Assembly: GCA_040954595.2 (NCBI GenBank) | Contig: CM082580.2 | Span: 3,214,783-3,278,782, forward strand | Length of the DNA stretch: 64,000 bases | Direction of reading: 5' to 3' | From: Balanoglossus misakiensis | Taxonomy: Eukaryota; Animalia; Hemichordata | Shown here: piece after piece, positions 1 to 64,000 of the stretch | How positions within the stretch are numbered: the first letter of the stretch is position 1 | How the letters are laid out: the number at the start of each line of letters is the position of its first letter | Program-made: the position numbers and the translations under genes | The notes under the pieces: generated by a model | What the model was told of the DNA's origin: nothing | Seen by the model: only the letters and a program-made list of their open reading frames with translations | Database searches by the model: none

Positions 1-3000
1 GGATCAAAAACAAGGTAAGGCACCAGTGAGCAAATTTATATACGAAACATGCAGATAGTGTAATATAAACACACCTCACCTGCAATTTGTGTTGTGATTT
101 GCCAATGTGCAATCACGTGGGGTGTTGATTGTGGTTATAAAATGAAATAGAAAACAGAAAGATAGTAAAAGCAGCCAAACAACATAAATGATGTAGTTAA
201 GTTATACACTTGCACTAACAAATTGAGCTGATTTGGGTGTTTTTTCATGTCATCTTTTATTAGAGTCCCATTGCTATCAACCAGTCTCCATCACTCCGGG
301 AAAAGTCTATCTTGTTGGTCAAGATGATGCAGTATGTTGAGAAAAGGTTTCCTGATGACTTGGAACTCAATGCACAATTCCTAGAACTTGTCAATTATGT
401 TTACAGGTAAGTTAGTAATACTAGTCATGTGTGAGTCGATAATACATTGTGTCAAACGTGTATCTAATATATGCTGTAAAACACTTTATTTTCGCGAGTT
501 GAAATTTTTAGCGATATTGAGAGAGGCCACTGTTTTGCGAGAAGTAATTTTCGTGTTCTCTTATTTCATTTACTCCATTGTTATCTCTTTAAAAAAAATT
601 ATGCGACTTTTTATTTTCACGTTATTTTGGCTCTTGCGCATTTTGCGAAAATGTATTGATCGCGAAAATAACATGTTTTACAGTATATATATATATATAT
701 ACAAGTTAACACCGGGGTTCATAATCCACGCTGTAGTACTCTTTATGTTTGTAAGAAAATAATGTACTTTATGCAGGCTAGGATAACTTGTCTCTTAAGT
801 ATTCCTTGTTTTGTATAAACTCACCCGATGAAATCTTTCATGCATTTTACTACTGCCTATCCAGCAGCAAGTTTTCATCTGATGAGTAAGTTCATTGTGT
901 ACTGTATTGAATTGAATAATGGAGAGAAGATGTGTAGGTTATATTTCATCTGTTTCGTTGTCAGGGATGAAAGCTTGACAGGCACAGAACTAACAGCGAA
1001 GCTGGAGCCAGCTTTCCTTGCAGGACTTCGATGTAATCAACCACATATACGGGAGAAATTCTTTGAGGTGAGTGACTTCCCCCCCCCTCCTTTCTTAATA
1101 ATAACATAAATGGTGTCTTGTATCAAACATAATTAATGAAAAAGGGGCAGCGAGAGAGACTTTGTCCCTTTAAAACAAGAAGAGAAGTTATCTCAATTAA
1201 TTATTAGTACATGTACATGTATTTGATAGTCATTTGAAAATCTGTTGGATTTCAAATGATGAACTCCACCTCATATCATTATTTCATCTGTATGTTCACT
1301 ACAGAAATATATGTCTTTCCTTGAGAAAAAATAAATTGTAGATGATGATTTTATTCAATTTGGTTTTTTTCCAGGTCTTTGATAACAGTATGCGGAAACG
1401 TTTGTATGAAAGACTGCTGTACATCACCTGTTCACAGAATTGGGAAGCTATGGGTACACATTTCTGGGTCAAACAGTGTATTGAGGTAAGCGGTGATTGG
1501 CAGTCAAGAATGCACAGGTTGAAAAGAATGAAAATTAACCCCATCACAAGATTCTGTCTAACCGAAGTCAGAGTGTGCTGAAAGTCAAAGGCATTGAGAC
1601 AAACTTCAATTTTCTTGAGTGTAATGGATTAAAACCAGATGTCAGGCCATTACGTGTACATACCAGATGTTACTGCTTCACGAACGTCTTTGTGCTCAGT
1701 CCAAGTTCATGTTCCTTTTGAATGAAACAAGGAAACTGTGTATGATACATGCAAAACATGCAACATTTCAATCAATCAATCAATCAGAGAAATTTGTATA
1801 GCGCCAGTATCTATAACAAGTGTCATACTCAAAGGCGCTTTCTGAATGTCTTGTTTGTTTTTTAAGAGGGCAACATGAAGTTGATTTCTTCAAAAACAAG
1901 CGTGGCTGTAAGTGACATGATATCCAGTCTGATCTGGTCTAGTCCAGTATTGACAGTCTTGGATTGCCATAAGTTGTAGTTGTACTGCATTACATATTGC
2001 ATTGTTATACAGGAAATTGGTTTACATGTGTTGTTGTTGTTTTTGTTTGCATGATCAGTTAATCTTTGCTGTGGGTGTCAGTGGTGTGTCTATAACCAGT
2101 TCATCTACCAGCCATCTGTTGCCGGCCATTATGACTGTCATCAATCTGGCAGACAGTCATGACAGAGAAGCTTTCACCATTGCTAACACCATCAAAGAGG
2201 AACCCATGGATGTAGAGACTATAGATACACACAAAGATGAGGTAAGTGGTATTCTTCGATATCAAATGACGTCAGACGCGCTCAGACGGCAGTTACGTTG
2301 GCATTCAAATTTCCAGATGACGGGCAACTTCAACAACGTGGTGCAGACAAAGACTGTGCAGATGAAACGCAATGAGGCTGAATGAGGCACAATACCTGAT
2401 ACATGTTACGTGTCTGGCAGTTCTAAAGTAATAACATACTCGGAAAAACTTTTACTGGATGCCGAAATATTGCTTGCCCGTCACCTGGAAATGGCAATGC
2501 CGTGGGTCACATGGCCAGATCACGTGATTGATAGTAAAGAATTAAGTGTTGCCCAATAGAATCTCACACCTCCAAGGACATGCGATCAGATTTCGAACAG
2601 GAGTTGGGGATAGTTCGTCTCACACCAGCCGCAGGTGAGTGTGGGACAAAATATCCATGACGAGTGTGAGAAATCTGATCCCCAGGTCCTCGGAGGTGTG
2701 AGATTCTCTTTCTCATCCAATCAGCACTCATGTCATACATGTCATATAACACTTTCATATTTGCGAGAGTGTGGGATTGATTTTTCCCACACTATCTCGA
2801 TCCAGCACTCCCAATTCAGATTGAACGGAATAAGCAATAAAAATATTAGCTTGTTAGCCCCACCCTTACTCTGACATTGAAGGGAAGGGAATATAAGTCA
2901 ACCGGAGGTGGTGTTTGAGACATTTCTAGAACTCAGGTATTCCATGCACATACAACATATAACACATAGATTATTGTCACAAATACATTTTCCCATTTGA

Positions 3001-6000
3001 CAAGGTGATTGTGTAATTCTGTCTACATTTTGATGTGATCTTTTCTTGTTAATAGGATGCAGAGATTGACATTGAGTTATCTCATCCTGAAGCAAGCAAT
3101 GCTGACTTGATCACATCAACATTGCATCTACAGCAGTCATTGAAGACAGCCAGCATAGATCCAAAACAACAGCTGCAAGCTCTGGCATCTCGCCACAGTA
3201 AATTTATTGAAACTATCAGAGAAGTCAAGGTGAGGAACTTTTACATAGGTGACATAAACACAGATAGATTATTATCCAGGTTTGTATATTCCCTGATGTC
3301 AAGAGGTAGTGCGTTCCACAGTTAATGGGCTGTATAAAAGAAGGCGCGGCCGCCATAGGTCTTGTTTTTGTAGGTTGTACATGTTAAGAGTTTCTTGGTG
3401 GATGAACGCAGTGTACATGTGGGTGTGTATGGCTGCAGTAGATCACTGATGTAAGCGGGAATCTAGTTATGGATAACTTTGAAAGTTATCAACAAAATTT
3501 TGTAGTCAATCCTGAGACGAACTGGTAACCAATGGAGCTGGGCAAGGACTGGGACCTGAGAAACTTGCTTATTAAAAGCAAAGATGGCAAATTTCAATTT
3601 TCTCAACATCCCATTGCAGAAACTGTGTGAAAACTACAATTTGATTTTCTTTTTTACTGTAGACGTATTCATTTTTGAAAGCCTTGTCTCAGCTGTGCCA
3701 TAGTAGTGTGGAGTTATCCCATCATCTGTGGACTGAACTTTTCCCGAGACTCTGGAAGATTTTCTCTGATAGACAACAAATGGTAAGTAGCAGTAATGAA
3801 AGGTATACAGTCACCTCCAATTTACATAGCGCCATATAAGGCTGAAATGGCGTATTTGAGTGTTCTGAAGAACGTATGGTGGCACTCCTTTTTTGCGTGT
3901 GCCACCCACTGAAAATTTATGATTGGTTAGATCGCAATTTACCATGGTATCTGTAGCTAAATTTGCATAGGTGACTGTATCCCTTGAACTTGGATGGGCC
4001 GATGAGATTATTCCATGATGCATTTTATGAAGAGTGAGAGGTCTCATTTGAGCTTTTGATGAGAATATTTCTTTGCATTTTTGACAAAGAGGTCTGTTGT
4101 GAGTGTGGAGGACAACATTCTGTGAAGGGTTTCATAGGGTTTGTTGTTATGTACATAATAATGTACAGTAAAACAGTCTTTATTTTCGCAAGTTGAAATT
4201 TTCGCGATATCGAGAGAGGCCACTGTTTCACAAGTATTAATTTTCGCGTTCTCTTATTTCATTCACTGTATTGTTATCTTCAAAAAAAAAATTATGTGAC
4301 TTTTTATTTTCACGCTATTTTGGCACTTGCGTATATCGCAAACATTTATTGCTAACGAAAATAAAGTGTCTTACAGTATTGAGTTTTCAGATCAACATAA
4401 AGAGAAAAATGAGTAGATATTAAATGTGCTTTAAAGTGATTTGGTTTGTAAATCTTTTTTTTTTGTCATTAGGGTTTAGCTGCTGAGATGGTTGCATTTC
4501 TGTGCAGTGGCAGTCATCAACATCAAAAAGAGTGTCAACCAAGTGCCATCAACACTTTTGTAGAAGCCATTTCACACTGTGTTCCAGCTATACCAATCAG
4601 ACCAAGTGTTCTTAAGGTACATTCCTTTCAATTTATTTTGTATCTTGAACATGTCTGTCATTGGTTAGGATGCAAGTATATTGTATGCAGTAAGGAAATC
4701 CAACCAATTAGATATGGCCTTGCATATGAACAGAAACATATTATAGTTCTTCCACATGGCATGATATCACTGGTTAACTTCAGTCATCAGAATGTTAGAT
4801 TGATGTATATCCCTAATTGTAATCCTTGAAATGTAGCATTAAGATCTCATAGTCTTTTGTTTATTCCAAAGTTGCTAAAACAATGAAAATAAAAGAAGTG
4901 AAATTTGGCATATTCCAAAAATAATTGATTTTGCCAACCAAGAACAACAGTTTAATATTAAGTGAATTTATAAATTTGTCCTAGTAGAGGATGTTGCTAA
5001 TTTTGACATGGAAAATTCAGTTTGTATTATATTGATATTTTCACAGTACTTGGGTAAGACTCACAATTTATGGCATCGTAGTACCTTGATGTTAGAACAG
5101 AATGCAGTTGATAGTGGATTCAATGCACCAATCCGACCCAGAGCGGCTAGTGAGTACTACGACCAGGAAGCCATTGTACCACCACAACAGGTAAAAGCTA
5201 ATGTACTATCCATCCGCATGTAAATGTCTAGTTTCTCAATCAAATACTGTAAAACACTTTTATTTTTTCGCGAGTTGAAATTGTCGCGATATCGAGAGAG
5301 GCCACTGTTTTGCGAGTATTAATTTTCGCATTCTCTTATTTCATTCACTGCATCGTTATCTTTAAAAAAATTGACGCGACTTTTTATTTTCAGGCTATTT
5401 TGGCTCTCGCGTATTTGGCGAAAAATGTATTGCTCATGAAAATAAAGTGTTTTACAGTATTACCGTACTTCAAGAATGCACTGTGACGCCCCCCACCCCC
5501 ACCCCCTACTTATCTTAATGTATACAGGCATTGAAATGATTTTTCTACATGAAAGGCTATTATCCATTCCCACTTTATAATAAATCCCCTCGCACTCTTT
5601 AACCTTTAACAGGCAAATAGATAGGGCCCAGCAAGCCAAAGTGTCTATATTGTACAATTCCATAGTGTAGATGAAAAAATGGCTCAACAACAGATTTTGG
5701 CCTAAGACTGGTGGTGTTGTACCTTTGTCAGGTGTTTTTCATGATGATGATGGTGGTTACTACATGTATTGCAGATTTTATTGCATTCAAGTGGTTTTTG
5801 TATGATCGTTGTACAGCCTGTTAAAATGTTGTTGTGCGTTGTTCTTGCTGATTATGACCACCAGGAAACGCTAGACTCATTATCGCAGCTATATGAGTTA
5901 CTTCAGGAAGAGGATATGTGGGCCGGTCTTTGGCAGAAAAGATGTCGATATCCTGAGACTGCTACAGCCATTGCTTATGAACAACAGGGTTTCTTTGACC

Positions 6001-9000
6001 AAGCTCAGACAGCTTATGAAATGGTGAGTTGTCATTCTCTACATTGTTGTAGGTTATCAATACACATGACACCACACTGTAGTACCTTGCCATACAATAC
6101 CACACTCAGCAAGCAATAGAACCATTTTAAATTTTAAATTTAATATCTATATTTCTAAAAATGCCCATGTACATGTTAAAGTCAAACTTCATAAAAATCT
6201 TAGGGTAACATTTCTCAATGAAATCAATAATTAATGTATTACTGTATTGTTGTGAAAAATTATTTATGTCATTATTATTCGTAAACGGTAGTGTTTTTAC
6301 ATTACAGTAAGTAGTTTGCACATCAAAATAAAGTCAAAGGCTATGAACATGTTTTAGTCTTGCTCATAAAATACAAATACTTTATGTGTACAATCAGTAA
6401 CTAAGAATATAGTCTTGTTAAAAATCACTTTTTCCAGTCTTTAATTAATGAAGTAGAAATTGTAATCACATGAATATGAATATCCACAGTTGACAATATA
6501 TTCCTACAAAAAGCACTCTTCTGTCTGACAATCAACAAATGGTTTGAGAATTTCAACAGATGCCAGTTGTCATAAGGCAATGGTGGGAAAATGTTGGCAT
6601 AGAGCTATTAAGGTTTTAGTTAGACTCTCTCACAGCCCCTCTCGTCGTCCATGCAGGATTATGGACTGATTGCATGTGTGCCCGCACAAACGGTGCTTCT
6701 CCCTTGCCAAACGGTTGAGGGCGCGTCAGTGAAGAGCCTTGTAGCGAACCGTGGGCTGTGAGAGAGTCTAGATTTTAGTCAGCTTTGGGCCTTAAGTTGC
6801 ATTGTCACTGATCTATGATGTGAGGGCTGTATGTAATCTTTTCCAGAAATCTGGTTGCTTGTATCGATCATCAGCTGGCCACACTATGTATGTCAGTGTG
6901 TTCAGCAAGGCTCTTATTTCAGAAGAAATTTGATTTCTAGGAATGTCTTCCAGCAGAATTATTATGATCTTTTCTTTGCTGCCCAAATGACAGCTGTGTG
7001 CTACCTCCATTTCAAACTTGCACCATTTACTGTTCAGGAAGTGGTTGGACATCACAAAGATGACTTTTCTGCTTCTGTTCATCAGCTCTGTAATGTTTTT
7101 AATTATCGGCTTTCCTATGGTGAAATCTCTGTCTGCAATACAGAGTTTGAAAGTGTGTGTTGAGTTCTCCTCTATCATCGGTAAGAGTTGATTAAACACC
7201 CAATCTTGGTTGTAGTGACTATGAGATATGAATGCATCGTAGTCACATTTGCCTGCCTCAGTTAAATTCTGGGAATAACGATTTCTATGATTTGGTCCAT
7301 ATTCACAAATTGTCAAATATACATTGTCTTTTAGACGAGGATAAATTACAATACTTGATACACAAACAACAACAGTTACTATGGCAACGATATATTGCAT
7401 GACGGATGACTTGCAGCCCATCTGCTCAAAGTCAATCATTTCTAAAGGTTTGTTGATGTTGTTGCTAGGCAGGACACACAGATAGGTTTGCCATGGTAAC
7501 GATCCATCACTGGTGAATTGAATTTCACTGTCTTGCAGCCAGGACTGGACCTCTTCCATGTCACAGTTGCAATTCAAAGGATTATTTTCAAAGTAAATTA
7601 CTGCCAAATTTGAAAGTTTTGAAAATGTTGCAAGATCCACTCTGGATAAATGATTGAAACTCAAATCTATTATTTGGATTGCTGGGTTATATTCGAAAAT
7701 GTCCGAACCCAGAAATGATATTTCATTGTTTGAAAGGTTCAGATGTCTGAGAGATGTCAAACTACGAAAATAAAACTGACAGACGGCTGTTATTCCACAA
7801 TGGGAAATGTCTAAATACTCGAGTTGAATCAAATCCTGAAAGAATATTTTAGTCTTTGTGTTGTCACAGTGAGCATGGTCTTCATTGAAACTTGTGTGGC
7901 TGAGAATGGCTCGGGTGATGGTCTTCTTGTGAGTGATGTTCGGATGATAGCCGTGATTGTAGTTCAGGATGAAAGTAGAATGTGACAAATCCAGAAAGAA
8001 CAAGCGCGGTAAGTCGATTGTGTCTGGTAGATTACTGACAACCCTCATCGAGACTTGTCTCAAACTGGAAGAAATCAACAAAGGAGCGCAATCTCTTTTT
8101 TGGCACTGCCTGTGAATCAGTCGATGGTCTGATGTTTTGGGTCCACAGAAAGAGATTTGAGTATCTCGCAGATTGAGAAGTTGCAAGTTTTTGGATCGGC
8201 GTATTCCAGCTAAGCATTTCTCACCACAGATAGTTATCCCTTGGTTTCTTGAAACAGTTAAATCACGAAAGGAGTCGCATACGAGAAGCTCCTCGAGGTT
8301 GTTTCCAGAAAAATCGACAACGCTTGATTTTGGAATGTCGATACAGTTATGTGATGAAAGACTTTCGATGTGGTTTTCCTCCAAGGAGAGCACTTGCAAA
8401 GATTTCAAATGAAAAAATGCAGCTTTAGAAATCTGAGAAATTTGATTGTGAGAGAGATTGAGTGATTGTAAATTGAGAGCATCAGAAAAAGTATAACTGT
8501 TAATGAGCTGAATTTTGTTGTAACTGAGATCAAGGTGTTGTAGCGTGGTCAGCCCCTTCAGCAGACCTATGTCTGTTATCACGTTGTTGGATAAATTCAG
8601 ATGGACTAAGTTAATAAATGTACTGAAATCATAATCATCCAGGTAAGATATTCTGTTTTGGCTGATATCAAGCTGTTGTAGTGTGTCCAGTCGTTCGTTC
8701 TTCCTCTCAAAAACCCGAAAGAGCCTGTCATCCACGTTGTTGATTTGCAAGGTCTTCACCGACTCCACACAAGAGACAACATCTCTGATGGCATAAACGT
8801 TCCCCTTCAAGACTAATCTCTCTGCAGATATAAACTGGTTGCCACTACACCCAAATGGTTGGAACACTCTTATACCTGGGTTTACGTCCATCTCTATACT
8901 CAGTGTGTGCACATGTGTTCCTTCCAGCAGCATTCTCTGACTGTAGATTTGAACCAGTTCCGGCAGTCGGTCACAGCTCTCGCCACCTGTGCCGGCTTGG

Positions 9001-12000
9001 TCTGCGGTGTGCAGTCGATCGTTTAAAACCTTGAAAATGGTGTCTTCTTGTCTCTCGCTGTCATGTGCGCTGTTTAACAGACACAGTTTATCGTAGAGGT
9101 CTTCGTGTAATGACATATGTAGCATCTCAAATGACGTGCATTGACGTTGAGCACCCTTTACTAGCGTCGATACTTCCAAGTGTTTGAAAAACAGATTGTC
9201 TTGAAGCTTGAGTTCTGTCAGACGTTGAAACTGACACACCCAGTCGCTCAGATGTTGCCCACCTGTGGTGTACTGTGTGTAGAGGTTATACATCAGCTTG
9301 TCACCCAAGTCAGCTGAGTCAGCCAGGTCGAGAAGTTCCAGCTGTTCCAGTTCTTGAATCATTCTTTTGTGCGTTTGACCCATGCGGAGATCGGAGACCA
9401 GAGTAGATTCGTGAAATTCTTCAATATTCGCATTATTGTTCTTGTTGTTGATGATGATTTGTTTCAGGGCAGGAACGCTTGTGGCTAGAGATAGAATAAC
9501 CATGTCACCATGAGGGAACTTGAACTTGTTGTTTGAAAGATCTATCCTTGTCAGTTGGGAGAGTCCATCAAAACTTGTCCGTTCCAGTGTAGAGATGTGA
9601 TTGTGCGAGAGATTGAGAAATCTCAGCTTGTGCAATTGCCCAAAGAGTCTCGTGTGGACTTGTGTGATCTTGTTAAAAGACAAGTCCAGATAAGTCAAGT
9701 TTGTTAATCCCGTGAAAACATTGTCTGTAATTAGCAAAATATCCCCAAAACTGTTCCGGAGAATCAAAGTTTGCAGGTTTGACAATCCTTCAAAAACTTT
9801 TGCATTGGACTCATTGAATATAAGACGGTTATCACAGAATTCCAATGATTTCAATTTGTGTAGGCCTTGCCACAAACATTTATCGACAAGCAACTTATCC
9901 CTGTTTTCAGCAACATTGTTGATTTTGAGTTTTGTCAGGTTGTGTAGCTCACTGAAGGTGTGACAGTGAATCTTAAAGTCATTGTTCGATGATATATCCA
10001 ACTCTTCCAAGACATCTAAGTTGGAAAGACTGGAGTTTGGAATGTACGCAAAATTATTGCCGTTCAAACTGAGTTGTCGCAGGTTTGGCAGATGGGTGAA
10101 GGACTCTTGGCTGAGTTGCTGTATTGAGCTGTCATGAATTGCCAATTGGCTAGTTGAAACTGGTAGGAATGTGGGAATGTCTGGCCATACTCCATGGTGA
10201 CAATCAAAATGTGCCCCGCTAGCGGCAGATGGTGTCGACCGGCAAAATCGAAAAGTTTCCGTGACAGCCAGGGAGTCATGTATCAAACAGAAAATGCTGA
10301 TAACAGAACATACTGTGGCATAATAGTAAACTAGTGAAGAAATGTTCACTGCATAGTCCAATATCCTCATTGTAGTTTCTTGGGTCAAGGTTAAAGGTCA
10401 GGGTCACTGGTGAGTTTCTTGGTTTAAGTTTTGGGCAGGTAAGACGTGTACAATGGATGACCAGATCACAGTGATGTGTCCAAAGGCTGGATATGGAGAA
10501 CTAAACATAATGTAAAAGAAAAACGAAAATTATATGATATTAATGGTTGTCGTCAGTTGACCTACTTTCATTAAATTTGCGCTTTGCAATGGATTTCAAC
10601 AATTCCAGGAAATTTGACTGAATAACAGTAACCATTGCAATCTTAAGTTCACCAACCCATTGTTTTCTATGGTAAAGTTGGTCCTCTGAAGTGGGAACTG
10701 GGGGGTGAAAGGGTTCAAAATCTGGTCAAAGTTGAGAGCAGAAAATAATGCCAGTTGCTGTGAAACTGTTGCATTCCATTCACACATACCTGTCTTTTTG
10801 AATATAAGATTATCTCAAAACGACCGTGGAAAGATTGCCCTGAGTTCATGCATGACTGGTGACACAATTTCTATGCAAGACTTGAGTGAGTTCCTTTGTA
10901 TTCACAGAGTTTGTACTTGCAATATCAGAGAAGGCTTCAAAACAACAGCATTGGCAGCATCAGTCGCGAGTAGTGTGGTTTAGAAATAACACAAATAGCT
11001 TCAGCTGCTGTCCCAGTACCACAAATATTTTAAGATGTAATTCAGTTCCGGGAGAGCTTCACAATCTTGAACCGTTGTGTACACGTCTGCCAGCAGACTA
11101 GTTAATGAATATTCATTATTCCAAGGTCACTTATTTTGTACCTAGCCAGTGCAACCTCAGGTACACCACCATACATGTACCTGAACATAGTATTTCTGGG
11201 ACCTGCTGCACACATTTTCAATTATACCTTATAATCTCCAGTGGGCACTGCAGTCTTTATACTTCATGTCATTGTATATCACAATAATTTGAGGAAATAA
11301 GTAAAGCACAAACAGTTGCAAAACGGTGTCTGTTCGATATTATGCATGAATGGCACCCTCACAGTCACGTACCTCATGAATATTCATGTATGGCGGGTCA
11401 ACAGGTAAAAGTGCCCTAGCTAGGTCATTTTCATAGAGATTCAAAATGTTTACTCGGTAACTGCCTGTACATATTGAACATAACAACAAATGTAAATTTT
11501 GAAGTTTAGAAATTGGTATTATGCAAGGTGTGAATCTTTGCACATCAGTGTAAACAATGGCTACACAAAATGCACTCGAAATAAACCATTGCATAGAATC
11601 CTAGAGTAGGCAGGATTTTGTTTGGGTTTGAAATAAAATTTCAAAGTGACTTTTGCAATGCAGCTTCTCATGACTGAGTGTCATTTCTCTGACGGTAGAA
11701 ATGTTGTCAATATATTGATCTCAAATGGCCTTAATTTCACATTTATTGATATGAAAGATTGTGGTGCATTTTCTCGGTTTATTCAATATAAGACCAGCTT
11801 CTTTCTGTGTATCACTAGTAACCTTTCAATAATCAATATTGATTCTGATTTTAGGCCATGAGTAAAGCCAGGACTGAGCACAACTCGCGTCCAGCATTCC
11901 CTGCAGTTTTTCCGGAATACGGCCTGTGGGAAGAGCATTGGATTCGCTGTTCCAAGGAACTCAGTCAGTGGGATTTATTGATGGATTATGGCAATGCTAA

Positions 12001-15000
12001 AGGTCACACCAACCCACATCTTGTTTTGGAGAGTGCGTGGAGGGTGCCGAATTGGTCTGTCATGAAAGAAGCCCTTGCTCAGGTAATGATGCATCCCTTT
12101 ATATCTGTCTCAGTGTCTGGCTTTCTCTGTCTGTCTGTCTGCTTGCATCCATCTTTCTGCACAAGTTTTTCAACATTTGCTTATTTTTTGTGGTTGGTTT
12201 AGTGATATAGAGAGAACATTTGTGTATTGAACATGACAAACGATTCATTGGTATTTCAAAATTGGTGTCAGATTTAGTCATCAAAATTATCTTCATACTT
12301 GAAATGATTACATGTATGTTGTACAAACATTGTTTAACTTTGATGACATCCTAAAGAAATATATTTGAAGAAAATGTGGCTGGATATTGTTATAAAAATC
12401 TGGCAAGCTTTAAATAGTCCATGCCCTTTCTCTTTTCTATAAAAGAACATATTTTATACAAGAAGTGGCATGTTTACATATACATGGAAATCTTGAAATT
12501 TTGCCTTTCTATGAAAGCTTACATACATTGTTACCTAATATAAGGTGATAGCATGTTAATAAACAACAAGACATATTCCCTCCTCCATGTAGGTTGAACT
12601 GAGCTGCCCTAGGGAGTTGGCATGGAAAGTGAACATGTACAGAGGTTATCTAGCTATATGCCATCCGGATGAACACCATCTCAATCTGGTAAGTCTACTC
12701 TCTGCATTGATCTCTGTCTTGCAATGTTGTTCTGTCAATTCTGGCTGCCTTCAATAGGTTTTCACTTTGTGCTAGGGGGTCAAATCACATTATAATAATT
12801 GCATTCTGGGTAAAAAGTCGACAACTCACTGTAGTGAGATAGAAGACATATGTTTACTGTATTTCATGACTTCCTTTGGTCAAACATTTCTGCCTTTGTA
12901 GTTGACATGTTAAAGTCATCCAACTTTTTAGTCGACTGACTGAATGTCTGCCCATTTGTCTAGTTGACTGTCTGACTTGCTTGCTATTGCTTGAAATTCT
13001 GGCTCTCACGTTCAGTTTGCTGAAAGTTCTTCTATGAAGCATGCATAAGCAGCTAGTGTTGTAGACACAACCAGGTTTGCAGGATTAGAAAATATATTAT
13101 TAATGTCAGGTCTTGTGACATGTTTCTCAAGATACTTTAAAGAATGTTGAAAAGACTTCATTTACTGAGTACTCAACCAGTCCTGTCTCATTGTGCGGAA
13201 CAAAATGATTATAAAAAATAGCAAAATAATTGTGAAGATGAAGATCTTCTGTCAATGTTTTGATCGGCAGTGATGAATAAGCTGGGGTTTTTTTTCTCTT
13301 CCAGATTGAGCGCTTGGTTGAGATGTCAAGTAGCCAGGCCATAAAGGAATGGAGAAGATTACCAACAGTAGTTTCACATATACACACACCACTACTACAG
13401 GTCTGGTTTGATTGAAATGAGTACATGTATTTTGCATGAGATTTATTGCAGACAGCTCTTGCATGTTACAACTGTAAATTTATCAATTGTCGCTGCAAAG
13501 AAGTTGTTATAGAAACTTGTTGCATTGAAATATGAAAGTGATATTCTGTCTGATGTTCACTGTACAATTGTCCACAATGCTTGTGCATATTCACCTGCTG
13601 CAAAATGGCATTTCTTGCCCCAAGTACTCTGGGAACGTCTGTGAATTTGGAGTGGTGTTCAAGTGTTTGAACTCTCAATGCCTTCAAAGTCTTCAGCTGT
13701 TATGCTGAAGAAGTTTGAAAGTGGGAATTCTGATGAGGATTGTGTTTCGATTTTTGCAGGCGGCACAGAGAATTATTGAATTGCAGGAAGCAGCGCAGAT
13801 CCACCAAGGTTTACAACAAACCAACATTGGTCGCAATTCCAGCATTCATGACATGAAAGCTATTGTGAAAACATGGAGGTAAGAGACATAGCGGATAGTT
13901 GATTGATCATGTTGGAACCAGAAAAGTCTAGGTCAGTTGGAGTGCTCGAAACAAACAAAAAAAGCCCCCAGATCATTCCAAATTGACTTGGTATAGGTCA
14001 CTGGTGAAACATTGCCATGTTGGAATGTTGTTTTGAAAATGCTGAGAAATACTCTATGTAACATTGCAGATAAGAATCTTCCAAACATCGAAAGCAGCAG
14101 TTGTATCATCATGCAATTTGTTTGAACATCGTGGTTTGTGGCCAAGAATCTTGCTACAAATGTGACAAATAAGCGTACAATATTTTTTTTCGGAGTTAAC
14201 GAAGCAGTACAAGAACGCGAAAGTTAACACTCATGTAACAGTGGCCTCTCTCGATATCACGAAAATTTTCAACTCGCGAAAATAACATATTTTACAGTAG
14301 TTGTCCAGCCACAGGTTGAGTCTGCCTAGTTGACATGCAGTTATGAAGTTAATTGATTGATGTTTATCTGGTTTGATTTCAGAAATCGTCTGCCAATGGT
14401 ATCTGATGACCTTTCTCACTGGAGTGATATTTTCATGTGGAGACAACATCATTACTTGACCATTGTGTCTTCCTATGATAACCATGCTACTCATGATCCG
14501 GTGAGAATTTTGCTCTCTTCATTTCAAAGCATCAGATTATCAAGGCACTTTACGTGAAAACAGCATTCCTATTACTTACTGTAGGTTATCAATTATATGC
14601 TGACGTCAGACTGACACTGGGAAAAGTTCTAGACCAAGATAACAACTGCAAATCTTTCTAATATTATATGTGTCAACTAAGCCATTTTCATGACTCAACG
14701 TGACCAACGTGATCATGCATTTTTAGATGGTGTTCAGAATGTTGACATTTCGCAGTGAGAAAAATGCAAATTTCACAGGAAAATAAGTAACGGTAGCTTA
14801 TCAATATGATATTAGTTGTCTGTTGCAATCAAATTGGCAAATTCATGCCAATAAAACTGCCAGGATGTAAGACCTGGACTACTGAGGTCATGAACATGTC
14901 TGATTGAGAAGAGTCATTTACCACTCGGTGCATGTGATCGTTTCCTATTTTGATGTGCACTACCAGAAGATAACATTAATCTCATTATTATTTGTTCATT

Positions 15001-18000
15001 TTTACAGCAATCCTCCAGCCATTCCATGCTTGGTGTCCATGCCTCTGCACAGTCTATCATATACTATGGGAAGATAGCCAGGAAACAGGGCTTGACAGGA
15101 ACCTGTCTGGATTGGCTCAGTCGGTAAGTACTGGTTACACATGTGTCTTTCATTATTGCATCCAACTTCAGACTATGCTGCTAGATCTGACTTTAGTAGG
15201 GAGTGTGAGTCAAGAATCGCTTACCCTTCTAACAAAAGGGACAGGGATTAAGAGTTAGACTACACTAAAACTAAAGTTATTTCCACTCAGTAGTGCAGTA
15301 GTCTGTGTGCCACATTTTATTCCGAAGTAGGCCTATTATGTGAAGAAACATGTATATAAATTTATACCTAGTACATATTCATGTTGTGTTATTTCATGAC
15401 TATCTTCTGTGTCTGATATCGCCTGTCTATAAAGGCCATAAGTCCAGTTATCACCTGAAGAGAAATAATGTAATCGTTTATAAGTATGGAGTATGTTAAA
15501 AGAAGACTGTAGTAATTACTATACAACATATTATTACAGACTATAGCCTATTAGAATTTTCTGCCTAACACATTTTGTATACCAACTACAAGTGATGTAC
15601 TTGCAATTTGGCATGTTCCCTGTTTCTCTTACAGCATTCACACCATACCTAGCGTTCCCATCGTGGATTGCTTTCAGAAGATCCGTCAACAGGTCAAGTG
15701 TTACCTGCAGATGGCCGGCACAATGGGAAAGAATGAATTACAGGAGGGTCTGGAAGTGATCGAATCTACCAACCTGAAGTACTTCACCAAAGAAATGACG
15801 GCTGAGTTCTATGCTTTGAAAGGAATGTTCCTGTCGCAAATAGGAAGGTAGGAACTTACAATTGGAGTGAAATGAAGTTTTGTAGAATAAACAGCAGTTC
15901 AAACAAAAACTGCATTTTTATAACCATCAAGGTGACTTTTTCACAATCCAAGTGCCTCTGGGTTATTTTAGATTATGTCTGCTACCTTCACCCCGTGGCC
16001 AATCAAACAACTGACAAACCAAGCCTACATCATGTGTGTTTAGTTCCAATTATGTTATCGACAACGAAAACAATCAAGCGTTGCTTGTGAAAGGGTGACA
16101 TTAACTTTTTTATTGATTGATGTTTGATTTCTACTTTGTGAATGCCATACATTGATTGGAGAGATGGTCCATTGGAATAGTCCTAATTTTGTTTGTTGCT
16201 GTTACTTTTGTACAGGTCTGAAGAAGCTAATAAGGCCTTCTCAGCAGCCGTTCAGATGCATGATACACTGGTCAAAGCATGGGCGCTCTGGGGAGATTAC
16301 TTGGAACTTCTGTTCACCAAGGAAACCAAAGAAAGGTAGAACAGTCTTGTCAATCTCTTGACAATCACTTTAACCCTGTCACCACAATGGTTCAGTCCAA
16401 ACGCGTTGTTATCTATGGTAGGGTTGGACCTCTAAAAAGGAAACTGGGGGTGAAAGGGTTGTTGACATGTGTGCACTGGATATTACAAACAACACAATGT
16501 CACTTTATTGAAATCTCTTTGTTGAGTAGCAGCTTCAGTTTCACTTATGGTCAAGTTCATTATTCCTGTAGTGTCAAACCAAGCTGTACAGGCACTCGAT
16601 AATTCACAAATATTTTCAACATGGAGCCTATACCCACAAAAACGACAGGGTCCATTTTACAATACTTGGAAGTCTTTCACCCCACCCTTTAGCTCTATAC
16701 GGATCCACTTCACGATAAAAACAATGGATTTGGACCAAACCATAGTGGTGAAAGGGGTAATGTGGTATTAGATCAGTGATCCACATTATTGCATGCACTG
16801 TAGTGGTTAACTGTTATCTTTGCATTTCTGTCACAAAATATCTGGTCTATCCTTTTACAATTTAATTTAATTTAAATAAAATATTTTCTGTTTATCTATT
16901 AGCTGGTGTATACCTCTTTAACGAGTTTTCATTTCCACTCTTTATTTCAGGCAAATTAACTATGGCGTATATGCCATCACATGTTACTTACATGCATGTC
17001 GACATCAGAATGAGAGTAAATCCAGGAAGTATCTAGCCAAGGTGTTGTGGTTGCTCACTTATGATGATGAGAAATCCAGTCTGGCTGAAGCTGTTGACAA
17101 GTACTGTGTTGGAGTTCCACCAATACAATGGTTGCCATGGTAAGAACGCATCAATGTTTAAAGGGACAGTCTCTCTCTCGTTGCCCCTTTTTTCATTAAT
17201 TATGTTTGATACAAGACACCGTTTATGTTAATGTTAATGTACGTGTGGATATATAATGAATCAACGTTCGACTACACACAACTTCCATCCCGTTTGTAGG
17301 ATATGAGAGTAAAAATCTCGCCAAAATGAATAAAAGGTAAATACCGATTATTCATTTTGGCAAGTTTTTCACTCTCGTGTCTACAAGTGGGATGGAAGTT
17401 GTGTGTGGTCGAACGTTGAATCATTATATATCCACATGTAGAATAGATTAAATAGTGTCTTGTATCAAACATAATTACTGTAAAAGGGGCTGTGAGAGAG
17501 AGACTTTGTCCCTTTAATAGTCAATACCAAAGCACAGACAGAAATTTGCATCCCTAGAATAAGCAGTTTTGTTTAATAGCCATTTTTTTTTAGATTTAAA
17601 AACTCTAGTATGTTTAGTGGATGTCTTGCATTATACAACTTTGAATTTCAGGATCTCATTCTGAAGGAGTGTATAGTATATAAGACACATTGCTTGTAGT
17701 TGAATTTTTTTTCCAATCCCAAAATAATTTTTTAAAACTTTTTTCCTATTTTTTTATTGCAGGATTCCACAATTATTGACATGTTTAATTCGTACAGAGG
17801 GTCGACTGATACTGACTTTATTAGGTCAGGTTGGTAAAGTGTACCCCCAAGCTGTTTACTTCCCTATCAGAACCCTCTATCTGACGCTGAAAATTGAACA
17901 GAGAGAACGCTGTAAGTAACTTTGTAGAACTACTCAGTGACTCAAATAAAATAATAAATTTGTGATGTATTCTTTGAAGTGAAAAATAAATCTATCAACT

Positions 18001-21000
18001 CTCATTGACTTCATACTGAGGTTCATATCACATGATATTGAAATGCATTGTGGGTGAAAAGTTAACCACTTACTGTCCAAGGAGTTTCGAATATTAATCT
18101 GTTACCTGTGTTGCCTGGTGAATATATCAGAAAAAAATTGGTGTTTCCTGGTAGCATTCATAATTCCACTTTTCACTAATACCAAAAGTCAATTTAACAT
18201 GCAGTAGAAATTAACTGTGTTTGATATTATTGTCAACTGCATGGATTTTTTATTACTCAAAGTAAGTGAAAGTGAAACTGTGTTGATATTACAAGATTGT
18301 TGATACATAATTTGTTGTGCACTTGTTTGTCATATTTTGCAGACAAGAGTGGCGAGGCGTCCCTGGCCGTCAACGTCACTAGAAGTGGCAGCAAAACAAC
18401 CGACAATGCAGAATCAACTTCCGCCACCACCACAACAGCAACAACAACCGCAGCAGTTGCAACAGCAACAACAGCAACAACATCGAGTGTCACACCTGCA
18501 GTTAGTACAGCATCATTGCCAGGGTCACAGGCAATCACACAGATCGTTGGTCAAACTGCAGCATCGGATACAACTGTAGCTGCAGCAATAACAACGACTA
18601 CAGCGTCTCTGTCGTCTGCGCAAGGTTTGTATAGAATTGTCTAATCTGATGTAGTGTTGGGCACCGACTTTACCTTTGCTGATTCTTGTTTAAATCTCGA
18701 GCTTTCTCAATCCAATCAGAGCGGTCGTTAGAGAAGAAAGCTGGGGGTGCAGAAAAACAAAAGAACTTGAACAATAGAGGCGAGTTTCCAGCATGTGGCG
18801 TACACGTGGCCAGTTCCAAAGTGTCGGGAAAGCCGCTCTGTGATCGGTCGAATGGATCCATTCGCTAAAACGAGATCTTCTATGGCATAGGTTCAGATGT
18901 AATGTGGCGCGTATAGCGAGAACCAAAGGTGTCAATTTGATGAAATACAGATCCTAAAGATATTTTGATTGCATTGACAAATGACATGTACTTTATTATC
19001 TTTTTGCATTGAAACCTCTAACTGGCAACTCTCTCTTTGCTGTTCAGAAGGCAGCCAGCCATCAGCATCACAGACAGCCAGTCAGTCGAGTGGTGGAGGC
19101 ACGTCTGATCCTGGTCCTATCAGAGCCACAGCTCCAATGTGGCGATGCAGTCGCATTATGCACATGCAGAGGGATATCCACCCACCACTCCTGTCATCAT
19201 TGGAGGGCATCGTAGATCAGGTGAGTAGCAGTCAGTTGACACAGTGCTGTGGAGTTTAGTCTGGTGTGAGACCACATCTGAGCTGACCTGCAGAGTGATC
19301 GCGGGGACCAAAATCTGACGAACAGTGTTTTGCATGAAGATGATAGTTTGTTAGAAATCTCCTTGTACTCAGAAGTTGCACATGTGCCAAACCAGAGACT
19401 CTGGTTACAAAAATGTATACAGTGACTGCCATAAAGCAGTGTGCTGTCCTAACAACAGACAAGATGGCGGCAACCGTAGTCTGCGGTAGAGATCAAGACA
19501 GCAAATTGGGTGAAAAGATGAGACAAAACCAAAGTCTACTTATACGGTGTACATGAAATATGGAAGGGAGAGAAGGTAGTCCACTATGTGAATGCATCGA
19601 AAATTTGGATTGGACATAAAATTTGTACACAAGAAATTATGCACTGCCCATACGACATCATCGGTCTTTAAGTGTAATACTGGCTGTTTTCCTGTGGCAT
19701 ATCACAGTATGTGATTAAAATAATATTCATTGTGGTAGAAACTTTCAGAACACAAAAAATGCAGAATAATTCTTTCTAGTCAAAAACATGCAATAGGGGA
19801 CACAACTATATTTATCTCATTATTGAAACTCATTTTGCTTTTGTGTTGGTAGATGGTGTGGTTTAGAGAGAATTGGTATGAAGAGGTGCTGAGGCAACTA
19901 CGTCAAGCACTGGCCAAATGTCAGGCTGTAGCATTTGAAAATCGAGGTGCTGGTAAGTCCACATGGTATTATTCGTTCTGTATATTGTCAGACAATCACG
20001 TAACCTGATTTATTTCAGGTCTAGTAACATTTAAAATGAATATGTACTTTGGAAAGAATTATGTCTTGTTACAGCAGAACACAATGTGGGTGGGAAATTA
20101 TAAATGAGAATTTTCAGTTGTAAATGATGATATCACAGATAATAAACTTTACATTTTGTATGTTCCATTGAATCATACATAAGACATAACAGTAAAGCAC
20201 AGGTATACTAGTTTTGTACCATGCAAAGTTTTTGAATCTATAATTTGGGGTTTTTTTGGAACAGAGTAGTATGAGTACTTGACTAGATTGATATTAGCCA
20301 TTAAAAAATAAATCCACTTTAATAAAAGGTTTTATGACACACGACACGTATCACTGATTATAGAAACCATGAGAATACTTACCACCCTGCTTTCTGTCAT
20401 GGACAGTTGCTGAAGCCCAAGTTACTCCACACACACTGAACTTTGTCAAGAAGTTAGTCAGCACTTTTGGTGTGGGCATAGAGAATGTGTCCAGCGTTGC
20501 TACAACCTTTTCGAGTTCCGCATCAGAGTCCCTAGCCAGGCGAGCACAAGCCACCGCTCAGGACCCAGTCTTCCAGAAACTCAAGGGACAGTTCACCACC
20601 GATTTTGATTTCTCACTGCCCGGATCCATGAAGTTGCACAACCTGATCGCCAAACTGAAGAAATGGATCAAAATTCTAGAGGCCAAGACAAAGTTACTGC
20701 CAAAGTAAGCAAATGTTTAACCATCTTTTGTGTACCGTGTCATTGGTGTTGACAGCTTCCCTTTCAGGAGACAGTGTCTGAATGAGATAAAATTATGAAT
20801 TGAATTTTACAAGGTTGAATACTGTAAGTAACTAAAATAACTTTATTATAGGAAGATTTGTTGCAGTTTTTAAAACATTTCTGTGAAGAATATTGAGTTT
20901 TGCATGTTACTGCGAAGGGGGTGTAGACTATGGAACCGGATATCTTCCATTTGAATATTGAAAAATAAATTGCTGGACTGTTTGAATCATTAGTATGATC

Positions 21001-22668
21001 AAAGAAATCTGTCACAATAATATTAAATCGGTGCGGCACCGTTTTAATACACATAGCGTGTTCAAATTGCAACATGCAGTCACAATCAGGCATCAGTAAG
21101 CTTATTTAGATGGACCAATTCAAGTTGGGAAATAAAATCATGAAAATAATGCAAAAAGTGGCAGCTCTGGAGGCTTTAATCACTCTCTGTATCATTGGCA
21201 GGTCCTTCTTGATAGAAGAGAAATGTCGTTTCTTGAGTAATTTCTCTACAAGCACGGCTGAAATTGACCTACCAGGTGAATTTCTCCTGCCAAAGCACAG
21301 TCACTACTATGTGAGAATAGCTAGGTTTATGCCCAAGGTGGATATTGTACAGAAACACAACACAGCAGCAAGAAGACTCTATATCCGGGGACAAAATGGA
21401 AAGGTATGATAGCCACCTTTGATGGGCAGAGTTTAAAGGGACAAAGTCTCTCTCTCGCTGCCATTTTTCCATTAATTATATTTGATACAAGACACCGTAA
21501 TGTTATTCTACATGTGGATATATAATGAATCAACATTCAACCACACACATCTGCCATCCTTTGTAGGATATGAGAGTAAAAATCTCGCCAAAATGAATAA
21601 ATGGTAAACACTGATTATTCATTTTTGGCGAGTTAAATGCTTTGAGCTGCCCATTGTACCTTTATGATAGAAAATAGAGACATGAAAGAAAGACATAAAA
21701 AAACACCAAGACAGACAAAATTGTAAATTGAATCCATTCCCTTATGAAGTTAAAACAAGATGATTTTAATTGCTGTTTTTTTAATAATATTTTCCATTAA
21801 TGGCTTTTTGTTTGATCTCTTCAGATCTATCCCTATCTAGTTGTCAATGATGGCTGTTTGAATGAATCCCGAAGAGAAGAGAGAGTTCTTCAGTTGCTAA
21901 GAATGCTGAATCACTTCTTGATCAAGAGAAAGGTAAACTTTACATCAGTCTGCTAATGATCTTTCATTTCAATGTGAAAATAAGACAGTTTTATAGTGGG
22001 ATACATCATGGGATGAATGTACAGCAATAGATGGGTGGTAAATTGTGCATTGCTCTTTACAGGGGGGAGTGAGTCTGGAACACCTTGAATGATTCAGGAA
22101 GTCAACTATTCACTGAATTTGGCTATTACACTGTAAACGCGTTTCACAGCCAGTAGAACCATTCTCATTGGTTCCTTGATCTCCAAACTGAAGACATAGT
22201 CGTGGTTCTGCCAACCAGCTTTAGTTTTACTAAGTGTTTATGACCAGAGACCATCTGTATTCACACGTCTATCGCCCACTTTCTATTTGTTTTGCTACAA
22301 GCGGAATACTTTAAAAGTTAACGAACAACTCCCTGTTTAATTTTTGCAGCCATACATCTCCTATTGATGATTACAGCACTGATATAACACTTCAAGATGT
22401 AACATTACCTGTGCAATTCTTTCTCAGGAGACTGCCAAACGTCATCTTTACTTCACGGTACCCCGAGTAATAGCGGTATCACCACAAATGAGACTTGTAG
22501 AAGACAATCCCACATCTATATCACTTAATGATATCTACAAACAGGTGAGCATTGTAGTGTCAAGCTATAATCAATAATATGTCTTCAATTCCATACATCA
22601 TCACCACTATCATCATCATCATCATCATCATCACCATCACCATCACCATCACCACCACCATCACCACT

Positions 22669-22722
<54 letters not shown>

Positions 22723-25700
22723 GTTATTACTATTAATATTATTGTTATTTTTTGTAATTATGCTGCAACTTGTATATTTGTCTCAGTGACTTGGCATTTT
22801 TGATAATAACTATAATAATTGCATCATTATTCGTAAGGTTCAGTTGGTAAAATTTAAATGTATAATTGTCAATCTTCAGAACAACAACACAAAATTTGTG
22901 GTACGCATTACACTTTGATTCTTGTAATCCCAACTTTTATTAAAAAGGGACAGAGTTTTGTCAATATCATAACTGCAAAAGTGTTAAGTACTGGTCTGTG
23001 TATAGTGAAGTGCTGACTGTGGTTGTGTTTTCTAATCTAACAGCGTTGCAGTAAGAAACAGATAGAACATGATGCCCCTGTTGTCAGATACTATGAGCGT
23101 CTGGCTACAGTTCAGTCCAGAGGTTCCCAAGCTAGTCATCAAGTGTTGAGAGATATACTCAAAGATGTACAGACTAACATGGTACCTAGGGGTCTACTGA
23201 AAGAATGGGCAATGCATACATTTCCAGGAGCGACTGATTATTGGACATTCAGGAAACAGGTGAGAGATAGCCATATGGTCTTCCACAGTTTTGGATCACC
23301 TTAGATTATCTGTTAATCTGAGGTGGCATCCTTGGAAAACTTTCCCCATATATATTCCACTGTGGACAATCAAAAAAATTGAGTAAATCCTTTCTCAAAC
23401 GCTCAACTCGGCCAAAACATATGGACTGCATAGAGAAAGACTAATGTTTGATATGAATCCATAGAAACGAGTTTAATCCAGTCTAATTATTTGTTGCATT
23501 GCAGTGTACACTACAGTTAGCATTGCTGGGCTTTGCAGAGTTTGTACTTCATCTAACACGTCTGAACCCAGAGATGCTGCAGATTGGACAAGACAGTGGT
23601 CAGCTGTCAGTCTTCTACTTCAGATTTGATATTGATGATACCACAGGTAAAAATAATTCTCTTTTTTTTTTCAAAATCAGTTTTATCAGACTTGTTTTTG
23701 ATTATGAAAGTGTCTCTTGCACCATAAGCAAGCAATCAATGTATATGAGAATGGATCAGGGGAAGTGAAAAATTGAGATACGGCCGTGTCCCCAAACCGT
23801 CGCCCCTGACAAGTCTCGCGTCAGATTTGAGCAAAATCATCACTTGAACAGCCTTTGAAATGGCATGCTGTCACTCTCACTTTTGCATGTGACAGGATCA
23901 GAGAAATGTCGAATCATCAAGATTATCACAAGTTTAAGTGACTAGGTTACAGGTTCATCATTATTTGTTCTGGATGTAAAGCCACAGAAAAATAACACAT
24001 TCAAGATGGTGTACATGCCTTTTGATCTGAATTAGCCAATCAAAAGACAGGAACCAGGCACACCCCTTTTTGGGGGGGTTCTGAGGAAAACTGATAGGAT
24101 CACTTGAGAGTTTTGCCCAATCTGATGAAAATCCAGTGTATAGGTCTTTTCTCTTGAAATGTTGTCTGTACTTCCATGCCCCCCCCCCCTCTTAAAGGCA
24201 ATAGATCGTCTCACACACATGCACGTAACTTCCATTCAAATAGTGGACTGCCTTTGCTTCCTTCCATATTTCATGCGCACCATATAAGTAGATTCTGGTT
24301 TTGTCCCTCCTTTTCACCCAAGCTGGCGTCTTTTCACGATCTCCGACACAGATTATGGTCGCCGCCATCTTCTCTGTTGTTAGGACAGAGCACTGCCTTA
24401 TGGGATTGACTGTTCACTAAACGTCTGTAACCAGCGGCTACAGTTGGAACATGCGCGTGAGACGAGCTACGCGTTTTAATTCCACAAATTTTGCATTTCA
24501 CAGGTGAATTAGATGCCAATCGACCTGTACCATTCCGCCTGACCCCAAACATTGCCGAGTTCCTGACCTCAGTCGGAGTCAGTGGTGTGCTGACTGCCTC
24601 CATGATTGCAGTGGCTAGATGTTTTGTACAGCCCAACTTTAAACTGCCAAGTCTCCTCAAAGCGATACTACGAGACGAAATCATCTACTGGGATAAAAAG
24701 GTGAGGATTCACAAGAATTGACGAGGTTTAGCAATTTGTATTACTGCATGTGCATTGGTATTCTACTGTACATGGATTTTTGGGTGTTTTTTGGATGTAC
24801 TCTTCTGCTTGTATCGCTGACAATAACCGTAAAACTGATCCTTCACGCTATGCGGAAGTGTGTTCTCTGTCAACAGGTCAAATTTGGGCGGTCGTACGTG
24901 GCCTTTGAATAAAAAAACCTTAGGGATTTTTGTTTACAATATAAAATCCACTGTACAAAATCATTGGATTTTTAGCGTTTCGATCTAGTTACTGTGGTTA
25001 CAGGACGCACACGCTAACCGCTGCTTAACGTGGCGGCCTATGGCAGGGTGTAGCTGCCTTTACCATACTCGCACAGTCGGTGTGCACACAACCATGTGTA
25101 TTTTCAACTAGTTACAAGCCCCTGGTTGGACGTCATAGTGGTTTTGTTCAAAACTGAGTGGACTGTCCTATATAAAGACCCATAGCAACGGGAAAAAAGA
25201 TATGGGTGCCCCACAGACTTTTTATCACGTGGAGAAGTACCAAGTTGCTGTTTGAACTTCACTCAGATCACATTGATCAATTCACAAAATGGTTGAGATG
25301 TTTAGTGTTCTATTTACAGTGCTATCATTCTGTGAGAGAATATTGCACAAATATTATGCTGCTATTCAGTGTTGAGGGCGCTGTTCAGGTTGAGGGTTGT
25401 AGGTGTATCAGCAAATTTTGTGAACATACGGGCAAACCTGTTCTGTGTATTTTATCACTATGAAAATGTAAAATTCAAGTGTTTCTTAAACTGGTGCAAA
25501 GTTGGTCTTGGTTTTGGATAGAAAAAATGAGAGAAAAAATTTAGATTGAATACCCAGATATATGGGATATCAATTTTGTCCCGGTTCAGCTATGATTACA
25601 GTAGATTTAACAAAAGCTAATTCAAATTCATTTATATCATATAAAGACTGGTGCTGTTATGTTTTCACTGTAAATCTTGTCTCCGCCCGATTTATATGCT

Positions 25701-28700
25701 CCAAATGAATAAGCATCACAGAGATTGAATCTACTACTGATTTCACTCCAAATACTATAAATCCACAATGTGCCACATGCAGAATTGTTTTTAGAACATC
25801 AATGCTAGTCTGATTAATCAAAATTTAAATTTAAGATTGTCATTTTGATTCTGGAAGTCGATGCATCATGGACACATTCTTTAGTATGCCCATTGTCAAA
25901 TGTGAAAATGAGTGTGAGTTATAGCATTTGGGCTATCCCAAACAGAAAGGGGTCTTATGGGAGTGTGATACTTATGACAATAAAACCCCTTTTTGCTTGG
26001 GATGACCCATTTGTGATGAGTCATGGTGGTCAACTGACAATACTGACTGTGCACTTCTATTAAAATGTCTGTGTACAGATGCATGTAAGATTAAAAGTCA
26101 ATCTATTGGACCTTGTGAAATGTAAGTGAAACATTAAAGGAGAAGTCAATTATAGGTTGATCAGGCAGCCTTATTTGAATTCCACCAGTCTTGGACAAGC
26201 TATTAATAAAAAATCATTGTTATCAGTAACTATTAAAGGAAAAGGCTAGGATTGCCAGTTTGGGCTGCTCTGTTAATATTGAGTTCAAATGTATACAATG
26301 ATTTCAGAAAAATTACTTCTGGGGTGTACTCTAGTAAAACTTGTTGGAGATCATAGATTATGAAACAAACAATATGCTCAGCTTTTGAGAGAATTATTCA
26401 TTTATTTTGCACATTTTGATATCATTTGTATACTAGTTATTCTTTGATGTTTTATGAGTCCATGATAAATGTGGCCATAAGGAAATGTGTTCAACCTGAA
26501 AGATCTCCACAAAGAAATCCCTAAATAATGTTTAAAATATCCCCAACGGTGTCCTTTCAGAATTGCTGTAAATCTGCAGTAAAACGAAATTTATCTGTGC
26601 ATATGTATTTATGTCTTTCAATGTAGACATGTGGGAGTCTAAAGTTTTCTGTGCGAAGTGAACACCAAGGAACAAGCATGTACTTCTAGGTTTTGTTAAT
26701 CAGTTGCAAATGGGAATAGCATGCAGAGACTGAGAACTGCAATCATGTACTGACAAAGGTTGAGACATGACAGACTTTGCAGCATGAGTTTTAGAAATCT
26801 ATTAATAGATGTGAGCTTATGAGTTTGTATGCGAGTAATGAAATTAAACAACGTTCCCTGTACTATTGATCCTGTCTAGAGTGAAATACCTTGATATGCA
26901 TGGTGCACCATTACTTTACAGTGACCCAGCTGAAATGAGATTGTCTGTTGAATTATAAAAAGCCCAGGCTCCTCTTATTATCTTGAGACCAGGATTTAGT
27001 TGTTAAATTTGCTAAATGCTCGGAATTCAAGATTACTGTTAATTCTTGTAATTGAATTTTGCAACAGTGCAGTATTCACTGTTTATGTGTTCTCATACAT
27101 GTGTTTGAATTTAGCAGCATTGTGATTCAAGTCTGTGTACTTGTGTAGATGGTTATACAAGCAGCAGTGTGATTGGTTGTATAATTTCAATTCTGAGAAA
27201 TTCAAACTATCAACCAATAAGCCGAGATCAAATATAATGTCTAGGCATTGAACCCCCCTAAAAAAGACTAACAAAAACAACAACGACAACAAAAACTCCA
27301 CATTTCAATACGATAATTCATTGCATTTGTTTGCTTTTTTTAAACTATTTTTTCAGAATCAAGAAGAAAAACCAGTAACAGGTACACAACCACAGGATAT
27401 GGACAGCGAAGCACTCATCAGTATTGTCAACAAAGCTGTATTGGCGATTACAACAAGGTTACAGAGTAAGTGTTGCCATAGTTCTTTATTCTCTCGAATC
27501 TCTGTAGAGCATCCCAGCTCTACTCCCAAAAGTGTATGTATATTTAGTTTGATAAGTTGAGGTTGATGGACCATACCTGGGCCACAGATGCAGTTGAGTG
27601 AATTATTATTTCAACATAAAACTCAGAGAGCTTTATAAATATTTGGCTTCTTCGTGCTCTCTGTGTTGATGTCAATTCAATCAACCACTCTTCAGGTTGT
27701 ATTATATATACACATAACACTGAAGTTCAACATTTCCTGTTTGACTACATTATCCTTTCTCTTCAGTCAATGCTCACATGATATTTTAGTGTGTAAGTGA
27801 CAGGTACTGTAAAACCTGTTATTTTCGCGAGCAATAAATTTACGCGAGAGCCAAAAAAAACACGAATATAAAGACTCGCGTAAATATAGTTGTGAAAGAA
27901 CAATGTGCACGATGCAGTACGAGAACGCGAAAATTAATACTCGCGAAACAGTGGCCTCTCTCGATATCGCGAAAATTTCAACTCGCGAAAAATAACATGT
28001 TTTACAGTATTCATCTGTTACACAGGGCACACAACAGCCCTGGATTGTACAACACTTCAATGTTGCCATCAAAATTCAATTTTATTTTATTTTTAGACAG
28101 TCAGTTGTCTGTTTTCTATCTATTATCCAAAAAATAATGGACCTGATTTTTTTTTCAATACTCCTTCAGTTTAACTTTTCTCAATTCAATCAATGTTTTC
28201 CTTCCAAGCTGTTTCTGAATTTATTGGAAAAAAACATTCAGTTTGAGAATATAGGTGTAATTTAAGTCAATTGAGTCAACCCATGGGAATATAGAAATTC
28301 ATTTTAGAGCTAAAATGTCACAAGTACTTGATATTAGCCAAGTTCTTCCTACATGTGTATGTATTTGTGCAATGTGTGTATTTGTCAGTCGGAGTCTCAA
28401 TATATTACAGTTGGCATGGAAAGAATGGGTTTTCTGAACTGAATTTTAATAACAGATCATGACATCTGCTTGATATTGACAAACAAATCGGCGATGGTAG
28501 ATCGTACAAGATTAATTGCAGTTGTCATCGGATTGAGGGCCGGCGCCTGGTTAGTCATATGTTCAAAGCACACGCATATTTTAACTTGATAGCCTGGAGG
28601 GAAAAGCAAAGATTTGGAGCTTGACAAACTTTGGGTAATAGAATAAACCCTGTATCTTGACATCAGACATGGACATGCACTGGTGATCTGTCTGCAGATG

Positions 28701-29873
28701 CTGATAATCCATACGAAATGCAAATTGGGTCGTAACTGATAAGGCATATATCTTTAATTAAGGTGAATTGAAATACAAGTCTAGGAAGTCATTGATTTTA
28801 TACAGCAAGTGCATTTCACCAAAATCAATATTACATGTAGTAAGGGATAGGGGTGGCGTTTTGCTTGACTGCAGTATTTGTTAATGTTCTAAGAGACTGA
28901 ACAGGAATTTAATCTCATACAGTCTGGCACTGGCAGACCTCCCGGAGATTTCTGTCTGAAATTGGCTTAAGTGATCTCCTTAATACACATTTTGAATTCA
29001 CTTGCCAAAGCTCAGAATGAAAATTACCACACAACCTTTTCAATTATTAACCTGAGATTGTGTTAACGCTGGCCATTAGGACCTTTACGGAAGTACCACT
29101 GTAATGTATGGCCTACAAAACTAGTAAATATCTTAGTCAACATTCACTCCATTTTGATAAAATTTTGTCCAAGCACAGTCTAGTAGGCTTATACTATACA
29201 TACATATATATTTGGTTAAATTTTCAGGATGGATAGGAAAGTGAACGTTTTTAAGACCGCTTTCATTATCCTGGTGTGTGTGTGTGTGAAATGTATGCTG
29301 CATTTAAAGGTATACGGTCACCTATGGAAAATTAGCTATAGTTACCATGGCGAATTGAGATCTAGCCAATCACGGATTTTCAGTGGGTGGCACACGCGAA
29401 AAAAAGAGCGCCACCATATGTTCTTTAGAACGCTTAAATACGCCATTTCAGCCATCTATGCGCGTATGCAAATTGGAGGTGACCGTATACTTTTAACCCA
29501 TTCACAATTTGGTATATGCCGATTGCTTTAGAGGGGTTGGATGAACCCGAACATAGGTAGATGTACATGTATGGGGGGGGGGGGGGGGGGGCTGGTTGCA
29601 TTCTGTCCTACCTATATTGCCTATTCATTGATGCTACATTACCAGAGGAATCCACTATACAATTTCTGCATTACCGGTCTGTATTCAGCTAATGCCACAC
29701 ACAAACACACACAAAATGAAAATCCATTCCTATTTTTTAATGTTGCTTGATGCTGTTTTTCAGATCTTGCTCAGTTTGAAGGTGGTGACAGCAAAGTCAG
29801 TACACTGGTGGCTGCAGCCAACAGTCCGGATAATCTGTGTCGAATGGACCCAGCATGGCATCCGTGGCTCTAA
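1..29873 (+). CDS. TRRAP: TRRAP (transformation/transcription domain-associated protein, PIKK pseudokinase), 3' portion; the gene starts upstream of the window
   Basis: GT-AG exons traced by eye: 1-14, 264-406, 965-1067, 1375-1485, 2059-2241, 3056-3229, 3663-3782, 4473-4616, 5047-5190, 5865-6023, 11855-12082, 12593-12688, 13305-13400, 13760-13878, 14383-14500, 15008-15123, 15635-15847, 16216-16335, 16951-17139, 17763-17911, 18343-18624, 19048-19220, 19853-19952, 20407-20704, 21202-21403, 21825-21932, 22428-22544, 23044-23259, 23505-23646, 24504-24700, 27357-27465, 29764-29873. Peptides match TRRAP as I recall it: LREKSILLVKMMQYVEKRFPDDLELNAQFL, ELLQEEDMWAGLWQKRC, DPGPIRATAPMWRCSRIMHMQR, PVPFRLTPNIAEFLT, and the FATC end NLCRMDPAWHPWL*. 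Confidence 0.97.
474..683. mobile_element. MITE family A (~205 bp, TIR CTGTAAAACAyTTATTTTCGCGAG, TA target site; Tc1/mariner-like non-autonomous element)
   Basis: Terminal inverted repeats ctgtaaaac...gttttacag. About 10 related copies in the window. Confidence 0.85.
1110..1169. mobile_element. 3' fragment of TTAA-flanked MITE family B (AGGGACAAAGTCTCTCTCGCTGCCCC TIR)
   Basis: ggtgtcttgtatcaaacataattaatgaaaaaggggcagcgagagagactttgtccct-ttaa matches the ends of the full copies at 17162 and 51348. Confidence 0.75.
1768..1841 (-). mobile_element. 3' tail of an L2/CR1-group LINE (or L2-tailed SINE)
   Basis: The minus strand reads aaagcgcctttgag...ggcgctatacaaat followed by a (tgat)n tail, the typical L2 3' end architecture. 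Confidence 0.6.
2558..2707. mobile_element. Short inverted-repeat (MITE-like) element
   Basis: agaatctcacacctccaaggac...gatcagattt pairs with aaatctgatc...gtcctcggaggtgtgagattct. No clear TSD. Confidence 0.55.
3290..3552 (-). mobile_element. Degenerate L2 (CR1-clade) LINE, ORF2 C-terminal fragment
   Basis: Minus-strand translation VLAQLHWLPVRLRIDYKILLITFKVIHN*IPAYISDLLQPYTPTCTLRSS...YGGRAFFYTAH*LWNALPLDIR contains the hallmark L2 motifs (LHWLPV, LRSS, GxRAF, LWNxLP) and two stops. Confidence 0.85.
3801..3984. mobile_element. MITE family C (AGGTATACGGTCACCT TIR, TTAA-type site; Kolobok-like)
   Basis: aggtatacagtcacct...aggtgactgtatccct. Homologous to 29308-29492 and 53430-53615. Confidence 0.75.
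4166..4376. mobile_element. MITE family A copy
   Basis: Same TIRs and internal gatatcgagagaggccactg motif; flanked by TA. Confidence 0.85.
5247..5457. mobile_element. MITE family A copy
   Basis: ta-ctgtaaaacac...gtgttttacag-ta. Confidence 0.88.
6621..6770. mobile_element. Non-autonomous TIR element with TAG...CTA ends and a near-perfect 9-bp TSD (AcademH-like)
   Basis: 18-bp perfect TIR TAGACTCTCTCACAGCCC / GGGCTGTGAGAGAGTCTA. Flanks GGTTTTAGT and GATTTTAGT match at 8 of 9 positions. Confidence 0.75.
6813..10370 (-). CDS. Toll-like receptor (LRR ectodomain, LRRCT, transmembrane helix, TIR), single coding exon, nested antisense in a TRRAP intron
   Basis: Uninterrupted ORF; the track starts it at TTG 10388, first ATG is 10370 (MRILDY...). 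Hydrophobic N-terminus, about 20 LxxLxLxxN repeats, LRRCT NPLNCNCDM, TM YIVAIVTVVVCVSSIVIY, and TIR boxes YDAFISHS, LCIADRDFTIG, SKWCKFE, FWKRL. Confidence 0.96.
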   Translation of the reverse strand: MRILDYAVNISSLVYYYATVCSVISIFCLIHDSLAVTETFRFCRSTPSAASGAHFDCHHGVWPDIPTFLPVSTSQLAIHDSSIQQLSQESFTHLPNLRQLSLNGNNFAYIPNSSLSNLDVLEELDISSNNDFKIHCHTFSELHNLTKLKINNVAENRDKLLVDKCLWQGLHKLKSLEFCDNRLIFNESNAKVFEGLSNLQTLILRNSFGDILLITDNVFTGLTNLTYLDLSFNKITQVHTRLFGQLHKLRFLNLSHNHISTLERTSFDGLSQLTRIDLSNNKFKFPHGDMVILSLATSVPALKQIIINNKNNNANIEEFHESTLVSDLRMGQTHKRMIQELEQLELLDLADSADLGDKLMYNLYTQYTTGGQHLSDWVCQFQRLTELKLQDNLFFKHLEVSTLVKGAQRQCTSFEMLHMSLHEDLYDKLCLLNSAHDSERQEDTIFKVLNDRLHTADQAGTGGESCDRLPELVQIYSQRMLLEGTHVHTLSIEMDVNPGIRVFQPFGCSGNQFISAERLVLKGNVYAIRDVVSCVESVKTLQINNVDDRLFRVFERKNERLDTLQQLDISQNRISYLDDYDFSTFINLVHLNLSNNVITDIGLLKGLTTLQHLDLSYNKIQLINSYTFSDALNLQSLNLSHNQISQISKAAFFHLKSLQVLSLEENHIESLSSHNCIDIPKSSVVDFSGNNLEELLVCDSFRDLTVSRNQGITICGEKCLAGIRRSKNLQLLNLRDTQISFCGPKTSDHRLIHRQCQKRDCAPLLISSSLRQVSMRVVSNLPDTIDLPRLFFLDLSHSTFILNYNHGYHPNITHKKTITRAILSHTSFNEDHAHCDNTKTKIFFQDLIQLEYLDISHCGITAVCQFYFRSLTSLRHLNLSNNEISFLGSDIFEYNPAIQIIDLSFNHLSRVDLATFSKLSNLAVIYFENNPLNCNCDMEEVQSWLQDSEIQFTSDGSLPWQTYLCVLPSNNINKPLEMIDFEQMGCKSSVMQYIVAIVTVVVCVSSIVIYPRLKDNVYLTICEYGPNHRNRYSQNLTEAGKCDYDAFISHSHYNQDWVFNQLLPMIEENSTHTFKLCIADRDFTIGKPIIKNITELMNRSRKVIFVMSNHFLNSKWCKFEMEVAHSCHLGSKEKIIIILLEDIPRNQISSEIRALLNTLTYIVWPADDRYKQPDFWKRLHTALTS
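12742..12930. repeat. Dispersed repeat (probable transposon fragment); second copy at 49696-49862
   Basis: ggctgcctt.aataggttttcactttg.gctagggggtcaaatcacatt...gagatagaaga...ggtcaaacat is shared by both loci. Confidence 0.75.
14160..14297. mobile_element. MITE family A, degenerate/partial copy
   Basis: gtggcctctctcgatatcacgaaaattttcaactcgcgaaaataacatattttacag-ta. Confidence 0.7.
16374..16757. mobile_element. Two inverted copies of an ~85-bp piggyBac-like MITE (TTAA-CCC...GGG); a third copy at ~10648-10713
   Basis: ttaa-ccctgtcaccacaatggttcagtccaa...gggggtgaaaggg (16374-16458) and its reverse complement at 16674-16757. Confidence 0.6.
17162..17513. mobile_element. MITE family B, full copy (long palindromic arms, TTAA TSD, AG...CT ends; Kolobok-like)
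   Basis: ttaa-agggacagtctctctctcg...gagagagactttgtccct-ttaa. The arms are complementary over more than 150 bp. Confidence 0.85.
21437..21632. mobile_element. MITE family B, 5' half
   Basis: ttaa-agggacaaagtctctctctcgctgcc... matches the 17162 copy up to the centre. Confidence 0.8.
22595..22722. repeat. (CAT)n/(CAC)n microsatellite
   Basis: Run of catcatcat with caccat variants inside a TRRAP intron. Confidence 0.95.
27807..28007. mobile_element. MITE family A copy (subfamily A2, reverse orientation)
   Basis: TA-flanked TIRs. Its internal segment (tgtgaaagaacaatgtgcacgatgcagtacgag) is shared with the 56538 copy. Confidence 0.88.
29308..29492. mobile_element. MITE family C copy (TTAA TSD)
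   Basis: ttaa-aggtatacggtcacct...aggtgaccgtatactt-ttaa. Confidence 0.85.
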
Positions 29874-32239
29874 AACACCAATGGCCCCACCTGTGACTTT
29901 CGTCTAGACCTTTAAACCAATGGACTCTCAACAGCTGTATACAGAATGCTGCAATTGTTGAAAGAAGCCACAAAAATAATCCAACTTGAGATCAAGGATA
30001 AAACACCAAATCATTGTTATAACCGTACACCCAAATACAAGCAATATTGAACCACTGGCAATGTCAAATACATGTGTACAACCAAAGTTGAGTCGCAACT
30101 CCAAACTTTCAGTCGTCATAGTCAAATGTATCAGTCCTACAAGCGCTTGTAGTTCTCTGAGAAAACTTTCTCGAAAACTAACATTTAGTCTCAAACAAAA
30201 ATCTCTGGAATTTAGCAGCTAAATTATTGGTTGATGATATATAGAGATATTGTATGATTTAGAGTTTGTACAGTTTGAAGAGTGACACAAGTCAATCTGA
30301 AATTGTTCTGTTATTTGATGTTGGATTTCCCAGTTAAATGTTATAAATACAGTAAATGCTGGTACATTAACTCGCACAGCCAGTAGGAGAGGCTGTCGTT
30401 TTGCAGCCAATTTACAATTTACATTTAACAAAAATAGCCACAAACAAAACCAAACAAATCCATTCTGTTTCTGCATAAACACTTTCTCAGCTGTCAATTT
30501 TGACGGGAGGGAGAAAACATCCAGTATGGTGTTTATCTGTCCAAGATAAGTTGAATAAGATTTCTATGACAAGACAATATATAGTTGAAATTTATATTTT
30601 TAAAATCTGAAGTTTTTTTAAAAAATAAAGACATGCAAATATTTGATGGGGAATGGTATTGATGGTTGTTATGTTATGCTACATGTCCAAGAGAGAGAAG
30701 GCAAGAATTCTTTCAACGTAATGCTTTCAAAGTCGATAAAGGTGCATGTATTTTAGTATTGGTCAATTGTTGTGTTGTGCCTCAGACAGGAGTATAACTA
30801 AGAAGTTCGACATTGGTCCTTGGGGTTGACAGTATTAGCAAAGCAAGAGTGGGGAGAGAGGATTGAAGAGAGTTTTTATATAGACAAAAATAGCCACAAG
30901 GAAAGCAACCAAACCAGTTGTCAGTTTCTCATCCTCATCTGCCACCCCTGGGCTTTGGGTTTGTACAAATGATCAAGAGTTTACATCAATACAAAACAGG
31001 AATGCCAAAATGAAGTTGAACAAGAAACAGAGAGCAAGATGTGAATTTTAATCTTGGCTTTATAATTATCAGCCAGACTTATACCATTTAATAACTGTTA
31101 TTTATTTGCATTTTTGCATTTGCGGCTTGTATTAATGTCTTGTTAGTATAGATCAATTATGTTGTAATAAATTCATTTTGGCAATAATTTATCATCGTCA
31201 GTGCATGTATGTGTAAAATATGTATGGTTGGAAATTTGGTTGGCCACCCCTCTTCCAAAATTATTTGTGTTCTCGACCGCCCCTGCTGGGCCTTACAAGA
31301 TTGCCCACACTTGATGACAGGTGTTACTCTAAATATTCATGCTTACGTGTCCCAATGATATGCTAATTTCAAACTTCAATTTGCATAAAATTAAACTTTA
31401 CAGGTGTGTTATGTAGTGTATGTGGGGAAGGCTTACAGCTATTGATGTTATGCGTGTACATGGTAAGCTTACGCAAAAATTGTCTAGGCCTAATGCAGTA
31501 GGCCTATAAGTGTCACGTTTTTAGTTTTTTTTTCCCTTAAATCTCCATGAAATCGATGTGAAGATAGTGACTATCTATATCCTCTTCGAAAACTAGCAGC
31601 TACACATTGGTATAGCTAAAACTGGGTCACAATGCTCTACATGGTACTACTGCCCGTCTGTGTATTGAGTGCATGGCCTCCCTGGCTTTTGAATGAACCA
31701 CTCTACAAGGAGCCACAGCGGCAACGCGTCTGAGGGTATGAGGCCGATATTGGTGAGCAACTCATCTGCGAAAAGATTTGATACTGCAGTGAAGCCGTCC
31801 GACATTACAAATCACATCTGATGAACAGCAACAGAAAGTTAGCAGAATTTTACAAGGTATGCAGAATTTGTTAAATAGTAAAACAGCCAACCTTGTTACA
31901 TGTTGGTTTCTATGTACACATACCAGAAATTTGTAGTGAATTTATTGCAACGTTTGTGGTTTGTTTCTAGTGAATTGACTTTATGTATGCAAATCATCAC
32001 TACCCCCCCCCCCCCCCCCCCATTAATTGCTTCCTACGCCCCAGCAAAAGTTTGAATGCAGACTGCTTGCCACCATAAACACAGACACGGTCAAGGTTAG
32101 GTTTTTAATCAATGTTTATTTCTCTTCACTACATTTTTGCCATCACTCAATTTTTACAATAAAATGACGAGGCATAAATTCGTATAATTCATATCTTACA
32201 CACATTCATTCTTGCTGTAGAATGTTTTTGTCATTATTA

Positions 32240-32284
32240 TGTCGCCGGGAGTTTTTCCACTTTTACCCGGGCAGTACTTTTCTA
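32240..32284 (+). repeat. First 45 bp of the Gypsy 5' LTR, separated from the rest by the inserted DNA transposon
   Basis: tgtcgccgggagtttttccacttttacccgggcagtacttttcta is identical to 46491-46535. Confidence 0.95.
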
Positions 32285-32805
32285 GACAGGGGCGACAAAC
32301 GTTATGCGCATGTGCCACAGGAAGTAAACAGTTACATAGACTTATGCTGGAGACGTAACTTTTTTTCAAAAGGGATGAAAAATACCCAAAAGGGATGGAC
32401 AAAATGACACATAAAGCTCGTGTGAACCATGATCTAAAACATACCTCATGTCCACATCAATCTAACCCTGGCCTAATAAGATATCGCGACTTGAATTTGG
32501 TGGCGCGTAATTTGAGCATGCACAACGTCATGTCAGTGTTGTGTCAGTTTGAAATAAACATTTCAAAGTTATGCAGATACTGTGATTTCGACTTAGGCTA
32601 ATAAAACTTCACCTACGTCATGTTGATAGCTGTTTAACAATCGTGTGATTTTCACGAAAAGTATGATGTGTACTACCGCCTTAGTTGAGAAATAAACAAT
32701 AATCCGTTCTCATGAGCAACAGCAGACGATGTAAACATTTGGCGCGAACGTTTCCAAAAGTGGACCAGTCGTTACCATGGTAGTCTAGTTGTAAACACTG
32801 CCAAG

Positions 32806-35800
32806 ATGTGCGACAACGACTGTGTCTTAGCTGGTAAAACCAGGTCACAAAACAAATGTAGTGGGAAGTTATATGCTATAACGGATGCGATAAGAAGATG
32901 TTGCAAAGGGTTAGTGAATGACGGCGATGTTTTTAGTTTTATTTGTAAATATCATTTTCGTCGTGTGACAAGAGACGACAGTCGCCGTTGCTCTTGTCCG
33001 GCACCATGGTCACACAGTCAGACGATCAGCGACCGCCCGATCCCGTCAAGGCTGTACAAGGTTTTTGATGAAGTAGGCGAGTCCGACAGAAGTTACATGC
33101 CTGGAACACGATGGTGTCATAGGTGCAAGTTACGAGCCGACTCAGAGTTTTTCCCCGGCTTCCAAGCTTACGTTCCTCCCAGCCAAAGTAAATCCGTTGA
33201 CCTCAGAGACAGATCCCCCTTGGTAAGTTTCAAGCATCTATATCTTCTGATTACATGTTTTCAATGTAGAAACGCACACTGGGATCGTGGGAGGTTCACT
33301 TCGGGTTCAATGACACAATATGTACGTACGAAAGTCGTATTATGAAACAAAACAAACGTAAGAAAGGGAAGTCCCTGACACTTCAATAATTGAGGGCGCA
33401 AACGCTGGGGGGGGGGTTCTTGAGAGAATGAAAATGATAATGTCTTGTTGTTTTTTCATTATATTTATCAGGTTCTACACAAGGAATATCTGTGTTTTGT
33501 GAAAAAGTAATTGATACATTGATGTGATTGTCCTATTTCTTCAACTCAACACTTGTACATGTATTTTCTATCATACAGTACCCAATCCAATTTGACCAGA
33601 AAGAGACACAGTATTGTGGTACAGTTCTTTCAAGTAGTGAGGGTCACGTATTGTTGTCAAGTAGTCAATGGAGAAGCATTATTTCGAAACTAGAAGGTTA
33701 GTATTTGATTTTAACACAGTTACAGAGAGTTAATAAGATTTTGTGCTATTTATCTAACGAATAAGGCCAGTTTTGATATCATTACCACCAGATGCAAGAC
33801 ATACAAAGAGGTAAATCAAATCTGCACCCTTTCAATATAACATTGTTTGGTCTGAGACTGTGCAGTTACTAAAATATGACTTCATTAGGTGTAAGACTTT
33901 TCACATGCAATGTAAGGCAACTAAATAAAATGTGAACAGTGTCTAGCAGCAAGTAGGTTATTTGGTAATTCTGATAATAATTGTGGGTTATAATTTTCCT
34001 CAAAATTCCCAGCATCAACTTTTCCCACTCAACTGAGGACCCTACAGGAAATGGTGTACAGGGCACAACAGAATGGTGTTTCTTTTGATCTGAAGAAGTT
34101 GGAGTTCTTTGTAAAGAAACATGTACCGGATCTGTATAGTTTGATCTATACAGCACTAGTTGACCCAGCAACATCGACACAAAGAAAAAAACAACAAGAG
34201 ATGAGAGTACTGGCCACCTTAAATTTACTCACATTTTACAGGTGAATAATTTTGTTTCTTTTGGTAGCTTATTTACATTGTTGTGTTCACTGAAACACAC
34301 CCAATGGTCAGTTGTTTAAAACTACTTGAGTGTACCAAAATCTCAACCTATTTCTTTTCAATCATAAAATTAGATCACAGAAGACAAGCCAGTTCCAAGA
34401 GGCCATGGGATTTTATTTAACCATGCAAGGGTTGTCACAGGAAGCCCTGGATATGTGTCGGGTGTTGGGTCTCTCACAGCACTCAAGAACCTTGGGGAGG
34501 AAGAAACAAGTAATTTCCAAAGAACACAGGAGAAATGTGCAGACATTCATTAAGAAGAAGTTACAAGTAGGTTTTTTATATTAAAAGGAAATTTTGCACT
34601 TTTTCAGAGATTTAATTTGCACTTTTTCAGTGATTTAATTTAGTGAAATATACATGTATTTATAAATGAATTTCATTTTTGAGTTTACCCAAAAGCCAGA
34701 AAGAAAAGTTCAACACCCATTTAAGTGAAAAACAATGTTTTTTATTCCTTGAAGTTTAATGTAAAAATCCATCTCTTTATAATAATTTATGTAGTAAGGT
34801 TAGTTGTAAATAGAAAACATACCTGTGTGTGAGTCTATCTAAAACACATTGGTTATGGAGACCAGGCTACATGATTGCTATCCTAGCTTTTACAAGATGA
34901 TGCTCTTTTTGTACAATGTCATTCATGTTCCAATTTATTGTATAGTCAATCTATGACAGTCATAGGGGTGTTATGCATGATGTCCTATAATTACAAAGTC
35001 GTACACCTTTTACCTTTGACTCTTTTTATTTTGATTCCAAGGAAAGAGGAAAGACATTCATCCTGGCATTAATCGACGACTTCCATAACATACATGGGTT
35101 TAAATCGATGGCTTCTGGCCATAAGGACCTCAAAACCAGTAAGGCAGTACACATGGCGACTACAATGTTGGATATTCTTCCAATTGAGCCACTCAATCTG
35201 CCAGATGATGGATCTATGCACAGGTAAGGGTAAAACATATTAATGATTACCTTATGACAGTCTTTGCAAAAATAATATACTGTATACATGTTTTACAGTT
35301 TTCTGAACAATACAAAAAGTATAATAAAACAACTGTACTATTTGCGTCATACGTATACTATATATACATGTGGACATGACAAAAATGTTCTTTTTACTTT
35401 GCATCCAGGACCATATTCATATACGACAAAAATGGCAAACAAATTCCAGTACGAGGAGGGATAGCACCCCATGTAATGAGGAGAGAATTTAAATACTTTA
35501 TGAAAGATTATTCCATGAGCTTTTTGGAATCTTTACCATCTACCTTTCATAAGCTTAACACTCAACATGCTATCTCATCATTGAAGAATATGAGGTAAGG
35601 TCCCACCGTTGTCCGATGCCACCAAACATTTGTGTGTTCGTTCGGTCAGTCAATCAATCAGTCAGTTACAGGAAATACAACAGTACTGTAATAAAATTAA
35701 AGTCTTTTATGATGTTACATTGTTTATCATGAATGTTTCCCCACTAAATAAAGAATGTAAAGTTATACTTACCAAATGTACTACATATTTTATCACCTTT

Positions 35801-38470
35801 GTATTTCTGATGTAAATCACACCCAGTGAATCTGAAAAAGAAATTAGAGAATGTAACTGTCTGTTGCAGTGAATGAATATAATTGTTGATGTAATTTCTT
35901 TGCTCTAGCATTTACAACCTTTGCTCAATTCTCTTTTGTTTTTAATTTTAAGGCCATATACTGACATTGATGCAGAAGAATTGCACACCCTTGACACAAC
36001 CATTCTGATTGATGAGATTGAACAGCAACTAAAGAATAAAGATGACCTGTACAACCTGTGGACCATGCTTCTCAATTTGCCACAACTGAAGACATACACT
36101 TCACAGCATGCTATTTTGGCACCAGGTGATTGGCCAGTGTGGTACTTTGGGAAAAAAATCATCGCCTCTTACAATGAAAATGACACAGTTGTCCCAAGAG
36201 AAGTTCTTTCTTTCATACCTACTGTTGGTCAATTTCATATTGCTTTAAATGCATCCCGTGATATTGTTATCTGTTCAAAGTTTTTTTTCCAGTTACTGTG
36301 CAATGGAGTCTTTGATAAGCGTTTTATATTAGCTGCCTTGCCTAAACCCTACAAGGTCTCACTCTGTATTTTTCTAGCATTCAGTGGTTGGGTTCGCATC
36401 CGTCGTTATGTAATTGGAAAACTGACTGTCTGTAAATCTGTTGAAGTGCAATTCTTGCTTTTTCTTCTTGATGAATTAATCCCGCTTGTTTATTTACATT
36501 ACCCTGTTTTTGTTCAAGGTAATGACAGAAAGATGTTACTGAATGTCATGAAACGCCTGGAAATCTACTTCATCATAGCCAACAGACATCACTACAACAA
36601 ATCTTTGCTGAGTTTGCTTTCTGATGACCTATACCACACATCACACTTACCCGGTTACACAAATCTGACACAACACCACCAACATATCATCACTGAGAAG
36701 AAAGTGGAGCTCTTTCACTCATCACTTCGACACCACATACAACCACATGATGATGGCAACACAATACAAAGACAAGCACACATGCTACACTATACAAAGC
36801 ACAACATTCTAATTCAAGAATTCTTACAACTGCACAACCATGGCAAAGACGACTATGACCTGACACTGTTAGCTGGCAGAAGTGCTGAGACACTACTTGA
36901 CATTGTCAATCAGGTTATGAAATCTGCAGCTGAACACCGACCCACACCAATTAACAATGGAACATATCACCTCCCAACATTCAATGCAGACATCACATCA
37001 AAATGCCTACCGCTGGGTTTCAGGTGGTCTCACCAACACCGACCAAATGAAGACCTCCTGTGTGACAGTCCAACCTGTTCAACCTCTTCTTCTTCCAATC
37101 TTTGCAAACGTCTCACCTGTGGCCACACATATCACATTACCTGCCTCAGTCAAACTGGCTGTTCTATTTGTTCCCCTTTCCTAACAGCTGAAGTTGTTCG
37201 CCTGTCTAACAGCTGGAATGAGGGCATTGTGAAGGAAATGCCACAACGGCCTCCACAAGAGTCCACAGAGACAGAGCACAGTGATGGCTTTACGTCCACT
37301 TCACACACACATGGGAAAGAGTACTACCTAACAACACAATTTGAAGATGACATCAAATCTCGTGCAGCTTTAATACCACAAGTTAGAACTGGTCAATACC
37401 AAAACCACCAACACAGGGAGATGAGTACACACACTACATGCACCTCCAATGCTGGTTTCTCCAATGTTTCTTCTTCAACACAACTTCCTCAGCTATCTGT
37501 TCTTTCCCCCACTGAATCACAACAAGCACAGACACCCAACTCAAACACCAATAATGTTCAACAAACACAAACACCATCACTGCCAGCACAAACATCTTCT
37601 CCCTCATCAAATGATGATACACATTTACAACAATCACAGACATCCAACCTATCGACCAGCGGCGGAGAAACACAACAATCACAGACATCAGCACCTCCAG
37701 AACCCACAGCCACATGCAGTCACTCCACTTATACTCACAAACAGACACAAATACAAGAAAACACAAACAAACAACTTCATAAATATTCTCACTTACGACA
37801 TTTGGTTTGGTTGACACCAAAACCACAAATGCACGGCACCATTAATTACTGGCTATGTCACTACATCATTTCACAAGGAACAATACACTCCAATAATGTA
37901 CGTTCAGGCAGCAATGCTTGCACCTTGATTTGTCTACTGTTTGCGCAATGGTTTTACCAAAGATGTCCTACAAATATGCTAACTACATCGACAGTGTTAC
38001 CTCAAGAATGGTTGGCTGGATTCATTATGTCGTGCGTTCGTGGAAATGATGTACATGATGTATACCGATTAAATGCAATTCACAACTCATTGAACCTTTC
38101 ACCATCAGAGGCAATTAAAGTGCTAGGAAACAAATTAAATTTACAATTTCAGTCAAATGAAATTGGACCGGTTTATACTTGTCACAGGTCAGAACCGAGG
38201 CGAGGGTTATTAGAGTTTTATTTTGGTTATTGTTTAACCAAAAGACAAAGTGCATTAATATATGTTAGAAATGAAATGTCGGTGTTATTTATAGTGAACC
38301 AGGGCAACATTCTGCTTGTAGATTCGCATAGTCACAGAAATAGTCAGAGTGGTGCTTTGTTTGCCCAAGTTAAATATTCCAATGCAGTTGATTTGTTGAG
38401 ATGGTACGACAACTTTATTGGCATTGATGCAGAGTATCATATCGGTACCGTAACACTAATAGGATTTTAA
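32806..38470 (+). CDS. Spliced ~1280-aa putative transposase fused to a RING-H2 finger and a herpes-tegument-like (C76/VTD) cysteine protease
   Basis: Seven GT-AG exons that splice in frame with no stop: 32806-33222, 33579-33696, 34013-34241, 34374-34566, 35042-35223, 35409-35594, 35953-38470 (3843 nt). Motifs: N-terminal CxxH...CxxP..H...PG...CxxC; IDDFHNIH; PGDWPVW; GQFHIALN; EKKVELFHS; RING CDSPTC...CGHTYHITC...CSIC; C-terminal SQG...GSNACTLIC...LLVDSHSH. Confidence 0.85.
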
Positions 38471-39104
38471 TTTTGCAACTGATAACAGATATAGAAATAT
38501 GTAAATACCTGTAACTTATAACTTATGATCATATTTATTACCAAATCTTGACAAAGTCAATAATAACAGTTTCTATCTTGTAAGTACTGAATTAGATACT
38601 TCAGAGCAAATGTATAGTTGAGAAGATATCTGCAATTAAATACGAGGGGGAAAATCAATTATATCTAAGCTTACCTTCATCAATTCAAGTTGAGAGTTGA
38701 CCATCCATAGTTGTCATAGTGACCTTGTCTCTGTTGTTTCTGTAAATAAATAATGGGCAGTGTACATTAAGGAATACATAGCAAATGTTTTGAATTGCTT
38801 TGTTTATGTAAATATGTAATTTTGGATATTGATGTTTTCAGAGAAGTGGTCGATTTAATCTACATGTATGTACATAATATAGATGGGAAATGATCATATA
38901 TTTTTATAATAAATATTTTCGTTATTTATACATTGGATTTTCTCTTTGATAACATCTCTCATACCAATACAATCACAATTAAACATAGCACAACAACCAC
39001 CAGACTCACCTCGTTTATGTTTTCCGTAGTACCGGTAGACGGAATCGATATTCTAATTTATTGGAACATGGTGGAAGCATCTATAGGTGGTGCCATATTG
39101 GTAT

Positions 39105-39166
39105 AGGTCGCACCGTAGTTGACAGAGCTCAGAAAATTCTAAGTGCTGTCAACTACGGTGCGACCT
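39105..39166. repeat. Perfect 21-bp inverted repeat (hairpin) in the right subterminal region of the DNA transposon
   Basis: aggtcgcaccgtagttgacag (39105-39125), a 20-nt spacer, then ctgtcaactacggtgcgacct (39146-39166). Confidence 0.9.
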
Positions 39167-39574
39167 GTGATATTGGCGCAACTAACAGAACGCCAAGACT
39201 CTATCGGCCATGAATTTACCAAGTTTCATCTCAAGGGCTACGGCCGATCCGCGAAATGCGATCCGCAGCTATGTTTTGAAACCAAAGATAAACATGCAAA
39301 ACACTGTGGGTAAACACTTTCCCGCGGCTACACCGTTTCTACTACAGAGTTTACCGAGTGACAGTTTGTCCAATCATATTATCAAAAGACGTAAGAAATA
39401 ACAATAATAATATATCTGCATTGGCGTTACCAGATTGCAGCCGAAACAACTTATAGAAGGTAAAACTTGGCCAGACTCCTGGCTAGACGCGTATCAGCTG
39501 GTTGAAAACACTCGCCCACATTGTACTTCCGGTAGCGCATGCGCAGAACGTTTGTCGCCCCTGTGACTTTTCTA

Positions 39575-40331
39575 TTGTTGAGATCATTGCCATGCATAGC
39601 GCCCTCACGAGCCTGCAGGGGGAGAACGTCCTACATCATGGCGTCCCTCACCATGCAGGCAAGTGTATTTGTAGCGTCCAGATTTCTATCGAATATTTTC
39701 TATGTAAAGGTTGGCATCCATGCCCCATGTTATACCACGGACAAAAGTAACATTTTGAGAACACTCGTTGAAAGTTTCAGTGTTTGATGTTGGATATTTT
39801 TCATGGTTCTTCCAGTTTTATTCCACTCTGTACTTACCATTTGTAGGCTTGTGTGCAGTGCCTATTGTCGTGCATGTTATTCCCATGTGTCAGTTCCTGA
39901 CCATTTCGTACTTACCTGCCAATATATCGTTGTTCAGTGGTTTCCATACAATTTAAACAAACAGATATGACTACCTTTGGTATATCAAGCTATTTTATTT
40001 AGTGTTTTCAGAGTTTTGTAAGCTTCACACAGGCCATGTAGTGCGTCACATGACTAGACACCCTAGCTTACTGTGGATTGTTGAAACCCCATTTATTGAA
40101 CCCATAACTCAGTGTACGTTCTTTTCCCTCCTACATCATGGCGTCCCTCACCATGCAGGCGATGCGGAAGAAAATAAAACAAGCAATGTGAAGCCATAAC
40201 TGGTGTCGGCTGAGTTTATTATGTGTGAGCGGTACTGTGACACTGATCAACAGAAAATAACGCAACGCAATGACAATAAGACAGAACTATTGAAGTACAG
40301 AACTATTGAAGTACAGAAAATCAGTGCCACA
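39575..40331 (+). repeat. Remainder of the Gypsy 5' LTR
   Basis: Matches 46536-47292 with no difference found by eye. Ends ...agtgccaCA. AATAAA at ~40173. Confidence 0.95.
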
Positions 40332-40333
40332 TC

Positions 40334-40352
40334 TGGTGCCGAGACCAGGATT
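40334..40352 (+). promoter_or_regulatory. Primer-binding site (tRNA-His-like)
   Basis: TGGTGCCGAGACCAGGATT lies 2 nt after the LTR. It is complementary to a tRNA 3' end, closest from memory to invertebrate tRNA-His (TGGTGCCGTGACCAGGA); tRNA-Phe is not excluded. Confidence 0.75.
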
Positions 40353-40648
40353 GATCCACAGTTACGACCGTATCCAGTTTATGTGTGTATGCTGATTCAG
40401 CCAGCGGAAGTCCAGTGTATGCAGAGTTGCTGTATTGTGTGCGAGTTGTTGACTGCTCCACAAGGAACTTGCCTGTCGACATTTTTAAAAAAAAAAAAAA
40501 AAAAAAAAAGAAACACACACACATTTTGCAGACAAACATTTGAACAGTGAACTGTGAAAGAAAAGAACAGTGTTTACTGAACTCTGCTTAGAGCAGTACA
40601 TTGAGTGCCAGTGGTTTGTAGCAGTATTCCGTACAAATATACCAACCC

Positions 40649-41983
40649 ATGAGTAGCAGTTTATTACCAAATATGCAGAACACAACTGTTGACGATTTGA
40701 TGACCTTTGACCTTGTTGAAGGGGATGACATCCAAAATCCACGGGAAGCAGTTCCACCCACTCCGCAACAACCCCCCATCACCATGACAACCCCACACAG
40801 ACCGGTGAACCAGGGTAACTATGATCCCAATACCCCGCACAGCCAACCAGTTATGCAGCAACCAAGCATGTTCCTTGCCTCCAGTAATTTGTTTCAACCA
40901 AACTTTCAGTCCACCCCATATTTCTGTCCACAACCAGCAGTACCACCTGTACAGCCATCATTCCAACCGGCTTTGAACCCACCACCCGTTTCTCAGTATA
41001 GAATGAACTCATCACATCAAGTGCGTGGTGTACCGATTTTCAGCGGGAATCCAGATGGGAAAGTGCTTGTGGAGGACTGGATCAGAGACATCCAATACTT
41101 ATTCGAAGCCGGTACAATGCCAGAATACCTGCAGTTTGCCACCATCATACGACACTTAAGTGGCGAAGCAAGGAAATTGGTCCTCAACCTCCCACCATCA
41201 CAACAAACCCTGAGTCGTGCTTTCGATGAATTGCGCGCCGAATATGGAGAGGGATGTCTGTCTATGGACCCGATGGGCAGCTTCTATGAAAGACGACAAC
41301 GTTCAGATGAGTCAGCAAGCTCCTATGCAATAGCCCTAGAAGATATGTTGCGACAGGTAGAGGAGAGAATGAACCGTGGTCGACCCTACATGGACAGAGA
41401 CTATAAACTTACCCAGCAGTTTATGAAGGGTTTGCACGATCAAAGTGTTTTCAATCGACTGGCTCCTATGAAACCGAGACAAATGACCTTTGCTGAACTT
41501 AGGGCTGAGCTTCGTCATCTAGCCAGAGAAGGTAGGCAAACAGCAAACAAATCGAAGAAAGGCCAGACTCAACCGCATTTTGCGAGAGATAACCATGATC
41601 AGACGGGCAATCAGTCGGTGTCATTCATACCAGATCAGACACCAGGAGTCGACCAGTCCATGGCACAAGTCACCCAGTTACTACAACAAATTGCACTGAA
41701 CCAGGAACAGCAGGCTGCACGACTTGCCAAACTGGAAGCGAAGGCCACCAACGCACCGAAACAACCATCTGATCAGAGCAGCAGTACACCGATGTGTACG
41801 GCTGGTAAACCAGATCCAGCAGCAGCTAACAGAAAGCCAGCTCCACGGTTTGATGAGAATACTGTGTGTCATCGTTGTGGTGGTAAAGGACATATAGCTA
41901 AGGGATGTTGTTCCAAACCCATCCAGAAGTCCAGGGGATCACCCAGTGGTGCTGGACATCATACAGCTACACCTTTAAACTAG
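40649..41983 (+). CDS. gag: Gypsy Gag (PNMA-like capsid, CCHC zinc knuckle)
   Basis: 444-aa ORF with FSGNPDGKVLVEDWIRDI, HLSGEARKLV, FYERRQRSDESASSYAIALE and the knuckle CHRCGGKGHIAKGC. Confidence 0.93.
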   Translation: MSSSLLPNMQNTTVDDLMTFDLVEGDDIQNPREAVPPTPQQPPITMTTPHRPVNQGNYDPNTPHSQPVMQQPSMFLASSNLFQPNFQSTPYFCPQPAVPPVQPSFQPALNPPPVSQYRMNSSHQVRGVPIFSGNPDGKVLVEDWIRDIQYLFEAGTMPEYLQFATIIRHLSGEARKLVLNLPPSQQTLSRAFDELRAEYGEGCLSMDPMGSFYERRQRSDESASSYAIALEDMLRQVEERMNRGRPYMDRDYKLTQQFMKGLHDQSVFNRLAPMKPRQMTFAELRAELRHLAREGRQTANKSKKGQTQPHFARDNHDQTGNQSVSFIPDQTPGVDQSMAQVTQLLQQIALNQEQQAARLAKLEAKATNAPKQPSDQSSSTPMCTAGKPDPAAANRKPAPRFDENTVCHRCGGKGHIAKGCCSKPIQKSRGSPSGAGHHTATPLN

Positions 41984-44900
41984 TTCAACCTGTGGAAGAG
42001 GGACATTCCGCAGGTGTTGACACAGTTAGTCCCCCTCGTCAACAGAAAGCAGATTCATTACAAGTTCGATCTGGAGTGGAGGTGGTAGACCAATTGGTTG
42101 GACCATTGAACGAGACATTGGTGGAAGTGAATGGCATTAAGTGTAGTACCCTGGTAGACACAGGTTCCCAAGTAACCACAGTGACCGAAGACTTCCTGCA
42201 GTCTCATCCTCAGCTATCCAGTAGAACATTGGAATCTGCAGACATTACTATTGAAGGGGCGGGAGGCCAGAGTGTTCCTCATTACGGTGTGACACGGTTA
42301 GACTTGACATTTCTTGGGCGGACATATAAGCAAGTACCGGTATTTGTTGTCCCACATACAGCGTATCGCAAGAAAGTGCCATTGTTGATTGGAACGAATG
42401 TGATACGTACTAGCCGCAACGATTTGAGAGCCATACATGGACACTGCTACCATAGCCAAGTTAAACGGACATCAGAAGTATGGTATAGTGCCTATAGGCA
42501 AGTGGGGAAAACAGAGCTTGGTGGGAAGTCTGGATTGATAGGTCAAGCAAAATACAGGGGCCGTCGGCCCATGACTATACCACCAGGAGAAGAGGCCCAC
42601 ATTCCCTGTCGTGTGCCAAGGGGTCCCGCCAGGATGATGTACACTGCACTCATAGAAGGCCCGCAAACTCGATGTGTTCCAGATGGGTTGGCTATTGGCA
42701 GAGTACTAGCCGATATTGACGGAGGACAGACAAGCGTAAGAGTTTGTAATTACTCGTCTAAGCCCCTGGTCATCTGGCCAAAGACCTGCGTTGCAGAGTT
42801 GCATGCTGTAGAGAGCGAGGATGACCTTCCAGCCCTCAGGGAACCCAGGAAATCAGACAAACATAAGCAAAACAGTACTAGACAGGGCAGGTCCAGGAAC
42901 CGCAGAACAATGCAGTCCGGGCGTGATCATGCACCTCCACGACTGAGTCCACCCCAATGTCAGAGTACTACGCAGTCTGCATGGGATGGTATCCCTCCTG
43001 TCGATTCGAGTGGTGTAGCAGCAGATAACCTTGAACAGCTTCAAGCTTTAAAGGATCTCCTGCGGAAGAATGCCGATGTGTTCTCAAAACATTCTATGGA
43101 CTACGGTAGAACGACTACCATCCAGCACGAAATACCGCTTGTGGACAACCAGCCATTTCGGTTACCACACCGTAGAATACCCCCAACGCAGTACCAAGAG
43201 ATCAAAGAGCATATTGCAGACATGGAGTCAGCGGGAGTGATTAGACCCAGCAAGAGCCCTTATGCGTCTCCCATCGTTATTGTGCGCAAAAAGGATGGCT
43301 CTCCCAGGATCTGTATCGATTACCGTGAACTCAATAAACGTTCCATCAAAGATGCATTTCCCATGCCCCGTATTGATGATGCGCTGGAGGCCCTTGGGCA
43401 GGCAAAGTACTTCTCTACGCTGGACCTTACCTCTGGATATTGGCAGATGGAGATTGCTGAAAAGGATAAGTACAAGACAGCATTCACAACCCCCATGGGA
43501 CTCTTTGAGGCGAACCGAATGCCTTTCGGTCTTACAAATGCACCAGCGTCGTTCTCCAGACTTATGACAGCTTGCTTGGGCGACCAGAACTTTTCCACAG
43601 TCATCATCTACCTGGATGATATCATCATATTTTCCCGTACCTTTGATGAACACCTTACCAGACTCCAAATGGTGTTTGACCGACTACGTCAACACGGGTT
43701 GAAACTGAAACCCCAGAAGTGCAGCCTTCTGCAAAGGGAAGTAAGTTACCTGGGGCATCGAGTGTCGGCAGACGGTATCAGCACGGACCCAGAGAAATTG
43801 AAAGCTGTGAAAGAATGGCCCAGACCTAGAAACCGTAAGGACCTACTAAAGTACCTTGGCTTCACTGGGTACTACCGTCGGTTTATCAAGGGTTACAGCA
43901 CCATAGCGGCGCCTCTGTACCGTTTGACTTCGGGAGACCCCAGAAAGAAAGTGAAAGGAGGAAAGGCACCCAAGCCTGCCCCACCATTTGTCTGGTCCAG
44001 CGAGTGTGAGGACGCTTTTTGTTGTTTGAAGGATAAACTTTTGTCTGCTCCCATCCTTGGATACCCCGACTTCTCGAAGCCATTTGTCCTTCATACAGAT
44101 GCATCCGGAGAAGGTCTAGGTGCTGTACTAGTCCAGAATCAGGAGGGCAGAGACAGAGTTATATCATATTGCAGCAGAGGATTGTCACCTTCAGAAACCA
44201 GATACCCTGCACATAAGTTAGAGTTTTTGTGCCTCAAATGGGCTATCACCGACAAACTGAGGGACTACCTTTACGGCAATTACTTTACTGTACTAACAGA
44301 CAACAACCCCCTAATCTACGTCATGTCCACCGCAAAATTGGATGCTACAGGCCAGCGGTGGGTTTCTCAGCTGTCCATGTTTAACTTTGATATCAAGTAC
44401 AGGCCGGGCAAGAACAACGCCAATGCGGATGGTCTCTCTAGGATGCCACGTGAAGAGGTTGCTCAACACTTCAAAGCCGTATGTAGTATGGTGAACAGCA
44501 AGGCCCTTGTGGATGGTGAGTCGAGACCAGAAGCGGCGGCCTCAGATGCCTTGCCCGGTATGACACCGTCAATGTTGAGACTGTGTCAAGAGGAAGACTC
44601 GTCAATTCAGAGAGCAGTTTTCCTGCGTAGCTCATCGAGAAAACCCAGCCAGAGGCAACTAAGGAGTGAATCCAAAGAGACAAGGCTGTTGCTCTACCAG
44701 TGGGACCGACTACAGGTCAAGGATGGCATACTGTACAGACAAGTTCGTCCACCTCAAGGAGCTGAAGTTTTCCAGATGGTTCTTCCATGTAAGTACCGAA
44801 GGGATGTCTTCCAGAAGCTACATAGTGAGATGGGACACCTTGGCCTGGACAAAACATTAGACCTCATACGTGCACGATTTTACTGGCCACAGATGTTTGT

Positions 44901-46368
44901 CCAGGTGAAGACGTGGTGTGAGCAGTGCACGCGCTGTTGCCTGAGGAAAACGGCGTCCAACATCCGGGCACCCCTTGTCAACATTAGAACTTCCGAGCCA
45001 ATGGAACTAGTATGCATTGACTTCTTGACACTTGAGCCATCCAAAGGAGGCATAGAGAACATACTTGTGGTAACGGATCATTTCTCTCGTTACGCCCAGG
45101 CCTTCCCCACTCCAAACCAGAAGGCTTCAACTGTAGCTAGAATTCTTTGGAAGAATCTGATATGTCATTACGGCTTTCCACGTCGCCTTCATGCAGACCA
45201 GGGACGTAATTTCGAAAGCTCATTGATACGCGAGTTGTGTAGCATTACCAATACCGTGAAGAGTCATACCACACCATATCACCCCCAGGGAAATGGGATG
45301 ACAGAGAGATTTAACCAAACGCTTCTCAATATGCTTGGAACCCTGGATCCGTCCCAGAAAACCGACTGGAAAGAGCACGTTGAAACCTTGACCCATGCTT
45401 ACAACTGTGCCAGGCATGAGTCCACGGGATACTCACCTTTCTTTCTCATGTTTGGGAGATGTCCACGCCTGCCAGTAGACCTTGTATTCAACACCTCATC
45501 GGACAAGGAAGAGCCAGTCGAGTATTCAGACTATGTTGACGCACTCAGAGAGCGGTTGAAGATCGCCTACAGAGAAGCAAGTGCCAATGCAGATGAAGCA
45601 AGACAAAGGCAGAAGAAGCAGTATGATAGTAAGGCAAAGGCAGAGAGCCTGTCCCCCGGCGATAGAGTCCTGGTACAGCTGAAAGAGACAGGCAAACACA
45701 AAATAGGGGACCGGTGGGAAACAACACCCTATATCGTAGTGAAGAAACAACCAGACATTCCCGTCTATGTGGTTAAGTCTGAGATAGAGGACAGAGAGAA
45801 AACAGTGCATCGCAACATGCTCAAGTTATGCTCATTCCTACCAGTGGAGTCTGGAGGTCAGCCAACCAGGCCAGTGGTGGGTGGTGCCAGCGGTCCAGTC
45901 ACTTGTGCCACTGCTGGGGGGACCGACTGTGATTCAGAGGCCGAAGGAGACATGGTAGAATTGGTAGCCGAGCCAGAACTCACAGGGCTGACCCCTACGG
46001 AAGAACCCGCAGTTGCAGTCCAGCCTAAAGGGATCAGCAGCCCAGAACCATTGACAGCCCAGATGCCGACCACCGGTTATACACCAGATAACCATATATC
46101 AGTGACACCATCCACTTGTACTCCTGGTGCACCGGATGCTTCCACACAAGGGCAACACCAGTCATCCAAGGATAATCCCGCCACTATACATACACCGCCA
46201 ACCGATCACAGCAACACCCTGGAACAGCCAGAGACAACACCTCGCCGATATCCACAAAGACAGCGGAGACCACCCGACAGATTAGGATCTTATATTTTAT
46301 CCATAGTTGCCAGAGCTACAGGACATACTCACCCAGAACAATGTGTGGGACCTATGATCGAGGTTTAA
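41905..46368 (+). CDS. pol: Gypsy Pol polyprotein (aspartic protease, reverse transcriptase, RNase H, integrase), expressed by -1 frameshift near 41980
   Basis: LVDTGSQVT (PR); SPYASPIVIVRKKDG, LDLTSGYWQ, YLDDII (RT); LHTDASGEGLGAVL, TDNNPL (RH); HSEMGH...CEQC, CIDF, HADQGRNFES, GMTERFNQTL (IN). No stops. Confidence 0.96.
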   Translation: MLFQTHPEVQGITQWCWTSYSYTFKLVQPVEEGHSAGVDTVSPPRQQKADSLQVRSGVEVVDQLVGPLNETLVEVNGIKCSTLVDTGSQVTTVTEDFLQSHPQLSSRTLESADITIEGAGGQSVPHYGVTRLDLTFLGRTYKQVPVFVVPHTAYRKKVPLLIGTNVIRTSRNDLRAIHGHCYHSQVKRTSEVWYSAYRQVGKTELGGKSGLIGQAKYRGRRPMTIPPGEEAHIPCRVPRGPARMMYTALIEGPQTRCVPDGLAIGRVLADIDGGQTSVRVCNYSSKPLVIWPKTCVAELHAVESEDDLPALREPRKSDKHKQNSTRQGRSRNRRTMQSGRDHAPPRLSPPQCQSTTQSAWDGIPPVDSSGVAADNLEQLQALKDLLRKNADVFSKHSMDYGRTTTIQHEIPLVDNQPFRLPHRRIPPTQYQEIKEHIADMESAGVIRPSKSPYASPIVIVRKKDGSPRICIDYRELNKRSIKDAFPMPRIDDALEALGQAKYFSTLDLTSGYWQMEIAEKDKYKTAFTTPMGLFEANRMPFGLTNAPASFSRLMTACLGDQNFSTVIIYLDDIIIFSRTFDEHLTRLQMVFDRLRQHGLKLKPQKCSLLQREVSYLGHRVSADGISTDPEKLKAVKEWPRPRNRKDLLKYLGFTGYYRRFIKGYSTIAAPLYRLTSGDPRKKVKGGKAPKPAPPFVWSSECEDAFCCLKDKLLSAPILGYPDFSKPFVLHTDASGEGLGAVLVQNQEGRDRVISYCSRGLSPSETRYPAHKLEFLCLKWAITDKLRDYLYGNYFTVLTDNNPLIYVMSTAKLDATGQRWVSQLSMFNFDIKYRPGKNNANADGLSRMPREEVAQHFKAVCSMVNSKALVDGESRPEAAASDALPGMTPSMLRLCQEEDSSIQRAVFLRSSSRKPSQRQLRSESKETRLLLYQWDRLQVKDGILYRQVRPPQGAEVFQMVLPCKYRRDVFQKLHSEMGHLGLDKTLDLIRARFYWPQMFVQVKTWCEQCTRCCLRKTASNIRAPLVNIRTSEPMELVCIDFLTLEPSKGGIENILVVTDHFSRYAQAFPTPNQKASTVARILWKNLICHYGFPRRLHADQGRNFESSLIRELCSITNTVKSHTTPYHPQGNGMTERFNQTLLNMLGTLDPSQKTDWKEHVETLTHAYNCARHESTGYSPFFLMFGRCPRLPVDLVFNTSSDKEEPVEYSDYVDALRERLKIAYREASANADEARQRQKKQYDSKAKAESLSPGDRVLVQLKETGKHKIGDRWETTPYIVVKKQPDIPVYVVKSEIEDREKTVHRNMLKLCSFLPVESGGQPTRPVVGGASGPVTCATAGGTDCDSEAEGDMVELVAEPELTGLTPTEEPAVAVQPKGISSPEPLTAQMPTTGYTPDNHISVTPSTCTPGAPDASTQGQHQSSKDNPATIHTPPTDHSNTLEQPETTPRRYPQRQRRPPDRLGSYILSIVARATGHTHPEQCVGPMIEV
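41974..42037 (+). promoter_or_regulatory. Programmed -1 ribosomal frameshift signal
   Basis: Slippery heptamer T TTA AAC (41974-41980) directly before the gag TAG; pol is in the -1 frame. After a 7-nt spacer comes the stem acctgtggaa/ttccgcaggt (41988-42015). Confidence 0.85.
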
Positions 46369-46480
46369 ATCAGTTTCATGTAGATCACAACAAAAACAAA
46401 TTCTTTGAAATGTTCGCGTTATTGTTAAATTTTTGATGAAAAAAAAAAAAAAAAAACGTTGAGGACACCGTTTCCCAAAC

Positions 46481-46490
46481 AGGGGGAGAG
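46481..46490 (+). promoter_or_regulatory. Polypurine tract
   Basis: AGGGGGAGAG lies immediately before the TG of the 3' LTR. Confidence 0.9.
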
Positions 46491-47292
46491 TGTCGCCGGG
46501 AGTTTTTCCACTTTTACCCGGGCAGTACTTTTCTATTGTTGAGATCATTGCCATGCATAGCGCCCTCACGAGCCTGCAGGGGGAGAACGTCCTACATCAT
46601 GGCGTCCCTCACCATGCAGGCAAGTGTATTTGTAGCGTCCAGATTTCTATCGAATATTTTCTATGTAAAGGTTGGCATCCATGCCCCATGTTATACCACG
46701 GACAAAAGTAACATTTTGAGAACACTCGTTGAAAGTTTCAGTGTTTGATGTTGGATATTTTTCATGGTTCTTCCAGTTTTATTCCACTCTGTACTTACCA
46801 TTTGTAGGCTTGTGTGCAGTGCCTATTGTCGTGCATGTTATTCCCATGTGTCAGTTCCTGACCATTTCGTACTTACCTGCCAATATATCGTTGTTCAGTG
46901 GTTTCCATACAATTTAAACAAACAGATATGACTACCTTTGGTATATCAAGCTATTTTATTTAGTGTTTTCAGAGTTTTGTAAGCTTCACACAGGCCATGT
47001 AGTGCGTCACATGACTAGACACCCTAGCTTACTGTGGATTGTTGAAACCCCATTTATTGAACCCATAACTCAGTGTACGTTCTTTTCCCTCCTACATCAT
47101 GGCGTCCCTCACCATGCAGGCGATGCGGAAGAAAATAAAACAAGCAATGTGAAGCCATAACTGGTGTCGGCTGAGTTTATTATGTGTGAGCGGTACTGTG
47201 ACACTGATCAACAGAAAATAACGCAACGCAATGACAATAAGACAGAACTATTGAAGTACAGAACTATTGAAGTACAGAAAATCAGTGCCACA
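46491..47292 (+). repeat. Gypsy 3' LTR (802 bp)
   Basis: TG...CA, followed by the ATTA TSD. Confidence 0.96.
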
Positions 47293-47471
47293 ATTAATTG
47301 CATTTATCTTTGTTGCATACAAAAACATAGACACATGACAACAGGCTATATTGTACTCCATTTCTAAATTGCTCAAGATCCCTTTTTACCAGTAGCAGTA
47401 AGTGACATACCAGTACAACAGGTAACTTCCATGGCAAGATACAACTAAAAGTGAGAACTTCACAAATAATA

Positions 47472-47679
47472 CTGTAAAACACTTTATTTTCGCGAGTTGA
47501 AATTTTCCCGATATCGAGAGAGGCCACTGTTTCGCGAGTATTAATTTTCGCGTTCTCTTATTTCATTCACTGTATCGTTATCTTCAAAAAAAAATTATGT
47601 GATTTTTTATTTTCATGCTATTTTGGCTCTCGCGTCTTTGGCGAAAATTTATTGCTCACGAAAATAAAGTGTTTTACAG
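47472..47679. mobile_element. MITE family A copy
   Basis: ta-ctgtaaaacactttattttcgcgag...aaaataaagtgttttacag-ta. Confidence 0.88.
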
Positions 47680-48726
47680 TATAGTACAAAGATTAAATTT
47701 TCAAATATTGTGGAGATAGATTATAATTTTGTGGAGTGTCTATGGGCATGAAAATATTAAATATGTGCTTGGAGAATGATGAAAAAACATATGATAAACT
47801 TCAAATGATCAACTGGAAAGATCACTGCTGTCTCCAACTGGTTATAGTTAAAAGTTCATTGTTGGGTAGAGCAGTCAAAATGTATTAAGGGGTCTGAATT
47901 CAAGTCTCCTCTGGGCGGCTCAGTTGTTTTTACTCACAAAATTTCCACTTGGCTTGTTGAATTTGGTACTCCTCAAATTTACAGCAAAACAGAGTTCTTT
48001 CTACATGGTGGATTTGGTAAATCACTGGTTTTTGTGACAGTCTATTCATATTATCTGGATATATGCAAAGTGTGGATTTAGAGAACATGCAAACAGCTTA
48101 AATTGGACAACCATGCTCCCCTTTAAAATGAAAACTGACCAGTAATTATAATTATAATGTTTATATAGAGTTGGACATAAAGTTGTGCATAGCTTAAAAT
48201 GTGAAATGCACTTTTTGTTCACTCTGCCAAGATTCGAAATGCGCTAGTCAAATGGCTGTCTTCATGGAGTTGAAAACGTGATCTGATATTGAATATTTTT
48301 TGCGTGCTCCATTTAATTTCAACACACTACAGACACTGTATCACTGGCAAGTTTGACGAAAATAAATGACTACTACAATTCTCTCCATGCTGTCTAGAAA
48401 ATGCACGCACATGTACCATACTGTCTCCCTGAACAGTCCATGAAATAATACCCAGCGGCATCTTTATATTCACAAGACAGCCTCACAAATTTGAAACTGC
48501 ACACAACACCACATCTGTCACAATCAATTTTTTGGTTTTCATGGTGATGTGTTCAAATCCTCTGAGTCACCCTTTCCTTTCAATGAGAATATAGTGTGTA
48601 GGACTCTATACATGTTTCAGTAATGGGACTAGATATACATGTTATGGTAATATTGGCGTTATATCTAGGAGTGGCAAACATAATCCAGTTGACCTATTGG
48701 AGGTCATCAATGAAACACTCAAGGTA

Positions 48727-48933
48727 CTGTAAAACACTTTATTTTTTACAAGTTGAAATTCGTGATATCGAGAGAGGCCACTGTTTTGCGAGTATTTATT
48801 TTCGCGTTCTCTTATATCATTCACTGTATCGTTATCTTCAAAAATAGTTTACACAACTTTTTATTTTCACGCTATTTTGGCTCTCGCGTATTTCGCGAAA
48901 ATTTATTGCTCGCGAAAATAAAATGTTTTACAG
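48727..48933. mobile_element. MITE family A copy
   Basis: Same TIRs and internal sequence as the other copies. Confidence 0.87.
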
Positions 48934-49695
48934 TTTATCTTCAGGGAATGTTAGTCATGCATACTACCGATGTACTTTCATCCCCTCCCCCTAAAAAAGA
49001 AAGATGAAAGTAATGTACATGTACAATATTATTGAGATTACCCACAATTCTCACTGATTTGTATTGTTGAAGGTCACAAGCACTTTACCATCTAAATTGT
49101 ATTTTAATTTAAGTACAAGTGCGTTTTCTAGCAAACATTTCTATATAGTCACAGAGGCCATAAAGTTCCAGATTTAATGCAGTAACTTTAAATTGCCACA
49201 TTTTGGGGAAACATGGACAAATAAATTCTCTGTATGTCTTTTGGAAAAAAAAAGAAACAATTATCCCTTGTCAATTTTGTTTCCTCCTTTCCTTTGCACT
49301 TTAGTGTGGCTCATCAAATTGAAAATGTTTCTAAAATTCCTGTAACGCATCTCCAAATAAGAGCCTATGGGAATTCTTTGAGCAATGCAGATGGTGCAAA
49401 TCAGAATGAATCATAGGATTGTTAGTTCTGTATGACAGGATGTAATTTTGTGTGGAGTTCGTGTTTAGCAATAGATCACTCAATACCCATACAATGGCAC
49501 TGAGACAATCACGGCCAGATATTTGGAAGAACATTGATTGCAAATGAAGTGTATAGTTGGAATAAGTGAAACTTGTACTAACATGACAGTCTGAAATTAT
49601 AACAAAACATGGACCCGTAATGGTTTGTAAACTGATCATTATCTCTGAGCTACTACATTCAGACTTCTCCATCTGCTTACCAGTGTTCCAATTGT

Positions 49696-49862
49696 GGCTG
49701 CCTTAAATAGGTTTTCACTTTGCGCTAGGGGGTCAAATCACATTGCATTCTGGGCGAAAAGTCGACAACCCACTGCAGTAAGAGATAGAAGAAAATTTAT
49801 TGTATTTCTTGACTTCCTATGGTCAAACATGTCTGTCTTTTGTAGTTAGCATATTAAACTCA
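49696..49862. repeat. Dispersed repeat, copy of 12742-12930
   Basis: Direct sequence similarity to the TRRAP intronic copy. Confidence 0.75.
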
Positions 49863-51347
49863 TTACACCTTTTTCACATTTTGTTATCTTTTTCTGCTAA
49901 AAAGTTTCAAAATGACCCATCATCACTTTAGCTATAAATGAACTCCCAAAAATCAGCCATCTTGGAATTGTGTCGACCATATGAGATTTTCATCACTCAC
50001 TTAGGTAGCTTAAAACCTATTCAAGGTAGGGAGAATTGTGGATGATTTGCATGAAAGGCAAAAATCTATAGGGTGAGTAGGACAGCACACAGCTGTGTGA
50101 TTTATAATTGGTGCCTGCAAGTCTTGCTTCAATGAACAACACTATATCAGGGAAGACACGAGGGACAACTTGTACACATCCCAAAGGAGTGATTCTTCAG
50201 ATCCGTCTACTTACAAAGGGATCAGAAAACTGAGATTCCATCCTTCATCCACAATGTGGAAGTCTGTCAGAAATTGATAAATGCAAACAAGGTACACCTT
50301 GCATTCCGATGGTGTTGATAACAAAACTGTAATTGCCGCATGATAGTGTGGCACAAATCGAAATTACAGATCCAGTTTCTTGTCCATTTAACCTCTCTGG
50401 TTTTAGATTCATTTGAAATTTCTGAAGGTTATTAAAAAATTAATCAGTTTGATGGAATTGACTGACATACAAATTGATGAACCTAGTCCATGTATGATAG
50501 AATGAAATCAGTCCAGGAATATCTGCAAAATGACTTTGAAAATGGTTTAAACAAAAGTATTGAAGCCCTATGGTACATAACATTTTGCAGTTTTGTTTAA
50601 CTTAAAATAATTTCAAATTCTCTTTGATATTCCTTGGTAATATATACTTTGTTATAAAGGGTGGCGGTCTTCATGCCTTCAGTTGGTACAAGTGTAACTG
50701 CTACAGTGTACTTCATTGCAAACACTGTGTCCTTACTTTTTATCAAAATTCCATGTAATTTTTATAATACTCAGGTTGGTAGGGTCTCTTCTGAACAGTG
50801 GGAATAATGTCGATGGTGTGCTTATAAACAAGATGTCCAGACGAACCTCCCCTTTTAATAAGCCATTTTTGTGACACTACAGTATCATATTCATCACATC
50901 ACATCACACTTCCCATAACACCGTCACAAAGTACCATACTTAGATAACTTGGACCTAGATAGGGAGTTCTTTATTATGAGCAATTCCTAAGTAGACATGT
51001 TCGTTGGGGGGGGGGGGGGGGGGGGGGTGCGACTCCACCTTGTTTTGAGTGAAACTTGTGTCTGTTCATGAGTATTGTGGACCTAGTCGGAAATAAATCA
51101 TTTGTTGTTGAACTATTATACATCTTGCCAATACATCACATGAATCACAAACATTCATACAGTCAAACTACATGACTCTTTGTAATCTCGTAGTAATTCA
51201 TATTTTATCATATCATGGCATAAACAGGTGAACATGCACCAAGTAGTGTCAGCTGACACAGTTGACCTCAATAATGACAATATCAGAGATAGAAATTAAA
51301 CCAAAATGAAGCATGATAATAACATTACAGAATCTGCATGCCATTAA

Positions 51348-51681
51348 AGGGACAAAATCTCTCTCTCGCTGCCCCTTTTCCATTAATTATGTTTGATACA
51401 AGACACTGTTTATGTTAATGTAGTATATTAACATAAACGTTCAACCACACACAACTTCCAGCCCGCTTGTATGATATGAGATAAAAAAACTCACCCAAAA
51501 TGAATAAATGGTAGAGAACGATTATTCATTTTGGCAAGTTTTTCACTCTTGTGTCTACAAGTGAAATGGAAGTTGTGTGTGGTTGAACGTTGATTCACTA
51601 TATATCCACATGTTGAACAACATAAACGGTGTCTTGTATCAACATTAATGGAAAAAGGGCAGCGAGAGAGACTTTGTCCCT
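51348..51681. mobile_element. MITE family B, full copy (TTAA TSD)
   Basis: ttaa-agggacaaaatctctctctcgctgcccc...gggcagcgagagagactttgtccct-ttaa. Confidence 0.87.
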
Positions 51682-52073
51682 TTAACATTGTCACTAGCAG
51701 CTATTATCATTATCTCACTACACCACTGGCGGCTAATTAACTTTTTTCCAGAATGTGGATTTTACACTGTATACATCTGACACATGTTAAAAATTTCTGG
51801 AAAAATAAACTTACATAAAATATGATAAAATTAAGCTTCTTTTTGATTGTCCATACGCTTGTGACCATTGAATCTATCAACATCAACTTCGATTAATTTG
51901 TTCATTTGTCCCTTAAACAGACAATCACTGCTTCCAATACACAGTCCCCTTTGTTTATGAGGTATTTTTTTCATTGTCATGCACATATTGCTGGCTGATG
52001 TCCAGTGCTCAAGACAACCAGCTTGATCTCCCAAATCAATGTAAATGTGGTATTTTATACACTGAGATATTAA

Positions 52074-52340
52074 AGGCAAATGAAAAATAAATTGTGTGGT
52101 TCTGATAACCTGACCTGTTTTAAATCGCCGACGGTCGACTTTTTACGGGTTTTCGGAAGTTTAAAAAAAGAGTAATTGCCTCTATAAAACACAGAAAAAG
52201 CAAATAACTAAATAAATAAATATTTGGAATGACATGACATTATAAGCAGAAGACATTTTCTTATAAATAAAAAAAATGACAATGACTCTATTTCTGAAAA
52301 GCATGTTATTGGAACCACACAATTTTTTTTCCTTCATTTC
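52074..52340. mobile_element. TTAA-flanked TIR element (degenerate MITE)
   Basis: ttaa-aggcaaatgaaaaataaattgtgtggttctgataac ... gttattggaaccacacaattttt...cttcatttc-ttaa. Confidence 0.55.
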
Positions 52341-52601
52341 TTAAATGTTTTCTGGAAAACTTTGACTTGTAAGTACATGTTCAATGGGACAGTATATAAT
52401 GAAATTGAGTATACACATTTCCTTTATTTTCTCCACTTCAGAAATTCTACTTGATTTCTGTTGTTGTTTTTCTTTGGATGACTTTATATGTGATATCCAA
52501 ACACACTCACATACATATTCCATAACCTTGATGTGACCATAGCAGATTCAATCCGGTGTATAACCCTGGCAACTGCTTGCTTTTAACCAAGTAAATAAAT
52601 A

Positions 52602-52811
52602 CTGTAAAACAGGTTATTTTCGCGAGCAATAAATTTTCGCGAAATACGCGAGAGCCAAAACAACACGAAAATAAAAAGTCGCGTAAAAATGTTTTTCAGA
52701 GATAACTTTGCAGTTAGTAAAATACAAGAACGCGAAAATTAACCCTCGCGTAACAGTTGCCTGTTTTGATATCGCGAAAATGTCCTGTCGCGAAAATTAC
52801 CCGTTTTACAG
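52602..52811. mobile_element. MITE family A, diverged copy (reverse orientation)
   Basis: ta-ctgtaaaacaggttattttcgcgag...cgcgaaaattacccgttttacag-ta. Confidence 0.82.
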
Positions 52812-53429
52812 TATAGGTTTCAAGAATATCTGTATTTCTCCCAGTAAGAGTCCCAGCTTAAAGGCAACAGCCCAGCTCCCATTTTATGATGAATTTTCTA
52901 GGTTTATATCCTGTCACGAGCCATGGATTGTAGATTTTTATGGCTGAACTATACCACTGACATATGGCACATGCAGGAAGCACTGATGTTTGTCTGCATT
53001 TTTTTAGTATTTTCTTGTCATCTTATACATTTTGTACGTAATTGATCACTGTTAGTTGTGAATATAAAAAGCCTGTGTATACTTCAACAGCAAATCTGCC
53101 ATACGACAATTTACAAATGTACTGGCAAGAGCAAGGCAATGTTTAAGCCCATGGTCTCTCAGTGGGAGAAATACAGTATCATTACCCAAAAAAATTGAAA
53201 CTGGGAGTGCCAAATTTTATGGTTCCAGACTGCAATTAAAATAATTTATGTACCACACATAAACCAACAAGATACAAAATAAATTTTATATTCACAGAGT
53301 TAAAATTAATCAATAGGCAACATGTTTAATGTACTTTTAGGGCACCACCTGAGAACTATACCATTGTATAAGTCAGTCAATGAAAAGCAATATCAGCAAA
53401 ATTGTACTTGGGATGTGGTACTGGATTAA

Positions 53430-53615
53430 AGGTATATGGTCACCTCTAATTTACATATACCTATATATGGTAAAAGGGCATGATTGTCTAAGTGTCCAAA
53501 TGACTATGTGGTGGCATGTTTTCTTTAATGTGTCACCCACTGAAAAACTGTGATTGGCTATATTTGAATTTTCCATGGTAACAGTGGTTAAATTTGCATA
53601 GGTGACCGTATACCT
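53430..53615. mobile_element. MITE family C copy (TTAA TSD)
   Basis: ttaa-aggtatatggtcacct...aggtgaccgtatacct-ttaa. Confidence 0.85.
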
Positions 53616-54235
53616 TTAAGACAATGAGTGACAATGAGCAAACAACCCTCTCCCTGAACTCTATAGTTCTACATCATGTTTTTGGAAAATAAGATTTCTA
53701 CCAGATGACAGTGGAATATGAAAAGATAGAACAATATCGGTCCTCGCTAAATTGAATTTAGTCGAAGCATTTCTGCTAAATGGCTCTGGATGGATGCAGA
53801 CAGACAGACTGAGCCCAATCAAATAGTCCGGGACTAAAAACTAAAACTTGCTATCTGACATTTGGAAGATATATGCCTTGAACATAGACACTAGCATACA
53901 AATGTAAATATTACATTGGTGACTTCTTACAATCTCTGATATCCTTTTTCTAGTTAATAAATACAATACTGTACACACCTGTACCACACTTTCAACTTAA
54001 AATAATGATAATTGTATTCTTATCTCTAGCTGCTATACACTTGTGTACATTAGATCAATTCATTATAAATTGGAAGCCACATTTTATCAAGTTCATCTGA
54101 AGGGACCAGGAGTTCAGTGACTTCCGCGTCCAATTTCAATTCCAATGCTCTATCTTCTAATAAAAGATTTTTTCAAAATTAATACTATACACACATTTTC
54201 AAAGTCCACGTTTTGTTGCCGTCCTATATATGCAC

Positions 54236-56400
54236 CTACAGCACAGGTAGCGAAACTGTCTGCTTCAATTTGAGTATTTTGGAACGGCAAATCACACACC
54301 TCAGCGGTAAAAGCCTCTGGGAAACGGCTACCTGTATTGTTTTCACAAAACACTTGCGACAAACGACTTTGTGGCCGCATGGAAATGTGTGCATAGTTGC
54401 CTTGGCATTGATGCACACCACACACTGTGAAAAGAAAAGAAAAATATTTCAGATTATTAGTTAATACCAGTCGTAATTTATGGCATTCAAACCTCTGCAT
54501 AAGTTTCTCCCCTCCCCCCTCCCCTACCCACTGTCTCAAGCAATCAAGCAATCAAGTAAAACTATGCAGTGTCGCACTCACACTGGGGTTAAGCTGCAAT
54601 TTTATATTCATATCAACTGTACATTATACACATGCTGAGTCTGAGAATAATTTCTTGGCTCTAATCAGTGAAAACAGATGAACCTAGTATGCCCCTGAAT
54701 GAACTAAATAGATTAGAATATTTTATGGCACACCACAGCCGTAGAACACAGTACAATGGATGTGACATAGTCTGATTAGGATTGAATAGGTGGGCATTTC
54801 ATAGAGAGATAGAAATGAGCTTTGATGCCAGAAAAATATGTAAAATCTATGAAACAAGTTGCCCAGTTGCACAAATGTGAAAATAGGTCATATCTGTTAT
54901 CGATTTTCATACATTCAAAGTAAAAAATGTAAAAATTTGGAAACTCGGTCTAAAATCTGAACAGTTGTTTATATCTAATTGAAGGCATTTTGATAAATTA
55001 AAATACGGCTAAAATTTGATTGCAACAAAATATTTGATTTTCAAAATAATAATAGCAGTTCATTTTATAAGTATACTTTCACTGCATTGTGCGTATATGC
55101 AAATGGAATTAACCTAAAAATGGTAAAATATTTAGCCTCAAAATACTGGGACAGTGTGCTTTCCTCACTGATAAATAATGAAGGCTTAAATTTCCATTAC
55201 AATGCAAATGAATTGCTCAGTAAATGAATTATTTGTTTGTAATTCAAAATCACTAAAATCCAAAAGGTGGAAAACATATAAGTTTAACATAAATATCACA
55301 ACTTCCATTTTTGATCAAAGTTATCCTAGGTAGTCAATCTGATTCACAATCTTCTCTTTTCGATTTAATCACTAAACATCCTTTGAACTCGACCTTGTTG
55401 AAGAACATCAGTCTTCCAGAATTTGATTAAACTTGATTTCACCTCGACCTTAATCTCAGTTTAATTAATAGCACATCAGAAGTTTTTCTAGTCAGTGTCC
55501 ATAATTTTGATGGCTAGCTGACATTATGAAAATTATGGAAGTATGATAGGTCCATGTGTCAAAATGCAGCCATTTCTAATACATTTTCATTCATTAAAGC
55601 CCCATGCTCTGCAACAGTGTTTTTGTTAAGGGTGGTACCCAGATAGATGTTACCGGGGTTCCACAGTCATTTTACTGGGGTTCCCCTTGGTATATCAATG
55701 GAGTCATATTAGCAGAAGCGTTATTGGGGTTTCCCAACCTTAGCAAAAACACTGTGCATTTTTGGGGGGAAATTATCTGTACTAATAATAACTGTATTAA
55801 TATTAGGCAATTCAGATATATGTACATTGTATTAAAGTATAAATAAGTATTATAAGTATGAGTGCATATGCAAGTTTTAACCAGACAAATAATAAAGCTT
55901 TGCCGCAAAGAAACCTGGCCGCCACTGTCGGAAAATGCAAAATACAATGAAAATATTTGATTTCCCACTATGAAACTTCAAAAAACAATTTAAACAAAGC
56001 ATAATCTCATTCACCAGATCACATGGAAGTAAATGAACTCCACTCAGACATTCTATTTTCACTTTTTTTAAATTATGGGAATTTTTGCCTGTCCTGATAT
56101 TTTATTGGTCATTTTATCATAAGTAAAGTGTTTCCTTAAAATACTATCAGGCAATATTATTTAATAGACAGAAATAAAAGCATATCCAAGATTACATTTT
56201 TTTTTATCGAGTTGCAGCTCATGGGGCTTGAACTGAGTGAATATTTTCGCTGAGGAAAACCCTAATGCATGATGGCATCCTTCGTGTGTCGCACACCACA
56301 AGTCAATCTTGCTCGCTTGAAAAAAGTTACATCTCACCTCATCATCTTCTGAAGTAGATTTGTCCACATCATATCGATCAAGTTTTAATAATAATTTCTC
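54236..56400 (-). CDS. Small RING-finger (C3HC4, zf-C3HC4_3-like) protein, last two coding exons; upstream exons not identified
   Basis: Exon 56400-56338 (EKLLLKLDRYDVDKSTSEDDE; ttctctacag acceptor, gtgaga donor) splices in phase 0 to 54424-54236 (CVVCINAKATMHTFPCGHKVVCRKCFVKTIQVAVSQRLLPLRCVICRSKILKLKQTVSLPVL*; cttttcacag acceptor). Confidence 0.85.
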
Positions 56401-56537
56401 CTGTAGAGAAAAAAGATTATAATAATGTTTATAAAAATATTACAGTTGAATGAGAATGCATAAGCCTGTGAAGATAATTGTCAATCATGCATACTACACA
56501 AGTAGTGTGTGTGGCCTCATTTACTCCACAGCACATA

Positions 56538-56745
56538 CTGTAAAACATGTTATTTTCGCGAGTTGAAATTTTCGCGATATCGAGAGAGGCCACTGTTTCG
56601 CGAGTATTAATTTTCGTGTTCTCGTACTGCATTGTGCACATTGTTCTTTCACAACTATATCTACGCGAGTCTTTATTTTTGTGTTTTTTTGGCTCTCGCA
56701 TATTTCGCGTAAATTTATTGCTTGCGAAAATAACATGTTTTACAG
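56538..56745. mobile_element. MITE family A copy (subfamily A2)
   Basis: TA-flanked TIRs; internal segment like the 27807 copy. Confidence 0.88.
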
Positions 56746-57125
56746 TACATTATACATGTACAAATCAGCATTGTTTAACAAGAGTAAATCATTGATTGCA
56801 GTTTAAGTCCTTTATAAGAACAAATTAATGGAGGAGATTTTTCAATGTATCATTGAATGCATTAATTTCAATGGGTATGTCATTTATGAGTGTACTTTGA
56901 AATTGAGCATTTAATTATAAATGAAATTTTCAGGACTCATCTTGCTTCATTTTTCATTCTGGATGAGTGGGCAAAAAAAAAATCAAAAGTAGGCGACAGA
57001 ATTAATGATGGAACAGGGAAGGGAGAAGAGACAGAGTACATGTACATGGCTCTTATGTACATTTGTAAACCCCAATGTATTTTTTTTGTCTGAAATATAC
57101 ACTGGTGTAATGTATGTGTAGAATA

Positions 57126-57333
57126 CTGTAAAACATGTTATTTTCGCGAGCAATAAATTTTCTCAAAATACGTGAGAACCAAAATAGCGTGAAAATAAAA
57201 AGTCGCGTAAATTTTTTTTGAAGATAACGATGCAGTGAATGAAATAAGAGAATGTGAAAATTAATACTCGCGAAACAGTGGCCTCTCTCGATATTGCAAA
57301 AATTTCAACTCGCGAAAATTAAATGTTTTACAG
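57126..57333. mobile_element. MITE family A copy (reverse orientation)
   Basis: ta-ctgtaaaacatgttattttcgcgag...aaatgttttacag-ta. Confidence 0.88.
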
Positions 57334-60300
57334 TATTTGTAGAATATATTTAGGTCTCACTACAGTAGACGAATAATGAGTGTGTTGTCAACATGCAAAC
57401 TAGATCGATGGATCTGTACAGCTGATACCACGATATTGCCAACCATTCAAGAATTTGTATTGTATCAGTACATTTCCAGAATACTGTGTGGGAGGTTTGA
57501 CATGCATTGTAACATGCGGTTCCAAAACAGTTGAGAACTATTTGATGTAGTGGAATCTGATTAGGTTGAAAAGGCCATTCATACAGTCTGGGGGGACATG
57601 TCTATCTTGTGTGATGTGAATTCTCAACGGAGAATAATTATTCTAATATGTGGAGAAATTCTTTTGAGCTGTTGGATTGTGCATGGTTATGCTCTGGTAT
57701 GTTGTCAGTGGTGCCACCAAATTCTCTGGTCGATGCAGTAAAATGTCTACATTGTTGGTTCCTTTTCTCTATTATTTACAAAGAAATCAAATATATTTTT
57801 TTATAAAAGGCAACTCCGTTGTTACATGCACGGATGGGTCAGTTGTGAAATAACACAACCAGCGTACGTGTACACACGTTGTATGTGGTTGGAAGTAAAG
57901 CTTTTAGGCAACATGTGACAGAATGTGTGGGAAGATTTGAATCCATCACATGCACTCACGGCCTACACACTGTTAGCAGCTTGGATGACTAACTGAACAG
58001 ATGAGACAAACATGTACGTATGTTTCCATTGAAAACAAAGAGGTGTGGAGAGATTAAAATGCTCTGACATCATATGGCCATATTTTTCTATTTCCTGTTC
58101 GATTTTTGGGATATTTCTGTGGTTTTTATCAGCATTAAGCACCAAAACAGTAACTTAAACTAGCTGAATATATAAACTATGCAAAAAAGAACATGAGAAA
58201 TATAAATATGAAAAATCTGAATTTTTATCTGTTCTGATCGAAACATTGCAATTTGTCTGAGTTCAAGAAACATGGCCAGGTGACTGTGATCACTCGATAG
58301 GAACTGTTCTAACCAGATCATATGAGATCACTTTACTATTCCATTAGGAATTAAATTCGTTTCCTACAGCACTTTATTTGAGGGTTTGTTGACCCGAGCG
58401 TTATCTGTGCAACACAATTCTAACTGAAGCACAATTTGTTTCAGTTGTTGAACAGATGTAATAATTGACTGTTTATTGGAAATCATTACAGCCAATATTT
58501 GCCACACAAAAAAGAAAAAATCTACAGTCAGCAATTGAAAGAATATATTCTATAAAGGAACGGGGCAATGTAGGATTTGTGTCATCAAATGTGGGCTGAA
58601 AATTTTGCTCTACAATCCTACAGTACATGACGTGTAGGTGTAATGTTATTTTGTGCTGTAAAAATGATAAACTTCATGTCCACTACACCAATTTAATCAG
58701 CCTCCATACAAACAGTACGCAGCTATCGTGGTATGCCAAGAGATGCAAATGCAAGTAATATGGCTTAATGGTGAGGATTTTAGAGGATAGGGAATATATT
58801 TGTAGTATTTTACTGTGGGAAAATAAATATGTGAAATTTGACAGCTCTAGAGGCTTTAAACTGTGGTTGGGAATAAAATATGAAATAATGCAAGAGTGCT
58901 TCATAGAAATAATCAATATACATTCTGGGTGAATGAAAGGATTGTTATTTTAGAATCTGCTTAATACACAAGAGCTCGAGATATAAATAGCCTACAAATA
59001 TTTATATAACACTGAAAGTCATGGAAATGGTTTCAATGCTGTATGTAGGCTTTTCAGTACAAATCAATAGTTCTGTTAATAATAATACAACTAAGATCTG
59101 CATTTAGAATCCGACTAACATTTATGGCACTATGAGTGATTGACGATAAAACCAGATAGTTTATTATAACCAGTATGAAACTGGTTTCTGTAGTGTCAAG
59201 TTTCCAAGAGTGTTTTATCAAAGATTATATTTATATCATGCTACCGTCCGCCATTCTGATTGGACGGGAGCGATGGTAAAATACTGTTTTACCACTGGCT
59301 GTTTCACTAAGAAAATGACACTAATATGCCACAAAATTAATTGTTGATATAATATAGTAGCAAATAACCCCACCTCAGTTGGGTATGCACTGGATTTTGG
59401 TACACATTAGTGTTATCAATTCATTCCAAATACATTTAAGCAATATCCAGGAAACTACATCAGCTGGAGAAGGTGTTGGTTTATGTAGGGGATTTTGTTA
59501 CTGTCATAAGCAGATGTCCAGGCCAAAGATGTGATTGTTACAACTAATAACTTAAGCAGGCTTCCAGAGTTATCCAGCAAAGAGATGTTACTAGTGACAG
59601 TTGTAAACTCCTTACATTGATACATGTACAATATCTCTACGGATGACACACTTCTATCAGATCCGGACTACCTTACTTGAACCCTGGATTTGGAAAACTT
59701 CAAAGCTCTGTCTATAGTTTCATTTCCAAGATTTCAAAAGACATCTGGAACATTGCGGAAATGAAGCACTGACAAGTGAGATTTATTGGAGTGAAACATA
59801 AGAGATATTGGCATATTTCCTGGGTCTATTCTTTGGTTTTCAAAAGTATTCATTAGGATGGCTGGAGCACGGAACTCGGTTATGCAGCATTAAATGTCTG
59901 CCATTTATAATGTTTCTTGTTTAAGGATTGATGGAAAGAGAAGTGTGCACTTCATGCTGATGTTCTGATGTGCATTTGTGTGCTGTTCTTATTCCGTTGT
60001 CAATTTTAATGTACACTGTTGATCTTACAGAGGATTGGTCTCATTGGCCGAGTTAGTTACTGACTTTTTAAAGGGCAATTATCGTCATTTTGGGGAGGCT
60101 GTTGTGTGGGACGCACTGGTTACAAAATCACATAATTCCGTGCGAATATTAAACTCTCTAATATGGCCGCCAGACCAATAACTAATAAAAGCTTTACTTG
60201 GGGATTCTTACACTGTTTGGAGTGAAGAATAATTCGTAAACTATGAACACCATTCAAATTCCAAATCTACAGCAGAAATTTCAGTGCTGAAAACTCTTCC

Positions 60301-63300
60301 GAAATTTTGTGAGATAAGCCTGCGTACCGCACGATGTCCAGCTCATCTGTCCAGTCGCTGCAGCACGCAATCGCTTCAAACGCTTCATATCTGGTTTAAA
60401 TTCAATTAGAAATGCCTCCCTGCCTTTTCCACATTAAAATTTGTGGCATATTTTCAGTAACGAAAACATTTATCATGATTGTAATAACAGTTTATTAGAA
60501 TATGCAAATCATTCCAAACTAGTGTCAAGGACACTGCTCCCATTTCATCCGAATTGGCACAAACAAGTGAAATATCCAGTGTGTCGAGCTACCGGGTAAT
60601 ATATGCACAGTCTCATACCCCCTTCCATCCCAAACCAACCCAACCTAGCTAAGCAGCCAATATGGATTGCATAGCCACATAATTTACGGGATACATATAC
60701 CAGTTCAGTTATTGGCAGTTTTGTCATAAATTCTGATGGAGAATATTCCCATGAACCAGGAACCAAATTCCAAAGCAATTTGGTAAGTGCATGGCTTTTG
60801 AGCAAGAGATGTTTGACCCAAAATGACAAATCTGCCTCTAGAATAGAATATAGAATATTTGCTACAGTCATTATATGCATTAAAGCCCCTCTAGCACAAA
60901 CGGTACTAATTCACATAACAAAACATCAATGTAGAAATAATCTTTAAAAAAAGACAAATTAAGTTGCAGCAACTTTCAGAGCAGCCTACACTTCACAATA
61001 AGAGATAGATTTAGGAATATGTCAGTGAAACTGTCTCTGTAAACATCAAATTTAAACTGCAAGACAGTACTTAAATTTCAGATGGACCATGAAAACATGC
61101 ATTTAACAAATGTTTATGTTTATCTGTACGTCTGAAAAACTCGGTATCAAAATGAATATCACATTGTGTACTACTTCTTGTATCTTTCACAGACTCGCTG
61201 ATGGTCGTACAACTGAGACTAATAAAAAAAACCTTGAAAATAACACAGTCAATCTTCACTAAAACCCATATGGAATACGGTAGTCAATTATCTGATGTGT
61301 TTTCTATTAAGCAAACCTTGTTGATTCATCTGCTCCATCTAACCAAAACACACTATCTGACACATGAGAGGCAACATTCATAATCGACACAACAGGGTGG
61401 AAAATTTCCAATTATAGATCAATTGGGAAAAAAAATATGGATTTTCGCATCCATGCCGATTGCTAGATTAGTGATGTAATCTGTGTGTGGTTATAGACCA
61501 CAGATGTTCACAATCCAATTCATATTAAATCAGTTTTTGAATCCAACGATTTCTGTTATGGCACTCTGCTAGAACAACTTATCTAAGGGACACACTGAAT
61601 TATCTACAATGTATGTTCCTTGAAACAACAGTTTGAAAACATCATGACATAAAAATAAGATGACAAAGTAGAAAGACTAATACCAGTAACATTTTATGCC
61701 ATTTTCAAACATTCCGATTAATGGAATAGAATAACATGATGAATTTAGTAAAATTCATGTTGAAAATTAGGTGTGTGAAGTTTCCTTGTTTAATGTTGGA
61801 TAATTGTATAACTGCTACTATCCTAACAAATCAGAGTCTTGTGGATTTTTTCACTGGCACTGCAGTACAGAGATTTTCAAATAGTGCAACTATGCAATTA
61901 AATACAGGACATCCAAGGCTTTACCGGCATTACTGCAGGGTCGACTCTTAAATGGGAACACAATATTTCAGGGTTATTCGGATAATTCCCAAACAATGAA
62001 TGAGGAATGTTACACCTGAGTACACTGGATCGAAATTTGGGAAAAGGGAATAATACCGGTACTGTCAGCAATATTTCTATTGTCCAACTAATTTTGGTGT
62101 CATTCATTAATAGAATCTCACACTCCCAAGGACCTGGGATTGTATTTCGCACACAAGTTGGGGATTTTTTGTCACACACAAGCCGCAGGCAAGTGTGGGA
62201 CAAAATATTGCGAATCATGCGAGAACGATGACATCACTTGCATCACGCAAAAACTATGACGTCATATTCTAGACATGTTTTGCTACATGTATATTAGCAT
62301 ATTCAAATGAGTAATGTTGATGATGGAAAGGGATAATTAATCTAAGAGTATTAACCTAGAAGTAGAACACATTTAAATTCACATGACAGAATTCTAAAGA
62401 GTAGTGTACAATGTAACTTTAATCTTGTACTTTATAAAGGCACATGGCACCGGTACTTAAAACAATAAAACTAAGATTAGGAAAAAGAAACAAGCACACA
62501 GCAGCTGCAGAGTGCCTTTGTCTGAATAAGTTGAAGCTATGGAGAAACGAGACCTGCATGGAATATTCCACCCTGACTTGATTGAGTGTTCTTGCTTGAT
62601 AGAATTAGCACTGTTAATGGGTTTCCCTGTTTAGCCGAAATTGCTTTGATTAGCGACTGCAGGCTTGTTTTTTGCTGTTTGAATTTCAATTTCAGGGCTT
62701 GGCGGCAAGCAGGCAATCACTTCTCTTTATTTCGGGTTGTGGGGATAATTGGAATTTTGTTAGCATGCGACTGCAACCAACAGGGGGCTTAAGTTGCTAA
62801 ATGTATGATTCATGTTTCATCAAGTTGCACTGAAATTTTCATCTAATGTTTGCTGTTGTAAGATACGTGCACTGTCAGCTTTGGTTAGATTCAATTTACT
62901 GTCACAAGCCCAGGTAATTCCAAGGTATACCTGTATTGTAAAAGGACTGATTCTGCATAGTTAGAGCTATTTATCACCATACAAGTTTGAGGCAGCAAAT
63001 TTTATTTATAAAGAAATCAGACGTGAACTGAATATGCCCCACGGTTGGACTGTGATAGTTTGTATGTACAAGCCACAGTGACTGTACATTGTCGTACTCA
63101 AGTTTAATGAAACAAATTTTGGCACAGTAATTATGGACATATACCCTAAATTTTCGAAGCCCAGTTGAATATGCAATTTAAAAAGTAAGTTTATATTTAC
63201 ACTCTGGTTGAGATCAATATCTGTAAGCCTTCACTAAATTGGATCAGTAACTTTGGATTCATGTTTCTCATTTTAATATGCTCATTTAATAGGTGCACTG

Positions 63301-64000
63301 GCACATTTTGACAAGAAATTGTGGAAGTAATACAATCACATGTGTCAAAGATCAGCATAGATCTCTAGAGCAAGTTTCATTAAAATGTCAGTGTCAGTGC
63401 AAAATGTCTCTCAATGCACTTGTATGTGAGATCAATAAGTATAGGTTATTGCACGAGTAACGGTGCCTTACGCACGTGTATCACCACACTTTTGGTCATT
63501 AGTTTGTAAAATTCACCAAGCCAAAACTCGGCAAATTTGTGGTATATTAAGTAGGTTATCATGATTCGTAACGGTGGGTTACTCTTGATATCACCACACA
63601 TTGTATTGTATCACAACATAAAATGCATTATGTTCATCCTGGCACAATTTTTCCTTGTCAAGTTTGTGTAATTCTGGACAAGAAAAACTAGCAAAATGGC
63701 CGCACGGTAGCCATGTTGGATCATTTTACAACACAAATTAACGTAAATCATTGTTCGTTGTTGTATTAAGACCAGGGCAGAAGAGTTTCAGGCATGTCAA
63801 ATGGCTCAGAAACTTAAAAAAATTGACAGTCACATTTTGATGATAATATTAAAATAGAAAATACATACATACATGTACGTATGTACATCTTAATACCCTC
63901 AAGCTTGCATTGAAATCAATCCAGGTACAGTATGTCTGAGTGTGATGGTCAGTAACACATGGATGGACAACTAGACTAGTCCCATGTACAATGTACTTCA

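Follow-up and report, generated by a model that had tools for sequence, protein, structure and literature searches.

A ubiquitin-editing transposon?

Can a mobile element carry its own writer and eraser of ubiquitin? This question is raised by a DNA element of the hemichordate Balanoglossus misakiensis, located in a window of 64,000 nucleotides (assembly GCA_040954595.2, contig CM082580.2, positions 3,214,783 to 3,278,782). A first-pass annotation of this window had proposed a young transposon of a possibly undescribed lineage, whose transposase is fused to a RING finger and a deubiquitinase. The reading that we consider probable is more restrained on the writer. It describes an intact, recent element with terminal inverted repeats (TIRs) and a 9-bp target site duplication (TSD), whose one predicted gene encodes a DDE transposase together with a likely structural RING-H2 finger and a viral-tegument-like domain (VTD) that likely deubiquitinates, probably against degradation of the transposase. 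Its lineage would most likely be a third, enzyme-free branch of Academ/DUF6589.

An intact and recent insertion

The element is an intact, recently inserted cut-and-paste transposon of 7,281 bp, for which sequence analysis of the window gives TIRs and a 9-bp TSD (Table 1). The TIRs are identical at 37/42 positions and their tips at 18/19, the sole tip mismatch being the first base (G versus C), and an 18-nt TIR pattern has two matches within the window compared with 0.02 expected by chance. When TSD lengths of 2–13 were tried at both flanks, 9 was the only fit. The 9-bp TSD is proven because the 3' LTR of the host retrotransposon (from 46491) keeps the uninterrupted empty target site. The insertion point lies 45 bp into the 5' LTR of this Gypsy-type host, whose LTR pair, element aside, is identical at 801/801 positions, and the insertion postdates this pair with its 0/801 differences. 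In DNA run X1, one of three sequencing runs from one sample and one study that may be the source of the window and in which depth is not taken as copy number, two contigs exit the element at 39565 into different flanks. The young transposon with 42-bp TIRs and the TSD with its empty site, as first annotated, are thus confirmed. The GAC/CAC ends noted at the same time are present in this element but are atypical of the family, as the termini of most relatives begin A[AG]CA[GT].

Gene structure and predicted protein

The predicted gene comprises seven exons separated by six introns, all GT-AG, and its spliced product of 1,280 aa has no internal stop; a scan of the element revealed no further ORF above 135 aa besides this transposase gene. 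The product aligns end to end with the Ptychodera flava protein P0001 (64% identity, 1,317 columns), with regional identities of 82% in the core, 64% in the VTD, 53% in the exon 1 region and 35% in the S/T/Q-rich linker. Two P. flava isoforms, P0272 and P0274, switch at two junction positions shared with the window gene, and P. flava holds two full-length copies on different contigs that are identical at 1284/1310 positions. At the level of predicted splicing, the uninterrupted protein of about 1280 aa that had been claimed for a seven-exon gene therefore stands, colinear with P0001, and every motif cited for it is found. The Cys/His clusters of exon 1, with similar motifs in soil relatives, are likely zinc-binding units that may bind DNA.

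Table 1. Features of the element and of its host retrotransposon, in positions of the window.
Feature	Positions	Strand	Basis or detail
Host Gypsy-type LTR retrotransposon	32240..47291	+	gag 40622-41983, pol 41902-46368, 3' LTR 46491-47291
Left TSD, ACTTTTCTA (9 bp)	32276..32284	+	single copy at empty site of 3' LTR
Left TIR, 42 bp, begins GACAGGGG; TGCGCATG from position 21	32285..32326	+	TIR comparison
Exon 1, residues 1-139, two Cys/His clusters	32806..33222	+	splice model; 53% identity to P0001
Exon 2, residues 140-178	33579..33696	+	P. flava isoform P0272 joins at same position
Exon 3, helical domain preceding core	34013..34241	+	splice model; model of relative
Exon 4, helical domain	34374..34566	+	GT donor at 34567; P. 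flava isoform P0274 joins at same position
Exon 5, first RNase H strand, D331/D332 at 35075-35080	35042..35223	+	conservation; strand in relative's model
Exon 6, RNase H core	35409..35594	+	splice model
Exon 7, whole, up to stop 38468-38470	35953..38470	+	splice model
Exon 7, first part: D501 36128-36130, G-x-x-H537 36236-36238, helical insertion domain, E694 36707-36709	35953..37027	+	conservation; fold
RING-H2 (C3H2C3) finger, C812-C848, second loop short	37061..37171	+	profile and conservation
S/T/Q-rich linker, residues 916-1050, poorly conserved	37373..37777	+	35% identity to P0001
VTD (viral-tegument-like, peptidase C76 fold), C1098, D1232, H1234	37835..38470	+	fold of relative; motifs
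Right TIR, begins CACAGGGG on minus strand	39524..39565	-	TIR comparison
Right TSD, ACTTTTCTA	39566..39574	+	flank comparison

The DDE core

The fold was read from the predicted model (pLDDT 86.8) of a relative, P0007, which shares about 25% identity with the window protein (BLAST E 2e-53 for the core and 1e-15 for the C-terminus); a single-sequence AlphaFold model of the window's exon 7 was of low confidence (pLDDT 36.5) and was left unused. In the structure search, the modelled P0007 core is an RNase H fold with a large helical insertion that matches Hermes (Z 10.8, rmsd 6.5 over 300), the P element (Z 9.4), Tn5 (Z 9.2) and integrases (Z about 8), with Hermes, P and RAG1 as the best solved folds. 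Across a family alignment of up to 157 rows, conservation is near complete for D331 (139/139), D332 (138/139), D501 (151/152), H537 (155/155) and E694 (155/156), and for the Gly of G-x-x-H (153/154). With the triad located from the secondary structure of the P0007 model, D331 or D332 is predicted to be the first catalytic Asp, and D501 and E694 would complete the triad. The matches to Hermes, the P element and Tn5 and the near-invariant D, D and E agree with the DDE core of RNase H fold that had been suggested.

Hermes (hAT), the P element and RAG1/Transib share with this core the RNase H fold, the large insertion of helices and, past the second Asp, a conserved His. They differ from it in having C/D-x-x-H where the window protein has G-x-x-H, and in their ends and TSD lengths, which are about 8 bp in hAT and P and 5 bp in Transib. 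RAG1 also carries a RING, whereas the RING of the window protein lies C-terminal to the core. As far as the accessible text of PMC9587614 goes, its motif criterion for hAT, P, MuDR and Kolobok as well as Dada likewise contrasts with the G-x-x-H found here, whose His may be positionally equivalent.

Placement relative to Academ

Academ/DUF6589 is the nearest named group, as the first-pass annotation had suspected. The nearest named Atlas clusters are DUF6589 (0.96, 206/256 features), and 24/30 named matches fall in the DUF6589 set. The Pfam DUF6589 model matches one of 50 family proteins, below cut-off (E 0.0016) and within the stretch from GD to GxxH, with no match in further sets of family proteins scanned. 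The motifs follow one another as D, GD, GxxH and E-x-x-x-E-x-x-H, in parallel with the DUF6589 alignment. Of the profile comparisons with a shallow DUF6589 set, the best alignment (116 columns) is colinear on the helical domain. The hhalign E values for the family against this set are not significant (0.15–0.52); the N-half set scores 21.2 and the C-half set 17.4, versus at most 19.1 for reversed or shuffled controls. The relation of the lineage to Academ/DUF6589 is, on these sequence comparisons, likely but unproven.

The non-significant profile alignment could instead point to a lineage of superfamily rank in its own right, one of the DDE transposases with an insertion domain (hAT, P, MuDR, Kolobok, Dada, Transib/RAG), as could the tight clustering of the family with its own ends and family-wide RING, and the ranking of Hermes, P and RAG1 as best solved folds. 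That ranking cannot exclude Academ because the structure library holds no Academ structure. We regard a separate superfamily as unlikely in view of the Atlas matches, the position of the weak Pfam match, the shared motif order and the colinear helical domain.

If the lineage belongs with Academ, it falls outside both recognized types. AcademX, whose nuclease is XPG-type, resembles it in that one large transposase protein carries accessory domains behind its core. In the available text of Kojima and Bao (PMC10045372), AcademH combines a helicase with TSDs of 9–10 bp, and AcademX a nuclease with TSDs of 3–4 bp. The window element and the related loci L001, L003 and L044 have TSDs of 9–10 bp, as in AcademH (DUF6589/PF20231 plus a RecQ-like helicase), with which the lineage also shares the D/GD/GxxH/E order, a preceding helical domain, the nearest Atlas clusters and an animal and fungal range. 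Unlike AcademH, it has one gene rather than two, places a RING and a VTD after the core, scores below the DUF6589 cut-off and has no helicase: none of 83 sequences (the element and 82 related loci, many partial) matched the RecQ pieces of L085 at E<=0.1, with a positive control. The AcademH layout was seen at one DUF6589 locus, where the neighbouring RecQ helicase is in tail-to-tail orientation. Unlike AcademX, the window element shows 9 bp as its only fitting TSD length and no nuclease domain: Pfam gave no XPG-type match, the P0007 model comprises the core, the RING region and the VTD, and there is no other long ORF. The absence of both enzymes, as first annotated, is upheld, and the lineage fails the AcademH and AcademX definitions.

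The candidate eraser

The C-terminal domain of P0007 (residues 877-1074) matches the Helitron protein DrT1-VTD2 (8ADD; Z 18.8, rmsd 2.7 over 179) and the herpesvirus M48 protease (2J7Q; Z 16.7) as its two best folds in the structure search of the predicted model, and 8ADC and 8ADB lead a second search. A family profile matches 8ADB (E 0.0017). The window VTD alone has no PDB match at E<=10 and no Herpes_teg_N match in Pfam. Among 40 proteins covering both active-site motifs, Cys and His are kept in 39, with D-x-H in 22 and E-x-H in 17; the VTD profile was seeded with 38 rows chosen by their Cys motif. In the accessible literature, VTDs are described with an invariable Asp, and D-x-H as their hallmark, unlike YopT-type proteases; the window protein has all three residues of this active-site definition. 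The cysteine-protease-like domain first annotated is thus substantiated as a C76/VTD-type fold in the relative with an intact triad in the window protein. That it removes ubiquitin, as an 'eraser', is well supported by the modelled fold and likely.

The domain might also be a working cysteine protease with a target other than ubiquitin chains, removing NEDD8 or another modifier or processing the transposase itself. AvrPphB, a protease that is not a DUB, is also among the fold matches (Z 14.4), viral tegument DUBs are described as deneddylases too in the literature available, Glu replaces Asp in 17/40 relatives, and the domain follows a long flexible linker. We consider this quite improbable, given that the best two folds, 8ADD and 2J7Q, are proven DUBs and that the window protein has the D-x-H hallmark.

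Compared with the Helitron and herpesvirus (M48/UL36) VTDs, the window domain shares the fold, as seen in the relative, and the Cys plus Asp-x-His. It is transposon-borne like the Helitron VTD, yet its carrier is a TIR/DDE element rather than a rolling-circle one, many relatives have E-x-H and its activity is predicted. The fusion of a transposase to a ubiquitin-family isopeptidase is not a new idea, with precedents in Ginger1, MULE and Helitron. In the accessible text of PMC2836005, Ginger1 and Mutator-like transposases carry C-terminal OTU or Ulp1 domains, that is, one-protein fusions of a DDE transposase to a ubiquitin-/SUMO-family isopeptidase, with introns and TIRs as here. They belong to another transposase class, and the window protein differs in its VTD/C76 protease and its additional RING.

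The candidate writer

The C3H2C3 ligand set is complete in the window (C812, C817, C831, H833, H836, C839, C845, C848) and conserved in the family (C831 120/120, H833 119/119). The residues through which RING-H2 E3s contact the E2 are a Trp in the central helix, a Pro after ligand 7 and a linchpin. Of 140 family RINGs, 75 have the Pro, and the stretch from ligand 6 to ligand 7 is without a Trp in all. At the variable linchpin position, K occurs in 36, F in 23, Q in 22, L in 13 and R in 12, and the window RING has Ser there as well as at the Pro position. The RING is also retained in the TIR-bounded, VTD-less elements L007, L044, L048 and L051; as it persists in such relatives, it does not form a matched pair with the VTD. 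The proposed 'ubiquitin writer' is unsupported because the finger, real in its ligands, is short, is without the usual E2-contact Trp and is kept without a VTD; its role is likely structural.

If the RING were an active E3 ligase, it could join the VTD in editing the ubiquitin carried by the transposase, by histones or by silencing factors of the host. Besides the intact ligand set and the frequent Pro, family profiles match the RING-H2 E3s Arkadia, RNF165 and RNF38 (E about 3e-4 to 1e-3) and, weakly, IAP RINGs, which are active E3s with a comparably short loop; some active RINGs are without the Trp, and the RING of RAG1 has E3 activity. The missing Trp, the variable linchpin, the two Ser residues of the window RING and the VTD-less carriers argue against such activity, as do Pfam RING scores that are all below cut-off and best for Vps8/Vps41-type fingers. 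We consider a combined writer and eraser doubtful, and retain the structural RING with a deubiquitinating VTD.

Range, VTD distribution and apparent novelty

The transposase family is large and tight, with 667 protein clusters at E<=1e-30, and was found in cnidarians, a sponge, amphioxus, a hemichordate, Glomeromycota and Pompholyxophrys. The RING is near-universal in both fungal and animal members, while the VTD is patchy and found in animals. TSDs of 9–10 bp were seen at 3/21 loci with both ends (L001, L003 and L044), the other 18 having none. Locus L002 combines the left flank of L003 with the right flank of L001, indicating that metagenome contigs can be chimeric, and the end pair of L080 is probably spurious. 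Viral contigs gave 48 pattern matches, none of them a family relative. Two short MAG contigs from prokaryote genomes were rejected as prokaryotic members and taken as eukaryotic contamination, because one matches soil-type loci and the genome of the other holds an intron-split DUF6589/RecQ locus. The core tree, a quick one with the group picked after an earlier tree and with some VTD-less rows possibly truncated gene calls, rejects a single origin for the transposases that bear a VTD (p-AU 5e-48, 14 rows versus 30). We propose that the VTD is an accessory that was gained at least twice or repeatedly lost in animal lineages.

The lineage is apparently undescribed, in line with the first-pass annotation: our literature searches found no description, no family in Pfam scores above cut-off over the core, and homologues are named only 'uncharacterized' or 'hypothetical'. 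It may already be catalogued in Repbase or Dfam, for example as 'Academ-2', with only the domain annotation being new. Its abundance in sequenced animals and Glomeromycota would fit such an entry, as would, in the sources as available, the 'Academ-2' label in repeat annotations of bivalves and one bolete and the mention by Erven et al. of cnidarian VTDs fused to transposon-associated domains. The names of the homologues, the core without a Pfam family and the literature searched speak against it, as does the accessible text of Kojima and Bao (2023; PMC10045372), where Academ has no more than two lineages and each brings an enzyme of its own. Prior cataloguing is a real but minority possibility, and we keep to an apparently undescribed lineage.

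Proposed mechanism and significance

In the mechanism that we propose, TIR binding would fall to the helical domain and to the Cys/His units at the N-terminus, and the RNase H core (D331 or D332, D501, E694) would excise the element and join target strands 9–10 bp apart, with excision and integration proceeding without an element-encoded helicase or nuclease. The RING likely aids transpososome assembly or binding, and the VTD, by analogy with Helitron and herpesvirus VTDs, may trim K48-type chains from the transposase or cut-site proteins. Erven et al. have proposed that VTD deubiquitinases spread via several transposon classes and shield transposition proteins from degradation. A far bolder reading, which we hold to be highly improbable, is that the elements form a superfamily-level lineage that spans the opisthokonts without having been recognised and is still mobile in marine animals. 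Its single protein would combine the transposase with a working RING E3 and with a herpesvirus-type VTD taken up twice independently, and the element would edit ubiquitin both ways and be a candidate carrier spreading VTDs among animals.

The analysis defines a large DNA transposon lineage without Pfam coverage, through a young, intact copy with exact ends. The available text of Kojima and Bao (PMC10045372) suggests that the 9–10-bp and 3–4-bp TSDs are tied to the AcademH helicase and the AcademX nuclease, respectively. If an Academ-related lineage makes 9–10-bp TSDs with neither enzyme, the spacing would be intrinsic to the transposase. Because the carrier here is a DDE element that occurs naturally both with and without the VTD, one point mutation would also be enough to test VTD function, with greater ease than in a Helitron.

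Insertion into a young retrotransposon

The element ends in terminal inverted repeats (TIRs) identical at 37 of 42 positions, the first base being mismatched, and is flanked left and right by ACTTTTCTA, for which 9 bp is the sole duplication length that fits. It lies 45 bp into the 5' LTR of a Gypsy-type retrotransposon, whose 3' LTR retains the empty site; apart from the insertion, the LTRs agree at 801 of 801 positions. Because only one LTR is interrupted, we infer that the element arrived after the very young retrotransposon had integrated. The TIRs, 9-bp target-site duplication (TSD) and empty site described in the first-pass annotation are thus borne out, and our verdict is that this is a real, young and intact transposon of an Academ-related lineage. 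A search for further copies with 9-bp TSDs had been suggested as a check. In X1, a DNA sequencing run of one sample, possibly the source, two contigs run out of the element precisely at 39565 and continue in different flanking sequence, a sign of additional insertion sites. Exact 9–10-bp duplications occur at 3 of the 21 relative loci having both ends (9 bp at L044, 9 or 10 bp at L001, 10 bp in the family register at L003). Chimeric assembly was demonstrated for locus L002 and may account for other loci missing a duplication.

Most family element ends among the fetched loci start with A[AG]CA[GT]. TGCGCATG stands at TIR position 20–21 in three divergent animal lineages (the window element; ends of L001, L003 and L007) and is replaced by ATTGG at position 22–23 in several soil-type elements; we take these to resemble NRF1 and CCAAT-box motifs, and they may be host-factor sites. 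The intron 4 stretch listed below, which numerous unrelated contigs share and which is joined on opposite strands, is probably left over from a hairpin repeat of high copy number.

Positions of the element, its host retrotransposon and other repeats in the window
Feature	Position	Remarks
TIR transposon	32285-39565	7,281 bp
Gypsy-type LTR retrotransposon, very young	32240-47291	LTRs 801 bp, identical, each with 2 copies of a 32-bp repeat; gag + pol open, frames overlapping; 4-bp flank duplication ATTA
TGCGCATG in TIRs	32305-32312, 39538-39545	
Intron 4 stretch	34823-34870	
Perfect inverted repeat	39107-39168	~20 bp, 22-nt spacer; 3' non-coding part of element
MITE-like dispersed repeat	459-690, 4153-4385, 5235-5464, 27792-28014, 47457-47688, 48711-48941, 52587-52818, 56523-56757, 57111-57340	~230 bp, both orientations

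Predicted protein and its family

The gene, with splicing predicted from sequence, has 7 exons and six GT-AG introns (132–475 bp), and its 1,280-aa product lacks internal stops, as originally proposed. It aligns end to end with its Ptychodera flava homologue P0001 (64% identity over 1,317 columns), with 53% identity in the N-terminal zinc region, 61% in the helical domain, 82% in the core, 80% in the RING, 35% in the linker and 64% in the viral-tegument-like domain (VTD). Junctions 1 and 3 are the exact points of sequence change in two P. flava isoform models, and P. flava carries two full-length copies on different contigs (1284/1310 identical).

One profile search returned 246 related proteins, and a second 3,609 clusters at E<=0.001, where weak matches may cover RING or VTD alone, and 667 at E<=1e-30. 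Named members among the matches listed come from sea anemones, corals, octocorals, a jellyfish, amphioxus, the sponge Oscarella, the Glomeromycota fungus Diversispora and Pompholyxophrys. Among the metagenome relatives (best 80 of 386 fetched), L001-L004 are 6.4-kb elements with a single core-RING-VTD frame, and 2.7–5-kb elements carry core and RING without VTD (e.g. L007, L048, L051, L055). A clade of ~700-aa relatives (P0062, P0074, P0076-P0102 group) stops just short of the RING; it could represent a subfamily lacking that finger, a domesticated gene or gene models truncated at an intron.

Predicted transposase core and probable placement near Academ

The structure of relative P0007 was modelled from a 107-row alignment (pLDDT 86.8); homology (about 25% identity, E 2e-53 and 1e-15) is the basis for extending its fold to the window protein. 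The modelled core resembles Hermes (Z 10.8, rmsd 6.5 over 300), the P element (Z 9.4), Tn5 (Z 9.2) and retroviral integrases (Z about 8, rmsd about 3 over about 125), with RAG1 as an additional weak Foldseek match (E 0.13). In the model and in family conservation, near-invariant residues occupy the expected RNase H triad positions: D331/D332 lie in the first strand, D501 follows a strand and E694 opens the last core helix, and G-x-x-H537 starts a helical insertion. The suspected DDE core is supported by the model.

Locus L085 (6105-12010), on a bacterial MAG contig and likely eukaryotic contamination, pairs an intron-split DUF6589 transposase with a RecQ helicase in tail-to-tail orientation, the arrangement of AcademH elements. 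Its motifs (FDNID, GDQL, GDWH, PLDxDxEHSN) parallel those of the element family. DUF6589 clusters ranked first for the core in the Atlas protein-cluster resource (0.96, 206/256 features) and DUF6589 scored E 0.0016 in one of 50 relatives; a shallow DUF6589 set drawn from one clade gave no significant profile alignment. The noted absence of a RecQ helicase holds, the L085 RecQ pieces having no match in the element or any of 82 loci. In the available text of PMC10045372, a helicase together with 9-10-bp TSDs characterises AcademH, whereas AcademX has a nuclease together with 3-4-bp TSDs; the element fits neither definition and is therefore filed as Academ-related, a member of neither lineage. 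No description of its lineage was found in the open-licence literature searched, and the lineage is apparently undescribed; it may already stand in repeat libraries under a label such as Academ-2.

RING and predicted deubiquitinase

The element had been proposed to encode both a ubiquitin writer and an eraser. An active E3 ligase would agree with the intact C3H2C3 ligand set of the window RING and with weak family-profile matches to RING-H2 E3s. However, among the Trp, Pro and linchpin features of E3 RINGs, the usual Trp is absent from all 140 distinct family RINGs examined, the linchpin is variable, and Ser stands at both Pro and linchpin positions of the window RING. The ligand 6-7 loop has 6-7 residues in 110/140 family RINGs; moreover, the RING is common to fungal and animal members, with or without VTD. 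The writer is thus doubtful, although E3 activity stays conceivable because IAP-type RINGs are likewise short. By analogy with the C-terminal cross-brace finger of piggyBac, which has a structural or DNA-binding role, the RING is more likely structural or DNA-binding.

The eraser fares better. Residues 877-1074 of the P0007 model match the Helitron VTD 8ADD (Z 18.8, rmsd 2.7 over 179), herpesvirus M48 (Z 16.7), AvrPphB (Z 14.4) and Waddlia VTD (Z 14.3), consistent with the anticipated papain-like fold; the window VTD by itself matched no PDB sequence. C1098, D1232 and H1234 of the window protein correspond to the one Cys and invariable Asp-x-His by which Erven et al. define VTDs (available text of PMC9741609). 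Fold and active site together make the predicted deubiquitinase well supported. The family VTD profile, seeded by the Cys motif, matched 49 of 175 proteins scanned, and the 40 covering both motifs comprise 22 C/D/H, 17 C/E/H and 1 C/E/R sets, which looks like the retention expected of a maintained enzyme. The model's best viral fold matches in BFVD are uncharacterised Catovirus and Indivirus proteins (A0A1V0SAW3, A0A1V0SCX7; E about 3e-3 to 5e-3), ranked among herpesvirus tegument proteins and possibly giant-virus VTDs.

In Ginger1 and Mutator-like elements, fusions of a DDE transposase to OTU or Ulp1 have been described (available text of PMC2836005), as have VTDs in Helitrons (PMC9741609); one sentence of the latter mentions cnidarian VTDs fused to transposon-associated domains, and its supplement text, figures aside, names no such element. 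In our core tree, a single clade of VTD-bearing cores is rejected (p-AU 5e-48, 4 changes needed), so either the VTD was acquired two or more times or it was lost repeatedly, and TIR-bounded elements without it show that the domain is optional.

Follow-up and report, generated by a model that had tools for sequence, protein, structure and literature searches.

Balanoglossus misakiensis carries, in a 64,000-nucleotide stretch of its genome (the whole stretch that was analyzed, hereafter the window), a transposase gene with an additional domain at its C-terminus. An earlier note on this DNA took the domain for a herpesvirus-type deubiquitinase (DUB) or deneddylase captured by a cut-and-paste transposon. 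This raises the questions of whether the domain is such an enzyme, where it came from, and what it would do for the element.

A transposase gene ending in a predicted VTD

The gene (32806-38470, + strand) is predicted to have seven exons (32806-33222, 33579-33696, 34013-34241, 34374-34566, 35042-35223, 35409-35594, and 35953-38470) and to encode 1280 aa without a stop or frameshift. This is a homology-guided model: the putative splice sites, all GT-AG, come from a search guided by the relative P0001. Identity to P0001 is 64% over the full length, 79% in the core, 78% around a RING finger, 44% in a linker, and 63% in the C-terminal VTD (viral tegument-like, peptidase C76-type deubiquitinase) domain.

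The core (35075-36718, +) is a predicted DUF6589-like DDE transposase. Its candidate catalytic residues are the two Asp of an IDD motif (35075 and 35078; Asp in 46/53 and 47/52 aligned sequences), the Asp of GDWP (36128; 70/70), and one of two Glu (36695 and 36707; 52/60 and 50/57). No transposase match for the core was found in a PDB sequence search, and the Pfam DUF6589 model did not match the window protein directly; it matched one of 22 relatives (E 0.008). Language-model features from the ESM Atlas gave DUF6589 a score of 0.95 for the P0001 core, with 28 of the 30 named matches, and of 0.80 for the partial core of the window protein. The claim that the gene encodes a transposase was borne out by the DUF6589 resemblance and the conserved D/D/E columns of this putative core, together with the terminal inverted repeats (TIRs) and target-site duplication (TSD) described below.

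Downstream of the core lies a RING-H2-like zinc finger (37061-37171, +; C-x4-C ... CGHxxHxxC ... CxxC) of the C3H2C3 type. Its eight ligand columns are conserved and its first pair is spaced C-x4-C. A profile of this region found RING-H2 E3 ligases (RNF165/Arkadia) as its best PDB matches (E 1.4e-4); a Pfam RING match upstream of the VTD was sub-threshold. A low-complexity Ser/Thr/Gln linker (37260-37820, +) separates the finger from the VTD, which is predicted at 37838-38467 (+) from motifs, profile, and fold.

Conservation of the VTD motifs

All VTD motifs sit in one open frame (35909-38470, +), that of the last exon. The Gln of ISQGT (codon 37874), the Cys of GSNACT (37919), and the Asp (38321) and His (38327) of DSH were found as the earlier note had placed them, 15 aa from Gln to Cys and 134 aa from Cys to Asp. 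The Gln-Cys distance is 12 in most relatives, and the window copy carries a 3-residue insertion that it has in common with P0001. An alignment of 128 near-full VTDs, from which sequences with too little profile coverage were excluded, has the Cys in 128/128 rows, the Gln in 122, the His in 125, and the Asp in 117; the complete Cys-Asp-His triad is intact in 116. Among the 19 transposase-linked rows, six depart from C-D-H in a triad column, three having Glu and three being broken copies. This conservation is more than chance would give, because the profile recovers 380 proteins and the residues are kept across 128 domains.

A Gln serves as the oxyanion residue in herpesviral tegument ubiquitin-specific proteases, and we take the Gln at 37874 to have the same role. 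The words 'oxyanion' and 'Gln' are absent from the main text of PMC9741609. The alignment also has a conserved G-N-x-x-(Y/H)-D patch; just ahead of the GN, the window copy has Arg, whereas 32 of the 128 relatives have Glu. In DrT1-VTD2, the acidic residues D376/E377 grip the RxR tail of ubiquitin (PMC9741609); neither this pair nor E363/N364 could be placed on the window sequence.

A subclade of VTDs (loci L025-L028, L044, L046, and L063, and protein P0138) has Glu-Ser-His in place of Asp-x-His, a motif that has been termed invariable for VTDs (Erven 2022, PMC9741609). The L025 family, with this Glu-Ser-His VTD, has TIRs and several different flanks.

Fold and family assignment

The check proposed in the earlier note, a search with Pfam Herpes_teg_N, gave no hit: the window VTD alone matched no Pfam model, this one included. 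The relative P0130 did match Herpes_teg_N, but its E of 5e-4 does not reach the curated cut-off. PDB searches for the VTD with phmmer, using the single sequence, and with a 4-sequence set gave no match either. Three relatives came from a search with the region: a 1310-aa protein of Ptychodera flava (64% identity), one from JGI, and a CxC3+KDZ protein of a coral. A profile built from four homologs then matched 380 proteins (representatives) at E<=0.001 among 1.84 billion, of which 150 were listed.

A structure was predicted with AlphaFold from a 99-row alignment of the better-covered profile matches (pLDDT 91.5, pTM 0.90); the single VTD sequence gave an unusable model (pLDDT 35.7). When the 99-row model was compared with the PDB using Foldseek, the first six rows were all VTD/M48 structures (E 1.6e-6 to 1.9e-4), led by 8ADC, 8ADB, 2J7Q (M48), and 8ADD, with AvrPphB next. 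In VIA superpositions, 8ADD reached Z 17.1 (191 aligned residues, rmsd 3.2) and M48 (2J7Q), the structure suggested earlier for this purpose, Z 15.8, followed by 15.3, 13.4, and AvrPphB at 12.2. All of the first 21 rows of a BFVD search with the model were herpesvirus tegument proteins. Foldseek, VIA, and BFVD thus agree with the suggestion of a papain-like fold, the predicted alpha-beta-alpha fold being closest to M48, DrT1-VTD2, and Wc-VTD1. Independently of the model, the family profile (A2) matched Wc-VTD1 (8ADB; E 1.5e-5) in an alignment that pairs the Cys as well as the D-x-H motif. In the model, the Cys opens a helix (28-42) and the Asp closes a strand (157-162), as would be consistent with Cys, His, and Asp meeting in space. 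VTDs are defined by an M48-type fold and an Asp-x-His motif (Erven 2022, PMC9741609), and the C-terminal domain is predicted to have the VTD fold and the catalytic residues of herpesvirus-type deubiquitinases.

Rows 22-29 of the BFVD search were uncharacterized giant-virus proteins (Catovirus, Tupanvirus, and Indivirus) with E<0.001 to the VTD model.

Subfamily and origin of the VTD

Among the matches listed, the sequences closest to the window VTD are invertebrate VTDs, some carried by transposons and others forming single-domain insect proteins of ~245 aa; the insect label on these rows rests on the names of two, Anabrus and Aethina. Herpes and Helitron VTDs were not among these listed sequence matches and were seen by structure only, identity to the solved VTDs, herpes and Helitron ones included, being 11-15%. 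The description 'herpesvirus-type' therefore holds for the fold and for the order of Cys and Asp-x-His but not for the nearest sequences, and it is a family name, not a source. A viral source of the window VTD is not supported by these comparisons, and direct capture from a herpesvirus was rejected, there being no sequence-level closeness.

The window VTD appears to fit the insect/nematode/cnidarian subfamily of PMC9741609, beside which its Drosophila member ms(3)76Ca can be set by description. This protein cleaves ubiquitin with a preference for K48 chains and has no activity on NEDD8 (PMC9741609). Because the nearest characterized subfamily member is specific for ubiquitin, the window VTD is more likely to be a DUB than a deneddylase, the two activities that the earlier note had left side by side.

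Trees of the VTDs were built, one of them with 39 chosen rows in which the KDZ (Kyakuja-Dileera-Zisupton) label comes from Pfam for two rows and from similarity for the rest. KDZ-type VTDs formed one separate clade (support 100/100), and insect-type VTDs and VTDs fused to Serinc each formed one clade. The transposase/RING-linked VTDs did not resolve as a single clade, the deep order was unsupported (42/45), and the window copy sits on a long branch. A derivation of the insect VTDs from the window lineage is not supported at this deep support.

Two further architectures were seen. Five proteins of ~700 aa (P0029, P0040, P0045, P0051, and P0052), which form the well-supported Serinc clade, carry an intact VTD behind a Serinc membrane domain, possibly a domesticated fusion. 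Two cnidarian CxC3+KDZ transposases, P0003 (Desmophyllum) and P0035 (Nematostella), carry a C-terminal VTD of the same subfamily in the separate clade.

A recently moved element inside a Gypsy retrotransposon

The boundaries of the element were obtained by comparing a split long terminal repeat (LTR) with its intact sister. The whole DNA transposon spans 7281 bp (32285-39565, +), as defined by the split 5' LTR versus the intact 3' LTR of a Gypsy retrotransposon and by contigs that exit at 39565. Its 42-bp TIRs (left, 32285-32326, +; right, 39524-39565, -) are identical at 36/41 positions and have in addition a mismatched terminal base. They are flanked by a 9-bp TSD, ACTTTTCTA, whose left copy (32276-32284) follows from the LTR comparison and the empty form, and whose right copy (39566-39574) follows from the LTR comparison. 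In the empty form, 32275 is connected to 39566 and 9 letters are in common, and the sister 3' LTR provides this empty target. With TIRs, a 9-bp TSD, and an empty site all found, the assignment to a cut-and-paste transposon stands.

The host Gypsy element (32240-47292, +) has LTRs that are identical over the 801 bases compared, and Pfam matches to reverse transcriptase, RNase H, and integrase. Its 5' LTR is split (32240-32284 and 39566-40331) and is followed by gag (40622-41983), pol (41902-46368), and the 3' LTR (46491-47292); ATTA is found on both flanks. Since the LTRs are identical, the Gypsy element is young, and the DNA transposon inserted in its LTR is younger still; the DNA transposon has moved recently. 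At least two other flanks adjoin its right end (39565) in contigs of one sample. In this sample, possibly the one from which the window came, element contigs had a depth of ~90-120 versus ~21-25 for contigs of the nearby flanks, which is consistent with several near-identical copies, a contig depth not being a copy number.

The Gypsy element itself is intact, its gag and pol frames overlap, and each LTR contains a 32-bp direct repeat. The motif GCGCATGYGC, adjoining a GGAAGT core, is found in both TIRs of the DNA transposon (32306, 32319, 39525, and 39535); on the + strand it occurs twice in the whole window, both times in the TIRs. GCGCAT is also found within the TIRs of the related loci L019, L022, and L025. 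We take GCGCATGYGC and GGAAGT to resemble the NRF1 and ETS promoter motifs, respectively.

Distribution of the fusion and placement of the element

The full order of core, RING, and VTD was also found in P0001, P0077, and P0130. Among metagenome loci carrying the transposase (the best 80 of 91), 20 are followed on the same strand by a VTD. After clustering at 88% identity, a VTD is linked in 12/43 clusters, or in 12/17 when the count is confined to clusters whose downstream sequence reaches 1 kb or more, so that it is missing from five of these 17 informative clusters. A metagenome scan with a single protein yielded none among 171 candidates. VTD-less relatives end 62-143 residues past the RING, and at locus L019 TIRs surround a gene of this kind. 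Judging from these sequences, the transposase-VTD fusion is a trait of the lineage; since relatives without a VTD exist, the VTD is an optional accessory of the element. A TIR search at 30 loci gave convincing repeats in few (L025-L028 and L019) and weak ones in L022 and L029; in the L025-L028 family, the TIRs are accompanied by duplications of 9-10 bp whose boundary is ambiguous.

We assume that DUF6589 is the Academ transposase, a link absent from the DUF6589-naming literature that we found. On this assumption, the window element would share with Academ the DUF6589-like core; the length of its TSD, 9 bp in the window and 9-10 bp in L025 and L027, agrees with that of AcademH. AcademH elements have a 9-10 bp TSD and encode a helicase, whereas in AcademX the TSD is 3-4 bp long and a nuclease is encoded (PMC10045372). 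Unlike AcademH, the window element has no helicase ORF within 32285-39565, nor space for one; unlike AcademX, it has a 9-bp TSD and no second nuclease gene. With a 9-bp TSD but no second gene, it is neither AcademH nor AcademX by definition, and it is best called DUF6589-like and probably Academ-related, Academ having been compared by description. These elements point to an unclassified TIR lineage whose TSDs are 9-10 bp long although it lacks the helicase supposed to go along with TSDs of this length.

Comparison with known systems

Ubiquitin-family proteases on transposases, VTDs on Helitrons, and cnidarian VTD-transposon fusions are already known. The window VTD shares its predicted fold and the order of Cys and Asp-x-His with the VTD deubiquitinases M48/UL36/BPLF1 of herpesviruses, DrT1-VTD2 (8ADD) of a zebrafish Helitron, Wc-VTD1 (8ADB/8ADC) of Waddlia, and ms(3)76Ca of Drosophila; its Cys-Asp spacing is 134, versus 129 in DrT1-VTD2 and 121 in Wc-VTD1 as computed from the residue numbers in PMC9741609. 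Helitron VTDs are likewise carried by a transposon, but the carrier in the window is a TIR/DDE cut-and-paste element rather than a rolling-circle one, and its VTD stands behind a RING finger and groups by sequence with invertebrate VTDs. In Ginger1, Mutator, and Helitron proteins, an OTU or Ulp1 tail likewise places a ubiquitin or SUMO protease C-terminal to a DNA transposase (Bao et al. 2010, PMC2836005), and the Ginger1 and Mutator cases are a precedent; the window protein differs in protease class (VTD) and in its transposase. The KDZ proteins with CxC3 (P0003 and P0035) have a VTD of the same subfamily at the transposase C-terminus, but their transposase is of another family (Pfam KDZ) and their VTDs are a separate clade. 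For cnidarians, fusions of VTDs with 'several transposon-associated domains' have been mentioned, without names in the text available to us (Erven 2022, PMC9741609). The window architecture was not described in the literature searched on VTDs, peptidase C76 transposases, and DUF6589, a scope exclusive of Repbase Reports and subscription journals.

Transposons of several classes thus bear ubiquitin or SUMO proteases. These proteases have been proposed to play a role in transposition (PMC2836005, PMC9741609), but no test of this idea came up in the literature consulted, including the available text of these two papers. The window copy, an intact and short element with a single gene and a recent insertion, makes a transposition assay with a Cys-to-Ala mutant feasible. 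A transposon source of invertebrate-type VTDs has been postulated only, as far as the text available goes (Erven 2022, PMC9741609), and two cut-and-paste carriers, DUF6589/RING and KDZ, can now be named for them. A broader and rather improbable proposal, which we offer tentatively, would be that a lineage related to Academ, free of a helicase and active until recently, encodes a transposase that edits ubiquitin through an E3 RING and a VTD deubiquitinase on one chain, and that such cut-and-paste elements, with KDZ ones, are the missing source of the domesticated male-germline VTD genes of insects and nematodes.

Proposed role of the VTD

We consider it likely that the gene encodes a transposase-RING-linker-VTD polyprotein in which the VTD would be an active deubiquitinase that delays the proteasomal loss of the transposase or of nearby proteins. 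The transposase would bind its own TIRs, excise the element, and insert it with a 9-bp stagger; the tethered VTD would strip ubiquitin, probably as K48 chains, from the transposase or its neighbors, and their destruction by the proteasome would be delayed. All characterized VTDs cleave ubiquitin, and the Helitron ones have been proposed to protect from the proteasome (PMC9741609).

The RING-H2 finger suggests another scheme, possible but not one that we favor, in which one chain would combine E3 ligase activity in the finger with DUB activity in the VTD, so that the protein would either remodel ubiquitin where the element excises or inserts or remove a host silencing factor. The near-invariant RING ligands among relatives and the RING-H2 E3s returned by the RING profile speak for it, as do the fungal VTDs fused to RBR ligases (Erven 2022, PMC9741609). 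However, VTD-less relatives retain the RING, which therefore serves a separate function. In active RING E3s there is usually a Trp in the central helix and an Arg after the last Cys, but in the window protein the helix is short by eye and lacks the Trp, and no Arg follows the last Cys; the RING may be a structural or dimerization finger. It is unlikely that the VTD fold serves a different target, either NEDD8 on cullins or the polyprotein itself, self-cleavage of which would release the transposase. Two zebrafish Helitron VTDs and BPLF1 do cleave NEDD8 as well, the fold is related to that of the non-DUB YopT-like proteases, and the ubiquitin-binding residues of the window VTD are putative; yet ms(3)76Ca, as noted, acts on ubiquitin and not on NEDD8, and the activity common to all characterized VTDs is the cleavage of ubiquitin (PMC9741609).

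It is very improbable that the VTD is only a passenger that was captured a single time and has since become neutral or catalytically dead in the window element. Some relatives do without it, insects have inactive VTDs, and the window copy combines its long branch with the 3-residue insertion near the active site. The triad is nevertheless intact in both the window copy and P0001, the VTD is better conserved between these two than the adjacent linker (63% versus 44% identity), and it has been retained in 12 divergent clusters. A deubiquitinase acting on the transposase or its neighbors is thus the reading that we prefer.

Other features of the window

A long open frame at 6813-10397 (-) encodes leucine-rich repeats and a TIR domain (here the protein domain) and is a Toll-like receptor gene. 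A dispersed repeat family of ~230 bp occurs in both orientations (4153-4382, 47457-47686, 56523-56752, 57111-57339, and others). The window contains other short repeat families as well, and these short dispersed families are probably MITEs.
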